From Enoplolaimus lenunculus (Eukaryota): a stretch of 64,000 bases of DNA. This document shows positions 1 through 64,000 of this stretch, in pieces (the first letter of the stretch is position 1; every line of letters starts with the position of its first letter). The stretch lies in NCBI GenBank assembly GCA_030248215.1, contig JASANG010002214.1, forward strand, positions 62,001 through 126,000, in the 5' to 3' direction. Both the position numbers and the translations under genes were made by a program. The notes beneath the pieces were generated by a model. That model made no database searches and had not been told where the DNA came from. It saw only the letters and a list, made by a program, of their open reading frames with translations.

Positions 1-228
1 TTAATTCTAACTAATATCTGCAATTTGTTGTTAAGTTGTTTGGTTTTTACGCTAATTTCTGCGAAATTTCGGAAATTCTTTCCTGAAAATAAACGAAATG
101 CGCTAAACAGAAAATTTTGCAAAATTATACAAAATTTTACTACCGAAAATGTCGGAACCTCAAGCATAAATTGCACTGGGGAAGGAAAGCGATTTTCTGC
201 CGGAGCCGCAGACAGACCTCTGGTGGTA
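1..228 (+). mobile_element. Partial copy of the 1245 hAT-type MITE
   Basis: Matches 1340-1576 (GTTAAGTTGTTTGGTTTT, AAATTTTACTACCGAAA, GACCTC..GGT). Confidence 0.8.
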
Positions 229-255
229 TCCTTATATGCCCACTATTACACGAAT

Positions 256-1024
256 GACCTAAGCACATTCAAAAGCGTTTCCGTTTTTTTGCCTTCGAAT
301 GCGCACAACCCCTCTCATAATTTACACCGCCGACATTGAGCACAGAATAATCCAGTACTTTAATACCGATAATCAACCACATGACATATGCAAAGGTGAT
401 TAGATGTGAACCTAAGCACAATCATAAGCGTTTTCGTTTTTTTGCCTTCGAATGCGCACAACCCCTCTCATAATTTACACCGCCGACATTGAGCACAGAA
501 TAATCCAGTACTTTAATACCGATAATCAACCACAGGACATATGCAAAGGTGATTAGATGTGAACCTAAGCACATTCAAAAGCGTTTCCGTTTTTTTGCCT
601 TCGAATGCGCACAACCCCTCTCATAATTTACACCGCCGACATTGAGCACAGAATAATCCAGTACTTTAATACCGATAATCAACCACAGGACATATGCAAA
701 GGTGATTAGATGTGAACCTAAGCACATTCAAAAGCGTTTCCGTTTTTTTGCCTTCGAATGCGCACAACCCCTCTCATAATTTACACCGCCGACATTGAGC
801 ACAGAATAATCCAGTACTTTAATACCGATAATCAACCACAGGACATATGCAAAGGTGATTAGATGTGAACCTAAGCACATTCATAAGCGTTTTCGTTTTT
901 TTGCCTTCGAATGCGCACAACCCCTCTCATAATTTACACCGCCGACATTGAGCACAGAATAATCCAGTACTTTAATACCGATAATCAACCGCAGGACATA
1001 TGCAAAGGTGATTAGATGTGAACC
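256..1024. repeat. Tandem satellite, five near-identical units of about 153 bp
   Basis: GAACCTAAGCACA recurs at 408, 561, 714 and 867, with GACCTAAGCACA at 256 and a partial GAACC at 1020. Confidence 0.97.
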
Positions 1025-1244
1025 AAATAGACCAGATAACGTTGAAATATAACCATCTGGTGCGCGAAATATTATCAACGTTGTGTCAGTTTGCCAATTC
1101 ACACCATAAAATAATAGAACATACGACTTTCCAATTTCTGTTATTTGCTCCGTTATCACCTAAACCACAACAGTTTAATGACACTTCAGTTTAAACATCT
1201 GTGAAAACAAAGTTTAAATGAGTACACAATTACGATGTATTTAT

Positions 1245-1576
1245 CAGGGTGCAACCGGAGGTGAAAAATGCCGGAGCCGGAGGTCAACAAAACTTGCCGG
1301 AGCCGGAGGTGAGGCGAAATTAGGTAGCAAAAAATGATGGTTAATTAGTTCATTTTAGACAATATCTGCAGTATGTTGTTTTGTTAAGTTGTTTGGTTTT
1401 ACGCTAATTTTGTGCGAAATTTCAGAAATTTTTTCCTGAAAATTGTGACAAAAGTAAAACCAAACGTGCTACACAGATAAATTTTGCAAAATTATGCAAA
1501 ATTTTACTACCGAAATTGCTGGAACCTCCGGCAAAAATTCTACCGGAGCAGGAGGCCGACCTCCGGTTGTACCATG
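1245..1576 (+). mobile_element. hAT-type MITE, family A
   Basis: TIRs CAGGGTGCAACCGGAGGT / ACCTCCGGTTGTACCATG; perfect 8-bp TSD GTATTTAT. Confidence 0.92.
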
Positions 1577-1668
1577 GTATTTATGCAAATTCTACAATAT
1601 CATGCTTGCTTAGTCACCTAGTATACGCATGATATTGTGGAATTAGCATTAATACTCAGTGCCAAATG

Positions 1669-4600
1669 TTAAAATGTCAAGCATCTAACTTCACTGTTAT
1701 AAACAAACGGATCTTGACGGCCGCGTCCCCTAAAACAACAAATAAATAGCAAATTAATAATGTTCTGTGACAAAACGCATCGGCAAAAAATTAACATCCT
1801 GATCCAGTATTCTACATTTCCGCATATTTATTGCTGGAAAGGCTTAACAGAACACTGTATTAAAGTATTATTTATGAGTATAATAACATGTTTTGCAGCG
1901 ACTTTTGTTCAAAATGATATGACACAAATCAGTATTGATCAAAAAGCATTGTTATTAAAGCAATTGCAGGACTAAAATTATAACAAATTATGGCAAAAGA
2001 ACACTAAATTAAAGCAATTATGTGCGTTTTCCTTTTTGTCAAAATATACCACCTGTAGCTATTAAACGGCTTTTGCAACCTTAGCGCGAGCTTAACGCCC
2101 AAGAATAAAGAAATATTTATCAAAATCCCTTTGGCCGTTCCTGAGTTCCCGTTGGACAAGTATTCATCTTTCGAACCCCACTTATAAAACGTTAACGGTT
2201 CGCAAAACTCCTCGGAGTTTCGCTTCACTAAAATTGATCAATTTATCTTCAAAAATTTTATAACATAAAACTTGTCTCCGCTTACAAGGACGAAGCATCG
2301 ATTTCTTGCAAGAATAAATCCAAACCAACCTTTTCCGTCTAAAATAATGCAGTTGAGTAAGACCTGACGCAGTTTGACACTTGAACAACACATCAGCGAG
2401 TAACTTTTCTATAGTCACATTCTTACACACCTCTGTAGTTGACGTATTAAGTTGACGTTCAATATCCTAAAATATTTATTTAAACTTCAAAAAGTATTAC
2501 ATTCAACTAGAAACGTCGAATACATTGTAAACAAAAGGGCCATCTTGGAATTTCGCGGTTTATTTGTCTTATAATCTGCTATTCCGAAACTACCAAATAC
2601 AAATTCAGAAAGTACCAAATATAATATGCCGTTTAACCTAATCTGACAATTTAAGTGCATTAATGTTCAGCGAACTTAGTACAATAATTCAAATTAATAT
2701 ATATGAAAAATTCATGTTTTGAGTTTGACGACTTACAAAAACATTGCATTGTATAAAAGGCATAAACTTTTGGTCCACGCTAACATTGTGCGCGTGTGTA
2801 TTATGTCTAAGCCTAAACCTAAACCAGAACATAAGCCCCATCCTAAACCAAAGCCTAAGCTTTCCAGTCTCTAAGTTTCCAAGTGGGCTGGTCCATATAA
2901 TTAACATGGGACAAAATTCATTACACTCTTATGCATTAACATATTTTATAAGAACAAAGCTTACCAGGACACTTGTATTAGTCAGCATTGTACCCGTATG
3001 ATCGATCAAAAATATCGGCATTGGATCAGGATGGTAGCAACTTATCGCTACCAAAATGTTAAACTGGCTCGGCGAGTGTGATTCAGTATCTACAAAAGTT
3101 GACAAAGGTAACAATTTTGGATTACACTAGTCTAGTGGGAAAAGTCGTTGAAAAGACTAGAGCTATTAATTTCTTGCAAAACATTCCGTATAATCATAAT
3201 GATTGTGGTATGTATGTATCTTTGCGTTGCACTAACTCTTTGAAAACGAAATAACGTAACGTCTGGAATATTGTTTTAATTTGAACCATTGCCAAATGTT
3301 GTTTTTCGCTGGATGTTTAACCAGGACCGCAGATCCTGCGGCATGTTGTATTGGGCATGCAGAAATACATGCCTAATCAAACAGAATTCGGGCTTACTTT
3401 CACTCATGGTCTTGTCCAATACAAGTTTGACATCAAACAACCACCAGGAACCAATGTGTTCATCTCCCCCTATTAACTTTTGCAATTGCTTTCCCAATCC
3501 ATGAGCCTGGAAAACACTTAAATGTGCAATATGTTTTATCCACATTCACAAACATCACTACAGATAATTTCTTTCAATAAAGTTTTATTCGATATCACCT
3601 GTTTCATTGCTACTGCAAGACATGTATGACAAAATTTAACATGGAAATTTAACCAAACATGCAACGAATGGCATGCGAAACAGAATGACATTCAAAAGTA
3701 AATAGTGGAATTTACATATTGGATTCCCAGTTAAACCTCAAATAGCAAAAATATTACTCTAATATCAGACTGTGGAATACGCCGCAGCTTTTCAATCCGA
3801 CCGACTGGCTCGTTCAACGAATCGTTCACCAAAACTTTACTTGGAGCTACAACATTAAAACGTCCCCAATTTATGCAGCCCTAGATAGATAAACAAACCA
3901 CAAACACTATATAACAAAGTCAACGGAACAGTACAAAGTTTGCGTTTCGCATGAGAAAAGGCTTTGAGAAATCTAAACTGAACGTTTTGATGCTATTGCT
4001 AACGCAATAACATATACCGAATGAATAAAACAGACATTTTTATTTTAATATAATCTACACCGTGAGTTTGCTACAAGCGAAGTTTAATTTACCGAGTTCT
4101 TTCAATTGCTTCAACAGTGTAAGTCTCGACCGTAACCGGGACTCAACAGTTTCCAAGAACGTTTCAAATGTCAGCAAAGTAGAATCCGCTTTTGACGAGC
4201 TAGCTCTTCCAGCTTGATCTGCTGTAGGTTCACAGGCATTCCCGACTCCAATATTTTGGACCGGAGAAAACGAAGAGTCTGAGTTGTCGACTAGGCCGCT
4301 CAACTCTTGAGCCCAGCGATAAGGCGTTCCACAGGTGGCCACAAGCTTTTCGTATGTCAAACTAAAAATATCACGCATCCTATCTAAAACAAAATATACA
4401 AATGAAAGACACAATATGCCCTAAACCATATAATGTTTGTCATTGGTTGCCGGCTATTTCAATTTTCTACACAGACTGAAAACGCAAATAAGACTCATTT
4501 CTACATCATAGAAGCCTATTACTAGTGCTCACCCTTGTCTTCTCAGCACCAGCATAGTCGTATCGTTAGGCGGCGCTAAACCATCGTCATGTGCGAACAG

Positions 4601-7600
4601 TGTACCCAATACACTGATGCCAGAGTCGATATTTCTAAATGACAAACAAATACGTACAAAAAGTGAAAAATTAACAATTTTTATAGTAAACTGTTGTGGA
4701 ACGATATTCATAGAACGCAAATCAGATCAGCCCTAAGCAATTTTACACATTGCGATATAAACGTCGCAATTGCATTAATCACTTTCCTATTGCTTGTTTG
4801 ATGTAGTAGTTATAGTGCAACACCTGGATATCACGGTGTCAGTTACTAAAATGCCAACGTTCCATAGTGTTCTGTTCAATGAGACTAAAGTCAGGTCTCA
4901 CTGTAATGATCGGCATATGCAACGAGCAAATTACAGAGTACCAAGTTATCGTGCATATGATGTAGTTTCTAGCTAGAATGGTGATTAAACAATGTGCAAA
5001 AAAATTTAATTAGGTAATATGCTTAACTGAAATAAAAAATTTGTCTAGACCCTACAGATTGTATTGCTGTAATATTTTAGAATTAGTTTGAAAAAATTGC
5101 ACTAGGTTGTTCAAATTTCCCGTCCCTTGAACAATTTTTCGTTTAATTAAAGCGCTACAATTAACCACAACATTAGTTTAGCAAAAACAAACCAAAAACA
5201 CTGAACCACAGCTTAAACAACTGCTTACAATTCCGCATCCATGGATTCAAATTCACTTGAAAAGTTAGAACGAACCATTACCAACGACAGTTTCGGAATA
5301 AACGTGAAAGTGATAGAAATACGTTCCTGAGAGTAATCTAAACAATAAAAATTCAGTCTTTAATCTAAGGCATAATACTGGTTGCAGATATAATAGAGGC
5401 TTTCATTTGCTGTAACAAAGGGAAGAGTTCAATTTGTCACGTAACATATGCAATTTAGTTACACTAATCACTCACAGTGAATTATGAGCTTAAGCGCAAC
5501 AATCGGTTTGTTACAAAACTTATTTCCAGTGTCGTGTCATAGTTTTCCAGTGATAGTTCTTTCCTGCCATTTTCGTCATTACGTTTACAAAATTTTTTCC
5601 GCATACCATATTCTCTTTATATTTTCCATATATGATCCCAAACTCAGTTGAAATCCTGGGATCTGGAAAATAATACTTTTTTGATTTTAGCCACGGAAAA
5701 CATTGATATCTTTGAAGTTTTATTCTACTCACCCAGCCCACAAAGGTCTTTTACAAAATAAATATTGGTATATTTCGCGGAGCTTCGACAAACGTAATAA
5801 CATTTAATGAATCTCGTGGATAATTGTATGATTAAGCTGTCTCTATTGCACTAGTTAGAAGCACGCAAAGACAAACTAAACCAACGCAGATTCACTAAGA
5901 TAACGCTTATATTTATTATCCAAAAATCAATTAGTAATCAGTGTCATTATGGGTTCCGTCAACGTCACGCTTTCAAACCGAGTACTAAGAACTAAAATAC
6001 ATAAAAACAACCGTCTTGGAATAAATTGTTCTTTCTGCGCTCTATTATCATTCTCAGCCTCAGGAAACTATTTTAAGGGCTACGAGTTAAAGAAGTGCTT
6101 TAGCGATAAAACTAAAGTTCAGTAACTTAAAAATACACAAGTTAACTTCGGATGTCAGGATACGAAAAAATGTTAGATACTAATCATTTGTTTTAATAGA
6201 CTAAATAAGCTGTACTGTAGTATCACGCTAAAATCCGGCTCGGGTTCCGGTAGAAAGCGCACTATCCGCTTTTGGTCCGACCAAAATCTGGAACTAAAAA
6301 TTTCCTCAATTCTCATCTATACTCATCAGTAGAAAACTAACTTAAAAGAACACATAATAATCAACCAAAATTTACCAGGACAATTCACTGTATAAACAAC
6401 CATCAAAGAGCACGGTTTCAGTATATCAACTAAACTGTGCGTCTTTTTTGCTCGGCGTCTATGATCCACCTAAAGCGATCAAAAATCAAGAATAAACATT
6501 TCTATTCCATTTCAATAACACATTCAACTAAAAGTAATGCTTAAATTTTCATTATGCTGCAAAGGCTATTACATCCCACATGCGTCTAAAACAATAGCCA
6601 CGTGTTTGAAACAGCGCCCCTTTCCCTTTTACAAATCTTACTGGTATTTATTATTTGCAAACTTAGTTACTTCAAGTCCCTGGGAATCATTATCCAATTC
6701 AAGCTCTTCTGCATCAGAGTCTTCGCTGTCCTCGTCTGAAATATAATGAAAAACTGCACGCTGCGCGATTGACGTATAAAAATATAAACCTCCCTCTCAT
6801 AAGAATAAAATTAACTACAGCAAACGACATCAAGACATGAACAGAAACTGCAATCATATAAAATATATATTTAAAAACATAGTATAAACACATACTAATA
6901 CGATGTTGAAGGGAAGGAACTTATGCCTTAACGTTACAGAAATGGGAATAAAGCATAGACTGAAACAGCCTTCCAATCGGCATTGGTTAGCGAAATGCCA
7001 GAAATCCTGCTATTACACCGACAAAAAACCAAGAACGTGAAAAACCTAGAGGATTACGATGCAATAATAGTTTTGCAAAAGTTACCTTTATTGTTATCGT
7101 GTGCACACGAATCGTCAATTTCGCCCACTATCTTCAAAGCTAACCGGTGCGCTGCAATGAAAATAACACAAAAGTACGCATAATAAACCAAGCGCGTACA
7201 CAAGCAATACACCCTACATACTACATGCAACCTAGGTGTACACCAGTTGGTTCACTAAGTTCTCATCCAAAAGTTGCTGTACGTCTACAAGCTATTAATT
7301 CAGCTCAAAAGCTTTAGTAGCGAAAAACCAACCCAAAAAGTAATAAAACTATTACATTACTAGTTTATTACATGTCTACAGGATTTTTTAAAAATCACAC
7401 AAGAAGTATCGCGTTTGTTAGATGGTGATAAGATTTTATAAAAACACATGTATCAAACTGAGCTTCAAAAAATGCACAACAACAAATCTATTATTCTTTA
7501 CAATCAACAACCGAATAGGCACGAGCCCTTGAGTACAATTGATGCAAAGGGTTTGGCAATGCTAACGCCAGCTTTCTTTGTTCGTACTCTTTTTCGTAAT

Positions 7601-10600
7601 TAACCTCGAGCAAGTCTTGAACCGGCGCTGCTGCCTAAAATTAATTTAACCGTATTTATATAGAAAGGTATCGATAGATAAATTTGGTTTCTGAGCGTCG
7701 TAACAGAATGTATATCACTGTTTTACGGCTTTGATTTATAGACCTATTCTGAGCTACCAAAATTTGTGATTCTTTTTCTGGAGCAAAATGGCTGAAAAAA
7801 TTATCGTGGATTGCACGAAAAACGTTAATTACGTTTTGAAAAATTTCGATAATATATACATATATTAGTCAAAACAAACTCTGTTGTGTATTATACCTGT
7901 GAAATTTTATTCAACTGCGGTTTAACTTTTGACAGCGTTGCCTGCCGTTCACATATTTCAGACATGAGTTTATCCAAAACATCTTCTTCGCATTTGAGCT
8001 GCTGAGCCAGTCTGTAAGTAACAATTCGGTTCAAGTTAATGATAAAAGTATATCATCAGAGTGACCAGACAAGCTTTAACTTTAGGTTACTGTTAAAATT
8101 ATACCATTACTTAGTTATGTCTATACTCAGGATGTCACTGCAAACGAATACCAAAGTATATAGCAAAACCATAACTAGACAGAACTTACGTTTTGCGTGT
8201 TTCTAATTCCCACGTAAGTCTGTTGAGCCTGACTGCGTGTGGATCATTGGCCTAAAATGCGTGCATAAACGTCAAATATTTTTACTGAAACAGCAGTTTA
8301 TTGTTAATTTTGCAAAATCGAGCAATCATTCAAACAGTTGTCACAATGCTACGTTAACCATACTACAGATCGTGCTCTGACTTAAACCATACACATGCAT
8401 ATCTTATTAATCACAATTAACATCCGGGTGTCTTAATGTGTATCATCCAAACGAAACGTTCGCATGCGGCTATGTATAATTTGCTGTCAAAAGCACTGTC
8501 GTTAGGACACTCAATACGGTGTTTATATTCACCTTTAAGCTATTGCATAAACGAATAAAGTGTCTACGAAAACACAATCAATCGGCGCTGTAATTAGAGG
8601 AACCACTAACATAATATGGTTTAAAATTCGACCTACCCTTTGCGTTAAGGACGAAGGCGCATGCTGTTGAAACTCTGTTAATGGAACCAATGCAATTTCT
8701 TCATGTTCAGATCTAAATACAGGATCAGAACAAAACTAACAGGACATTACATTTGCTACGTTAAAATATTTACGTTATGTAGCAATAGGCATCTCACTAC
8801 ATGGGCTGTAATACTACGTAATTTACGTGATAACAATACACTTTACACTATCGCTACAGTACACTAATAAATGTCTTGCTACCCACAGGTGACATAGTTT
8901 ATGATGATGCATTTTGAACTGAAATAGAAACATAAATCGCAAAGAATACTATCTATCACTATGCTATGCAATGCAAACTAACCGATACTCCAAACACTTG
9001 ACGATCGCTTTTTGGTTATGAAGAATTTCGTAAAGCAAATTTTGCAACTTTAGATGCTTTGATTCTATATCCTGTCGCTTCTGAAACAATTACAACATAC
9101 AACAATATACAACTGTTTATAGTGCTAAACCAGAAATCATTGAATAACAACAATTAGCTTTCAACGATTACATCACATATAAAACGTATGGAACCGATAT
9201 CGAAAAAATAGAATAGTGTAGTGAATTCAGTCAGTGAGGAACCAGAAGTACAACAAACAAAGAAAAACACTGCGTTATAAATTTTTGTTTATACGCAACG
9301 TCAGCTTACATGTACGTATGTACCTGGCCTGGGTGCGATCATATATTACAAGAACGGAAGCCGGACAGGAATAGTAGCATAATACCCATCGTCTTAACCA
9401 GGGATGAGCGGTCTTGGTTAAAACCGAGAGCTGCCTACCGAGACCGGCCAAGAAAAGTTTGGTTCTCGGTCCATTTTAGGTCATCACCAAAAAAATAAAA
9501 TTTTCAAAATTACCAGTCCCAGTGCTTTTTCTTTACTTTTTCAGAGATTATTGCGTAACTGTGAAATTTCATTTCATAGCAAAATTATATTTATCAACAA
9601 TTATTTACTTAAACAATTCGTCTTCTGGTCTCGTTTCTAAACCACCGAGACTCAAAAACGCGAGACCGGGAAACCAAGACCTATCAAATACCGAGACTTG
9701 TCGAGACCAAGACTCCCACCCTCTGGCCTCGGTTCTAAACCACCGAGACTCAAAAAAGCAATACCAAGACCTGCCAAATTCCGAGACTTACCGAGACCGA
9801 GACTTCCACCCATCCCTGGTTATTACAATTATGCCACTAAATAATAGTGTAATACAGAGTTATTGCTTACTCTTTAGCGATAAATATACATTAACCTATA
9901 TATAATACCATATCCGGATGTTGTTTTCTACCGGAACCGGATATGCGGTCGCATCTTGGTACATACCTGAGCAACTGAATCTCTAATCAGCTTGTTCCGA
10001 AACATTGCCAGACGGTTAATGCGCTTCAAATAGAGGACATCTTTGATGAACGATTCTTTTGCCGTCAATGCACCTGACTGCTGTAATATTCCAAGATTCA
10101 CATGTAGCACAACATCAAAGGATGGCACCAATCCGTATCCGTTGCTAATTTGCATGTTGTAAATTTCAGAAACGATATGTCAGCCGAATCACTGTTAAAC
10201 ATTAATATATTTCGTGCCCGATCTCAGTTCTGAGATTTGTGACTTGAAACAAAAAAATATTGGTTTATGTAATAAGTTACTTAAAATTTTCACAAGTTTA
10301 TTCGTTGCATAAATTGGGTAAGGAATTGTTCATATTTTATATGTGTGGTAAAAAGTTAAATTTTACAGGGCCATCATTTTTGAACCAAGTGCCCTGCAGC
10401 ACTAAATACGATACCCCTAAACACAGCCTGTCGAGATCTATAATATAAACTCTAGGTGAAATGATCATGAACTGAAGAGTATGTCGACTGGTACAAAAAC
10501 AAAAGCTGCAACGTGTTTAATTGCAAATTATTAGAAACTTTTAGGCGGGTAAGTTTAAGGCGAATACCGCAAATTGAACTGCTATAATTTCTTGGTTTAT

Positions 10601-10756
10601 TTCTGTTTTCAGTCCGTAAATATATACCGCGTGTTCCGGCGGCAAATGTGTTAGTCGAGCCATGCATTGTCGGATGTGTTCCACAACAGCGACGGCTTTT
10701 TTTACTTCTTGTTCGGAATCGAACGTCCTGGCGTCTTTCTCACATTGCTCTATCAT
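1669..10756 (-). CDS. THOC5: THO complex subunit 5 (about 18 coding exons)
   Basis: Minus-strand exons with GT-AG ends join into a THOC5-like protein: LKRINRLAMFRNK (9967-10080), KHLKLQNLLYEILHNQKAIVKCLEYR (~8983-9081), SEHEEIALVPLTEF, DPHAVRLNRLTWELETRK, LPNPLHQLYSRARAY, GTPYRWAQELSGL (4093-4384). The last exon 1729-1669 reads GRGRQDPFVYNSEVRCLTF*. The ATG at 10756 follows a TTTCAG; an upstream exon cannot be excluded. Confidence 0.9.
9399..9818. mobile_element. hAT-type MITE with CCGAGAC subterminal repeats (relatives about 33870-34250 and 56750-57126)
   Basis: CAGGGATG ... CATCCCTG ends; repeated ACCGAGAC; shared GGTCATCACC-AAAAAATAAAATTTTCA block among copies. Confidence 0.78.
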
Positions 10757-11591
10757 GCTCTGAAACTAGAATTACCTATAACCAAAAACCTGAGTGACAT
10801 CTTTGACTTGCAGACTCATTTTTTGAGATCCGTTTCCACACAATGACGAAGATATATAGTTACCTACAGAGAGGATCAAAAACCATTAAGTAACGGCAAA
10901 CAAACCGACTGAAATCAACGCTGTCGGCATATCAACTCAAAAACACACACTCAGCAGTTGATTGTGAGGCAGCGTGAGTCAGTGCCTAGTACGCTCGACT
11001 GATAATCTGTCAACCGAGTTCGAAAACTCTTGTGAACATCCCTTATTTTCATCTGCTGAGCATTCAAAACTAAACCCGGTGTACCCTAGCACACCATACT
11101 TATCACACTTACCATTACTGGTGTAACAGAAAAATTGCCGGCTTCAATCAAAATTTGCCTGTCAGAAATATTGGAATATTACAGAAACAGGTACGGCTAT
11201 GCTTATTACAACAATGGATCTAAACCAAAACATTAAATGACATTATCTGAGTGTTATCGCTAAATAGCGGCAAGGATGGGCGGAAAAAATTAAAATTTTG
11301 GAAATAATTAAATTATGTTTTATACTTTTTCCAGAGCGAAACTTGCCTAGACAAAAAATTGTTGAGACCGAGACTCCCATACCTGCATACAGTCGCAAAC
11401 CAATTTTGCGAATGGACGACTTTGTTTGAGCCGGGTTATCTTTTTAGCACCAACCTAGCTATCACATTTAGCAAAAAAATTCTGGGCAGCTCATTTGTTT
11501 ACAATTCGTTCATAACAGGATACAATCAATGGCGATGTTATATTACGAAGCTTCTATTCTGTTCAAAATAACCTGAATTTATTGAAACGTG

Positions 11592-11779
11592 GGCCCATGT
11601 ATAGAGCAGGGTCGGAAAAGGAGCATATTAAGCGTATTCCAAATCCTAAGCCTAAGCGTAAAGCCTAAGCCTAAGCCTAAACCAAAGCCTAAGCCTAAAC
11701 AAAAAGTTAGTCTAAGGCTTAAACTGACTCTATTGCATTATCTCTGGAAAAGGATCCAGCGCTGTTCTATACATGGGCC
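11592..11779. mobile_element. GGCC-ended MITE containing a TTAGGC telomere-like array
   Basis: TIR GGCCCATGTATAGAGCAG / CTGTTCTATACATGGGCC; TSD GAAACGTG/GAAACTTG; (GCCTAA)n inside. Confidence 0.88.
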
Positions 11780-12009
11780 GAAACTTGGATAGTTATAAAA
11801 CACGCTTTTTTAACAGCATGCTTTCGCGGTTCACTCTATATACATAGCTAAGCTGTACTACGCACAGCTACCCACAATTCATGATTATCATGCAGGAAGT
11901 ATGGTCGTAAGCTCTGAGTTAAATGTTTTAGTAGTGTTTCTGTTGCGCTTTGTAATGTTTTATGACTGTTACAGATACGTATATTGCAGAAATTAAGTTT
12001 AACGCTACT

Positions 12010-15000
12010 ATGGCAATGCCTATTTCCAGAACGACAAAAGTAGTATCATTAGTACGGCAACTAGGCACTGCTGCACAGGCAGCAACTCCTACCGGGAACA
12101 CAAGTAAGCTATGTTGTTGATTTTATGTTTCTCATATTTGGATGGCAGTGTTGACTCTAAGCCTGTGAGACATGCTTGTTCGTTATGCGCGCATGCTATA
12201 TAGTACAGTGCATTGCATAGTATGCTTGCTGGCGAAATACGGTCGACATTTTGCTGACCATGGAAGCAGAGTGACTAGCGGACTGTGTGGCGCAGTGGTA
12301 GAGTTTTTGTTTATATAAAGAGCCGTACGCTAAGATCTCGATCCTCGCACATGTGTTGACTTGGTACAGTTTTAAATATTTCCTCAGATCAAGTGCTTTT
12401 TCAGAGCCCTCCCTGAAAAAACAAAATGTTTCAAATATTGTTATTGTTGATGGTGTTCGAACGCCGTTTTTGCAGTCCGGTACCGAATACAAAAACATGC
12501 AAGCACATGATTTGCTAAAATCAGCTTTCGTGTAAGTTATTTAAATTTTCCGAGTTTTTATTACCACTATCTATGTTGGCATATAATGAAACAATGTTCA
12601 TATTAACGAATTGTGCTATTACTACAATTTGTACACAGCAATATTCCGCAAACTGGCAGATATTGCATAATTCTTGAGCGAAGAGAGACTGTGAGTGAAG
12701 CTGAGAATCTCGTGAAGCGTTTTATGTGTTGTGCTCAGGGGTCGAAAGGTGGACTTCCGTCAGTCAGTCTCTCAGTTCGATGATAATCAAAGAAACCGCT
12801 GAACCGATTTTCATAAAGTTTTTGGTTTGAAAACTTATTTTCCTCAGTTGTTAACGTCGCATTGGGGTTTTAAAATTCCTAGCCGTTAATAAGTGCTGGC
12901 TAATGTGCATAACTGGCAAAGCCTTAATCAGGTTTTTTTTGCTTTATTTCTCTAATTTCTAGGGTTACAAGCGATCTGATTTCAGCTCAAAGGGTATTTG
13001 GGCGCGAGGAATCTGAATAAAATGTCTATAAATTTCTAAATCAGATAAGTGTATAAACTGTTTTCTGGTACCGTGCGTGGCAAGGTATGGTTCCGGATCC
13101 GGGGCCCGGCCCGAGACATTTCTAGTCGGTGTATATGTAACACTTTTTTTCGCACGGTTTCGGATGAGAAACACTTAAATATAAACTTTCTGTAGTTGCA
13201 AACTAGTAGGATTATATTGCCAGTAAGTGGGTGTGAACTTAGCTGAATATGTGTAGCCCCACAGCGACTGATTTATTCCGAAATCGAGTTATACCGAATA
13301 AGTTTGAAATGTGTACGTGCACCAGAAAACTTTGCCACGGTTTACGAGAAGTGTGGCGAAAAAGTTATCCGGGAAGTATTAGAGAAAATACACTCAGGCA
13401 TTGAATTTTTGTTGGAGTCGACTTCTGATCTCGGTTCCAACCCACCGAAATTGAAAAAAAACCGAAACCGAGACTTACCGACACCAAGGTTGCCGCTTGC
13501 GTTCTTTCTGTGTACGTCTGTACGGATCTATCCAGTAGCGCAAAAATTTGTGATGAACGTACTTTACCTCAACCTACGTTTCATCGTTTAAAATCTGCAA
13601 AATGTAGATAATTTTGGGGTTTGCGCGGTGGGAAAAATGGCTGTAGGTCAACTGGGGGACTTGAGCGTGGCTGGCGCCTCCTCACCCTGCTAGAAAAGCG
13701 TCAGATAGAGTTTGTTTTTGTTTTCGCAGTGGCTTGCTACATCGAACAGAAGTTCCTGTAAAAGAAGTCGACTATGTCGTTGCAGGAACAGTGATTCAAG
13801 AAGTTAAAACTGCAAATGTAGCGCGAGAGGTACGTACGTGGAATGAAACGTGTGAGGTGTATATGTCGCTGGATGTAAAGCATATATAGGGTTTGCTGCG
13901 TGGGGTAGAGTTGGCCCGGCGCCGTTGACAGTACCGACCGGGTCCAAGTTAGAACACGCAAAGATAACTATCAACTTATCAACATGAGCTACGATATATG
14001 TAATAAGTATATGGTGGCTAACGGCCTAAGAGTCGGAAAATGAACAAGCTATATATTGGGTGTAGTGTGTACAGAAAACCCTTCGAAAAAATACCGTGTA
14101 CTGTAATTCCTTGTCATTTTCATATTTTTCAAACGGGAACCGAGTAGGATTGGTTTTCATGCAAATTAATTAAGGATAGTTTTTCATGCAAGTGAATTAA
14201 GGATTGTACATAAAACTGGACCTGGTTAGGCCCGGCTAACAACGTGCTGGGGCCAGTGCCTTAGACCTCCGGACATCTCTACTAAGGAAATCAGCCAGTC
14301 GATTTGCTCCATCTTCCAGCCCCTACCTAAATTTTGCCTCCATTTGAATATTTTTAAGCTTTAAAAATTAACAATTTTTGAGCGTTTAACAAACTTTTTG
14401 TATAATTTTCAGCTATCAAGGGGTGGGTGAATAAATATGTAAAGTGTGTTTAAAGGTTTACGAGCCATGAGGCATGGTTAGATGGGATTTATGTGAAAAC
14501 CAGTAATATTTCGCAAGCGCGATGTTGCGATTACAGCAGCACTATTGCATCACACCGTGGGTTTCTTCGGTGCGTGATGTGCCTGAATTGTATGTTTTAT
14601 ATTTTATGCTTCAATGCTCGCTGGCATTCCAGTTCAAACTCCATGTCATACGGTTACGCTGGCTTGCATATCTTCGAATGTTGCCATTACCAACTGTATG
14701 TTAATTAAAGTGCGTAATTATATATCCTGCTTTCAAAATGGTGTTAAAAAATTTCTAAGGTATCAGCATAAAGGAAGCAAATAGAGTTGTTTGATTATAT
14801 GGTAAGAAAAAGTGAAAAAGTTTTTGTAGCAAAAATAATGCATTTTAGGATGTGTTTAACTGAAAAAGTCAGTTAGCTAGAAATGAGAGTGAGATTTTGC
14901 GTTGGTCCTTCTCTGCCTCTATTCAACGCTTTAGGTATTGGTATGCTTGCCGCTGGACAGTGCGACGTTGCTATAGCGGGCGGTGTTGAGACAATGAGCG

Positions 15001-18000
15001 ACGTACCAATCAGATTTAGCCGAAAGTTACGACAAACCATGCTCAGCATGAACAAAGCGAAATCAGTTGGCGCTCGCCTTGGTTTAATGACAAATTTTTT
15101 CGTTCCAAAAAATCTCATGCCTGAGGTGCGTTTTATAATTGTGTCTGTGATTGGTGGGCTTACGCTTGGTTTCGTTTTTTATATGTTATATATGTTTAAT
15201 TCGCAAATCATGCTTTATTGTTATTGTTTGGCATTTAGCATCATTAAGAACATTTCTTTTTATGACACATGAGTTAAACATTATAGTTACCTGGAGTTAC
15301 GGAATTTTCAACAAATGAAACAATGGGATCGTCTGGAGACCGTTTGGCAGCACAGTTTGGCGTAACACGTAAAGAACAGGTACGTATATTTTTGTATTGA
15401 AACACATGTTAGCCCTAAATTTTATCGCTTTATTATTCGATCTAAATATATATGTTGTATCTATAAGCGTTGAATCTTAAACATTTATGAAACATTAGCT
15501 GGATTTCGAAAACCCTACTAAAGTACGACTTCATATTAATATTTGCTAAGTAAATACTCAACAAACTGATCGTTTGTGAAACTGATGCCACTACCCAAAT
15601 TTAATAAATTGCAGAGTAATAGTTTTGGCATACTATTCTTGCTTCAATTGACATTGTAGACTTATGGAACCTCTTTAGTATAAAATATATCTACGGCTTA
15701 CTTGTTATGAAACTGGTCTATAATTTGCAATTCTTGTTTATGTCCAAAAAGTTAAGTATTTACTTAAGTCAATGACTTAAGTAAATACTTAAACAAAACT
15801 TTAGTAATTACTTAAGTTTTAGAAACCCAGCAAATGCTATAGATAACGTTCTCTATGAACAATTTTTTCAGGATGAGTTTGCGCTTCGGAGCCATACGTT
15901 TGCACAACAAGCATACGACGCTGGCAATTTGAAGGACTTAATTCCGGTGTACGTGCCAGGTAATTTTGTTTTGTCATTTTTCTTTCCGGCATCCAGCGTT
16001 TACTGGTAGATCCAGAAATTTCTTACCGGGCGCGCGCAATATACTACGAAAGTGCAAGGGAAAAGCGTAACGTGTTTATTATTAAATCTCAATAGAAATA
16101 TTTAGTTTTAGGTGCATCCATTTGGACAAGAATATGTCAAAATTACAATTTGCTATGTGTTAGCTGGATTTCAGAACAAAAGTTCGAAGCTATTACTGGA
16201 TCGGTTTGAAACAATTGTTAAATTTCAGGACGAGATACTGCGGTGTTGAAAGACAACGGCGTTCGAGTGACTCCAATGGATAAACTCTCCAAGCTAAAAC
16301 CAGCGTTTGTTAAGCCACACGGGACTGTTACACCAGCAAATTCATCCTTTTTGGTAGGTATTTTTGTATGAGCCTAGCGACTGAAAGCACCTTGGGATTC
16401 TTCAGATCGGTTTCAAATTTGTTGGCTTTTTGTTTTTTCATCTTTATGTTTATAAAAATTGTTGAGCAATAGATTTAATGTCGTTATATGAGCCACGTTG
16501 ATAGTTTTTAACAAAAAATTTTATTTGGTAACCATTTTAACGCTTGTTCAGACTGATGGTGCATCAGCATGCTTGCTTATGACCGAAGAAAAGGCGAAAC
16601 AGTTGGGTTACAAACCGCTTGCCTATTTGCGAGATTTTGTTTACGTTGCGCAAGATCCAAAAGACCAGTTGTTGCTTGGGTATGTATAATATAAAGTAGT
16701 TTTTTATCCTGTTGAAGAAATTCTCATGTATGGATAGCAAATTACTTACAGTGTATTACAGAAGGTAAGATGTGACGGGAAAAATTCAGCCGCCACTGGT
16801 ATGAGATTAAAATAAGCTGGATGTGGTGAAATATTTGGGGCGTTTACGTGTATTGTTGGTATGTAATTTTGTTTATTTATTATTTAGTGTACTCATGTAA
16901 TTTGACTAAGATAACTGAGCATAATCTTTCAGTGTCTATCTTGTTGCGAGGCACCTTCACAAAACTGCTGGATTTATGATTTTATGTATATAAACGTGGA
17001 GGTTTAATTAAGTTAAGTATTTTTTACTTTTACTGCAATTTCTAACTTTAACATTGACAGACCTGCGTACGCGACTCCTAAAGTCCTGGAAAAAGCTGGT
17101 CTGAAGTTGTCGGACATTGATGTTTTTGAGTATCACGAAGCATTTGCGGTATGTTCAACGGTTGTTTCTAAATTAATTTGCTACAACTTTATGTGTATTA
17201 TGTAGCTTAGGGGTTGATTTTGAGTGTAATATTTCATAGCAGATAGACTTCTCGACCAGTTTATGTAAGTTTGTGCCTATGATGTGTAACCTTATTAGTC
17301 TTTAATTCCCCAGTATCCTCATTTTCTAATGGACAGGCCCTATAATTAACATGGGTCAGTTCTCATAAGTTTTACTTGCGAGCATTGTTATACAGGGACA
17401 ACTTTTGGCAGTGATTAAAGCCATGGACTCGGACGCGTTCGCTAAAAACTACATGGGGCGAACAAACAAGGTCAGTTCAATAAAAAGCTGTGTTAGTCAT
17501 GTTTCATAATACCATAATCCTGGTCGTTTTAAGAGTGACCGATACAGTGAATATATAACTTTAAATCGATTTTTGGTTCGAGTGCGATCGAAAAGTTTGA
17601 GAGCGTTGTGGTCGCGATACGGTATTTGTAGATTGCAGAGCGAATCTATGTTCCTCGAATGCCAGACTAATTATGTTGTATATTGAAACCGGTTCTGAAT
17701 GCGATGAGTTTGTACATTGCATTTCATAATTTTCTAAATATTATGAAAAGTCTTGGAATAAGTAGTTTATTTTCGCAGGCAATATTGCTACCATCAGCGT
17801 TTTATAATATTCTATTGACGACATTACAGGTTGGTCTCATTCCAATGGAAAAGCTGAATTTATGGGGCGGATCTGTATCAATCGGACACCCTTTTGGAGC
17901 AACAGGAGTTCGTTTGTGCATGCATGCTGCTCATCGATTGCACAAAGAGAATGGGCAGTTTGCATTGGTTGCAGCGTGTGCTGCTGGAGGACACGGTCAT

Positions 18001-18027
18001 GGTATTATTATTGAACGTTGCCCGTAA
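12010..18027 (+). CDS. HADHB: Mitochondrial trifunctional enzyme beta subunit (3-ketoacyl-CoA thiolase), 12 exons
   Basis: Exons at about 12010-12103, 12405-12531, 13730-13829, 14608-14694, 14935-15126, 15287-15379, 15872-15959, 16229-16353, 16552-16679, 17061-17148, 17396-17470, 17830-18027. Motifs: [39 protein letters not shown] (catalytic Cys), [31 protein letters not shown]. Confidence 0.96.
12158..12350 (+). mobile_element. Degenerate solo LTR related to the 21042 element, in HADHB intron 1
   Basis: TAAGCCTGTGAGACATGCTTGT, GTCGACA and GCGGACTGTGTGGCGCAGTGGTAGAGT match the 21042 LTR in order and approximate spacing; the B box is decayed. Confidence 0.7.
12674..13070 (+). mobile_element. 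HINE-like copy in HADHB intron 2
   Basis: TTGAGCGAAG start, GGGGTCGAAAGGTGGA, GCTGAACCGATTTT, CATTGGGGTTTTAAAATT. Confidence 0.78.
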
Positions 18028-21000
18028 TGATGAAGAATTAAAAAAATTACAAACATCATTGCAATGATATGTAGTTGATTTATGCTTGCTTGAATAATTT
18101 AGAAGCGGTCTGAAAACAACAAACTTGAATTTGTCGGCGGTGTCTGGTTGATATAACATTATAGAACTTCGTGTTGCAATGCCACCGAACTTTTTATGCA
18201 TTAGGTAAGGCATAACTACTTAACTGCGAATGAAACAGAACTACAGAGATCTAACCATATGAAGTGAATGAAAAACGTATTTTTCAAACGGCATCCGAAC
18301 ACAAAATATTTTAGACTGCACTTCGCGCTTGCTAAAACGCTAAGTATTTTGGTATGCAGGCTCGATGTCCGTTTCCGTTAGAGATCACCAGAAATTTCTG
18401 TATGTTTTAAGCTCATACACATGCAGCTGTTCCATTACAAATGTACAACGAAATTGATTCATTATCTGAAATTGAGAGCTTTTGGGTATTTGTTAACAAT
18501 CTTAAAACTATGATTCGTAACAGCAGAGAGTTGCATTTTTTGTATGCTTTTTCATGTATTTCGATAAAGCAATTTCAAAAAATTATAGGGTTAATTTTGA
18601 ATGACAGATTTGGAATTAAACCACCAAGGAATTTTCTGAGAACGAAATTATCCTTTGTGTTGTTATAGTTACATTAATTTATTGTTATTTTATAGAGTAA
18701 AAATAACGTCTGCTTTTGTGCTCGAAATGCATTCTATGATTTTTATATACTTTAAGCTCGAAATGCATTCTATGATTTTTCTATACTTTAAAATGAATCA
18801 AAATGTTGTTTCTGATTCGATTTATTAGGTTGTTCCTTTCTGGTCGTTTCACCAGATGTCGCAAGCATTCAATTCTTGTATTCCAAAACATGCGTGTCTT
18901 CATTACAACGAGGATGGCTTGAAGTTCACAATAAGGTTAACATTAATTTTTTAATAATATAGCGGAGAATCCAAACAAATTTGTATATATATCAGAGGGT
19001 GCAAGCGGAGATGAACAAGTGTCCTTTCGAAAATTGCCTGATTTAGAATCAGAAATTTAAAACAAATGCACATCACCGCAATACACTAAACTAACGCCTT
19101 CAAATCGGCTGTTCTGTACATCAGGGTTGGAACCTTCCCTGTTTTTGGGCTCGGGCCCGGATCCGCGGATTTTATATAGATTTTAGCAGAAAACTAAACT
19201 ATTTTTCATATTTCACTAAATATTGTTCAGTGCACCTTCCGTCGGAGGTTCCGGAGGCACAGAAGCTCCAACGACGTACGGATGCAAAAGGTTGTAAGTC
19301 TAGCTTACTACGTTACCACCTTCACTAAAATGTCACCGAGATTTGCCCGTATTAGCTTGTATAACGTGCACTCGTATAGCGAGCTTTGATATAAAAATCG
19401 CACTGTGTTTTCTGACCAGTAATTAAACAGATTTCTTGAAGTACCAGCAGAAATATGTGCAGTTCAATATTACCAACAAGGTCGCTTGCTACAGTGGACT
19501 ATAAAAATTTTCACACCGCACAGTGCAAATGACTGCGATTTAAGGATAAAAAAGCGTTCGAATATATGCAGTGAGGCGACGTATACTAAGCCGTATTCTT
19601 ATTAGAAAAGGGTAGAAGAACGGAAGTCAAAGGCGTAGCCAGAGGGTTTCAGGTGTTTTAAGCCCATTTTTGATTTTTTTGCAGGTTTTTACGACTCGAG
19701 GATTTCATAAGCTAGAGATTCTTTTTGTTCAAAACTTTAAAAGCGGCGACTTCTTAGTCGCTTGTGTGCAACGTTGATAAAAATTGCCTACCCGGACTAC
19801 TAAACTGGCATTCAACGTGGACGCCGTGAGCGAAGCTATTGAAATCTGTGTCGACCGATAGAGAAACCTCCGCAGTCATACTCTAACGGGACGTCCCTCA
19901 CAACAGTCGCCAACGACGCAATACATTGGGCCCAATCCTGAGCGACTGTCTATTAACTTGGCTCATATATACATTTTCAATTTCTCCTTTCAGTTCTGAT
20001 AAACGAATTAAATTCCAACTATATATAAATGGCAAAGTGCTGCGCATACAAGTCTTGGTAAAGCAATAGGCATATAGCGATTGCGGGCATGTAGGTGTTA
20101 GGTTTTAGCGAGGGTCAAAGAGAACTATTAACCCTATTGTGTGGCGGTTTTTGCTTTTGTCGAAAGTGGCCCCCCATGGATCCGCCATTGAGGCCCACTC
20201 CGTGCCTACTGGATTCTCCACTGCTCCGATTTATTGAAATACGAAAAGGCTATGCGTTTTACAGTAGATCCACAATAAAATCTGAACACAATTTTTTGTT
20301 GTAGAAATTTTATTCTCGCGGAAGCAATTTTGGTGACCCATTTAAGCTGGAACACAGTCTCTATTCTCAGTGCTATTCTGATATATAGCAGCACTGAGAA
20401 AATCACATATATGGAGGAGCAAGCCGAATTCTTTGTATGTTTTAGAGAACAATTTTATTTCATTAAACAGTGTCGGTTTGAGGGTGTATGTATTTAAAAA
20501 CAGTACACTTGGGCAATCAACGGTTGCAACCGAGAGTAATAGTTTTCCTAATGTTACTGTCTTTATTTGCATTTTGTGACTTTAAAATTTCTACGGACGA
20601 TAATTTTTCTGTAAACTTTATAGCTAGGCTTAGTGTTATTTTTTCAATGCAGTAATTTCGTAGCTAGTTTGTTGGGTTTGTCAGCGTCAAATGAGTACCG
20701 CGCGTGCTTTGCCTGTTGCAAGGGTTGCAGCGGAAATCCTGCAAAAATGGATTTTTGTTACGGCATTGCATAACGCAGGAACCAGAATTTTACGATAATG
20801 TTCCAAATCATTTTTGCCTCAAAAGTGTTATTGGTGGAACCAGGGTGGCGCCGAATACACGATTTGACCGAATCCGAATTTGAACCTAGAATATCTATGA
20901 TTTGTTTTTTGCGTCGGCGGGCAAACAGAGGTCTCTGAGATTTTTGCTGCAGTTTAAACCGGCTGGAGAACTTTTATTTGATAAATCTTTTTGTGATTCT

Positions 21001-21041
21001 GTGTCCGCGATTGTTTCCAAATAATTTCTTCCAATATGTGT

Positions 21042-21618
21042 TGTAAGCATGTGAGACATGCTTGTCCTAGTGCATATGCAGTAAAATGCAATGCACATTG
21101 TGTTGTACAGTCGACACATATAGTCGACGAAGCATGCAGTTGGAGAGGCGGGCTGCGTGGCGCAGTGGTAGAGTGCTCGCTTAAGGTTCCATAGGCTAAG
21201 AGTTCGATTCCCGCTCTAGCCCGCTTTTCCAGCTGCTTAGAAAGGTCTGATGTCCCGGTTCCTACCTAGACTGACATGGGGGCTACTCCGTGGACGCAAT
21301 GGCAAACTGCCGCGCTATGAACACGGTATCCAGTCGAAAATAGGATGGACGGTCAAGGGACGACCTTGTTGAAAAAAAGGCCATGTAAGCATGTGAGACA
21401 TGCTTGTCCTAGTGCATATGCAGTAAAATGCAATGCACATTGTGTTGTACAGTCGACACATATAGTCGACGAAGCATGCAGTTGGAGAGGCGGGCTGCGT
21501 AGCGCAGTGGTAGAGTGTTCGTTTAAGGATCCGTAGGCTGAGAGTTCGATTCCCGCTCTAGCCCGCTTTTCCAGCTGCTTAGAAAGGTCTGATGTCCCGG
21601 TTCCTACCTAGACTGACA
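21042..21618 (+). mobile_element. Non-autonomous miniature LTR retrotransposon (TRIM) with tRNA-like sequence in each LTR
   Basis: Two 235-bp direct repeats (21042-21276, 21384-21618), each TGTAAG...CTGACA. 5-bp TSD TGTGT at 21037 and 21619. PBS-like TGGGGGCT right after the 5' LTR, purine tract GAAAAAAAGG before the 3' LTR, 107-bp non-coding core. Confidence 0.92.
21148..21228 (+). ncRNA. tRNA-like Pol III unit inside the 5' LTR (second copy 21490-21570); not a canonical tRNA
   Basis: A box TGGCGCAGTGG, B box GTTCGATTCC, closing stem GCGGGCT/AGCCCGC, followed by TTTT. No proper anticodon arm. Confidence 0.7.
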
Positions 21619-21623
21619 TGTGT

Positions 21624-21839
21624 TATGTTGGTCCGAACTAGTCAAAACAGTTCAGCGCGGCTGGATTTGAACCAGCGGTCTTTTCTAAACCGGCAATGCT
21701 CTTACCAACTTTCAACTGAACTGTCGCGTCACGTCTTCAAATACGGACTTGTGTGGGCGTTATATGTGTTGTTTACCAGAATACTACGCTGTGTACTGTT
21801 TAGGTACTGTGCAGTGTGTATCATGTGTTGACTTTTACA
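21624..21839 (-). mobile_element. Probable solo LTR of a second tRNA-bearing TRIM family
   Basis: The minus strand begins TGTAAAAG. About 110 nt later a tRNA-like unit follows: stem ACAGTTCAG/CTGAACTGT, A-box-like AGTTGGTA, B box GGTTCAAATCC, then TTTT. TGTGT lies on both sides (21619, 21840). Confidence 0.6.
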
Positions 21840-22183
21840 TGTGTGCTATTTTATTCGGGTATTCCATCGCGCAATGCCCAAAATCTACCATTTTCAACGA
21901 GGTCGTACCACAGTCGTCAAAACTTGTGCGCAAAGTATGTATTTTATTAGTGCGAAAGCAGTTGCAAATCAATGGATAAAAAGTTTTATTGATCCAATCT
22001 AGTCAGCTCATAGTTGTCATTTCATGGTTCAGTGAAACGCACGCGGCTCCTAATTCGCAGGTGCAGAGGAAATGCTGGGCTGAATGCCAAGTTTTACGAC
22101 TGGATTATTATTTCTAGTCAAATTATTATGCTTAGATTGTTCTGAAGTGATATATACATATTTATTGCGTATAATATTGAAGT

Positions 22184-25100
22184 ATGGCAGCACTCGATCT
22201 CATTCAAGATTGGAGGTGCACTCCGTTTTCATTCGATAACTGCGCAAGGTTCGACTAAATTATATATAATAATTTGCAGTTGTTTAGATGTTTTAAATCC
22301 GCTTTAAATTTCGCAAGATCTAGAATATATGTAAATTGTTCTGTAATTATTATTGGGCTTAGAATTTAAATTTTTGCGACATTATACCCGAAAAAAAGAA
22401 TCACACTAGTAAAAAAAGTAAAAATATTGCAGTGTGCTGTTAGAAAGCGGATTTATCGCACTGCTGTATGTTCCGCAGAACCAAACTTACGGAATGCTCT
22501 GTTCAGTAGAACTTTTCTTCGTAAAGCAAAGTAAATGTGTTTCGATTTGTGCGTTATATACAAATCTTTACGTACCGTGTAAGATCCAAAACTAATTTGA
22601 AATGAGAATGAGAATATTCATACTGTTTCATTTTTCATAGTAAAGTGGTCCAGCTGCGCCTTGAGTATCTAACATGCGAGCTATGACGTTGTTCAAAGCT
22701 AATGCAATATTCACCGTTTTATCATATTTTGATTTAATTAGAAATGCCACGCTGGAAAACCTTGGTATGAAACAGCCCGTTATGACGAAGACTGGAACTA
22801 CAATAGTCGGCCTTGTTTTTAAGGTATGTCAACACATGTTTGTTTATTGCCCTGTGTATAGGAATGAAATATAGTTTGTTTGCCATATTGATGACTTGGT
22901 AGGTATATATTTAGTTGAGAAAACGCTAGAATAAGTTAAAGAAGTGATTTGCAAAAAACGGTAACTAGAAATTTATTTTCAGTTCGATGGAAAGTACATA
23001 TAAAGCTCTGACAGGCTATTTGCAGGACGGTGTTGTTGTTGGGGCTGATTCTCGAGCAACTTCAGGACCAATTGTTGCAGACAAATCGTGCAATAAACTG
23101 CACAAAATTACAAACAATATATAGTATGTTGATTTTTTGATTCCTTTTTGAACATTTTAGTATCAAACGAACATTATATAGGAAAGTTAGATTTTCTTGT
23201 ACGAGTTTGTTGCTTAGCATTTTATTTGAAGACAGGAGTGCCGTCAAGCCCAGGTGTTTGATGCATCAAAGCCATGTTGCGACTTTAGTCCAAGGGTCGT
23301 ATGTATATTTTCAGTAACTGATAACGCAAAAAACCTCGCCTCAAAATTTTCATAACATATAACCCCTTTCCAAAATCTTAGGTACGTTCTTGTTATCATA
23401 TGACCGCCAGTTAATACGTTTGATTATACATTTTTAATAGGGACAAATTTTTGTATGCTAATATTTTGCCTTTTGGCAAACATATTAGTTGGGTAGTCTA
23501 CCATGTCTCACTCATCGTTTACCGCCTTTCAGTTTCTTTGTTTTGCTAAAAGATACTACATGTTGAAATAACTTTGTATGGCTAAGCAGATAGCATCTTT
23601 GTGTTGGTATAATTTTAGTGCATGCGGTGCTGGAACTGCTGCTGATTTGGATCAAGTTACAAGAATGTTATCAGCGAATATGAAACTATTGGAGTTGAAT
23701 ACAAATCGCAAGCCACGTGTTATTGCGTGCCAACGTATGGCTCGGCAGCATCTGTTTAGGCAAGCCATATTTTTTGTTTAATGTGGTATTTGAGTCATAT
23801 TGCTTTGTTTTTCGGTTACCAAAATTTTTCTTGCACAAATTATGACAAATATGCCAACGTTGCCATACATGATACAGTTCTTCGTTAATCAGTCTATTAA
23901 AACATTCCAAGCTTATAAAGGACATCTGGACAGTTTGACCCATTTAATCTACAGTTAAACTGCTATGCAATATATTAGGGATGTGCCGATTAATCGGCAT
24001 TCGGCATTGGTAATAATTGCTACTTTTCGAGAGTATCGGCATCGGTACCAGCACTTCAAAAAAATTGCGGATTCTTTGCCGATATTTTTTGCATATCACA
24101 GGCAGTTTGAATGCTATCCATTTCATTTCTGGGCGCACACGAGTGTGTATGTTCAGCAAAATTGTTCTCTCTTGCCTTTGTGTTTGAAAACCTATTTGAA
24201 ATTAAACGTTCTTATAAAATTATAATCGTTTATGATGGTTAGGGTTTAAGCCTTCATATAATAATGTAATGTAGTATTCTATAGCGAACTATTCAATAAT
24301 CGGCTTTGGAGGTTTATACACAATTTATTCAGATTTCTGATACCCAGAAACGCTCCAGTAACCCTAATATAAGCGATATAACTTAAAAACTCCTGATTTT
24401 ATGCTTATTAGTTAAGCTACTATGCACATTAGTTATTATTCAACTGTTCAGTTATCGGTTTTGAAAGTTTGTTAACAATTTATCCGGAGTCCTCGCGCCA
24501 AAAAAACCATCCAGTCCTGAAATTAGATCGCTTGTATTGTAACCCAAATCATCAATGAAATAATTTAAAAAGTCCTAATTGAGGCTTAACCAATTAAGGT
24601 TATATGCAAATTAGTTACCTACTAACTAACTATTCATTTATCGGTTGTGGAGGGTAAAAACAACTGTTTTAGATTTATCGTACCCAAAAAATTTTAGTGC
24701 TGAAATTAGATTACTTGTAATTCTAATAATTTGTGAAATTTGAAGAAAGTCGTAATTTAGGCCTAACCAATTAATGCGAGGTTATCACCCAAGGATAATA
24801 AGTTTTCAAACAAAAAAGTTTATCGAAATCGGTTCTGCTGTTCCTGAGGTTCTTTTCGGAAGGACAGACGGACGGACGTCCACTTTCGACCCCCGAGTAC
24901 AAAACATAAAACGCTTCGCGAAACTCGTAACTTCGATCGGAGTTTCGCATCGCTGAAAAATGCAGCCGCACCGGATACTAAGCGACGTCGGGTACTGAAG
25001 CTGGTTGTTGAGTTTTCTTTAAACATCTGATATCGGGAATGTATAATGTGTAAATATAGCATACGTTCCATAAGCGTATTCATATATCACATGTCTTTCC

Positions 25101-26851
25101 CAATCCCGATATCCGGTCGTTTTATGGAACTGACATATTGGTTTAATTGGTTTAAGTGTACTTATTATGATTAATTTCAGGTATATGGGATACGTTGGCG
25201 CATACATTATTATCGGAGGAGTAGATTTTTATGGTCCCCACTTATACAGTGTTCACGCTCATGGATCAGCGCAGAAGTCTCAGTTTCTTGCTGATGGTAG
25301 GCATAAAATTTGGCCTTTGTCACCGGTTTGATTTTCATATTATCCTTAGGTTTGTTTATCGAAGCAACGTGGGACTGTTGAAACTAGATTAATCTTAAGT
25401 GGTTAGTCGGTTTCGAATGCGATCGAAAGCGAAATCTATGAGACTGGATGACGATCAAAAATTAATGATTAAATTCCTGCTTTAAAATTTCGATTAGTCA
25501 CATAGGGGGACAATTTTTCTGAAATTATAGAACTCATTATTTTATGTATTTTACCGCTCCGATTTCACCAAAAGTTGTTATACGTATACACTTGTCGTTT
25601 TAGGATCTGGAAGTTTAGCGGCTCTGGGAGTTTTGGAAAGAAAATACAAATTAGATATGGATGTAGGTTTTCCAGTTCTCTATGCTTAGAATAACTTGCT
25701 GGTTCGTATGAAAAATGCACGTTATTCACTGTTCAGTTATTTCGCGAAAGGTTTTATTTTCGATGTTATTGGCCACTGGGTTTTATTCTACGCATGCAAC
25801 AAAGCGGTTTATTTTAACAAATTAGTATAAACCGGTGAACAAAGACCGCTTTGCTGCTAATAAATCAAATTTTTGTTATTAGTCTGTTTTCTACAAACAT
25901 TATTCTAGATCAGAAACCGGTTACAAAACACATTATTTAGAGGTGTCACATTGTGTTAGGTCCTGTTATTTAAACTTTATAATTAGGTTTTGACGTTGAT
26001 TTAAGCAAAACGAAGCGGTGTCGCTGATTAAAGAGGCGGTGTTCGCTGGTATGTCAGGAGATTTGATGTCTGGCAACAGCATGAACTATTGTGTGATCAC
26101 TAAAGATGGTTCCAGCGAAACGCGTAACGTTGTGCCCGATTTCTGTGTTCCAGGCAAAATGTAAGTTGTATACCTGACTATTATGTGCAACACCTTTATA
26201 GTCCAATTACAATAACAAAGGTCGCTGCAATTTCTAAGTATGTATGTTTTCTACCACGAACGAACGCGCAAAAAGCTGCTAACGCTGAAAGTGATGGTAC
26301 TTTTAAACAGGGTAACGTTCGACTGTTTATGTAGGTTCTGATTAACGTGAAAATGTAGCATGTTTCTGGGCTCGTGTATCCTTTCCGCCACCGAAAGTTA
26401 AAGTTTAGGGTTAAACTCTAAGCTTTAAGCAACTGCTTACCTTTATGATCAGGCAATACATAGATAAGCCTTATCATAGCTTTAAGCGTAAATTTGAGGG
26501 GAAAGTGTGCCATCGCCGGTTTCTGCCTTCGGTCAAATATTTTACAAGGTATTAAATTTTCGGCCATATTACTTTAAGGAGTTTACTGTTTCTCCGCGTG
26601 AGTCCAGTAAAGAAAGCATAAGCTTACATTAGATTTGCTTAAGTACAGTTTTAGGGTTATCCTTACGCGGAGGCTTATTCTTAGCAATATGCTAATACTA
26701 CTGTTTACCATCAAAGTAACATCCATATTATCAGTGAATAATATGGCATTATTATAGGGACAGTAAATACGAATACAATGAGAAAGCGACTGTCATCTTG
26801 AAGAAGCATGATATAAAGTTTGATGTTGTCGAACGAATGGATATGTCATGA
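22184..26851 (+). CDS. PSMB7: Proteasome subunit beta type-7 (beta-2, pbs-2 orthologue), 8 exons
   Basis: Propeptide FSFDNCARN, then [32 protein letters not shown] (N-terminal Thr nucleophile), [34 protein letters not shown]. Stop TGA at 26849-26851. Intron 4 is GC-AG. Confidence 0.96.
24300..24960 (-). mobile_element. HINE-like copy in PSMB7 intron 4
   Basis: GGACAGACGGACGGAC, TTTCGACCCCCGAGTACAAAACATAAAA and degenerate tandem units match the reverse complement of the 41036 element. Confidence 0.8.
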
Positions 26852-28352
26852 ATGTTTTGTATGACAGAGTGAAATGCATTGTTCAAGCTCATTGTTTTCA
26901 CCAAGATAGCATGATATAACAGTATGCAACTGTTATGGAGCATTAGTATAGTGGCCCAGATTAAACTGAAAATTTATACAAAGATAGTTGGGGGGTGGGC
27001 CAAAATGCAAAGCTCGGATGTAGTTTCATTTATATCTATTGAATGTGACAGCGATTCCCCTCTAAATAACGGGGGTCTACCAAAACGCAACCCTCGGTGG
27101 TACATTTTCTACCATGCGGAACCCCCAAAATTTACGTACTCTTCTATTACGCAGTCTTGTTTTCACTGTTTTCATTAATTGGCAGTGTGTTTTTGGATAC
27201 GTTACTTCTCGTTAATAATAGCAAATTTCTGATAAAAACTTGACTAGTGATATTTAACGTAGCTGACCGTTGTACATTGATGTGTTGCAAAAAGATGGTC
27301 TTCAAAACTATTTAAATATTGGATTCGTAAACGTGGAAAGGATAGCATCTGAAAATTTAGTTTAAAACACCGAAACCACTGGAGACTGGGTGTATTGTTC
27401 AATTCGATTTCACTCTGTCTTCTGGTTAATGGTAATGCAACAGTTAAGTGGTCATTGCATTTATTTAAAGTTTGTAATTGTCAGTTGACAATATTTCATA
27501 TGTTATTGGGTACTAAGTTCAAGCTTATATGTTTTTGTGAAATTCCGTGTTTTTGAGGGACGTAAAATTGTGACTTCTCTTTATAGTCATTCTATTATCT
27601 AATATCTACAGGCGCGTGGTTTGCGGTCTTGTAGGCTCCATCCAGTCCATGAACCAAGAAATGTCTAGATTGGGTGTGCTTTATTCTTGAAGGGTTTTCA
27701 TCCTTTTTAGACGCACCGTAAAGTAAAAACAGACTTGAGACCTTCGCAAAAACAATGTTGTAAGTATGTATATTAGTTTTAAGATTGTATTAATCATTCC
27801 GCGCACTTGGGTTTCCAAACCTCAAGCATCTATTTCACTCATCGAAGCCTTGATTCATCCCATCTATATTTCCTGGCCACATATCTGATCATTTGAAACT
27901 TTGTATTAATGTGTATAATAGCAGAAGTGTGGTATGCAAAACTCGCCAACCGCCAGTTGCACCAAACACTATTATGCCTATTTCTCGATGTTTACATTTT
28001 TATGTTTGGTTTTGTTTAAATAAATACTTGCTCGTTGCCTTGTTTTTGTTTGACTCAAACTAAAAGTGCAAAGTTGTAAGACCTTGCATTAATCGATAGA
28101 AATCGATCTGAAATGGCTTCACATCTGCCATTTAGTACAATTTCTGTCCCGCATGCATATATAGTATTGTTATAAAACAATTCATGTTTACTTTGAGGGG
28201 CGTACAGGTTTCTGGTGGGTCTATAAAAGAGTAAGTTTAGATTCTAGATTGCCTTTTTTGATTAGGCTAAGGAACACACTTGCAACGCTTTGATTTCTAG
28301 ATATGTATATTGTATATGTATTATTGACATACTGCAGATTAGGTGAGACTGC

Positions 28353-28680
28353 CAGTATACAACCGGAGATCTACCTCCGGTACTGGCATAAAATCGGCCT
28401 CAGGCTCCGGTAGAAATTTTACCAGAGGTTCCGGCAATTTCGGTGGCAAAATTTTGCAAAATTTATCTGTTTAGTGCGTTTCATTTTCCATTTGTCACAA
28501 TTTTCAGCGAAAGTTTTCCAAAATTTAGCAGAAAATTCACGTAAAACCAAACAAATTAACAACATATTGTGGATATTGGCTAAAAATAACTAATTAACCA
28601 TTATTTTTGCAACCTAATTTCGTTTCAGCTCCGACAAGTCTCGTTAACTTTGTGCTTGCGTTGGCCTCCGGCTCCGGTGT
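28353..28680 (-). mobile_element. Degenerate hAT-type MITE, family A, just upstream of the HDHD3 ATG
   Basis: Colinear with 29483-29819. Confidence 0.8.
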
Positions 28681-28765
28681 TATGTAAAATAATCTAAAAA
28701 TTGGCAAAAAGTATTAAGGTTAAAAATATAATAACTAAAATTGGTTAAACAACGTTTGTCGTTCA

Positions 28766-30384
28766 ATGTGTATCAAAACGGTTGCAACGAAGCTAATTTC
28801 GTTCGACGCAACGAACACCCTGCTTCTGTTTCGACAACCAGGTGCACAAACTTATCTTGAACACGGCAAACATTTGAATGGTTTGATTCCAGCGAAGATT
28901 GCAGAATCATTCCGCGACGCGTATACTGATTACAGCGAAAAGTATCCGTGTTTTGGATACGGACAGTTTGGTGCGCAGGAATGGTGGTTACGGGTCGCCA
29001 GGCAGACGTACATTAGCGCTGGCGGTGAGCTTTGAAAATTCGGCCAATGTAAAGAACAGGGGCTAATCAGTAATATATAAGCATAATTGCTAAGCCTAAG
29101 CGGAACAATGAGCTTACGCTTAAGCCTAAGCAAAAACTTAGTCTAAACGTTAAGTTTACTTTATTCCAGCCCAACAGAAAAACAATCCACCCGTGATCTT
29201 TATAATGGGCCGAAAATTGGAACTGGATGATTTGTCAGTGTGTCTTGGTAATATTCATTGACCAATAAAATTGGATTGAAGGAACCAACAGAGGTACAAA
29301 CGACTAAACTAAAACTATATTTGATTTTTGACAACTTTGGTAAACTGTCAACGATGATTTGAGGCACAATGTATTTAGTTCTTTACTTAACAGAAAAAAT
29401 TTAGAAAGCAAACTTTTGCAGCGCTCGTATTTATTTCTAATTAAACGGTAGCCGTTTAAGTCCAAACCTAATCCTTGTCTAGCAGGGTACAATCGGACGT
29501 CTGCTTCCGGCTCCGGCAGAAAATCGGCCTCCGGCTCCGGCCCGGAGGTTCCGGCAGTTTCGGTAGTAAAATTTTGCATAATTTTGCAAAATTTATCTGT
29601 TTAGCGCGTATCGTTTTACTTCTGTCACAATTTTCAGGAAAGAATTTCCGAAATTTCGCAGGAAATTAGCGTAAAACCAAACAGCTTAACATGTTGCAGA
29701 TATTGCCTAAAATTAACTAATTAACCGTCATTTTTACTACCTAATTTCACCTCGCCTCCGGCTCCGGCAAGTTTCGTTGACCTTCGGCTCCGGCATTTTT
29801 CACCTCCGGTTGCACCCTGTTGTCTAGTTGGGGCGAAATCTGAAAATTTCGAAACCGGTGCAGGGTGTAAGTATAAAAGCCAAACTCTTAATCATACATT
29901 CGCTGTGTTTCTAGTTGCCGTCGACGATCCAGGTCTTCAATGTACCGTAGAACAGGTCTATGAGCATTTTAACACTACTCAACCGTGGCAGATTCACAAG
30001 TCTGCTCGCGCGTTGCTCACGCAACTCACAAAGACTCGACACAAAATCGTTATCGCGTCAAATTTCGATCCGCGGTTGTATAATTTGTTTCGTTTGTTCA
30101 AAATTGATCATTATTTTGACGCAATTTTTCTGTCGAGTCTTATTGGTGTTCAAAAACCGGACCAACGATTTTTCCAAACGATATTTGATCGATTTCCTCA
30201 GCTGGAACCGTCAGAAATGGTTCACGTCGGCGACTCGTACGAAAACGACTATTTGGGTGCTACAGCGACTGGTATGAAAGCGTTGTTGTTTGTTCCACAG
30301 TGTAAAATGTGCGAATTGACTGAAGATGTAAGAAAAACGGCGGAAATTGTTAATGATTTGGCGGAAATCGTTGCGAAAATATGA
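28766..30384 (+). CDS. HDHD3: HAD-superfamily hydrolase, HDHD3/REG-2-like (exons 28766-29024 and 29915-30384)
   Basis: HAD motifs LISFDATNTLL, ASNFDPRL, QKPD, HVGDSYENDYLGA. The phase-1 GT-AG intron joins ORFs 28766 and 29905 in frame. Confidence 0.88.
29042..29211. mobile_element. GGCC-ended TTAGGC MITE
   Basis: GGCCAATGTAAAG ... ATGGGCC ends; TSD GAAAATTC/GAAAATTG. Confidence 0.82.
29483..29819 (-). mobile_element. hAT-type MITE, family A, in the HDHD3 intron
   Basis: Reverse complement of 1245-1576; CAGGGT...ACCCTG ends; perfect 8-bp TSD TTGTCTAG. Confidence 0.92.
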
Positions 30385-30462
30385 TGTGTTCACCATTTCA
30401 GTTGCTATTGTCGATGATCAGTTCAATTATTGCTTGCTCGTATGCACTTTAAAACTCACATT

Positions 30463-30649
30463 GGCCAATGTAAAGAACAGGTGCGGAACAGTATTATAAG
30501 TTCATTCCTAAGCGTAAGCGTAAGAATGAGCATATTCCTAAGCGTAAGCCTAAGTGTAAGCCAAGCAAATAAATTAGTCTATTAAATGTTAAGCTTACTC
30601 TTTTCTAGTCCCACAGAAAAACGTTCCGCCCCTGATCTTTACATGGGCC
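30463..30649. mobile_element. GGCC-ended TTAGGC MITE, about 80 bp after the HDHD3 stop
   Basis: GGCCAATGTAAAGAACAGG ... CCTGATCTTTACATGGGCC. Confidence 0.85.
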
Positions 30650-31854
30650 CCACATTTAAACCTAAAGTTTGGTTGCACTAATGATTGATGCCTAAATCAA
30701 AGGCTAAGGTTAGGTAAATGTTAATATAAGCACATTCCTAAACATAAGCCTAGGCGTACGCCTGTTGATGAAAAGTGTACACAGATGTGAATTTTTATGT
30801 TTAAATTTCTAAAGGATAATGCTCGAAAGTTAATTTAAATATTATTTTGTTGGCAGGTCATTTTAATATTTACGTTTAAGCCTAAACGTAAAGGTTGCGT
30901 TTTAGATGTAATCAGAAAATTGTGCGCTATCGGAATACTGGGTTGGAGTGTGCATGCTGGTCCAATCACTATATATAATCATCGTTGTAATATATCTTTG
31001 ACAAATTTCGTAAATATATATACATACCTTACATACTTAGTATCAGTATAATATGTATTTATACATTGCCCGTGGGCATATAATTTTTTCTAAGAACTGA
31101 CCCGTTTTTCATGAATATAACGAGGACAACGTATTTCGATTTTACTGATATAATTCTTGGGAAGCAACTGGAATGACCTTACAGACAGGTTTGTTTCAAC
31201 TGGGTGGTGCAACAGGCTCTGTTTGCTATTTGGAGAGCGTGTTGCTTGCTCAACTTTGAAAATGAAATTGAATCGCCGAAGGTTATTTTTAAAACAAATG
31301 TTTTTCGTTCTTTGTGCAGGTTGAAAGTATTAAGATTAAGAACATCACTCGTTAAACCCATTAGGTTTCAGATTAAAAGACATTTAAAGGAAATAGACGC
31401 AATTATTTGCAACGATATATAGTGTTCAAGTGTTAACTTTCAAAGTTTAATTTATGTATGCTACAAATTGCTTTATAAACCTATGTTATAAACCAGGTGC
31501 TTGAGCAACACTTGGTAGTATTTTTGTAAGTAAACCTTCTCTCTCAAAAAATAAAATAAAAAATAAACTTTGGATATGGCACATTTTTAGCTGTAAGAAT
31601 TATTGGTTCGTCAGGGTACAACCGGCAACCGGGTTTTGCCTCTTGTCGGCATCGTCAAGTCAGAGATTATACGTCAATTTCGGTACTGAATTTTTCATAT
31701 GATTTATGAAAGATGTGACATTCCGTTCTGTGAGGTTTTAATACTGAGGCAATTTTAAAAGCCTTTTATAACTGCCGCGATTTGTGAAAAACGAAGATTA
31801 AAACTAATCTTTAACGACGCTTTTTCTTAAATGAATAAAGTTGAAAACGTAGGC

Positions 31855-32300
31855 TGAGAGCTGTGCCGACTAACCCACATAAAACATATTTTCGGAGATG
31901 TGCCGGCTGTCCCGACGAACCCTGCGAAAATGTAGACTCGAAGCTGTCTTGGCTGTCCGACCAACCCAGACTTGAAGCGGTTCATGCCGATCGAGCGAAA
32001 ACTTAGTCCCGAAGTTGTCCCGTCGGACCCCGCGAAACAGACTCTAAGTTGTCAGGGCCGACAAGGAAAAACATGCTCGAAGCTGTCCCGGCCGATCAGC
32101 GAAAACATAAAGTTCGGGCATGTTCCGACCCACCCAGTAAAAACATAACGTCGAAACTGTCTTGGTCGATCCAGAAAACCATAGTTTGGAAGTCGTCCGG
32201 GCTATCCCAGCAAAAACATATGCTAGAAGCTGTCCCGACCGGCCTATCAAAAATAGGCTGGTATGGAACCTGTCCGACAGCCACAGCAAAAATATAGATA
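31855..32300. repeat. Degenerate ~38-bp minisatellite, probably inside a CAGGG-ended element starting at 31612
   Basis: Recurrent AAAACATA...TCGAAGCTGTCCCG-CCGACC motif, about 10 copies. Confidence 0.7.
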
Positions 32301-35300
32301 CATGAGTGCCTAACGTTGCACTCTGGGAATATTTCCGCCCCGCCGAAAAACAGAACGCCCTCAGAGTAACATTGGTCCGTTATAAGTACCTAATGTTTCT
32401 TCACGGCCCGGCCCGGCAAATTTTTGGACCTCCGGCTCCCGTAATTTTCACCGATGGTTACGCCCTGATGTGAGACACCAGTAGTGATTTCCAAATTTAG
32501 CGGTGCGAGACACTTCACTGGTCACTTGGATTTCTGAGCACTCTTCTTCTTGGCCACCTGCTTCCAGGGGCACTGAGCATTCCGTTGTATTTCACTCTTA
32601 GTGTACAGGTGCTTATCCAATGGTTTAATACTGGATGGTATATAACTTAAAATGTTCAAGCAGGAGCGGGTTCCTATAAAAACCTTAGGAAGGAATGAAA
32701 ACTCTCCTTCACGGAAGCGAGCGAGAAGCTAGACGCAATTTTAGCGTTTATCATATTAATACAAAATTTCCCATTTTTTCCTAGCTGCACGGTATCTCTT
32801 GATTCCACGTCCGATGTTGGGTCCCAAACAAACACTGAACATAGTTTTCAACACACACACAGTACGTACAATAATAAAAGCAACAAAACAACACAGTGTA
32901 GTGTATAAAAGGTATATACATACAGACGGCGTTTTCGTGTTTTATTATATTGACTGCTGTTGTCGTCTTTATGCTTGAATAATAGTTCCGTTTGTGTTGT
33001 TTTTTTTCTGGCATTCGCTTTGGCAACTAAACTCTAAAGCTAGCATGTGGTTGTACCGTGCCAGAGAAGCCACCCCTAATAACCCCTACACTTTGAAGCT
33101 CCCCTTCCGGCAACAAGGAGAGCCTCGGATTTCTTTGCCCTGGCACCGACGTGGGTTCGGGAATCAACCTCGGTGTTGGGCCTTCATCTTAAATTTTCAG
33201 AAAATCCCCACCCCTTTCTGCTCCAGCACTAGGGATAAACGATTGCAAGTACGCATGCCAAACGCGGATCCGCGGAATAGAAAAGCGACTGGCTTGCGGA
33301 GGCATGACTCAAGTTTTTGACTGAAGTCGACATTTTACTTTCGTTTTGTAGCTTGAGCTTAAGTTTGAGATTTTCAATAGAGATTTTTTGCTTGTTAGAT
33401 TAACGAATATTGTCAGAAATCAGTACTATTTGTGAGTTTATAGTCCTATGCAGTAAAATAAATGAGGCTAATGGAAAAATATTTCGACGGTGACTTATAC
33501 AAGCAAGATCGAAAATTTTCTTAGGGAGCAAAATTCTTTCAAGGGCGACCAGAGCCTCCGCCCTGGCGCCGCTCTGACTACCAGCCTGCGCAAACCAAAA
33601 GGCATAAAAAGTGAACGTACGACTCGAGCAATTTTACGCGGTCATCATACCTGTCATTCTTAACTTATATCGAGATTCAAATTGTCATTGAACGCATTTC
33701 GCAGAATATTTGTTGCAGGCACATAGTAGCTCCCTTCATAACCGAAAGATATTAATAATCGTGCAGGTCCTCTATAAATGGTCTGTTATAACCTGCATCT
33801 TTGCTGATTTCAGTATATGTAAGCAACTGCCTCTTGACAAGACTATAGAAGTATCGATTTTTTCGAATGCTATGATTGGCGGTCTCGGTTAAAAATTCAG
33901 ACCGAGACCGGACTACCGAGACCGGCCATGCAAAGTCTCGGTCTCGGTCAATTTTTGGTCATCACCGAAAAAAATGAAATTTTCAAAATAAAATTAATTT
34001 CTAATGGGTTTGTCGTAGTTTTTGTGTTCTTAAGTTTTTTCAAAATTTCTGCTCATAATTATATCGAAACTGTAAAAATTCATAGATTCACAGCGAATTT
34101 TTATTCATCAGGCATTACTTACTTAAACAATACAGCGATACCATTCGCGCTGAATCCTCGAGCCCTCGTCACGGGTCCAAACCACCGACACTAAAAACGA
34201 GACCGAGACTGCCAAATACCGAGACTTGCCGAGGTCTGAGTCTCCAATCCACCTTGGTACGTCCCAAAAATCCGATATTGACACTGTGAACATAATGTCT
34301 GCCAAACATACATACTTATTCAATGGACATATTTCTATACATATAACAACAATAATACATACACACAAACATGTTGCTGTTTATATCCAGCAGAAAGCTC
34401 GCTGTGCATACACTATACGTTTTTACACAGTTGTGACTAAATGTTTGCTTTATAGTTTGTACGACAGTTGTTTTGTTTGTTTGTATACCTTTGACATTGC
34501 CAGGATTTTGTTTCAGGAGTGAATAATTATTTCATAGAACAAAGTTTTCTTGCCCTTCAGGTTATTAAAATTTTTGTAAAATGGATTTTAAGCAGGTGAT
34601 TTGTCATTTTCCTTGTATACGCCGTGGTTTTATACCGGCTTCTAGGTTTCTTTGTCGTCTGTGTGTACTAGAATCACTGTACGACCTTTGTGAAGGCGTC
34701 GTGAGCTGCGTGCAAACACACTGCCTGAAAAGAGCTCAGCTTGTAGGTATTATTGGTTTCGTATGTACAACTGCGACTTTGAGCACGAAGTATAACAGGT
34801 GACCGTGTTCATCCATTAGCAGCCCATATTTTATAATCTAGATTCCTATGATGTGAGTTGTGGACGGCGCTGCTGTTATGACAAAAACAGGGTTTCAATT
34901 GAATTCTTAGTTGTTATCACTACAATTCGTGGACCGACAACTGATAATGCGATATTTCATCGACTCGACAATACGTCGTCCATCATTACGCTAAGGCTTA
35001 AGCTTAGGATTAGACTTAACATTACGCGTAGGATTATGCTTTAATTTATTCACAGATTTTAGAACACTGTTTGGGCGACAAGATGTTGAGCGTCGAATTG
35101 TCGTAGATTTGGACTGGTAGATGTTAGGGGGGGAGCACTTCCCTGTGGCTGAGTCTTTTAGCAGTCAGTTTATCAAGCGTAAGTAGGTACCTATATGTTG
35201 TATTACGTATTTAAAACGTATTTAGGAGCAGTCTAGAGATGAGACTTGTTTTATTCGCAAGTCTAGGAGTTACGTGTTATATAATAATTAGCGTGCTATA

Positions 35301-35312
35301 GCGTTATGAGCT

Positions 35313-38300
35313 ATGGAGATTTTGATAACAGACAAAGATTTGGTTATTTCCGACGGCGAATACGAATTGTGTTGCTCGAGAAAAACTGGTCGATTATATG
35401 TTCCCGAAAGTAAGTCGTTATGTAATCGTTTGGTGATTAGCGTGAGAATTGCACGGTCAGGACGACTCATTTCACCGATGCACTGCGAATATACTTGGTT
35501 CTTAATTCCTCCACAAGATATGGCCACGCCGGGAATGAAACCTGAGACCTCTTACTCGCGAATCAAACGCCCCACCAATTACACCGTGCGACAGGTATTA
35601 TAATTTTGTCAAGTGCTATAACATATGTACGTGTATCCATGTGTTTTAACATTACAAGCACTATTCTTTAACCTAAGGGTTGCGTTATACTTGACGTTCA
35701 TCACTGTGCGTCATCCATACGGCGCTTTCCGTCCCGTGCGTCACCCGTATGGCACCGTCCGTCACCCGTACGGCACCGTCCGTCACCCGTACATCACCGT
35801 CCGTCACCCGTACATCACCGTCCGTCACCCGTACATCACCGTCCGTCACCCGTACGGCACCGGCCGTCACCGTCCGTCACCCGTACGGCGCCGTTCATCA
35901 CCGTACGGCGCTGTCCGTCACCCGTACGGCGCCGTCAGTCACTCGTACAGCGCCGTCTGTCACCGTCCACCACCGTCCGTCACCATTCGTTATCGTACGT
36001 ATTGGTGACGGATGGCGCTGCATGGTGACGGGCGGCGCCGCACGGGACGAACGGCGGGTGACAGACGGCACCGCACGTGTGACGGACGGCGCCATACTGG
36101 TGACGGACATCGCCGGACGGTACCGTGCGGGTGACGGACGGTGCCGGACGGCACCGCACGTCAAAAAAAGTGTAGCGCAACCCTAAACGTTTATGTAAGC
36201 CGAATCGCAGCCTTACCGTTTATGTGTGGGGAAATTTTTCTGGAAGAGCTTAAAACTCATTGCACAGTCAGTTTAATGTAGTTTATCCTTGGCTAACTTG
36301 CTATTAAATATAATAGTAATTAATTAGCAAATTGGACTAGGCCAATTAGTGCTATAGCAGTTCGGCCTAGGACATGTATATTTTGTTATTTCAATTGTCT
36401 CACATGTATTTAAGTTAAGACACCAAGCCAAAGTGACTTTTATAATGTAAAAACTACAAATTTATGTCGTAACCCGAATTATTTAAGTGATAATAAGATT
36501 TACACGTATAATGGTTTTTTGCCAATTTGTCAATAAAAGTTTTAGATCGAGTAGATTTCTCGGACTTGAAAGCAACATGTATGGGATGCGTTCAAAGCGT
36601 CATTGGCTGTTTGCATTTGGATAAATCCGTATTCTTATTACTCGTAGCTAGACAAGCAGCTGTTGGTATTCACCCGTTTTCCAAAGCCGAGGTACTCCGA
36701 TTTTCAGTTTCTGCGGGGTAAACTTTTGTTTAGATGATATGATTTCTATTGATTGTTATTAGTAGAGGGGCAAGAGTATTTCCAAAGGGGCAGTTTAAAA
36801 TCTTCTGACATGCAATGCTTTTAACGCAATCTCTTGAATTTACCGCTGTGGGTAGTTAATATGTCAGTAGTTAGCGTTGGCAGTGAGCCAAACCTGAGTA
36901 TTCGTAGCTCTTAAAACTCGTCGCTCCATATTTCACGTTGCCCTGATCAGCATAAATGAAACGTGTTGGTGCTGTAAAAATTTAATTGTTATACTAAAAG
37001 TTTCTTATTTTTTTATGTATGTATCTTTGTTTTGTTCTCTTCTCAGGGACGAGATAAGTTGTCGTTGTCGTTTGACGACCATCAAATCGTTATTTAATTC
37101 GAAGTATTTTATCATTTTGGAGCCTTGAAAACTTTAAACCGATACTGTAAAACACCGATATACAGAGTCCGGTACGAATACTACAAGCAACTGCCTCACA
37201 AATGAAAATAAGATATTAATTGTCCAGGTTCTCTGTTATTAGCCTGCGCGCAGCCGTCCTATGATAGTTTTCATCGCAATTATTTCTGTTTAGCTCAAAT
37301 CATCTGAGATTGAGAATATAGTATATATTTAAAGCACCGGTAACTTTATCTTTTCAAAGATACATTAACGGCTGCCCTGATTTTACCAATACCGAAATAT
37401 TGGTCCATCGCTAATTCAATACCGGCCAACGAGTGGAATTGTTAATTAATGGTTTTACATTCGAGACTACTGTTTTAGATTTGGAAAATTGAACAAGTCG
37501 TTGCACTAAATGTTACCAATTTAGACCCTAGCATAACAACATACTCAAATCTCAATAGCAGTCATCCACTGTGGAACGTGTTTTCGCCATGTCCAACGCA
37601 TTCTATCAATGGTGCTGCTGGCAACTACGGCACATCTACCATTTCAGCAGGTGAGGACGCAGCTGTATTTGCACTCGGTCAACAAAAATTGTTGGTGTCA
37701 CCAGTTGCCGCAGCATCAGCTCTTCAGGTTGGACACCGAAAGGTGCTTAAATCAACTGTCGATGGATTTAAGTACATGTCCGGTCACATAGCCAGCGGAT
37801 TTAAACGACCTGGGAGTAGTGCCAGTCAACCACAGCAGATTGGTTCGCCAACCGAAGGATTTGACGACGTTGTATCGCCAATGGGTAATGCTGATTCGAC
37901 AATGACGGTTACCCTGGAAGATGGGAATCTTCGCTGCGTCTCGCCAAATTTTCTAACCCCGGATTACAATACGACTTGTAGCGGGGATCACTGTGCGGCA
38001 AGCTTTGCCGATCATTCTCTAGTTTCAACGCCTAAATCTCCGTCGAATGAAGCTTTGCCACAGCCGCCAGATCAGTCAAGCAGCGAAGATGAACGTATTC
38101 TAGACGAAGTGTTGAGGATATTCAACGAAAATGGTGCGTTTTACTATTGTACTCCTGACGATAAATTTCGATTGACCCGGTCGGTTCAAAATAGCATTGT
38201 AACTGAACGCAATTTAGCGACTGGAAATTGTGTGTTGACTTTGCCGTCATCACAAGATGCAGCTGCCTCTGGCTCGATTAAAAACAATTCGTGCGCAATT

Positions 38301-41300
38301 GAAGAGCTTGGCCTGTTTGAAGTGTTTGATTCAAGTTATTTTTGGAATAAAAGTTTACTGAACGATTTAATCGATGCGTATTGTGATAATCCAAGCAGGT
38401 CGATAGAGCGCTGGATTGTTCCTGTGATACAAGGTTACATCGAAATGACGCATATGTCAATTCCCCTTGATCCTGTGTACTCAGACAATTGCTGTGGTAG
38501 ATCACGAAAGCCAAGTAACTGCAAAAATGATGGTGAAATGTGCAATGAATCAAATGACAATAATAGTAGCATGGATATAAGCACGTTATTAATTTCACGT
38601 CGTAGTGTACATCGCGCTGGAACCCGATATATTAAGCGTGGAATAAACGAACGAGGATATGTGGCGAATTATGTCGAAACTGAGCAAATTGTTGCGATTG
38701 CCGGCCACGTGTTATCGTTTGTACAAGCTCGAGGATCGGTCCCGGTGTTTTGGTCACAGCTTGGCTATAAATATAAGCCAGCACCTCGGTTGGACCGGAG
38801 CCATGATGACAATTTTGTTGCGTTCACGAAGCATTTTGCTGATCAGTTTGCGAAGTATGATTCGATAATTGCGGTCAATCTGGTCGAGCAAGGCGGAAAA
38901 GAAAGGGTAATTGAGTATTTTTAGCAGGGTGCAAAGCGGAACTGGATTATACCGGAATCGGAATGTATTAACAAGTATAATCTTGATTTAGGGTGTCTGT
39001 TCGCTGGTAACAATTCTCAAGAACGTCTATTGGCAATCTTTTTTGGTTCTGTAAAGCTAAACTACAATCAATTATTGATAAGTTAACTTATCGAAAACAA
39101 ATTAATAGATAAATGATGCTGAATTTTTATACAACATATCACAACAAGCAGGTCTAAAATTAAAGTGTGGAAATTCCGATTCCGATTGATTGTGCAATCG
39201 GAATCAAAATCGGAATCGGAACTCGTTTTGAATCGGAATTTTAATCGGAATTCGGATTGCACCCTGATTTTTAGTATCAGTTGTAAAACTTGAAGGGCTG
39301 GCTGCCTCGGATTCCAGTAGATTTTGTTGCCATCGCACTTCGGTACTTTTCTCCTATGGTTGCACCGCTGGCAGCTCCCCAGATCAGCTATTCGACCATA
39401 ACCTTTACCTTCAACTCCGGCAAATTTTGTTAACATTCGGCTGTTGTATTTTTCACCTCCGGTTGCACCGTGCTAGCAGCCTAGGGAAACACCGTCATAT
39501 AGTCGAATTTCTGAAAAATTTGAATTTATTGCAAAACGGTCCTGGGAGATTGCAAAATTTTAAAAATCCCACCATTTTTAGACAAATACCGGCAGGCGAA
39601 CTGATAATAGAAAAGACTCTTATAATTTTAAATGAATATTCGTGGTTCGCATATATTAGTTGAACCATGTTGAGGTCTGAATTGGAATGTGAACAACGGG
39701 TTTGAACAATGTACTTCTCGATAGATAATGTATATGTAAATTTTACTTTTTGCTGAGAGTCATTGAACTACACTAAAAGCATTTCGACTAATTCCAAAAC
39801 GACTGCGATGGAAGCGGTTTTATTTAGTGCTTGTTTGGTGGACTGTCGCCACGAACAGAATCAAGTACCATCAGGAATGTGTTCTAAATCATGACTGTTG
39901 TTATTATTGCTGATTCCAGTTTAGCAAAAGTTAAGTGCCATTACAAAATCGCGGTGGCCACCACAGTAGACACAATCGAGATTGTTGCACACTTATTTCT
40001 GTCTGATACTGTATATTTATGGATGCTGCTCTATTTTAGTAGTTTTCTAAATAATAACACAGGTTTTGGCAGACGAATACCTTGACTGCGTCCTAGATTT
40101 CGACAACGAGAAGCTGAAATACATCGCATTTGATTTTCATGAGCACTGTCGAGGCATGAAATTTGAAAAAGTTTCAACGTTACTCGAAAATGTTGCTGAT
40201 CTTATCAAAAAAATGCGATTTCTGTGGGTTGACAAAAACAAGGTACGGAATTTTGACTTGTTGACTGTTGATCGCTATGGCATATGTATATACAGTTTCT
40301 TGTAACAATTTTTTTGTTGAGTTATTTGTTTAGTTTCCTGCAAACATAATAAACTGAAAAAATAAAATAGGTTTAGGTGTAGGCTTTGAAATAATATAAA
40401 ATATGTAGATAGTATGTTTAGGAATAATTTTGGCCTTGGAAGTAAAATTTTGAGCTATTGTTAGGATGGCGTTATACTTTTGCGGTATCATAACGTAATT
40501 CATATGCGTTGACCGCGAACACGACCGACAACAGCCGACATTAAAATAGAAGAAAAGTATAACGCCGCTAATAATTAAGTAACTGTTGTGGTACGGCTTT
40601 GCATTCTTCATTTGGAACTTCATTTTAATACAGAAGTTTGTGGTTTTATAATAGCTTGACGGAACATACATTTCTATTACAGGACGTCGCATGTTTTCAA
40701 AATGGTGTATTTCGTATCAATTGCGTGGATTGTTTGGATCGAACAAATGTTGTTCAAGCTGCATTCGCGAAAGAAGTATTTGAAAATATGCTTCGCAAAT
40801 TCGGTCTCCTATCACCTGATTCCATCCTGCCACATGCTGTTGTAATGGCGTTTAAGTTGATTTGGGCGAATAACGGTGACAGCATTAGTCGTCAGTATGC
40901 AGGCAAGTAAAAAATACTGCTGAGTAAAAAATTCAAGTTAGTACTTAATATTGTATAAAACCAGTTTTGTAACCAATGCCGCAAAATTCTATTTGTTCTC
41001 AAAAAGTGCGCGAGAATTGCGCACTATAGCTTAGTTTTTTGAGCGAAGCGAAACTCCGAGCGAAGCTCGGAGTTTCGCGAAACATTTTATGTTTTGTACT
41101 TGGGGGTCGAAAGGTGGATGTCCGTCCGTCCGTCTGTCCGTCCGAAAAGAATCTCAGGAACGGCTGAACCGATTTTGATAAACTTTTTTTGTTTGAAAGT
41201 CAATTATTCTGGGGTGTTAACCTCTCATTGGGGTTTTAAAATTTTAAGCCGTTTGTTAGCTACAGGCTGATTTGCATAATTAATCAAGCCTAAATTAGGA

Positions 41301-44300
41301 CTTTCCACAATATTTCACTAATTATTACAGTTAGAAGCAATCTAATTTAGCATTAAAAGGTTTTTGGGTGCGAGGAATCTGCGTAGACTGTTTACAAACC
41401 TCCAAAACCGATAATTGAGCAGTTAGCTAATAGATAATTTGCATATTAACATAGTTTATAAGCCTAAATTTGGACTTTTTACAATATTTCACTAATTATT
41501 AAGGTTAAAAGCGATATAATTTCAGCACTAAAGGGTTTTTAGGTGCGAGGAATTTGCATAAATAGTTTACAAACATCCAAAACCGATAATTGAATAGTAA
41601 GCTAATAGCTAATTTGCATATTAGCATAATTGACAAGACAAAATTAGGACTTTTTAAATTATTCCAAAAATTATTAGGGTGGCTGAAGGGTTTTTAGGTG
41701 CGAGGAATTTGCATAAATAGTTTACAAACATCCAAAACCGATAATTGAATAGTAAGCTAATAGCTAATTTGCATATTAGCTTAATTGACAAGACAAAATT
41801 AGGACTTTTTAAATTATTCCAAAAATTATTAGGGTGGCTGAAGGGTTTTTAGGTGCGAGGAATTTGCATAAATAGTTTACAAACATCCAAAACCGATAAT
41901 TGAATAGTAAGCTAATAGCTAATTTGCATATTAGCTTAATTGACAAGACAAAATTAGGACTTTTTAAATTATTCCAAAAATTATTAGGGTGGCTGAAGGG
42001 TTTTTGGGTGCGAGGAATCTGAGAAAATTGCTTACAAACCTCCAAAACCGATAAATGAATGGTTAGCTAACAACTAATTTGCATATTACCTTAATTGCTT
42101 CCGTGTGTTCGAGCTTCGCTCAATAAATGTAGTCCCGCTACGACTGGTTTAAATTTATTTTTAATTTTTGAAAACGTTCAACCGATTAGCCAAATGTTGG
42201 GAAGAAACCCCTTATATGGCCCGAATGCGTATGAAAACAAAAAAGTTCATCGTGAGCTATTTTACAACACATTGATTTCGAGTATCCTACTAATTTGCTA
42301 ATGTGTAATATTTTGAGTGACATATTTAAGTGTTGTTTGTCAGAAAACTACGGAGTATAATGTTATGCACCGACAGAAGAGTACGTACAAAGCTATATTG
42401 CACTCAAATGCTATACTTGGCATAGGTTATATGCTAATTTAACGTGTAGCTAACTAATTTGTAATCAAACCGTTGTGTTTAAATTTGTCATGCTCGAAAA
42501 CCCTAAAGCCAACTGCGCTCAAACCTTTTTAAAACGGCAGTTTTAGACGTTTAAAAACAATTTATTAATGTTCATCGCATTCAAAAACCCTTTGGTACTG
42601 AAATTAGGTTGCTTGTAACTAATAAATAGTGAAATAGTATAAAAAGTCCTAATCTAGGCTTAACCAAATTATGTATATTTGCCTGCAGCTAGTAAATGGT
42701 TCAGTATTTTAAAGACCTAATGTGAGGTTAACACCCCAAGATTCGCTCCTGAGTACAAAATATACAACGCTTCGCTAAACACCGAGCGTCGCACGCAGTT
42801 TCGCTTCGCTCAATGCACTTGCAGAAGAAAATATTCCGAATGTAACTGTTTTATTTGTGGTGTTTCGAATTTTTAGGAACTGCTGCATTGAAAGGTGATT
42901 ACACACGAACGGGTCATCGCAATTTTGTTGGACTCATGCGAGATGGCTACCATTCAGCGTCAAGATACTATCTGTGCCACATCAGGGACGCAAAACGGCA
43001 AGCTGCGATTGATATTTTGCTTGGAAAGGTTAGTATAACAAAAGTTTCTTTTGTTTAACATTTAAATTTCTTCGGTTGGTCAGTACCCATTATTGCGGAC
43101 GACTGAAGTGGAAGAATATTTGCACCTTGTTGATTTAACTTGCTCAACACTGATGACGTTCACTAATTTTTGCTTTAAATTTTTTTCTCAGTAATTTCCT
43201 TACCAAATATTTTTCATAAGTTTGTCCAGTGTAATCAGTCTGTTGGTTCGGCTCATGTCTAGTACGTATAACAACCTGTCCAGTGGGAGAAAACTGGTTT
43301 GGGCTATTTAGAGAGTAGGAAGCTTACGTTTAGTATTGATTAGTTTTATGTTCATGGTATGGCTTATACATACGTGTAATAAGCAGTGTGGAACCGGAAT
43401 TCCAGTTCCAAATTTTTCACCTTCCGGTCCGGTAAATTTTTAACTGAGCTTAAAAATTCCCGTATTAAGTTTTGTTGGTGGAAATTAAGCATTTTACTAT
43501 AAAATGCCGATGAAAATAAAATAGATTTCATAAGTTAGTATATAAACTTTAACAATCACTGAAAAGAAATAATCGAAGGTAGATTTCGTGCGTGTGGATA
43601 ATGAAAATTGAAAGTACAGCAGGTTGAGTAAATAGCTTTCTTCAACAAGGTTATTTATGAATTTTTTGGTGGCATGTATTTGTAACTTTTCAGGTCCGGT
43701 AATTTTTTCAAATGCCACTTCCGGAAAATTGTAATTCCAGTAGTATTCTGGTTTCAGACTTAGGTCTAGCCTTATGCTTTATAGGCAGGCTCTTTTAGTT
43801 TACTTGGGCCGTAGGCTTTGTTTGAATTTGAATTTTGAGCTTATATGCTTTTTGCGATATTCTGGTTGTTAGCCTGATTTTAAGAATGTGAAGCCTGCGG
43901 ATATTGAAAGCACAGTCGCAGATACGTTGAAAACAGAAGAATCTTGGCTAGACGAGCGTCACGAAGAACTGAGGCTTTTAGTGCAAGATTGTCAACGCCT
44001 TATCGTACCTGAAGATGAAACTTTGTTGGGTAAGTCGCCGTTCGATTTTGTTAAAAAATTTTTTGTGAAAGGGTCGCAGCAAGTTTCTGCTGTTTGTTCT
44101 TCGTAGTAGCTGTGTACTGAGGAAATGTAGATTGTTTGGGAAAGGCACTGGAAAATACTCAAAATAAATATTGCTTTTAAGTAAGAACTTTCTGCCCTTT
44201 CTCGATGAGCATCAACTTGAAAAATTTGGACAAATGTGTTAATTATTTTTACATTTGAGGTAATGTGTTACAGGCGGTTGGGCTTTAATCGATGCAGATA

Positions 44301-46790
44301 TAACTTCCGGAGATGCTATGCAAGAAGATATGGATACAGTCGTTCTGCTGACTGGAAATGTAAGTGACTGGCAATGGAATTGTTGTACATGCAAGCTTGT
44401 CAGTATTTAATATCGATTATAATAATAAATTTAACTTTTCTTCAATTTTCCTGATTGCTGTTTTAAAGCACATAGTTTACCTGCATTGCATTCTTATGAT
44501 AAATCTTTTAAATGCTTTCTTGAGACAAAGAGTGGAGTTATACTTGTCGAAGGCATAGTTCGCCGATATACCGCCGGAAATCTTTGAAATAGTCAAAAAT
44601 ATAGGTTCACCCTGTGAGAAATAGATTTAATTTAGGCTATTTTTAAAATCTATATTACCAAATTAATTATGTTATTTACGTATTCTTCTAGTCACTGTTT
44701 TACCGTTACAAACAGTATTTACAATGCTGCTTGAGTTTTAGGCATACTACGTGGCTGACTACGACGAAGAACAAGACAAATTCGTTGATTTCGAGCGTGT
44801 CCCGCTGGCTCAAATCGAAATGATTGAAGTTGGTCCGATGGCAATTTCTGCAAGCATCATTAGTACGTCTCGGCAGCGTGTGACGTGCGTTCGCGTATGG
44901 CACGGTGTCGCATCAACGGAAAGTGTCAGTACACAAGCAGATTCCACAAGCGCCATTGAGGCAGAGCCGGAACCAGTTGACCCGGCGAAAAGAGCGTCGA
45001 CAAGTAATACTAAACGACCAAAATTATCCGGATACTTTCATGTATGGAGGTCGGCTTCAACACGCTTGTTCAACAATATGGCGATACCGATTAGGTAAAA
45101 CAAATTGAAGCAGTGTTCGACTGCTGGTTAGGATATTCGATCGCCTACGTGCTGTGAAATATGGCCATAAATTGTAAGGTTTGTCCAAAATCTCGTTCGA
45201 AAAACTTGCAGCTTCAAATAATTCGTTAAAAATCATATCTAGGAATTTAGTTCACATGTGTGAATAACCATGCAAGTTCACGGAATTTATTGCGGACGCT
45301 TTCTCATTTAATTGCAAGTTTTGCGTGCAATTCAAAGCCGCAAGTTCACGCAGTAAAAACATGCACGTGTAAATAAGGCTTAGAAGTAACGATCAAGCTT
45401 CTGAATATACTCATTGAACTATAAATTATTTAACTTTATTTTTGGGTTTTTATTCCATTTCTCCAGAAGCGATGATGAAGCTCGTGAATATATCACTGCA
45501 ATCGGCGAACAGTTTAATGTTGCGCTTCGTTTTTCCAAAATGCCTGAAGTGACGTTTGTTCATGTGACGAAAATGGAGCGACGGCGGGCTCGAACAAAAC
45601 GAGGAGGCGGCAGCGGCGCTAACAACAGTGCGTTTGGTGGAGTTTCCAGCTTTAAAGGTGTATTTTTGGGTAAACTTCCACTTCGAGGTTCGTCCGCAGG
45701 TGGGCTATCCCTCTCTGGATTTGGACTCTTTAGTCGCCCACTGACTGGCGGCAGACGTGGCCGACCAGATACCACTGAAAATGACAAGTCTACTCCAGTG
45801 CCAATCAGTAATGAACATAACATTAATGGCACAGCCAAAGCCGACAAAGCTGATTCGCAGAGCGCTGCTAATGATTTAGCTTTGTCAGATAGCGCTATAT
45901 CGGACTACACCGAAGCGACTGCAGAATCGTCTAGCCTACGTTCACGTCTGTTTCGAAATCCGCTAAATCCAGGCCTTGCTGGGGTCCGACGGTTACAAGC
46001 AAACGTAACACGGCGATTTGCCGGAAGCGATGGGGCTGTCACAAGCGAGCGGCAAGAAAATGAAGTTTTTGGCGAAGAAAGTTCTAAGGCAACTGAAGAA
46101 GATAACCTTACTAGGCAATTGCTTTGTTCGAACACTGATGCCACATCAAATGGTGGTTACGTTTCTAGCGAACCTGCTGGATATGCAGTAGATAACAGCT
46201 GTGAAGGTAAGCTTGGGCTTTCGGGTCAAAATGAATCAGGTCATACTGTCTTGCCATTGTCATTGCATTCCACATCGCACACGAAAGCGGCGTCTGGTGA
46301 ACGTATCAGTCTTGATAGAAGCTTGTCTCATAGTGATAGCTCAATCAACGTTATAGAACATTGCTCGGTAGCAGTTGTAGTAGAAAAGGATGACGGTATT
46401 TTGGGCAGCAGCGAGCATTCAAATGAACTAGGCGCTAGTTATACTGCAATTGGAAGCGGTGGCAATTTATTGAACAAAGTCACCCAAAGCAAAGGTGGAC
46501 GGTTCTTGACGAGTTCGTTTGGGAAGTTGGGGTCACAAGTTGCAACAGCGACTGGTAGTGGTATGAGTGGGATACGTCGAAATTTATCGTCTGCGAGCCG
46601 GTTGGGATGCCCTAGTGACACGGCTGTGAAATCAGATGCGGCTGATAGTGGTGAGCAAAATGCGATGGGTAAACTTGAAGTTCCAGGGTCAAGTGGCAAG
46701 CACCGACGGAGTAATAGTGGAGAAGCAACAACAACTGATAGGCTTAAGTGTAAGATTGATTCGAGCAAATGTGAGATAAGGATTATTTAA
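35313..46790 (+). CDS. INPP5F: Phosphatidylinositide phosphatase SAC2, 10 exons
   Basis: Exons at about 35313-35409, 36546-36690, 37479-38906, 40063-40242, 40683-40902, 42877-43028, 43873-44029, 44274-44358, 44741-45094, 45467-46790. Sac motifs LISRRSVHRAGTRY, ANYVETEQI, RGSVPVFWSQ, catalytic CX5R in RINCVDCLDRTNVVQ, WANNGDSISRQYAGTAALKGD. The hSac2-like GGWALID segment distinguishes it from SAC1. Confidence 0.93.
35675..36185. mobile_element. Fold-back MITE with GC-rich 21-bp tandem subrepeats, INPP5F intron 1
   Basis: TIR AGGGTTGCGTTATAC / GTAGCGCAACCCT; CCGTCACCCGTACGGCACCGT units on the left are inverted on the right. Confidence 0.8.
38925..39266. mobile_element. hAT-type MITE with GGAATC subterminal motifs
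   Basis: CAGGGTGCAA ... TTGCACCCTG ends; perfect 8-bp TSD ATTTTTAG. Confidence 0.88.
41036..42150 (+). mobile_element. Helentron-associated element (HINE/DINE-1-like) with internal 155-bp tandem array
   Basis: Subterminal inverted repeats TTGAGCGAAG (41039) / CTTCGCTCAA (42114), (GTCC/GTCT)n microsatellite at about 41119-41143, AACCGATTTTGAT core, 3' hairpin followed by TTT. Repeat units start at 41641, 41796 and 41951. Confidence 0.85.
42430..42813 (-). mobile_element. Degenerate HINE-like copy
   Basis: Reverse-complement match to the 5' part of the 41036 element (CTTCGCTCAA, GAGTACAAAA, AAAAAGTCCTAAT). Confidence 0.7.
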
Positions 46791-46909
46791 TGCTGTAAGC
46801 TGCGATGGGTATTTGAAAGATTTTGCTAAATGAGCTAGTTAGTTTTTCTGTGGTGACGAGTAGGTAGTTAAGGATTCTGAGAATTGCAGTGAAGAACCAT
46901 ACTGTTTGG

Positions 46910-47326
46910 CAGGATTCCGTCGGAATTCCGATTCCGGCTAAAATTCCGGCAAAATTTGACTTCCGATTTCGATTCCGGCTGACTGCTGTTCCGATGCCGG
47001 AATTCTGATTTTTCGGCTATCAGTTTTCAAGATGATTGAACTTAAGCTTTGCTTGTTTCGTTTTGTTTCGTTCATTTGCAATTATTCTATTGGTATTTTA
47101 GTAAATATTCCGAGTTGTTACGTATATTCCGTCAGCTATATAAACAATTTTTGCTGAAACAGTGAACAGTAACGGAAACAGGCATACTGCAAGGAAAGTT
47201 AAAAGTCATACACCTTTAACTTTTTAATAGAATTATATACTAAAACTTGATTCCGATTCCGGTTTCGACAGAAAAAATTGATTCCGATTCCGCTTCCGAC
47301 AAAACCTAGTTCCGGTTGGAACCCTG
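46910..47326. mobile_element. hAT-type MITE with GATTCC subterminal repeats (second copy about 48146-48729)
   Basis: CAGGATTCC ... GGAACCCTG ends; TSD CTGTTTGG/CTGTTTTG; internal homology to 48146-48729. Confidence 0.82.
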
Positions 47327-50229
47327 CTGTTTTGGTTTGGAAATTTTACAGTTTATTGGTTGTTTGTTTTTCGGTTGATTTTCTAGAAAACACATTGTTA
47401 CCTTATAAGCTCAAGAACGAACAGTTCGCATGGTAAATTTTCACGTTGATAGTATAGTGTTGTTGTGGTTGCATCCTCTCGACCGCTTCTGTATCCGCAA
47501 CTTTGACCACGTGGGATGTCATTTTTGGTATTGTTATTGTATTAAATTTAAACCGGTACTTGTCAACTATCTCGAGTTTATTATTATTATTATTATGCAT
47601 TCCCTAATATATATGTATATAATTAATGTACATATAATATACATAAACACTTATTGCTCGTGTGTGGTTTTTACTTATGTAGAAGCAGTACTGAATATGC
47701 ATTATGTTTTTTAACGTAAAAAATAGCCGGACGGCTTAGAGCATTCGGCATCTTGGTATTTTTTTGGAAATCTGTCGGTGTTATTTTAATTGAACAGTGT
47801 GATAGAACCTACCACTATTGTGTTAGAAAGAAAGATACAAACTAAGTCAAAGCTGTTGAAGCAAAAATGTGAATATTTGCGGTTTCGGAAAATGAAGGTA
47901 TACGTACTGGCTATCAGAAACTTTCAAACTTGAATTTTTGGTTAAACCTTTAGGTGTTGGTACTCGTGTTTTGAAAACGTAATCGTTTCAGTTATGTATA
48001 TATAATTTTCAGACAATGTTGATGAGTTTATTACTTATATCTTTAAATCTCGGTATAGCCTTGTATGCAACTTGGACAATCGTGATTGGGTAATTTGTCA
48101 CTGACTTATAGAGTCTTCTTTATTTTACATTTTCATGTTTTAGAGCGAAGTTCCAACGGAATTCCGATTTCGGCTAAAATATCGATATAAGTAGGTTCCG
48201 ATTCCGACTGGCTGCTATTCCGATGCCGGAATTCCGTTTTTTCCGTTATGATAACAAAGTCTATAAACTTATATTTTATTTCATAGCGGCAGGCAGTGAT
48301 GTTAGCCCCACCAATTTTCAAATATATATAGATAGATGTTTGGTTAAACAGTATTCTTACTGTAGTAACAGCGGTACTCCACACAATTTTCTAAGGTTCA
48401 AAAATTTGTTACTCTTAATTCTTATTTATTGTTTCATAAAACTTTATATTTAAAAATTTGAAATGCTAAAAATGTCGAATTACACATCAAATTATGGCCA
48501 AGCTGATAAAGTGCTCATTGGCAGGTGTGTAACTAATATCATAAATTTTTGAACGTTAGTAGATGGCTAATACAGTCAGCTATACAAGCAATTTTTACCG
48601 AAACTTTGAAAAATACCGACAGGCATAGCATCAAAAGTCAAAAGTCATACACTTGACTTTTTAATGGAATTTCTAAAACTTAAATTCTGATTCCGCTTCC
48701 GACAACCTTTACTCCGGATTGGAACCATACATTTAGCGCGCATTCACATTTGATGCAAGGGAGTAACCGGATATCTATTCCAGTAAAATCCGGTGTCCAT
48801 TTCCGTTATGCCAGCGCCAAAAAAGAAATATTTGGAATTCGCAGTTTGTTATAATTTCTCAAGTGATTCTTTTTCTGTTTTTAATGTTGACATTATGTAT
48901 CTGTTTTTTGGTTTAAAATCAATTTAATAAATTTTGTTCCCAATCTTTAAACATTCATGTTTTATGGCATTTTTCAGCAGTATTCAGAACTATTATCAGT
49001 ATATTCGAGTTAGGTACCTTAGTTGGATTGGCACAAAAAATAATTAAATCGTATTCTTGATTTTAGTTTCCTTCGTTTCAATCACTCGATATAGAGCTGT
49101 CTGGTGCACATGATACTCTCTGTATTCTATTATACTGTGCTTAAGGGTCTTTAAATTGATGCCGCGTGGGTGGAAATGAAACGTTTTATTTTAGTTTCGC
49201 TGTTATATACGCGTTATTTGTATTTATTATTAATTTAGTGAATAATTCAATTATGTATATGGATTTTACTTGATACGTTGTGTTTTTCTGTCATCCGACT
49301 CGATACATTTTAGTGGGTTGGTGTAATAGAAAAAATAGCCATTCACACGTGGCATGTATGTTTTGTCTGGGGTTCACTTGGGTTCACGGCCTAAAAAGAA
49401 TCTAGCATTGAATGACAAAATTTTGAAAAATTGACCAAATCTACGAGTAATTTTTGAATAATTTGAAAACAAAACGAGTCAGCCTTTTGGCTCGCGTCGC
49501 TCGCAAAATTCACGTTTTGCTCGCCTCGGTCGCGAAATTTTCTTCCGATTGGTGCTCAGGCGAATGCCACGTCTCGTTAAGATCACCGGCACAAAGAACC
49601 TTTTTTATATGAAGGGTCCGAAGTATGGTATCGGAGACTGTTTAGGCAATCGAAGACTGTTTGGGCAATTTTGGTAGAGGCGTTGATATTTTGTGCATAT
49701 TCCGCTCATTAACTGTGATTCATTTAATATTCTGCCATACTTTTTTATCCAGTGGTTGAGTTTCTGAAATCTTACTTAATTACTTAAGTCGCCGAGTTAA
49801 GTAAACACTTAACTTTTCGAGCAGAAACAAATAAACCACAAATGTTAGCCATTGTCATAACAAGAGAGTAATAGTTTTGCTTTATATTGAAAAAGCATCG
49901 TGAGTGTACAATTTTATTTAGACTAAACTTAATATGCCTGAAGTCTGAACTGTTAATGAGTAATATACCAAATTTAGTCAACGACTTAAGTATATACTTA
50001 ACTTAAGTACGCTTTTGTAAACGACAAAATGGATAAGTAATTACTTAGCACGTACTAAAGTACGAAGTCGTACTTAATTAGCTGTGGAAATTTTTGGTCA
50101 GTGTATTGCTAAGGGCCAGCAATGCTTTAAGTCTTTGTCAGTACGCCTAGTAACTATCTTAATTTCTTGTTTCACCTAATTCAGGATTGCACGTTAATCA
50201 TTCCGTAGATGTCATCCGTTCCTCTTTAG

Positions 50230-50426
50230 GGCCCATGTAAAGATTTGGGGCGGAACGTTTTTCTGTGGGACTAGAAGAGAGTAAGCTTAAAGCTCTAAAC
50301 TGATTTTTTTGCTCGGCGTTGGTCTAGGCTTAAGCTTAGGCTTAAAAATAAACTTATTCTTGCGCTTAGGCTTAGGCTAAGGAATATTCTTATAATACTG
50401 TTCAGACCCTGTTCTTTACATTGGCC
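50230..50426. mobile_element. GGCC-ended TTAGGC MITE
   Basis: GGCCCATGTAAAG ... CTTTACATTGGCC ends; TSD CTCTTTAG/CACTTTAG. Confidence 0.87.
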
Positions 50427-50665
50427 CACTTTAGTATCCCTCGGTTCTAGTACGTGGCTCATGAATTTCCAATAATTGCATTTTTAACTCGCTCGAAATA
50501 TAGCTTATGTGCTTTTAATATTTATGCATGCATGTCTCGTCGTATATACTTTAAAATGTTGCATAAAGCTTTATAAATAAATGCATGGACGTTTTGTTTT
50601 TTGAGCGATTTTGAGTTATTCAGCTTTTGCTTTCAATAAGATCGCTTTCAGTTTGGTTTTTGTTC

Positions 50666-51807
50666 CAACGTGTAGGTGGCTGTGCCACACTTAAACCTTT
50701 TTCAAATTAAAACTAAAATATAAAATAAAACCAAACATCAAAACCACACCTTAACGGAGTCCCTGGCTCCACCTAGTCTCTCTTAGAACTCAAGTTAGGC
50801 TTAGGCGTTGCTACAAGGCGTAAAAATTGTTAAATCGATGCTATGGCGGCTGTGTCCGCAATGTAAACTTACCTGGGCCCTGCGTGGCCGTGAACTATCT
50901 GTTGAATATTATTGCGTATACTGTTGGCTATTTTTGCGATTAACGACATAGCTAGGCTATGTCAGCACCAAAATGGTGCTTTATGAGTGGCTCGAAAATA
51001 ACGTTATTGTTGTTGTTGTTGTTGTAGTGTGTTGTGGAAGGAAGTGACACCGGGTGTGTGGCTCTGGACCTCAACCGCATAGCGGACACCCAATTGTGAG
51101 TGTCGGCGAAATGCAAATGAGGTCGAGATGCAAACAAGGGTAGCCAGGACCGGAATCATCATTCTTGGAGAGCTAGTGAACAGTGGTGTAATTTGTATCG
51201 ATCTAAACTACAGAGTGTTACAGTTTTTATTGTGTTTCTAACGTATCGGGCGTTTTGACGGCAAGTGAACCTTGGGTAAGTAGGATCGAACGGATTTAGT
51301 TTAAGTATTGTCACGGTGGCAGGCATGTGAAGGAAACCACGGTGCATAGGTTTAATCGGCATTGCGCAAGGCGCAGGATTTACCCAGTATAGAATACTGG
51401 TGTCATGTGTTAAAGGGGAAACTTGGGAATTACCGGAGAACCTGGGAAAAGTAGTCTAATAAATCTAACGGGGTTAGATTTATTATTCTACAACGGCTTG
51501 GCCAAATCTAATGGGGTTAGATTGGTCGGAAATTTGGTGTAACTCTAACGGGGTTAGAGTGCACGGTTTAACAGGGTGTAATTCTAACGGGGTTAGAATT
51601 GCACGGATTCTGGAAAACGGCAAAAATATTGGTAACGTTAAAGCCAGTGGCTGGATTAAACCAGATTCAGGCGTCGGCTTTAAGGATTCCGGTTCGGGTT
51701 GCCAGTTAAATTGCATAACCTGTAATTTGCTGGTATTGCATATTGGATATTTGGTGTCATACGGGTTTCGGGTTGGGATTTTTAATAAACATTTACCGGC
51801 CGCGTTT
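50666..51807 (+). mobile_element. Hairpin-rich dispersed element of unknown class, copy 1
   Basis: Colinear, end-to-end homology with the reverse complement of 59998-61243. No coding capacity, TIR or TSD seen. Confidence 0.75.
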
Positions 51808-51813
51808 AATTGG

Positions 51814-52176
51814 CTGAGTTTCTCAAATCTTACTTAAGGATTTAAGTGCTTAAGTTACACTTTAGTAATTACATGTCGCCGACTTAAGTACTTAAATTTT
51901 CAAGCACAACCAAAGAAGCGCCAAATATTAACGAAACGACCATTGTCATGGCAAGGAACTAAGAGTTTTTCTTAATATTATTGAGGCATCATGAGTCTAA
52001 AATTTCAATTAGACAAAGGTCAGTATGCCTAAACGGTAACTAGTATATCGAATTTAGCCAGCGACTTAAGTATTTACTTACTTAAGTACTCTTTTAAAAA
52101 CGGCAAAATTTTTAAGCAATTACTAAGCCTGTTCTTAAGTACTAAGTCGTACTTAAGTAGCGTTTCAGAAACCCAG
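51814..52176. mobile_element. MITE with ACTTAAGT subterminal palindromes (second copy about 49756-50090, fragment about 15750-15830)
   Basis: CTGAGTTTCTCAAA ... TTTCAGAAACCCAG ends; colinear with 49756-50090. Confidence 0.75.
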
Positions 52177-53623
52177 GAAAGATTGCACCCGAACTCTCGC
52201 CATGATCTGCCCAAATTTTATACGACCCATTAAATATAGAACTCACCAAAGCATCTACTTTTACACTGTTTAGTTTGCCCATTTGACGAGTAAATTTTAC
52301 TGAACGTGGCATCGTATACACAACAAATATTTCGTGCTGATTTAAAACAAAGTTTGAATTATAAAAAGTGACAGTTTTCTTTTAGTCTCATTCATCTGTA
52401 ACTAATTTAAAGGTTCTATCTTTGTTAGCGTATTTTCAAACTGGAAATATTCATAAGCTTTCTTGCGAAACCCGAAGAAGTTAAGAAAGCCGATTTTACC
52501 TTCTCGTCTGTTTCACTATAACGACATTCTTTCGGTGGCCACCAGCGTTAGAATTTTGTTGATCCGCTCATTTTCTCTATAGACCTATAACAAGGCTGTA
52601 GAAGCACACTTCTCGATAAATCAGAAAACGTTTGGCAAACCACTTTGTGAGGTTATTGCCGGATGACGATCGGGGCCGAAACCACACCTTGCGATCCCTG
52701 TTTCCGTCGTGCCGTTGAGCCCTCTATAAAGTTCACTGAGGTACTAAAAATAATTCATTAGGTCGTGTGTGGTCCGCATCGTGTCTCCCTGCTGTTCACG
52801 GAGGTGTACTTGTATTACAGAGGTCGTATTCGAGAGAAAAAGCCAATTAATTTAGTTAAAAACATTCCGTGCCATCCTCCACAATCTTTGGATCATGACG
52901 TATGAAGGTTTTGGAATGACCAGAATTAATTTTCTGCCAGTGTGACCAAAACCGTTCCTGAGTCGACACTCCGGAATGAGGTCCTATGAGAGGACAAGGT
53001 CCCCCATGGGGGAGTTCGGGTTGTTATCCCCGGCACTGGTTACGATATAGGATGTATTATCCCTTTTTAAACACAACCGCTGACAAACAATTATGGTTCT
53101 ATGCAAGCAAACACGAGTCATGCTCGACTGTAGACGTTGCTGTTAGCCTAAAGTGTTCTATATTTGGCTCAAATAGATTATCGTAGGTTTATATCTGTAA
53201 ATGCATAAAATTGCCTCGTTAAAGCTGGTTTGTACCATTCCAATAAAGAGCATAGAGCTAACGTTTGATATAACGAATCAAATATTTATGAGATGTTTCA
53301 ATGGATGTTGCAACAATATATAGAAGTTCAACCTAAGTGCTATTAAACGTGCAAGTGTGTACGATGTACGCATAATTTAATATTTGTTCGAAATGAAGAA
53401 TAAAAATCTTTCTTCAAATCTAATTTTAGATCTGCCCGACATACGTCATTTTTAGCTGCATGCGTTAAATATGTTTTAGTCGAACACATACTGAGATAGG
53501 CACTGCTAATACGTATCCCATGAAAAGAAATTGTAAACGGTCGTTAGAATTGCTTGAACCCCGCTTTAAAAATAACGTGAAATACAATCACACCCCAATT
53601 TAAACTTTTTTGACTAACATCCC

Positions 53624-53830
53624 GACCCATGTAAAGATCAGGGGCAAAGCATTTTTGATTTTTTGTGGGACTGCAATAGACTATTAAACTTAAGCTTTAG
53701 ACTAATTTTTTTGCTTCGCTTTAGGCTTTAGGCATAGGCTTAGGCGTTTTAATATGCTCATTCTGACGGTTAGGCTTAGGCTTAGGAATATGCTTATAAT
53801 ACTGTTCTGCCACTGTCCTTTACATTTGCC
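53624..53830. mobile_element. GGCC-ended TTAGGC MITE
   Basis: GACCCATGTAAAG ... CTTTACATTTGCC; two TTAGGC blocks. Confidence 0.8.
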
Positions 53831-54212
53831 CTCATCCATACAGTATCTTGAAGTTGGTTCACAGCGGAACGGTAATTTAAAATAAAATTATTGTTTTTGT
53901 CGTTTTCAGATGAACTGTGCTGGAATCTTTAATTTTACAAAAATATATGCTATTTTAAATTTCTCGGTATAGCTAAGGGAACAATGTATAATTGCGGTGT
54001 TGGCTGGTTCTTGGAAAGCTGATAAAATTCGCATGTTGCCATTTTATGCATGTATTTTGTTCGATATTTTAAATATGTACGAAAATTTTTCAAATACTTT
54101 TAATAACGGCATTCAGACGAAATCAGAGGAGGCCTATCTGGATTTCGTGATATTTTAGCCTCAATGTTTCTCGTCCGTATATTTAATTAAAAGTTATTGG
54201 ACCCAAAAACTG

Positions 54213-54366
54213 GGCCCATGTAAAGATCAGAGGCGGAACGTTTTTCTATGGCACCAGAAAACAGTAAGCTTAAGATTTTGACCAATTTATTGCTTGGGCT
54301 TAGTCTTAGACTTAGGCTTAGGAATATGCTTATAATACAGTTCCGCCCCAGTTCTTTACATTGGCC
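54213..54366. mobile_element. GGCC-ended TTAGGC MITE (short variant)
   Basis: GGCCCATGTAAAG ... CTTTACATTGGCC. Confidence 0.82.
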
Positions 54367-55499
54367 AAAAATGCCATTGAATTGTTTTTTCATGTAAAAA
54401 TCCGTGGTTTCCGAATGTTTCCGGTTCACGGCATAATTTTGCCGTTTAAACATCAACTCAATCGAATAACCAGAATTTCTGTTTGGGAAGAGCAACACCA
54501 AATGTATAAGTTTTTACCGATCTCGACGGAAGTAATTTATATTTAGTAACGGATACTGCTTAAAAAATTGCGGTTTCATAACCATTGAAGAGGGAATAGC
54601 CGCCACGATCTTCTTTAGCTACGCGGACATTGGAACGTTGACAAGTGTAACAGTTACAATAGTATAACCATACTGTAAAAAACGTGTAAACCTTATCCTT
54701 AGCCTAAACGATAAATTAGTCTAAAGCTTTAGCTTTTACTCTATCATAGTGCCACGAAGAACAGTTCGCCCTGTAAAACGTGAGCCGTGACTGGCAACCG
54801 TACTATAGAAGTTTAGGCATTTTATGCTCTGTGTGCTGTTTCATATAATTAAAATCAATATACATGACGGTTTATATTTTTGCCAGTGTACCACAGCCGG
54901 TAACAACAGACAAAAGCCATAAGGGACTGGATTCCTTTTAAAAATTCGGGTCTTTTCAGTTTATTACAGCTAGCAGACATTCGCCCAAAAATAGTAGGAT
55001 TTGGAACCTTTTTGCATGTTTGAGCTTTTCATGACCTTCATGCCCGTTTCGTTACTAAATTTGAAGTTTTGGAAAATTCTATTACTACAGTCACAATGCC
55101 CCCTCTTAAGATCAAAAAAACTTTTTGTCAAAAAATTACACACAATGACGGGAAACATGGTCAAACAATCGATTTGGAGCCGTTACAAATCCGTCACAGG
55201 TAAGGTGCAACTGGAGGTGGAAATCAACAGAGCCGAAGCCGGATGTCAAATTTCTGCGACTGCCGGAGTCGGACGTAGACCTCCGGTGGTACCCTGCTGA
55301 CAGCGCATTAAATCTGTTATTTGTCCAAACTCGTTTAACCAATCGTATGATTGTGAAAAACTTAAAAACAACATTGACAATAAACCTTTTGGGTCCCGCC
55401 TGGGAGACTCATAACCTTAAAAATAGACCTTTTCCAAACTTCAAATTAGTGCGTGAAATGACCAGGGGTAATTATGATTTGCTCAAATATGCAAAAATT

Positions 55500-55665
55500 T
55501 GCCAATGTTACTTTAAGGGGCGTAACAGTAGATTAAGCGTATTCCTAAGCCTAAGCCTAAGCCTAAGCGTTGCAAAAAATGTGTTCCTAAGCCTAAGTCT
55601 AAACCTGAGCCTAAGCCTAAGCAAAAAAATGTAATCAAGAATCTAAACATACTGTTTTATGGACC
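55500..55665. mobile_element. Degenerate TTAGGC MITE
   Basis: TGCCAATGTTA start, (CCTAAG)n blocks, ATGGACC end. Confidence 0.65.
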
Positions 55666-57734
55666 CATCACAAACGTGGACGCCAACTTAAGGTGGTCCC
55701 AAAAATTTTCAAAATCCGACTTTTCCTATATGCGAACTCCGGCTGTCAAGATAACCGAAGAAAAAACTAAAAAAATTGCTGCTTCCACCCACAGGTTTGG
55801 CCTAGTGAAATGCCGCCTGAAATTTTTTCCTCAAACATGTTGGATTAATCTACGGGCATATATTTTCCACTCAACGCAACGTTTTACTGAGACTACGGTT
55901 GAAGGGGCATCTATCACTCGATAGACTTATTTAAATATCACCAGCTGGCACTCACCGCATATATATACAGAGGTATATCCGACTGACTTACAATAAAATA
56001 CCTTATATACCATTTTAGTACAACTGAGAACAGACCAGTACACAGATAAACTATATATACTTTAATTTCTTTTCACGATTTGTCTTCAGCTTAGCGTCGT
56101 AAGTACACACCCCAAACCCATGGTCAACTATATGCCTAAACTAGCTCCTCAACCGCTGAGAGATATAGCAGATGGAACCCTGGGCCCCGTATATGGTTGG
56201 TTGTTTATAAAGTGGGTTTTAGTGTAGAGTTTGCGTGAGAATCATACGATATTTATATGGGTCATTATTATGCTATACTGCAAGTTCATCCTCAAAATCA
56301 CATTATCGTCAGTTTTCGTATTTAATGGCTTTTACTGCACTGTTTAGTTAGATAGTGGCATTTTGCATTACCTACGGTTGTTCATGTTACACTTAAAGTC
56401 GGAGGCACTATACTAAATATCGATATATGTATCAGGGTCCGACAGTATATCCGGCTCCCGATCCGGTAAAAAATCGACATCCGGCTCCGGTATTTTAACT
56501 TGCTGGATATTATTTTAAAAGAATTCAAAAAATTTATACAATCATTTGTATTTATGCCAAGTACCATCCGAACTGATTGACTTTACTGTTACATATTTTT
56601 TCTGTCACCCATGTAATGTAAATGTTTGCATGTGACCGTGTACGTTCACAATCTTTATCATCTTTTAAAGGATACGCCTATACCTCAGCATAAAAATGAG
56701 ACTATAACTAAGCCTAAGAGTAAGCAAAAATATTAGCCTTAATCCGAGCCAGGAATGGGCGGAAACTGATCATGAAAAGTTTCGATCTCAGTCAACTCTT
56801 GGTCATCACCCAAGAAAATAAAATTTTCATACTAAACTTATTTGTAATGCTTTTTCGTAGTTTTTGTATATTTTTATAAGTTTTTTGTGTTTCCAGAATA
56901 TCTGCTAATTATTATTGCGTAACTATGAAAATTCATTGATTCATAGCAAATTTCTTTTGTCATGTATTACTTGCTTCAACAATATTAACTTCTGCTATTT
57001 ACAGGTCTACCAGCTTTTGCTGAATCTTCGACTTTTGGTGTCGGTTTTAAATCGCCGAGACTCAAGAAACCGATACCTGCTAAATACCGAAAGTTGCAGT
57101 GATTGAGTCCGAGACTGCCATCTCTGATCTCAGCCACGTCTTGTCCTTAAAAGGAGCATGGGCCACACGAATATTGCAACTGAACCCAACGCTACGAAAC
57201 ATAGCGGAATAAAGTGGTTGTTAAAGTGTTAAAAAGTTCGCAAACGAGAAACCAAACGCAATTATAGTACTAAATTTTTAGCAGATAATCTTACCTGTGA
57301 CACCTGTTGGGGACCTATTTTTCGGTGGCACCCATGGATCTGGCAGTAGTTAGAGGCATAGCCATGTGTGCCGAAACTACCGCTGCCGAAAATACCGCTG
57401 CCTGCCCTAGGAATTGGTTTGACCGAATTTTGTTTTCGTCACAAAAATATCCGGATAAGAAAATTGATTTTTATACACACAAGCTTCATACAAACAAATA
57501 ATACTTGGTATTACAGAAACGTTTTCTCACACGTTTCAAACAGAATTTAGGAAGATGCTCCTGAAAAATAATTCTGTTTCATAGAAAAAATTTCCACGAA
57601 AAAATTTGCGTCTTAAGTCTTAAAATCAGTCGTAATAAAATATGAACCCTTTGCCAATATTTTCAGGAAACTTAAATTTCGAAAACCACTTTTTAATTTT
57701 ATTTGGCGCAGGAAAAGATTTCTGATTCTCAGTA

Positions 57735-58156
57735 GTGTATTGACCCGAATAAGAGGGGGAGAGTCCGAATCAATTGGAGCCCGTATCCCTTATAAGAGTC
57801 CGTAAGCTGATAGAGTCCCTTAACCCTAATTAGAGTTCATAAATGTTAATTAACCCTAATTGTAGTGCATAAATGACTCCAGGACCAAATAAAGTTGTGC
57901 TCGAAACTTTAAAGCGTACTTAAATTTTAAAAGTAATATTCCAAAGTATAACGTTGCATTATCGCTCACGCTTTTGATACTAGGCAAAAAAAACGTTTAA
58001 TTCGAAGGATAGTTGCAATACCAGATATATCAGTAACGACGGGTGGCGGAGGGCGGGATCGAAATAAATAACAGTCCGTAACCGAATAACAAAGGGGGGT
58101 ACCCTCTGGAGAGGCCAAATAAATATCAGACCCCCCTCTTATTCGGGTCACTACAG
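57735..58156. mobile_element. Tc1/mariner-type MITE
   Basis: TA|GTGTATTGACCCGAATAAGAGGGGG ... CCCCCTCTTATTCGGGTCACTACAG|TA. Confidence 0.82.
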
Positions 58157-58989
58157 TACCAGATTAAAAAATACTTTTATCAAGGAGGTCGTGTAATCAG
58201 TGCCGGAGCAGGCAGGGGTCGGGGTTCCCCAAACTCCAGGGTGGTGGCACCTAACGTAGAGGTGGATCCATAATTTCTCAATGTTTAATTTAAAATTGCA
58301 TGAGTTCTACATTCGTGTTTGTCACATGAGAGAACACAGTTCCAAAAACAGTTTCACACAAAAGTTGCAAAATGCTGGATCTAGAAAGAGAACCCATCTT
58401 TGAAATAAATCACACTTTCTGCTTGAGTAGCTGAACAGTTCATATTTTTTGAAAACTTATACAATCTTTGTAAACTCCAAGCAGGGAAGACAGCACACGG
58501 CACACCTCATTCCAAAACTGATTTATTAGCGTTCTTGAATATTTCATTTTGGGTGAGTTATATTATTTTAATTGTAGGCTAGCGAGACTAAAGAGTGAGA
58601 AAATTTGTTAACATTTAACAGCACTTAATGGTCTACATAGTGTGCGAAGCCAATAAATGAATGTTGGCAAGATTTAAAGATTGTGAAAAACTCGCGAGCG
58701 AAACGCCAGATGCATTTCAGAACTTGGCGGTTTTTGTTTCAACCGGTTAGGGTAGGGACCCCTTTAGAGGTGGACCCCCTAAACCATAGGGTATGAGGGG
58801 GTAGCTGCTCTGGTCCTGTGCGCAATACATAATAATGGTGAAATTATTTGCGAGCAAAGCGAGCAAGAAGCTTAACGCGATTTTAGTGTTAATTTCATTA
58901 ACACAAAATTACTTATGGGTTTTCATCCATGTTTGATAAGCCAGGGCCTGGGTTGACCTCCATTAATAGATTCGCCCTATAGCTAAATT

Positions 58990-59187
58990 GACCCATGTAT
59001 AGAACAGGACCGGGACAGTAAGCATATTCGAAAGCCTAAGACTAAGCTTAAGCCTAAGCCTAAGCGTACGGACGAGCCTATTCCAGAACCAAAGCGTAAG
59101 CCTAAGCAAAAAAATTGGTTGAAAGCTTACACTGACTCTATTATAGCCCCTAGAGAAAACGATCTGGCCCTGTTCTATACATGGACC
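58990..59187. mobile_element. GGCC-ended TTAGGC MITE
   Basis: GACCCATGTATAGAACAGG ... CCTGTTCTATACATGGACC; flanked by the direct repeat TAGCTAAATT. Confidence 0.85.
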
Positions 59188-59388
59188 TAGCTAAATTGAA
59201 CAAAGAATATGCTTTTCGCATGTATATATAACGTACTTACATGGCGTTAGGTGTCGAATTTCCAACCAACTCTGGCATTTTACGATAAAGATCACAAAAC
59301 TACGTACGAAAATTGTAAGCTTTCAAAATTGTGATCTCATATAAAGTTTTATAGTATATTTGGGAGTAAGCAGAATTAGAAGGCATGG

Positions 59389-59391
<3 letters not shown>

Positions 59392-59438
<47 letters not shown>

Positions 59439-59460
59439 CATATATATATAAATATATATA
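59392..59460. repeat. (AT)n microsatellite
   Basis: Direct read of the sequence. Confidence 0.97.
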
Positions 59461-59997
59461 TTCATTTTGCCGCTCCTGAGCAACCCTTTTCTTGAGTTGA
59501 TCGGTTACAGACTATTGTTTATTTTTAATTCACTACGTACATATTTGTTGGACCCAGCAACGTTCCGTTTTAAATATTCGTTCTTTTGGGTACTTAGAAC
59601 TGATTTGCTCTGGTGCATTTTTGATGATTGCCATATCTGCTAAACTTTTTTCATGTGAAAACTTTAAATTCCCAAAATAATGAAAAAATCGTACCGTTGC
59701 ATAATAGTAACAGTGTTTCGCCATGACCAATTGTAGCCTGTTACGTTTCGATAAGACCACTGATAATTTAAATTTCCTTCAGCGAAATCTATTCTAGTTT
59801 AAAGAGATTTTGAGAATGTCTAATCAGCATTTTAGTATCATCTTTTAGTGGTTTAAAAAGTCGTTACTACGCTAAAATCAGATTGATCCAGAATAGATTA
59901 GGGTTGTGTGAGAAGTTCGTGATTTTGACTTAAGCCTGTATCCTGTATCGCCTGTATAGTTCTTTTCTCGATGTATGCTATTCGCTCTGATTTAGTA

Positions 59998-61243
59998 AAA
60001 CGCGGCCGGTAAATGTTTATTATAAATCCCAACCCGCAACCCGTATGACACACAAAATACCCAAATTTAAGGCCAGCAAATCACAGGTTATGTAATTTAA
60101 CTGGTACCCGCGACCTGTGGGACACAAAACAACCGAAATTAAGGCCAGCAAATCACAGGTTATGTAATTTACTGGTACCCGAACCGTAAGACACGAAATA
60201 CCCAAATTAAAGGCCAGCAAATCACAGGTTATGTAATTCAACTGGTAACCCGAGCCGGAATCCTTAAAGCCGACGTCTGAATCTGATTTAATCCAGCCAC
60301 TGGCTTTACCGTACCAAATACTTTTGCCGTTTTCCAGAATCCGTGCAATTCTAACCCCGTTAGAATTACACCCCGTTAAACCGTGTACTCTAACCCCGTT
60401 AGAGTTACACCAAATTTCCGACCAATCTAACCCCGTTAGATTTGGCCCAGCCGTTGTAGAATAATAAATCTAACCCCGTTAGATTTACTAGACTACTTTT
60501 CCCCAGGTTTCCTTTAATATCCCAAGCTCCTTTAGCACATGACACCAGTATCCAATACTGGGTAATTTCCGCGCCCTGCGCAACGCCGATTAAAATCCGT
60601 GATGCCTGCTTTCCTTCACATGTTAAGCCACCGTGACAATCTTAAATTTAAATCCGTTCGACCTTACTTATTAAAATTTCCAAACGCAAGCCAAAATTCA
60701 AGAAGCAATGTAAAAATAAACGCTCACCGCCAACCAATAAACGCCAACCGATTCGTAAGAAAACTAAACCAAGACTGATTCCGGTCCTGGCTACCCATAT
60801 CGGCATCTCGACCTCATTTGCATTTTCGCCGACACCCACAATTGGGTGTCCGCAATGCGGTCGAGGTCGAGAGCCACCCAACCGGTACTACAACAACAAC
60901 AACCATGCCGGAGACACACAATAATAAAAGCACCATTTTGGTGCTGACATAGCCTAGCTATGTCGTTAAGCGCAATTATAGCCATCTCGATATGCACCAT
61001 TAATCAATACCATTCTATGGCCACGCAGGGCCCCAGGTAAGTTTACATTGCGGACACAGCCGCCATAGCATAGTTTTACCCATTTTTACGCCTTGTAGCA
61101 ACGCCTAAGCCTAACTTAAGTTCTAAGAGAGACTAGGTGGAGCCAGGAACTCCCTTAAGGTGTGGTTTTGATATAGGGTTTTATTTTAGTTTTAGTTTTT
61201 AGTTTGAAATAGGTTTAAGTGTGGCACAGCCACCTACAGGTTG
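59998..61243 (-). mobile_element. Hairpin-rich dispersed element of unknown class, copy 2
   Basis: Same termini as copy 1 (CAAC-TGTAGGTGGCTGTGCCACAC ... AATAAACATTTACCGGCCGCGTTT), with an extra triplication of a ~70-bp unit at about 60045-60255. Confidence 0.75.
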
Positions 61244-62078
61244 TACTCAGGAGCTGCGCGCTAAACGCGCGTCGGGCAAAAAGGAATACCCGCGGCCAGA
61301 AGAATTTCACAGTGCGGATCAAAATTTATTAATCTTTACTAATCAAAAATTTTTATAAGAAAATTCGGAAAAGGATATTAATGTATTAAAAAACTTGAAT
61401 TTTTAAACTATTTTTACCGTATGAGTGAAAATTAATTACTACACTCCTGGTGATAACAGACGCAAATTGCACCCATGACCGGCCCGTAGCCAGCTCACCT
61501 TGCTAGGGGGTAAAAATATTTTCAGAAGGGGCATTCAAGGGTTTTGAATGAGTTTACAATTACAAGCAATGTTGAAAGCTTTCTAGGGGGCCCAGAATTT
61601 TCCAGTGGGGCCTAACCCCCCCCCCTGGCCCACTCTTGGCTGGGCCCGACCCATGAACGTCACCTCACTGTTTGTATTCAGAAGACTTGAGACCGGAATT
61701 GTATTTCCGGCGTTATCATGTCAAATACTGAACAAATTTTGCACGACGGGTGTAAACATTATCAGTGAAATTGTGCTCAAAATAAATTTTTCGGTAACAG
61801 TTGTTTTTTTCACAAAATCGCATTTATGATCAAGTGCTATTTGTTTGGGTTAATATTTGTCAAATTTTATATGCCTATTGTTTCAATTTGCGTACAGTCT
61901 ACATTCTCTATGTTCTATAGAAAATTTCTGACACTCAATAGCTTCAACGGTAAAATATTAACATTTTGCTATAATGGTTTCCGGCACCATCACGTACCCA
62001 ACAATAATGTGTTCCTTAAGGCATAGTTGCATTGTTTCGTGGCGTTTATATACAGTGTTGCTGTTTATAAGTACGTAT

Positions 62079-62279
62079 GGCCCATGTAAAGATCACGGGC
62101 GGAGAGTTTTTTTGTGGGTCTAGAATAGTGTAAGGTTAAGCGGTAGATTAATTTTTTGCTTGGCTTAGGCTTAGGCTTAGGCTTAGGAATATGCTCATTC
62201 TTACGCTTAGGTTTAGGTTTAAGCTTAGGCTTAGGAATATGCTTATAATACTGTTCCGCTTCTGTTCTTTACCTTGACC
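62079..62279. mobile_element. GGCC-ended TTAGGC MITE
   Basis: GGCCCATGTAAAG ... CTTTACCTTGACC; a run of about four TTAGGC units at about 62161-62187. Confidence 0.85.
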
Positions 62280-62527
62280 AGTAGGTTCATAGATATTTTT
62301 TCGTTCAGACGTTAATCGTTATAAATGCCTACTTTTATTACCCCTAATCCTAAAACAAAGCCTAATCGTAATTTTAATTCAAATCTCACGTCTGAATATA
62401 AAGCTAAATCATGAGTCTAAATCAAAGGCTAAACTTTCTAGTCTCTGTGTCGCCAACTCCTGCTGTCTCTTAGTTTAATAGGAGCCAATTGCTACAAAAT
62501 CTACATTGAACCGGTCTCAGCGACACA

Positions 62528-64000
62528 ATGGAATCCAATCCACCGTTCGATCACAACAGCATCGCCAATTCGTTCCGGCGACTCTCTGAACAGTCGAAAC
62601 TTGATTTGCAGTCAGACATCGGAGACTCATCGCGATCAGTTGCACCAGTCGATCCGGCGACAGACACAGCCGAGCGTCGGTTTCAATTTTTAATTCTATT
62701 CGGCGTTTTGTTTGTTGCACTTGGTTGTCTATGGATTGCAGTTGCGTGCATTATGTACTCGGTTATTTCGAGCACTGTTCAATCTGGCGAAGCTGACGTT
62801 GCGTCAATGAACGAAGGCCGCTGGTTGATGGCGTATGTTCCGGTTTGTGGAATTTTAATGATTATGTTTTTTTCGTACCGCTACGAAACACTTTATATCA
62901 GTGCTGCGGTTACGGCAGTACTTTCTGGCGTTTCAGCATGGACAACGTTATGGGTATACGGGTTGAATGTGTCCCGTTTGCTGGACACGACAGTTGATCA
63001 CAAACTTACTGGCGAACATTCGATATGGCAACTCAATGGTGGACTTCTGTTTGGGCACACAACGCGTCAGATTACCGGATATGTGCAAGCTGCAATCGCA
63101 ATGCTACCAATTGCACTTGGAACACAATTGACTACAATTTTGACAATGGTCAACTTAGTTCGTTTAGGATATAAACAGTACGGTCCTACGCCATTAACGA
63201 GATGGGTTAAAATACGTCTGACAACATGCGCCACACTACAATTATGTTGTGTCCTGCTGAGTGTACTTATTATTAGCTATGTGATTAAAAATGATTTTAC
63301 ACCAACGTCAACATTTGTCGCCGACGAAGTGTCCAGCAGTTGTAATATGCTCGTTTTGGTGATTGCCGTATTCTACTTGAACTATTGCCGGTGTTCTGAC
63401 ACGATCTGCACGCATCATTTGCGCTCAAATATTATTCTACTCAAAGCCAGTATTGCACTGTCAGCCATACTGTTTATTGGCGAAATTTATTCAACATGGA
63501 ACGCGTACGTGGTTACGGTGGTTGTACGCCAGCGAGCTTCAACGTATACCAGTATTATAAATCAAGGTTCCAGTTCAAACAATTTACCGTCGCAAGAAAT
63601 ATTAAATTGGAGCGACGCTGCGGTCAAACGGGCGCATTTTATGGAACATATAATTCTTCCGATGAATTTCGGCTCACATTTTGTTCGAGCTACGCTGAGT
63701 GGATATTTAACTGTAACCATTTATCAGACGGTATACGCGCCAAGTGCTAGGCTCAGCGTATGTTTGGGACACTCTGTGATACGCATTATACGCTGGTGTG
63801 CTGGTATTAGCTTACTAATTGCAACGATATACATTATGATAGATATTAGCTACGCAGCGATTCAAAAAGGATACCACGAGTCACTGGGTTACACTGGAGT
63901 TACCGTATTTTACGCAACTCTAACTGGGATATGTTTAGCATTATTTGTTCGAAATCAACTAACCGCATTGCCGGCGCTTGCATTGGCTTTATCTGTTATT
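62528..64000 (+). CDS. Uncharacterised multi-pass membrane protein, at least 491 codons, 3' end beyond the window
   Basis: Manual translation is open from ATG 62528 (in-frame TGA upstream at 62507) to base 64000: MESNPPFDHNS...FQFLILFGVLFVALGCLWIAVACIMYSV...LPALALALSVI. About 11 hydrophobic segments. Absent from the ORF track, presumably because there is no stop codon in the window. Confidence 0.85.
   Translation, partial: MESNPPFDHNSIANSFRRLSEQSKLDLQSDIGDSSRSVAPVDPATDTAERRFQFLILFGVLFVALGCLWIAVACIMYSVISSTVQSGEADVASMNEGRWLMAYVPVCGILMIMFFSYRYETLYISAAVTAVLSGVSAWTTLWVYGLNVSRLLDTTVDHKLTGEHSIWQLNGGLLFGHTTRQITGYVQAAIAMLPIALGTQLTTILTMVNLVRLGYKQYGPTPLTRWVKIRLTTCATLQLCCVLLSVLIISYVIKNDFTPTSTFVADEVSSSCNMLVLVIAVFYLNYCRCSDTICTHHLRSNIILLKASIALSAILFIGEIYSTWNAYVVTVVVRQRASTYTSIINQGSSSNNLPSQEILNWSDAAVKRAHFMEHIILPMNFGSHFVRATLSGYLTVTIYQTVYAPSARLSVCLGHSVIRIIRWCAGISLLIATIYIMIDISYAAIQKGYHESLGYTGVTVFYATLTGICLALFVRNQLTALPALALALSVI

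Follow-up and report, generated by a model that had tools for sequence, protein, structure and literature searches.

A Helenus-type TRIM with a tRNA-like unit in its LTRs, in the genome of a likely nematode

The locus at positions 21037-21623 of the window, by which we refer to the whole stretch of 64,000 nucleotides that was analysed, contains the same tRNA-like sequence twice at close distance, which raises the question of whether it is a pair of SINEs, a remnant of tRNA genes or an LTR element that carries a putative polymerase III (Pol III) promoter in its repeats. Our analysis describes a 577-bp LTR element, in which two 235-bp LTRs with TG..CA ends enclose a core of 107 bp and which is flanked by a TSD. 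It is best explained as a TRIM of the Helenus type, and we assign a probability of roughly 75% to this explanation as a whole, which combines the anatomy, the fixed ends found in many copies, the best primer fit to tRNA-Pro and the minority variants shared by the U3 parts of both LTRs with a cycle of Pol III transcription, priming and dependence on a helper that we infer. A sequence-only reading of the same DNA had proposed TG..CA LTRs of 235 bp, a 107-bp core and the 5-bp TSD TGTGT, all of which hold upon re-derivation of their coordinates. The parts of the element are listed below.

21037..21041, plus strand: left TSD, 5 bp, TGTGT, read from the sequence
21042..21276, plus strand: 5' LTR, 235 bp, TG..CA, defined by self-comparison and by unrelated flanks behind 21276 in contigs
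21042..21147, plus strand: U3-like part with three predicted hairpins, the same letters in both LTRs
21136..21155, plus strand: upstream arm of a 20-bp stem (copy in the 3' LTR at 21478-21497), from a stem search
21151..21222, plus strand: tRNA-like module, 72 nt, in the Rfam register carried over from the 3' copy and with a pair table
21158-21168 and 21201-21211, plus strand: A box and B box within the tRNA-like module of the 5' LTR
21217..21236, plus strand: downstream arm of the 20-bp stem, including the T4 run 21225-21228, from a stem search
21277..21294, plus strand: PBS of the tRNA-Pro type, with no spacer behind the 5' LTR, from pairing to tRNA ends
21277..21383, plus strand: non-coding core, 107 bp, the order LTR-core-LTR being seen in diverged single contigs
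21371..21380, plus strand: purine tract and PPT candidate with 10 purines, 3 nt upstream of the 3' LTR
21384..21618, plus strand: 3' LTR, 235 bp, with its module at 21493-21564 and T4 at 21567-21570
21619..21623, plus strand: right TSD, 5 bp, TGTGT

The core opens with TGGGGGCT immediately behind the terminal CA of the 5' LTR. The TSD, which was read directly at this one locus, is 5 bp long, lengths of 4 or 6 bp do not fit, and the frequency of TGTGT in the window is 0.0014. The U3-like part at 21042..21147 folds with a z of -3.0, a stability that is equalled by 2 of 200 shuffles. Coding capacity is absent in the sense that there is no long frame, which is what remains of the literal claim of 'no ORF', given a longest stop-to-stop frame of 84 codons and a longest ATG frame of 63, and no retroelement domain was detected in the eight frames of the window that were scanned (7 of the 15 frames with at least 120 codons and one thiolase exon). 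Within the element, plus-strand runs of at least four T are found only at 21225-28 and 21567-70, just behind the two tRNA-like units, where a TTTT had been noted before. In other respects the initial description is amended by our analysis. The closing stem, to which 7 bp had been attributed, measures 20 bp (21136-21155 with 21217-21236). The A box and the B box are both present but imperfect, the former beginning with TRGCG and not TRGCY, the latter with AGTTC and not GGTTC as in the motifs of Helenus. The proposed purine tract exists at 21371-21380, but in the family, where about 99% of the contig depth carries a T at 21376, the PPT is short, interrupted and weak.

Other copies of the element were surveyed in three public DNA runs in the form of contigs, which originate from two samples of one study, possibly with the source of the assembly among them, with 3,865 to 9,119 contigs per run on the 1.5-kb region. 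In the three runs, 130, 171 and 172 contigs leave the LTR behind the CA at 21276 into unrelated flanks, whose agreement amounts to 0.35-0.37, compared to 22-44 contigs that end loose at neighbouring positions. Loose ends were also counted at the left end of the element (74 and 79) and behind 21618 (70, 101 and 107). The earlier reading had named SINE-like, variably truncated copies as the observation that would speak against it; instead, other copies stop sharply at the same CA, which reflects fixed ends as for the product of an integrase and not ragged ones. Single contigs with 22-28 other letters span the LTR-core-LTR order and constitute diverged copies, and the contigs across the junctions of this locus extend only 26 and 28 letters into the LTR, under the bar of 31 letters that defines a bridge. 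An exact search of metagenome contigs for the 22-base LTR/PBS junction returned 0 matches. The summed contig depth over the element, which is not a copy number, ranges from about 1e4 to 3.6e5 compared to 9-52 on the right flank and points to a very large family. Beside the LTR, the majority letters are A-T-C-A/G-C on the right; on the left, the T at 21041 is preceded by G-T-G-A. At an agreement of 0.35-0.38, with other rows such as those behind 21618 differing, they provide a weak hint at a palindromic target of 5 bp, which they fit better than one of 4 bp.

The same data bear on the proposal that the locus is a SINE dimer, a tandem duplication or an assembly artefact, for which the tRNA-like character of the unit and the abundance of tandem and dispersed repeats in the window could be quoted. 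We consider such an origin exceedingly improbable in light of the TG..CA ends, the PBS, the TSD and the sharp ends of the family, of the same LTR-core-LTR order in other contigs and of the location of the tRNA-like part in the middle of the repeat and not at its 5' end. A tRNA-derived SINE (SINE2) is ruled out by the internal unit, the fixed ends, the LTRs and the PBS. An old relative of the LTR was also found in the window:

12158..12348, plus strand: old 3'-truncated LTR relative with an identity of about 67%, which retains U3 and the module as far as the B box

This relative, which was detected by blastn with an E of 8e-10, is located about 40 bp upstream of the first thiolase exon as defined by tblastn. 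It lies between 9-bp direct repeats (12140-12365), which are also readable as a 5-bp TSD with one change, and it shares with the main element the same six letters behind the terminal CA.

A history of the insertion is contained in the differences between its LTRs. The two repeats differ at 6 sites (5 transitions and 1 transversion, K2P 0.026), all of which fall within 21159-21198 and consequently inside the unit, with the other 195 LTR positions being identical; in a test performed after the cluster was seen, the chance of this clustering was 6e-4 when the span is considered and 8e-4 for a location of all six sites inside the unit. At 5 of the 6 sites the other letter is found in family contigs, among the rows listed. 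The differences are likely the result of a swap between family members, either by gene conversion or by mixed-template reverse transcription, which fits better than point mutation, and the insertion would in this case likely be younger than a divergence of 2.6% suggests. A likely young insertion is equally indicated by the 195 identical positions. If the unit were to correspond to R, its confinement of the differences would also be expected from mixed-template reverse transcription, as far as can be inferred from one locus. At six paired sites (21069/21411, 21081/21423, 21109/21451, 21132/21474, 21133/21475 and 21209/21551), both LTRs carry a letter that is absent from most of the family contig depth, as expected if they were copied from one template.

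The unit itself has diverged considerably from a tRNA. Its 3' copy (21493-21564) matches model positions 1-71 of the Rfam tRNA family with 23 bits (E 0.029-0.07), which falls under the gathering score of 29 bits. The outer acceptor pairs 1-5 hold, and the remainder of the cloverleaf is broken, with 2 of 5 pairs in the anticodon stem and 2-3 of 5 in the T stem (2 of 5 in the copy of the 5' LTR). A functional tRNA gene is ruled out by this defective cloverleaf and by ARAGORN, which finds 0 tRNA genes in the whole window. The bare unit is no more stable than its shuffles (z -0.5 and -0.1) and becomes stabler only with its flanking arms. These properties lead to the alternative of an ordinary TRIM transcribed by polymerase II, whose LTRs would contain a passive remnant of a tRNA or SINE with idle boxes and an idle TTTT. 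It is consistent with the imperfect boxes, with the sub-threshold tRNA score and with the first TTTT, which would end a Pol III transcript early. We nevertheless regard this alternative as unlikely since the 67%-identical relative retains the A box region exactly and most of the B box while its anticodon arm decays, and since the sole T4 runs directly follow the units.

The preferred reading of a Pol III-transcribed element of the Helenus type gains a structural aspect from the stem enclosing the unit. Its 20 bp consist of 16 Watson-Crick and 4 G-U pairs with no A-C, a length that was reached in 1 of 300 shuffles, and the longest stem on the minus strand has 8 pairs. The fold of this region is stabilized on the plus strand (z -3.6) and not distinctly so on the minus strand (z -0.5). 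The TTTT lies within the stem, whose first position is about 12 nt upstream of the likely transcript start. An RNA that extends from about 21148 to 21570 would contain only two complete arms, the downstream one in the 5' LTR and the upstream one in the 3' LTR, and their long-range pairing is predicted with a probability of 0.85-1.0 for three choices of the start site. Both ends of the predicted transcript are paired as well in the fold, the PBS is partly paired, and the z of -5.5 for the whole transcript is inflated by the repeat. According to the folding energies, the putative stem would hold both ends of the RNA against each other. It would resemble the super-hairpin modelled for Cassandra in PMC7215508 and, in its role, the pairing of CYC5 and CYC3 that is required for the cyclization of the Ty1 genome, as described in PMC7969010. 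The main-text description of Helenus does not contain a flanking stem, although in the LTRs of some bivalves shorter ones can be made out by eye (PMC10886601), and inverted repeats around the unit may be general among Helenus.

These features suggest the following cycle. Pol III would start near 21148-21151, pass the first TTTT, in which the T4 at 21225-21228 would likely act as a leaky terminator, and stop at the second (21567-70), resulting in an RNA of about 420 nt with the tRNA-like unit as its repeated R region. Over 20 bp, positions 21217-36 (downstream arm, 5' LTR) would pair with 21478-97 (upstream arm, 3' LTR), and the 5' end of the RNA, being freed, would bind to its 3' end, which would set the two copies of R side by side for the first strand transfer. 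A helper element would package the RNA, tRNA-Pro would anneal at the PBS, the short purine tract would prime the plus strand and an integrase with a 5-bp stagger would insert the copy. The points that we count against this explanation are the imperfect boxes, the Rfam score under its threshold, the weak PPT of the family and the required read-through of the first TTTT, yet in some family contigs this run is extended to T5 or T6.

The assignment of the primer follows from the pairing of the PBS, which had been described as tRNA-Pro-like from its first letters and is found to be so when compared to tRNA-Pro of other eukaryotes. In a set of genes of such eukaryotes from metagenome loci, 9 of 63 distinct genes with a Pro pattern form 8 contiguous pairs and the best fit comprises 15 Watson-Crick pairs and 1 G-U pair of 18. 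The second observation named by the earlier reading as contrary to it, a PBS to which no host tRNA is complementary, is therefore not borne out as judged by tRNA-Pro of other eukaryotes. None of the 31 other tRNAs on the same metagenome loci shows more than 5 contiguous pairs. The same 8-base start of the PBS has been called tRNA-Pro for Gypsy-13_CGi and for Helenus-1_TeGr, which thus also has a tRNA-Pro PBS (PMC10886601, Fig. S2).

A further match to the PBS is found in the element itself. The 3' end of the unit with an added CCA pairs with 9 contiguous bases of the PBS, one more than any of the 63 tRNA-Pro ends, and with the family-majority letters at 21155 and 21287, positions 1-7 of the unit equal positions 5-11 of the PBS. 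It is conceivable in this respect that RNAs which stop at the first TTTT are trimmed, receive a CCA and prime the element's own PBS. Besides these matches, the intact outer acceptor pairs 1-5 would be in line with a self-supplied primer, and the absence of such complementarity in any Helenus, a descriptive and not a definitional statement (PMC10886601, section 3.6), sets the 9 contiguous pairs apart. Combined with the stem, the proposal would be that a self-made CCA-ended mimic of tRNA-Pro primes a read-through genomic RNA that is closed by the 20-bp pairing from LTR to LTR, and if this were true, a nematode TRIM would obtain its primer as well as its genome from one leaky terminator. We find the self-supplied primer quite improbable and place similarly little trust in the combined scheme. 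During plus-strand synthesis the PBS is recopied from the primer, and the match should thus reach 18 nt, whereas the end of the unit provides 13 Watson-Crick pairs and 1 G-U pair of 18 compared to 15 and 1 for tRNA-Pro. The duplex is also weaker, with -22.3 vs -30.1 kcal/mol for tRNA-Pro, the cloverleaf is broken, and the majority letters of loose ends (agreement 0.5-0.6) suggest that the ninth pair is missing from other subfamilies whose PBS is unchanged. A phrase search of the literature for an element encoding its own primer found nothing.

The match between unit and PBS would find a different explanation in a descent of the unit from tRNA-Pro. The unit might be a decayed copy of the primer tRNA-Pro, acquired in the particle through template switching, as opposed to a SINE inserted into the LTR, a scenario that concerns the origin only and is compatible with the preferred reading of the element. 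We view it as possible, if still doubtful. Its acceptor signature, defined by the first four and last five letters, is found in 11 of 68 tRNA-Pro and in 0 of 30 other tRNAs, at positions that lay outside the search pattern, and the unit of the 5' LTR is closest to tRNA-Pro (46/66 identical vs at most 39/66 for others). A motif derived from the unit, which was searched in about 1,600 metagenome stretches, returned at least 133 loci with 144 matches, 137 of which were called tRNA-Pro by ARAGORN and 0 as another isotype, with 5 uncalled and 2 at the edge of a locus, but the fixed positions of this motif were chosen with knowledge of tRNA-Pro and the Pro set is biased in this respect. For the unit of the 3' LTR, identities are tied at 41/66 between Pro, Lys and Cys, and it aligns best to tRNA-Cys (67.5 vs a mean of 53.6 for Pro). 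The D arm departs from that of eukaryotic tRNA-Pro, and this reading is weakened by the comparison of segments, in which 5 of 101 distinct tRNAs were dropped after the earlier removal of one with odd letters. Finally, bivalve and Lingula Helenus with other primers display, as judged by eye, a similar D arm and start of the anticodon stem. A search of viral contigs with the motif from the unit returned 0 matches. One metagenome contig (loci L050, L051 and L052) contained eleven matches to the tRNA-Pro motif within about 6 kb and harbours either an array of tRNA-Pro genes or tRNA-derived repeats.

The identity of the host was approached from three genes in the window.

12389-18024, plus strand: HADHB thiolase, 11 exon pieces
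29725-30384, plus strand: HAD hydrolase
35313-46790, plus strand: SAC2/INPP5F, with a long first SAC exon

In a first tree of the thiolase, the host is sister to Plectus (96/94), the only named nematode in the tree. In a second tree, for which 33 rows were selected from the hits, its sister is Romanomermis (92/84, not starred), and the host and 12 nematodes are set apart from the other 21 rows by a branch with 93/82. The best hits of SAC2 show 34-47% identity, with no named nematode among the 120 matches listed. From the sequence of one gene, the thiolase, the host is likely a non-chromadorean nematode.

The TRIM is located about 3 kb downstream of the thiolase in a region with several other repeats. 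A second tRNA-like sequence on the minus strand (21655-21730) faces the TRIM with a perfect B box, A-box-like letters upstream and a match of its T arm to Rfam of 14.6 bits (E 6); its contig depth is modestly raised and it is possibly an old SINE head beside or under the insertion. Shortly before the element lies an unrelated, short high-copy repeat (20804-20905), which reaches a summed depth of 3,000-37,000 and shows many loose contig ends at 20841 and 20879. More distant parts of the window contain a tandem array whose period is about 153 bp and whose copies are 97-99% identical (257-1027), a pair of 1.1-kb inverted repeats with 80% identity (50666-51773 and 60177-61243), a family of dispersed repeats that contain tandem units of about 170 bp (41036-42100, 24282-24960 and 12671-13051) and a minisatellite of units of about 21 bp with an inverted copy, which gives rise to repetitive open frames (35622-36186).

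By its published definition the element is a Helenus/TRIMp3 (PMC10886601) and its kind has already been described. The definition covers the non-autonomous LTR element with a tRNA-type module that had been deduced from the letters, and the tRNA-carrying TRIM to which the earlier reading had referred as Helenus is the subject of Kojima 2024 (PMC10886601). Of the suggestion of a possibly new nematode family, the nematode host receives moderate support from one gene tree, whereas the kind of element is not new. Among the properties of a TRIM, we find a length under 1000 bp (577), two LTRs with TG..CA ends, a TSD within 4-6 bp, absent coding capacity, a PBS at the 5' end of the core and dispersed copies with fixed ends, the latter in two samples of one study. 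Specific to Helenus is the presence, within the LTRs, of a tRNA-derived sequence that has an A box and a B box; the element possesses it, with boxes that deviate from the usual TRGCY and GGTTC. Helenus and the element have in common the two LTRs with such a unit followed by a T run, a PBS, a PPT, which in the element is a candidate tract, the lack of coding capacity, a multi-copy nature and a size within the range of 311-1263 bp (Kojima 2024, PMC10886601). They differ in that the TSD of animal Helenus is 4 bp in 113 of 115 families, 2 being undetermined and none having the 5 bp observed here, and in that Table 1 and Table S1 of the same study list no nematode, to which the present host likely belongs. 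Three LTR motifs of the element had 0 hits in the file of Helenus consensus sequences, so no listed Helenus family is a near copy.

Relationships to other systems are more partial. The nemertean TRIM Ajax shares the animal host, a Pol III-type promoter and the 5-bp TSD but differs in its 5S-derived promoter and its tRNA-Leu primer (PMC10886601). Cassandra, as described in PMC7215508, shares a Pol III promoter and terminator in each LTR, a transcription from LTR to LTR and a predicted super-hairpin. It differs by its 5S-derived sequence, which agrees with the earlier reading's statement on the LTRs of this plant TRIM, by its plant hosts, by a PBS of the tRNA-Met type and by a transcription that has been demonstrated, whereas that of the element is inferred. 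A literature search for a tRNA-bearing nematode TRIM, judged by titles and the beginnings of abstracts, found none; TRIMs as such have been annotated in Meloidogyne (PMC8685519), and a 2026 plant paper, in the part of its text at hand, cites Helenus with no further hosts (PMC13570524).

The 5-bp TSD narrows the lineage of the helper only loosely. It could be a BEL/Pao element, a Gypsy lineage with a 5-bp TSD or Copia, and the 4-bp Gypsy put forward for the other animal Helenus is an improbable one. In Drosophila, TSDs are 4 bp for Gypsy and 5 bp for Pao, and the BEL/Pao elements 3S18, Max and roo of this insect, which are autonomous, combine the 5-bp TSD with a palindromic target motif (PMC3276498). 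According to PMC8220671, most intact LTR elements of one annelid have a 5-bp TSD. Cer1, a Gypsy/Ty3 element of Caenorhabditis and a candidate for the type of helper, shares the tRNA-Pro PBS flush with the 5' LTR and differs in being autonomous (PMC3315495); the length of its TSD was not found in a literature search.

If the 5-bp TSD and the host assignment hold, TRIMs with a Pol III promoter would have arisen once more, in nematodes and with a helper of a different lineage from that of the animal Helenus described so far. A Pol III transcript has been validated only for Cassandra, and how the polymerase would pass the terminator in one LTR and stop at that of the other has not been worked out for Helenus (PMC10886601). 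The element makes this question testable, in that the stem across the TTTT and the differences confined to the unit predict the ends of the RNA, covariation and the extent of R. The match between unit and PBS similarly offers a test of the capture of a primer tRNA as origin of the promoter. Families of this kind inflate the counts of tRNAs and SINEs in the annotation of genomes.

Follow-up and report, generated by a model that had tools for sequence, protein, structure and literature searches.

We identified the hairpin-rich repeat found twice in this stretch of Enoplolaimus lenunculus DNA as what is probably the LTR of an LTR retrotransposon (Table 1). Copy 2 is probably a solo LTR of full length, whereas copy 1 probably belongs to a diverged subfamily and is truncated. 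The repeat is likely to be mobile DNA of an ordinary type and not a new RNA class. The first-pass annotation had left it unclassified unless an LTR match was found; its TGT...ACA termini, 5-bp target-site duplication (TSD) and upstream purine tract go most of the way to providing that match.

Table 1. Features of the two copies and adjoining DNA (positions in the window)
Feature	Position	Strand	Remarks
Copy 1	50671..51807	+	putative diverged-subfamily LTR; TGT start; stops at MITE ~90 nt short of copy-2 end
5' hairpin GTGGC-TGT-GCCAC	50676..50688	+	inside invariant first 28 nt
Long-range helix CCTGGCT (50762-68) / AGCCAGG (51142-48)	50762..51148	+	identical in both copies
Main variable spacer	51155..51275	+	low identity and contig-depth drop
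Four CTAAC-GGG-GTTAG hairpins (copy 1)	51457..51604	+	sequence/fold
AATAAA of copy 1	51784..51789	+	sequence
MITE-like element	51808..52182	.	separate, not a family member; adjoins copy-1 end
Copy 2	59907..61238	-	complete 1332-bp element, TGT...ACA; putative solo LTR
TSD copy behind ACA	59902..59906	-	5 bp, CAACC on element strand
Last 91 nt of copy 2, putative U5	59907..59997	-	outside first-pass limits
AATAAA, putative poly(A) signal (copy 2)	60016..60021	-	starts 115 nt from copy-2 3' end
~72-bp tandem hairpin repeat	60050..60257	-	2.9 units in copy 2, ~one unit in copy 1
Four CTAAC-GGG-GTTAG-core hairpins (copy 2)	60343..60490	-	60200-60500 folds at z -6.5
Predicted ~390-nt multibranch domain (copy 2)	60775..61160	-	closed by long-range helix; z -3.8
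TSD copy ahead of TGT	61239..61243	-	5 bp, CAACC on element strand

The two copies are inverted, as first described, and no third family member is present in the window (the whole 64-kb stretch analysed). Alignment with blastn paired 50666-51773 with 61243-60177 at 80.5% identity over 1131 nt, and a second segment paired 51702-51807 with 60104-59998. Identity is indeed patchy, at 0.9-0.98 per 50 columns in conserved blocks and 0.42-0.52 at ~51160-51250, and the differences are clustered (variance 20.7 versus a permutation mean of 4.9 and maximum of 12.5; 5000 permutations, p=0.0002). Contigs of three public DNA runs (X1, X2 and X3) contain the repeat as a high-copy dispersed family, with summed contig depth down to 263 in the main variable spacer versus 1e5-3.5e5 in the blocks.

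The limits of the element differ from those first drawn, where both ends were taken to be shared. The family begins at TGT (50671 on the + strand, 61238 on the - strand) rather than at CAAC, and the shared 3' end at 51807 is a MITE edge. Among the 18/66 rows listed, contigs leaving at 61237/38/39/40 numbered 5/55/25/14 in X1 and 3/39/10/9 in X3, and those leaving at 61238-41 numbered 47/24/14/6 in X2. This is a sharp TGT boundary with diverse flanks (agreement 0.38-0.57 among the rows listed, three runs). The TGT end is family-wide, and the ACA end at 59907 was found for copy 2 only, which likely runs 91 nt beyond its first-pass limit to this point. Complementarity of the termini is confined to TGT/ACA, in agreement with the reported lack of a TIR, and a CTRR end and poly(A) are likewise both absent.

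Copy 2 was originally described as having no TSD, but an exact 5-bp duplication directly adjoins its TGT and ACA. The two 5-mers flank 1332 bp, and the empirical chance of such a finding was 0.2-0.4% for ACA plus a 5-mer within 150 nt and 1.0-1.4% for CA plus a 5-mer within 150 nt, in a search made post hoc and with a duplication also readable as 6 bp. One of the two copies thus carries a TSD; copy 1 has no exact one, and the six candidates matching at 4-of-5 positions within 4.5 kb carry no information. Neither copy 1 nor its MITE is followed by a counterpart of the 91-nt end of copy 2 (291 of 300 random windows reached the score), and no loose end was seen at 51807 among the 18 loose ends listed (1287 further ones exist).

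The insertion of copy 2 is polymorphic, being present in the contigs of one sample and missing from those of the other. Record 8 of X1 and record 16 of X2 represent the empty allele, matching from 61239 on after 471 and 420 other letters, respectively, and record 24 of X3 continues into the element. In the empty allele the base preceding 61239 is evidently not A, and ends at AATAAACA, GCG and GCGTTT are thereby excluded, in a base test that an end at 59996, behind the fourth T, passes. With a junction at the TSD, record 8 would start at 59431 and its first 31-mer end at 59461, the edge of an (AT)n array and the expected break point for a k=31 contig. The length of record 8 hence fits the TSD junction, with the left side of this allele deduced from record lengths rather than read, and with the start implied by X2 (59482) lacking an explanation.

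The element abutting copy 1 has relatives near 49750-50090 and 15490-15840, and its left inverted repeat begins at 51808-09, where homology between the two copies stops. Copy 1 may have lost its last ~90 nt and its TSD through a deletion at this MITE. An AA^TT target without TSD, and the end of homology as an R/U5 border, were both dropped after the junction-contig and MITE-edge results.

Loose-end cells at 61238 in X1 and X3, which are two samples, have ten letters in common after the first base. The first eight of these are all pyrimidines, which read on the element strand as a purine tract directly ahead of TGT. The tract is the commonest sequence ahead of TGT in two of the three runs, as judged from plurality cells with agreement of 0.38-0.39, and is absent in X2; loci common to several runs can yield similar loose-end cells. 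A PPT lies upstream of the 3' LTR in retrotransposons (PMC8742986), and the tract may be such a PPT. The AATAAA noted earlier near the 3' end is present in both copies. LTRs in general show TG...CA, tandem repeats, conservation linked to stem-loops and an AATAAA close to the 3' end (PMC3601003, in part), and ~1.3-kb LTRs with multiple hairpin-folding palindromes are known (PMC4728375, in part). Together, the TGT...ACA ends, 5-bp TSD, purine tract and AATAAA suggest that copy 2 is likely a solo LTR, and the strand originally picked as structured is the sense strand of this putative LTR. The window's ORF list contains no gag or pol, and no PBS or paired LTRs were seen in the window.

The repeat is non-coding, as first stated. 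Its sole shared open frame, in the 3' half, has 4 synonymous versus 11 non-synonymous codon differences, a neutral pattern, and no homologue among 165 candidates. Rfam gave 0 matches at the gathering threshold over the whole window, and at E up to 10 gave 4 and 3 matches for the two copies, all far below gathering. A motif scan found no hammerhead core (CUGANGA) on either strand of either copy, and two loose HDV-like matches in copy 2 only, with none in copy 1 and no shared HDV-like fold. No tRNA genes were found, viral contigs gave 0 matches for three patterns, and an internal repeat of the 5' module at ~50845 was not significant (160 and 53 of 1000 shuffles). An 18-mer gave 21 metagenome loci, none matching more than 21 nt, and these were attributed to chance; a telomerase RNA suggested by an internal TTAGGC pair was rejected, as the motif is common in the window's repeats and on the wrong strand. 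No RNA run was among the sequencing runs listed as containing the repeat, an outcome with no bearing on its expression. The literature yielded nothing on this family in a text search, which cannot test sequence identity.

The first-pass annotation proposed an unclassified structured-RNA mobile element or multicopy ncRNA kept by selection on its fold. The stems that it named all exist in the sequence, the long-range helix is conserved, and two regions of copy 2 fold better than shuffles (z -3.8 for 60775-61160, z -6.5 for 60200-60500). As it had observed, G-U-compatible changes on the copy-1 + strand exceed the opposite kind, by 18 to 6 (two-sided binomial ~0.02; 56 of the 260 pairs are changed), and paired sites of Watson-Crick-dominated folds are less prone to change (circular-shift p 0.001 and 0.037). 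However, the G-U excess is confounded by the G/T skew of this strand, and on the proposed RNA strand the contrast between paired and unpaired sites is not significant (p 0.15 and 0.35). The claimed contrast of conserved stems and varying loops holds only in part, predicted stems having 88% identity against 83% for hairpin loops and 85% for the remaining sequence. The 56 changed pairs, drawn from two full sequences as covariation material, include 29 that break and 3 that are compensatory, none of the latter in the named stems. Since conservation extends over entire blocks, loops and linkers as well as stems, and no clear compensatory changes are present, the data do not demonstrate selection on RNA structure. 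The repeat is mobile, multicopy, non-coding and hairpin-rich as had been described. Given also the negative Rfam, hammerhead and HDV results, and ends accounted for by LTR hallmarks, we consider the structured-RNA explanation highly improbable. It is conceivable but rather unlikely, as a model, that the multibranch domain and the identical-loop hairpin array are export or packaging signals on genomic RNA, held by selection during spacer turnover, in a family that is perhaps a non-autonomous structured-RNA passenger of a nematode LTR retrotransposon.

Two explanations based on DNA transposition would account for other parts of the data. A non-autonomous rolling-circle element of HLE2/DINE-1 type, ending in GCG plus a T run, would make the TSD a chance match, or the empty allele a microhomology-mediated deletion. 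DINE-1/HINE elements (non-autonomous Helentrons) resemble the repeat in their conserved blocks, microsatellite, central tandem repeats, 5' hairpin, T run at the apparent 3' end (PMC2374699, PMC4067079, both in part) and high copy number, and FoHeli1/2 terminate in ATTTT, with a target A following (PMC5148889, in part). They differ in having 11-15-bp subTIRs and a T^T target, whereas our copies have no subterminal inverted repeat of at least 11 bp and do have a TSD. Of the 251 junction contigs listed, no fewer than 102 have C immediately ahead of TGT, versus A^T targets for HLE1 and T^T for HLE2 (PMC11417382, in part). Neither the TC...hairpin-CTRR structure and A^T target of HLE1 nor the 11-18-bp (sub)terminal inverted repeats and T^T target of HLE2/Helentron/DINE-1 were found. 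Because it would turn the purine tract, the TSD and the contig-length fit into coincidences, a rolling-circle origin appears very unlikely. A DDE enzyme, Ginger-like or other, that recognises TGT...ACA ends could instead have moved a non-autonomous, non-LTR element; Ginger TIRs begin TGTNR (PMC3601003, in part), TGT...ACA and a short TSD are in common, and no internal retroelement region was seen. There is no TIR beyond 3 bp, and the purine tract ahead of TGT and the position of AATAAA would be left unexplained, so we give this origin little credence.

If the repeat is an LTR, reverse transcription of a full element, with the plus strand primed at the purine tract, would have been followed by its insertion through a DDE integrase making cuts 5 bp apart. 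Recombination between LTRs would leave one LTR between the duplicated 5-mers. The two lineages may retain cis-acting blocks (the integrase end, palindromic protein-binding or RNA elements, and the poly(A) region), with spacers drifting or recombining between lineages to give patchy identity. As read here, the LTR family was recently active and is still polymorphic in a poorly annotated nematode genome. Its many diverged copies and strong contrast between blocks and spacers would make it a good natural data set, if one of modest value, on LTR hairpins as DNA binding sites versus RNA structures. It also illustrates that boundaries drawn on two copies can create an apparent 'unclassified structured element'.

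The Mag clade has a 5-bp TSD. On sequence features the repeat may belong to either BEL/Pao or Gypsy. Metaviridae (Gypsy/Mag) LTRs likewise have an AATAAA close to their 3' end and the integrase motifs TGT...ACA (PMC3601003, in part), but Drosophila Gypsy families mostly have a 4-bp TSD (PMC3276498, in part) versus 5 bp in copy 2. DIRS/PAT/Ngaro elements, recognised by ITR+ICR or split direct repeats, NTT ends and no TSD (PMC3266345, PMC4157794, both in part), were rejected, as neither end has an internal copy or complement above chance. The CG...CG termini, 3-bp TSD and 100-400-bp LTR of Troyka (PMC12440569, in part) were not found either. Penelope-like elements and retrozymes (hammerhead in a pLTR, 5' truncation, tandem copies) were rejected on the missing hammerhead core and the fixed end; Naiads exist without hammerheads (PMC8557442, in part), and the missing hammerhead does not by itself speak against them. 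Maize Sirevirus (Ji/Opie) has ~1.3-kb LTRs, ~7 hairpin-folding palindromes and a backbone conserved between families (PMC4728375, in part), a likeness by description to a plant Copia group in which indels concentrate in the palindromes, whereas in our copies conservation is highest in the hairpin blocks. Hairpin arrays are not described for BEL/Pao LTRs in PMC8742986 or the relevant part of PMC3276498, and no PBS, RT or integrase was seen with our copies. BEL/Pao LTRs reach 1.2 kb (PMC8742986), with copy 2 slightly above at 1.33 kb. BEL/Pao solo LTRs (Belpaoviridae; nematode Tas, Cer-type) nevertheless resemble copy 2 in their TG...CA ends, ~10-nt PPT ahead of the 3' LTR and nematode hosts (PMC8742986), and the Drosophila Pao families roo, Max and 3S18 have a 5-bp TSD like that of copy 2 (PMC3276498, in part).

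Copy 1 and copy 2, the two inverted copies under study, belong to a genuine, hairpin-rich repeat of high copy number, which is most likely an LTR. They align with 80.5% identity over 1131 nt, and the patchiness described in the first-pass annotation was borne out: identity swings between 0.9-0.98 and 0.42-0.52 along the copies, and the clustering of differences exceeded that in all of 5000 permutations. A 72-bp repeat has about three units in copy 2 and one at the corresponding place in copy 1. An open frame common to both copies lacks protein constraint. The element was present in three public DNA sequencing runs of one organism (X1, X2 and X3; two samples, one study), with 99, 91 and 61 distinct junction contigs listed at one element end. 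Summed contig depth on copy 1 in X1 was 1e5-3.5e5 in conserved blocks, 263 in the main spacer and 29.6 in the unique flank. This depth is not copy number; by our own arithmetic, peak depth divided by 31, the largest possible fold of overlap, still gives a few hundred copies. At most listed sites differing between the copies the majority contig letter is that of copy 2, and copy 1 is therefore the outlier. In X3, four contigs turn away from the element at 50891 and continue into a long stretch of other sequence (median 181 nt), which suggests further subfamilies or deletion derivatives.

Boundaries were mapped with contigs of the three runs placed on 61192-61330. These depart from the window at 61238 into diverse flanks, tails at 61239-41 coming from matching flank letters, so the element begins with TGT, and the CAAC previously taken as its start is flank. 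In the commonest loose-end sequence at 61238, X1 and X3 agree in the ten letters after the first base, and the first eight of these are pyrimidines; read on the element strand, this is a purine tract directly ahead of TGT (agreement 0.38-0.39 in X1 and X3; not seen in X2). The 5-mer preceding TGT is repeated exactly, directly after ACA, 91 nt past the end first drawn for copy 2, which goes against the reported lack of a target-site duplication (TSD); the chance of this within 150 nt, for a post hoc search, is 0.2-0.4% for ACA plus the 5-mer and about 1% for CA plus the 5-mer. Independent support comes from two individual contigs, in which 471 (X1 record 8) and 420 (X2 record 16) unrelated letters are followed by a match that begins at 61239; the X1/X2 sample therefore lacks the copy 2 insertion, whereas X3 record 24 runs into the element. 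Since this match does not extend to 61238, the base before 61239 in the empty allele cannot be A, and of five candidate ends for copy 2 three are thereby ruled out. The TSD junction, one of the two left, implies that X1 record 8 starts at 59431, its first 31-mer ending on the last base of an (AT)n array (59392-59461); such a contig should break at this array edge. The start implied for X2 record 16 (59482) has no explanation. Position 51807, claimed as a common 3' end, coincides with a MITE's left edge, to which four further MITE ends align from 51809 inward.

TGT...ACA, a 5-bp TSD, a purine tract upstream of some copies and an AATAAA near the 3' end form an LTR signature (PMC3601003, in excerpt; PMC8742986), and an AATAAA lies 115 nt from the 3' end of copy 2. 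The most fitting reading of copy 2 is a solo LTR, still polymorphic, that would have been left when the two LTRs of an inserted element recombined. The parent would have moved by reverse transcription and then integrase action; these steps, like solo-LTR formation, are taken from established knowledge of LTR elements. Copy 1 is best taken as an LTR of a diverged subfamily; since nothing resembling the 91-nt segment of copy 2 was found beyond the MITE, we infer that its end was lost there by deletion. In at least 102 of the 251 listed junction contigs C immediately precedes TGT, which excludes A^T and T^T, the targets attributed to Helitron-like elements in excerpts of PMC11417382. A DINE-1-like element would share the block layout (as sketched in parts of PMC2374699, PMC4067079 and PMC5148889), but our element has neither subTIRs nor a T^T target. 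The repeats of DIRS, PAT and Ngaro are absent from the copies, by the criteria in the available sections of PMC3266345 and PMC4157794, and the termini of Troyka, as far as excerpts of PMC12440569 describe them, do not match.

The first-pass annotation had raised the possibility of a structured-RNA mobile element or ncRNA family. Its named stems are present. An Rfam search matched the copies to no known structured RNA, and they contain no hammerhead core (cf. PMC8557442, in excerpt). In copy 2, a 386-nt domain and the hairpin array each fold better than 100 of 100 shuffles (z -3.8 and -6.5), and a long-range helix (50762-68/51142-48) has the same sequence in both copies. Conservation goes by block and not by stem, so that the claimed conservation of stems over loops holds only in part: identity is 88% within stems, against 83% for hairpin loops and 85% for the remaining sequence. 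Of 56 changed pairs, 29 are broken, many of them where spacers align poorly; G-U changes on the sense strand number 18 and the opposite kind 6, and 3 pairs are compensatory. The excess of G-U changes would fit an RNA role on the LTR sense strand, but this strand has a G/T skew, which promotes such a pattern too. Minus-strand folds have fewer changes at paired sites (p 0.001 and 0.037), and sense-strand folds show no significant deficit of this kind (p 0.15 and 0.35). The two full sequences would fit either DNA binding sites or RNA structure.

The window consists of animal DNA rich in introns, and TTAGGC-rich repeats are plentiful, TTAGGC being the nematode telomere repeat; the source is probably a dorylaimian nematode. 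The best named match of the thiolase, Romanomermis culicivorax, ranks second of 374 matches, and the SAC2-type phosphatase has at most about 45% identity to other animals. In the GC-richer terminal region, the one frame searched (116 aa) had no Pfam match. A 237-bp duplication, possibly a SINE, carries a motif that we take to be tRNA A-box-like; ARAGORN found no tRNA. Mermithid genomes can be very rich in repeats, many of them unclassified (PMC10989877, in part).

Features of the window
Feature	Positions	Remarks
Copy 1	50671-51807 (+)
Copy 2	59907-61238 (-)	TSD 59902-59906 and 61239-61243
GC-rich, hairpin-forming ~60-80 nt	61262-61320	just outside copy 2 TGT end; single-copy depth in X1, X2 and X3
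MITE-like family, CTTAAG-rich inverted ends	51808-52182; 49750-50090; 15490-15840	one member directly adjoins copy 1; contig depth sums to thousands
~200-bp MITE-like family, GGCC(C/A)ATGTAAAGA-type inverted ends	50229-50432; 53626-53831; 54212-54369; 62076-62280; 30462-30650; 29036-29230; 11586-11779; 58988-59187; 55516-55680	frequent; internal TTAGGC runs
237-bp direct duplication	21042-21278; 21384-21620	97% identity; third, diverged copy 12158-12348
153-bp and 155/175-bp tandem arrays	257-1024; 41275-42097; 35695-36151	in addition, a palindromic CCGTCCGTCAC-type minisatellite element
Exons of thiolase (HADHB-like), HAD hydrolase, SAC2/INPP5F-like phosphatase	14877-18027; 29725-30384; 37479-46790
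GC-richer region	62420-64000	seemingly intron-poor after 62400; may encode membrane protein

A 5-bp TSD occurs in Drosophila Pao families (excerpt of PMC3276498), and BEL/Pao elements are widespread among nematodes (PMC3118150, in part). The 5-bp TSD of copy 2 would be compatible with BEL/Pao; an internal region was not seen. In long R regions, residual conservation has been linked to stem-loops (PMC3601003, same excerpt). Sireviruses, in the available text of PMC4728375, have palindrome-rich LTRs of ~1.3 kb.
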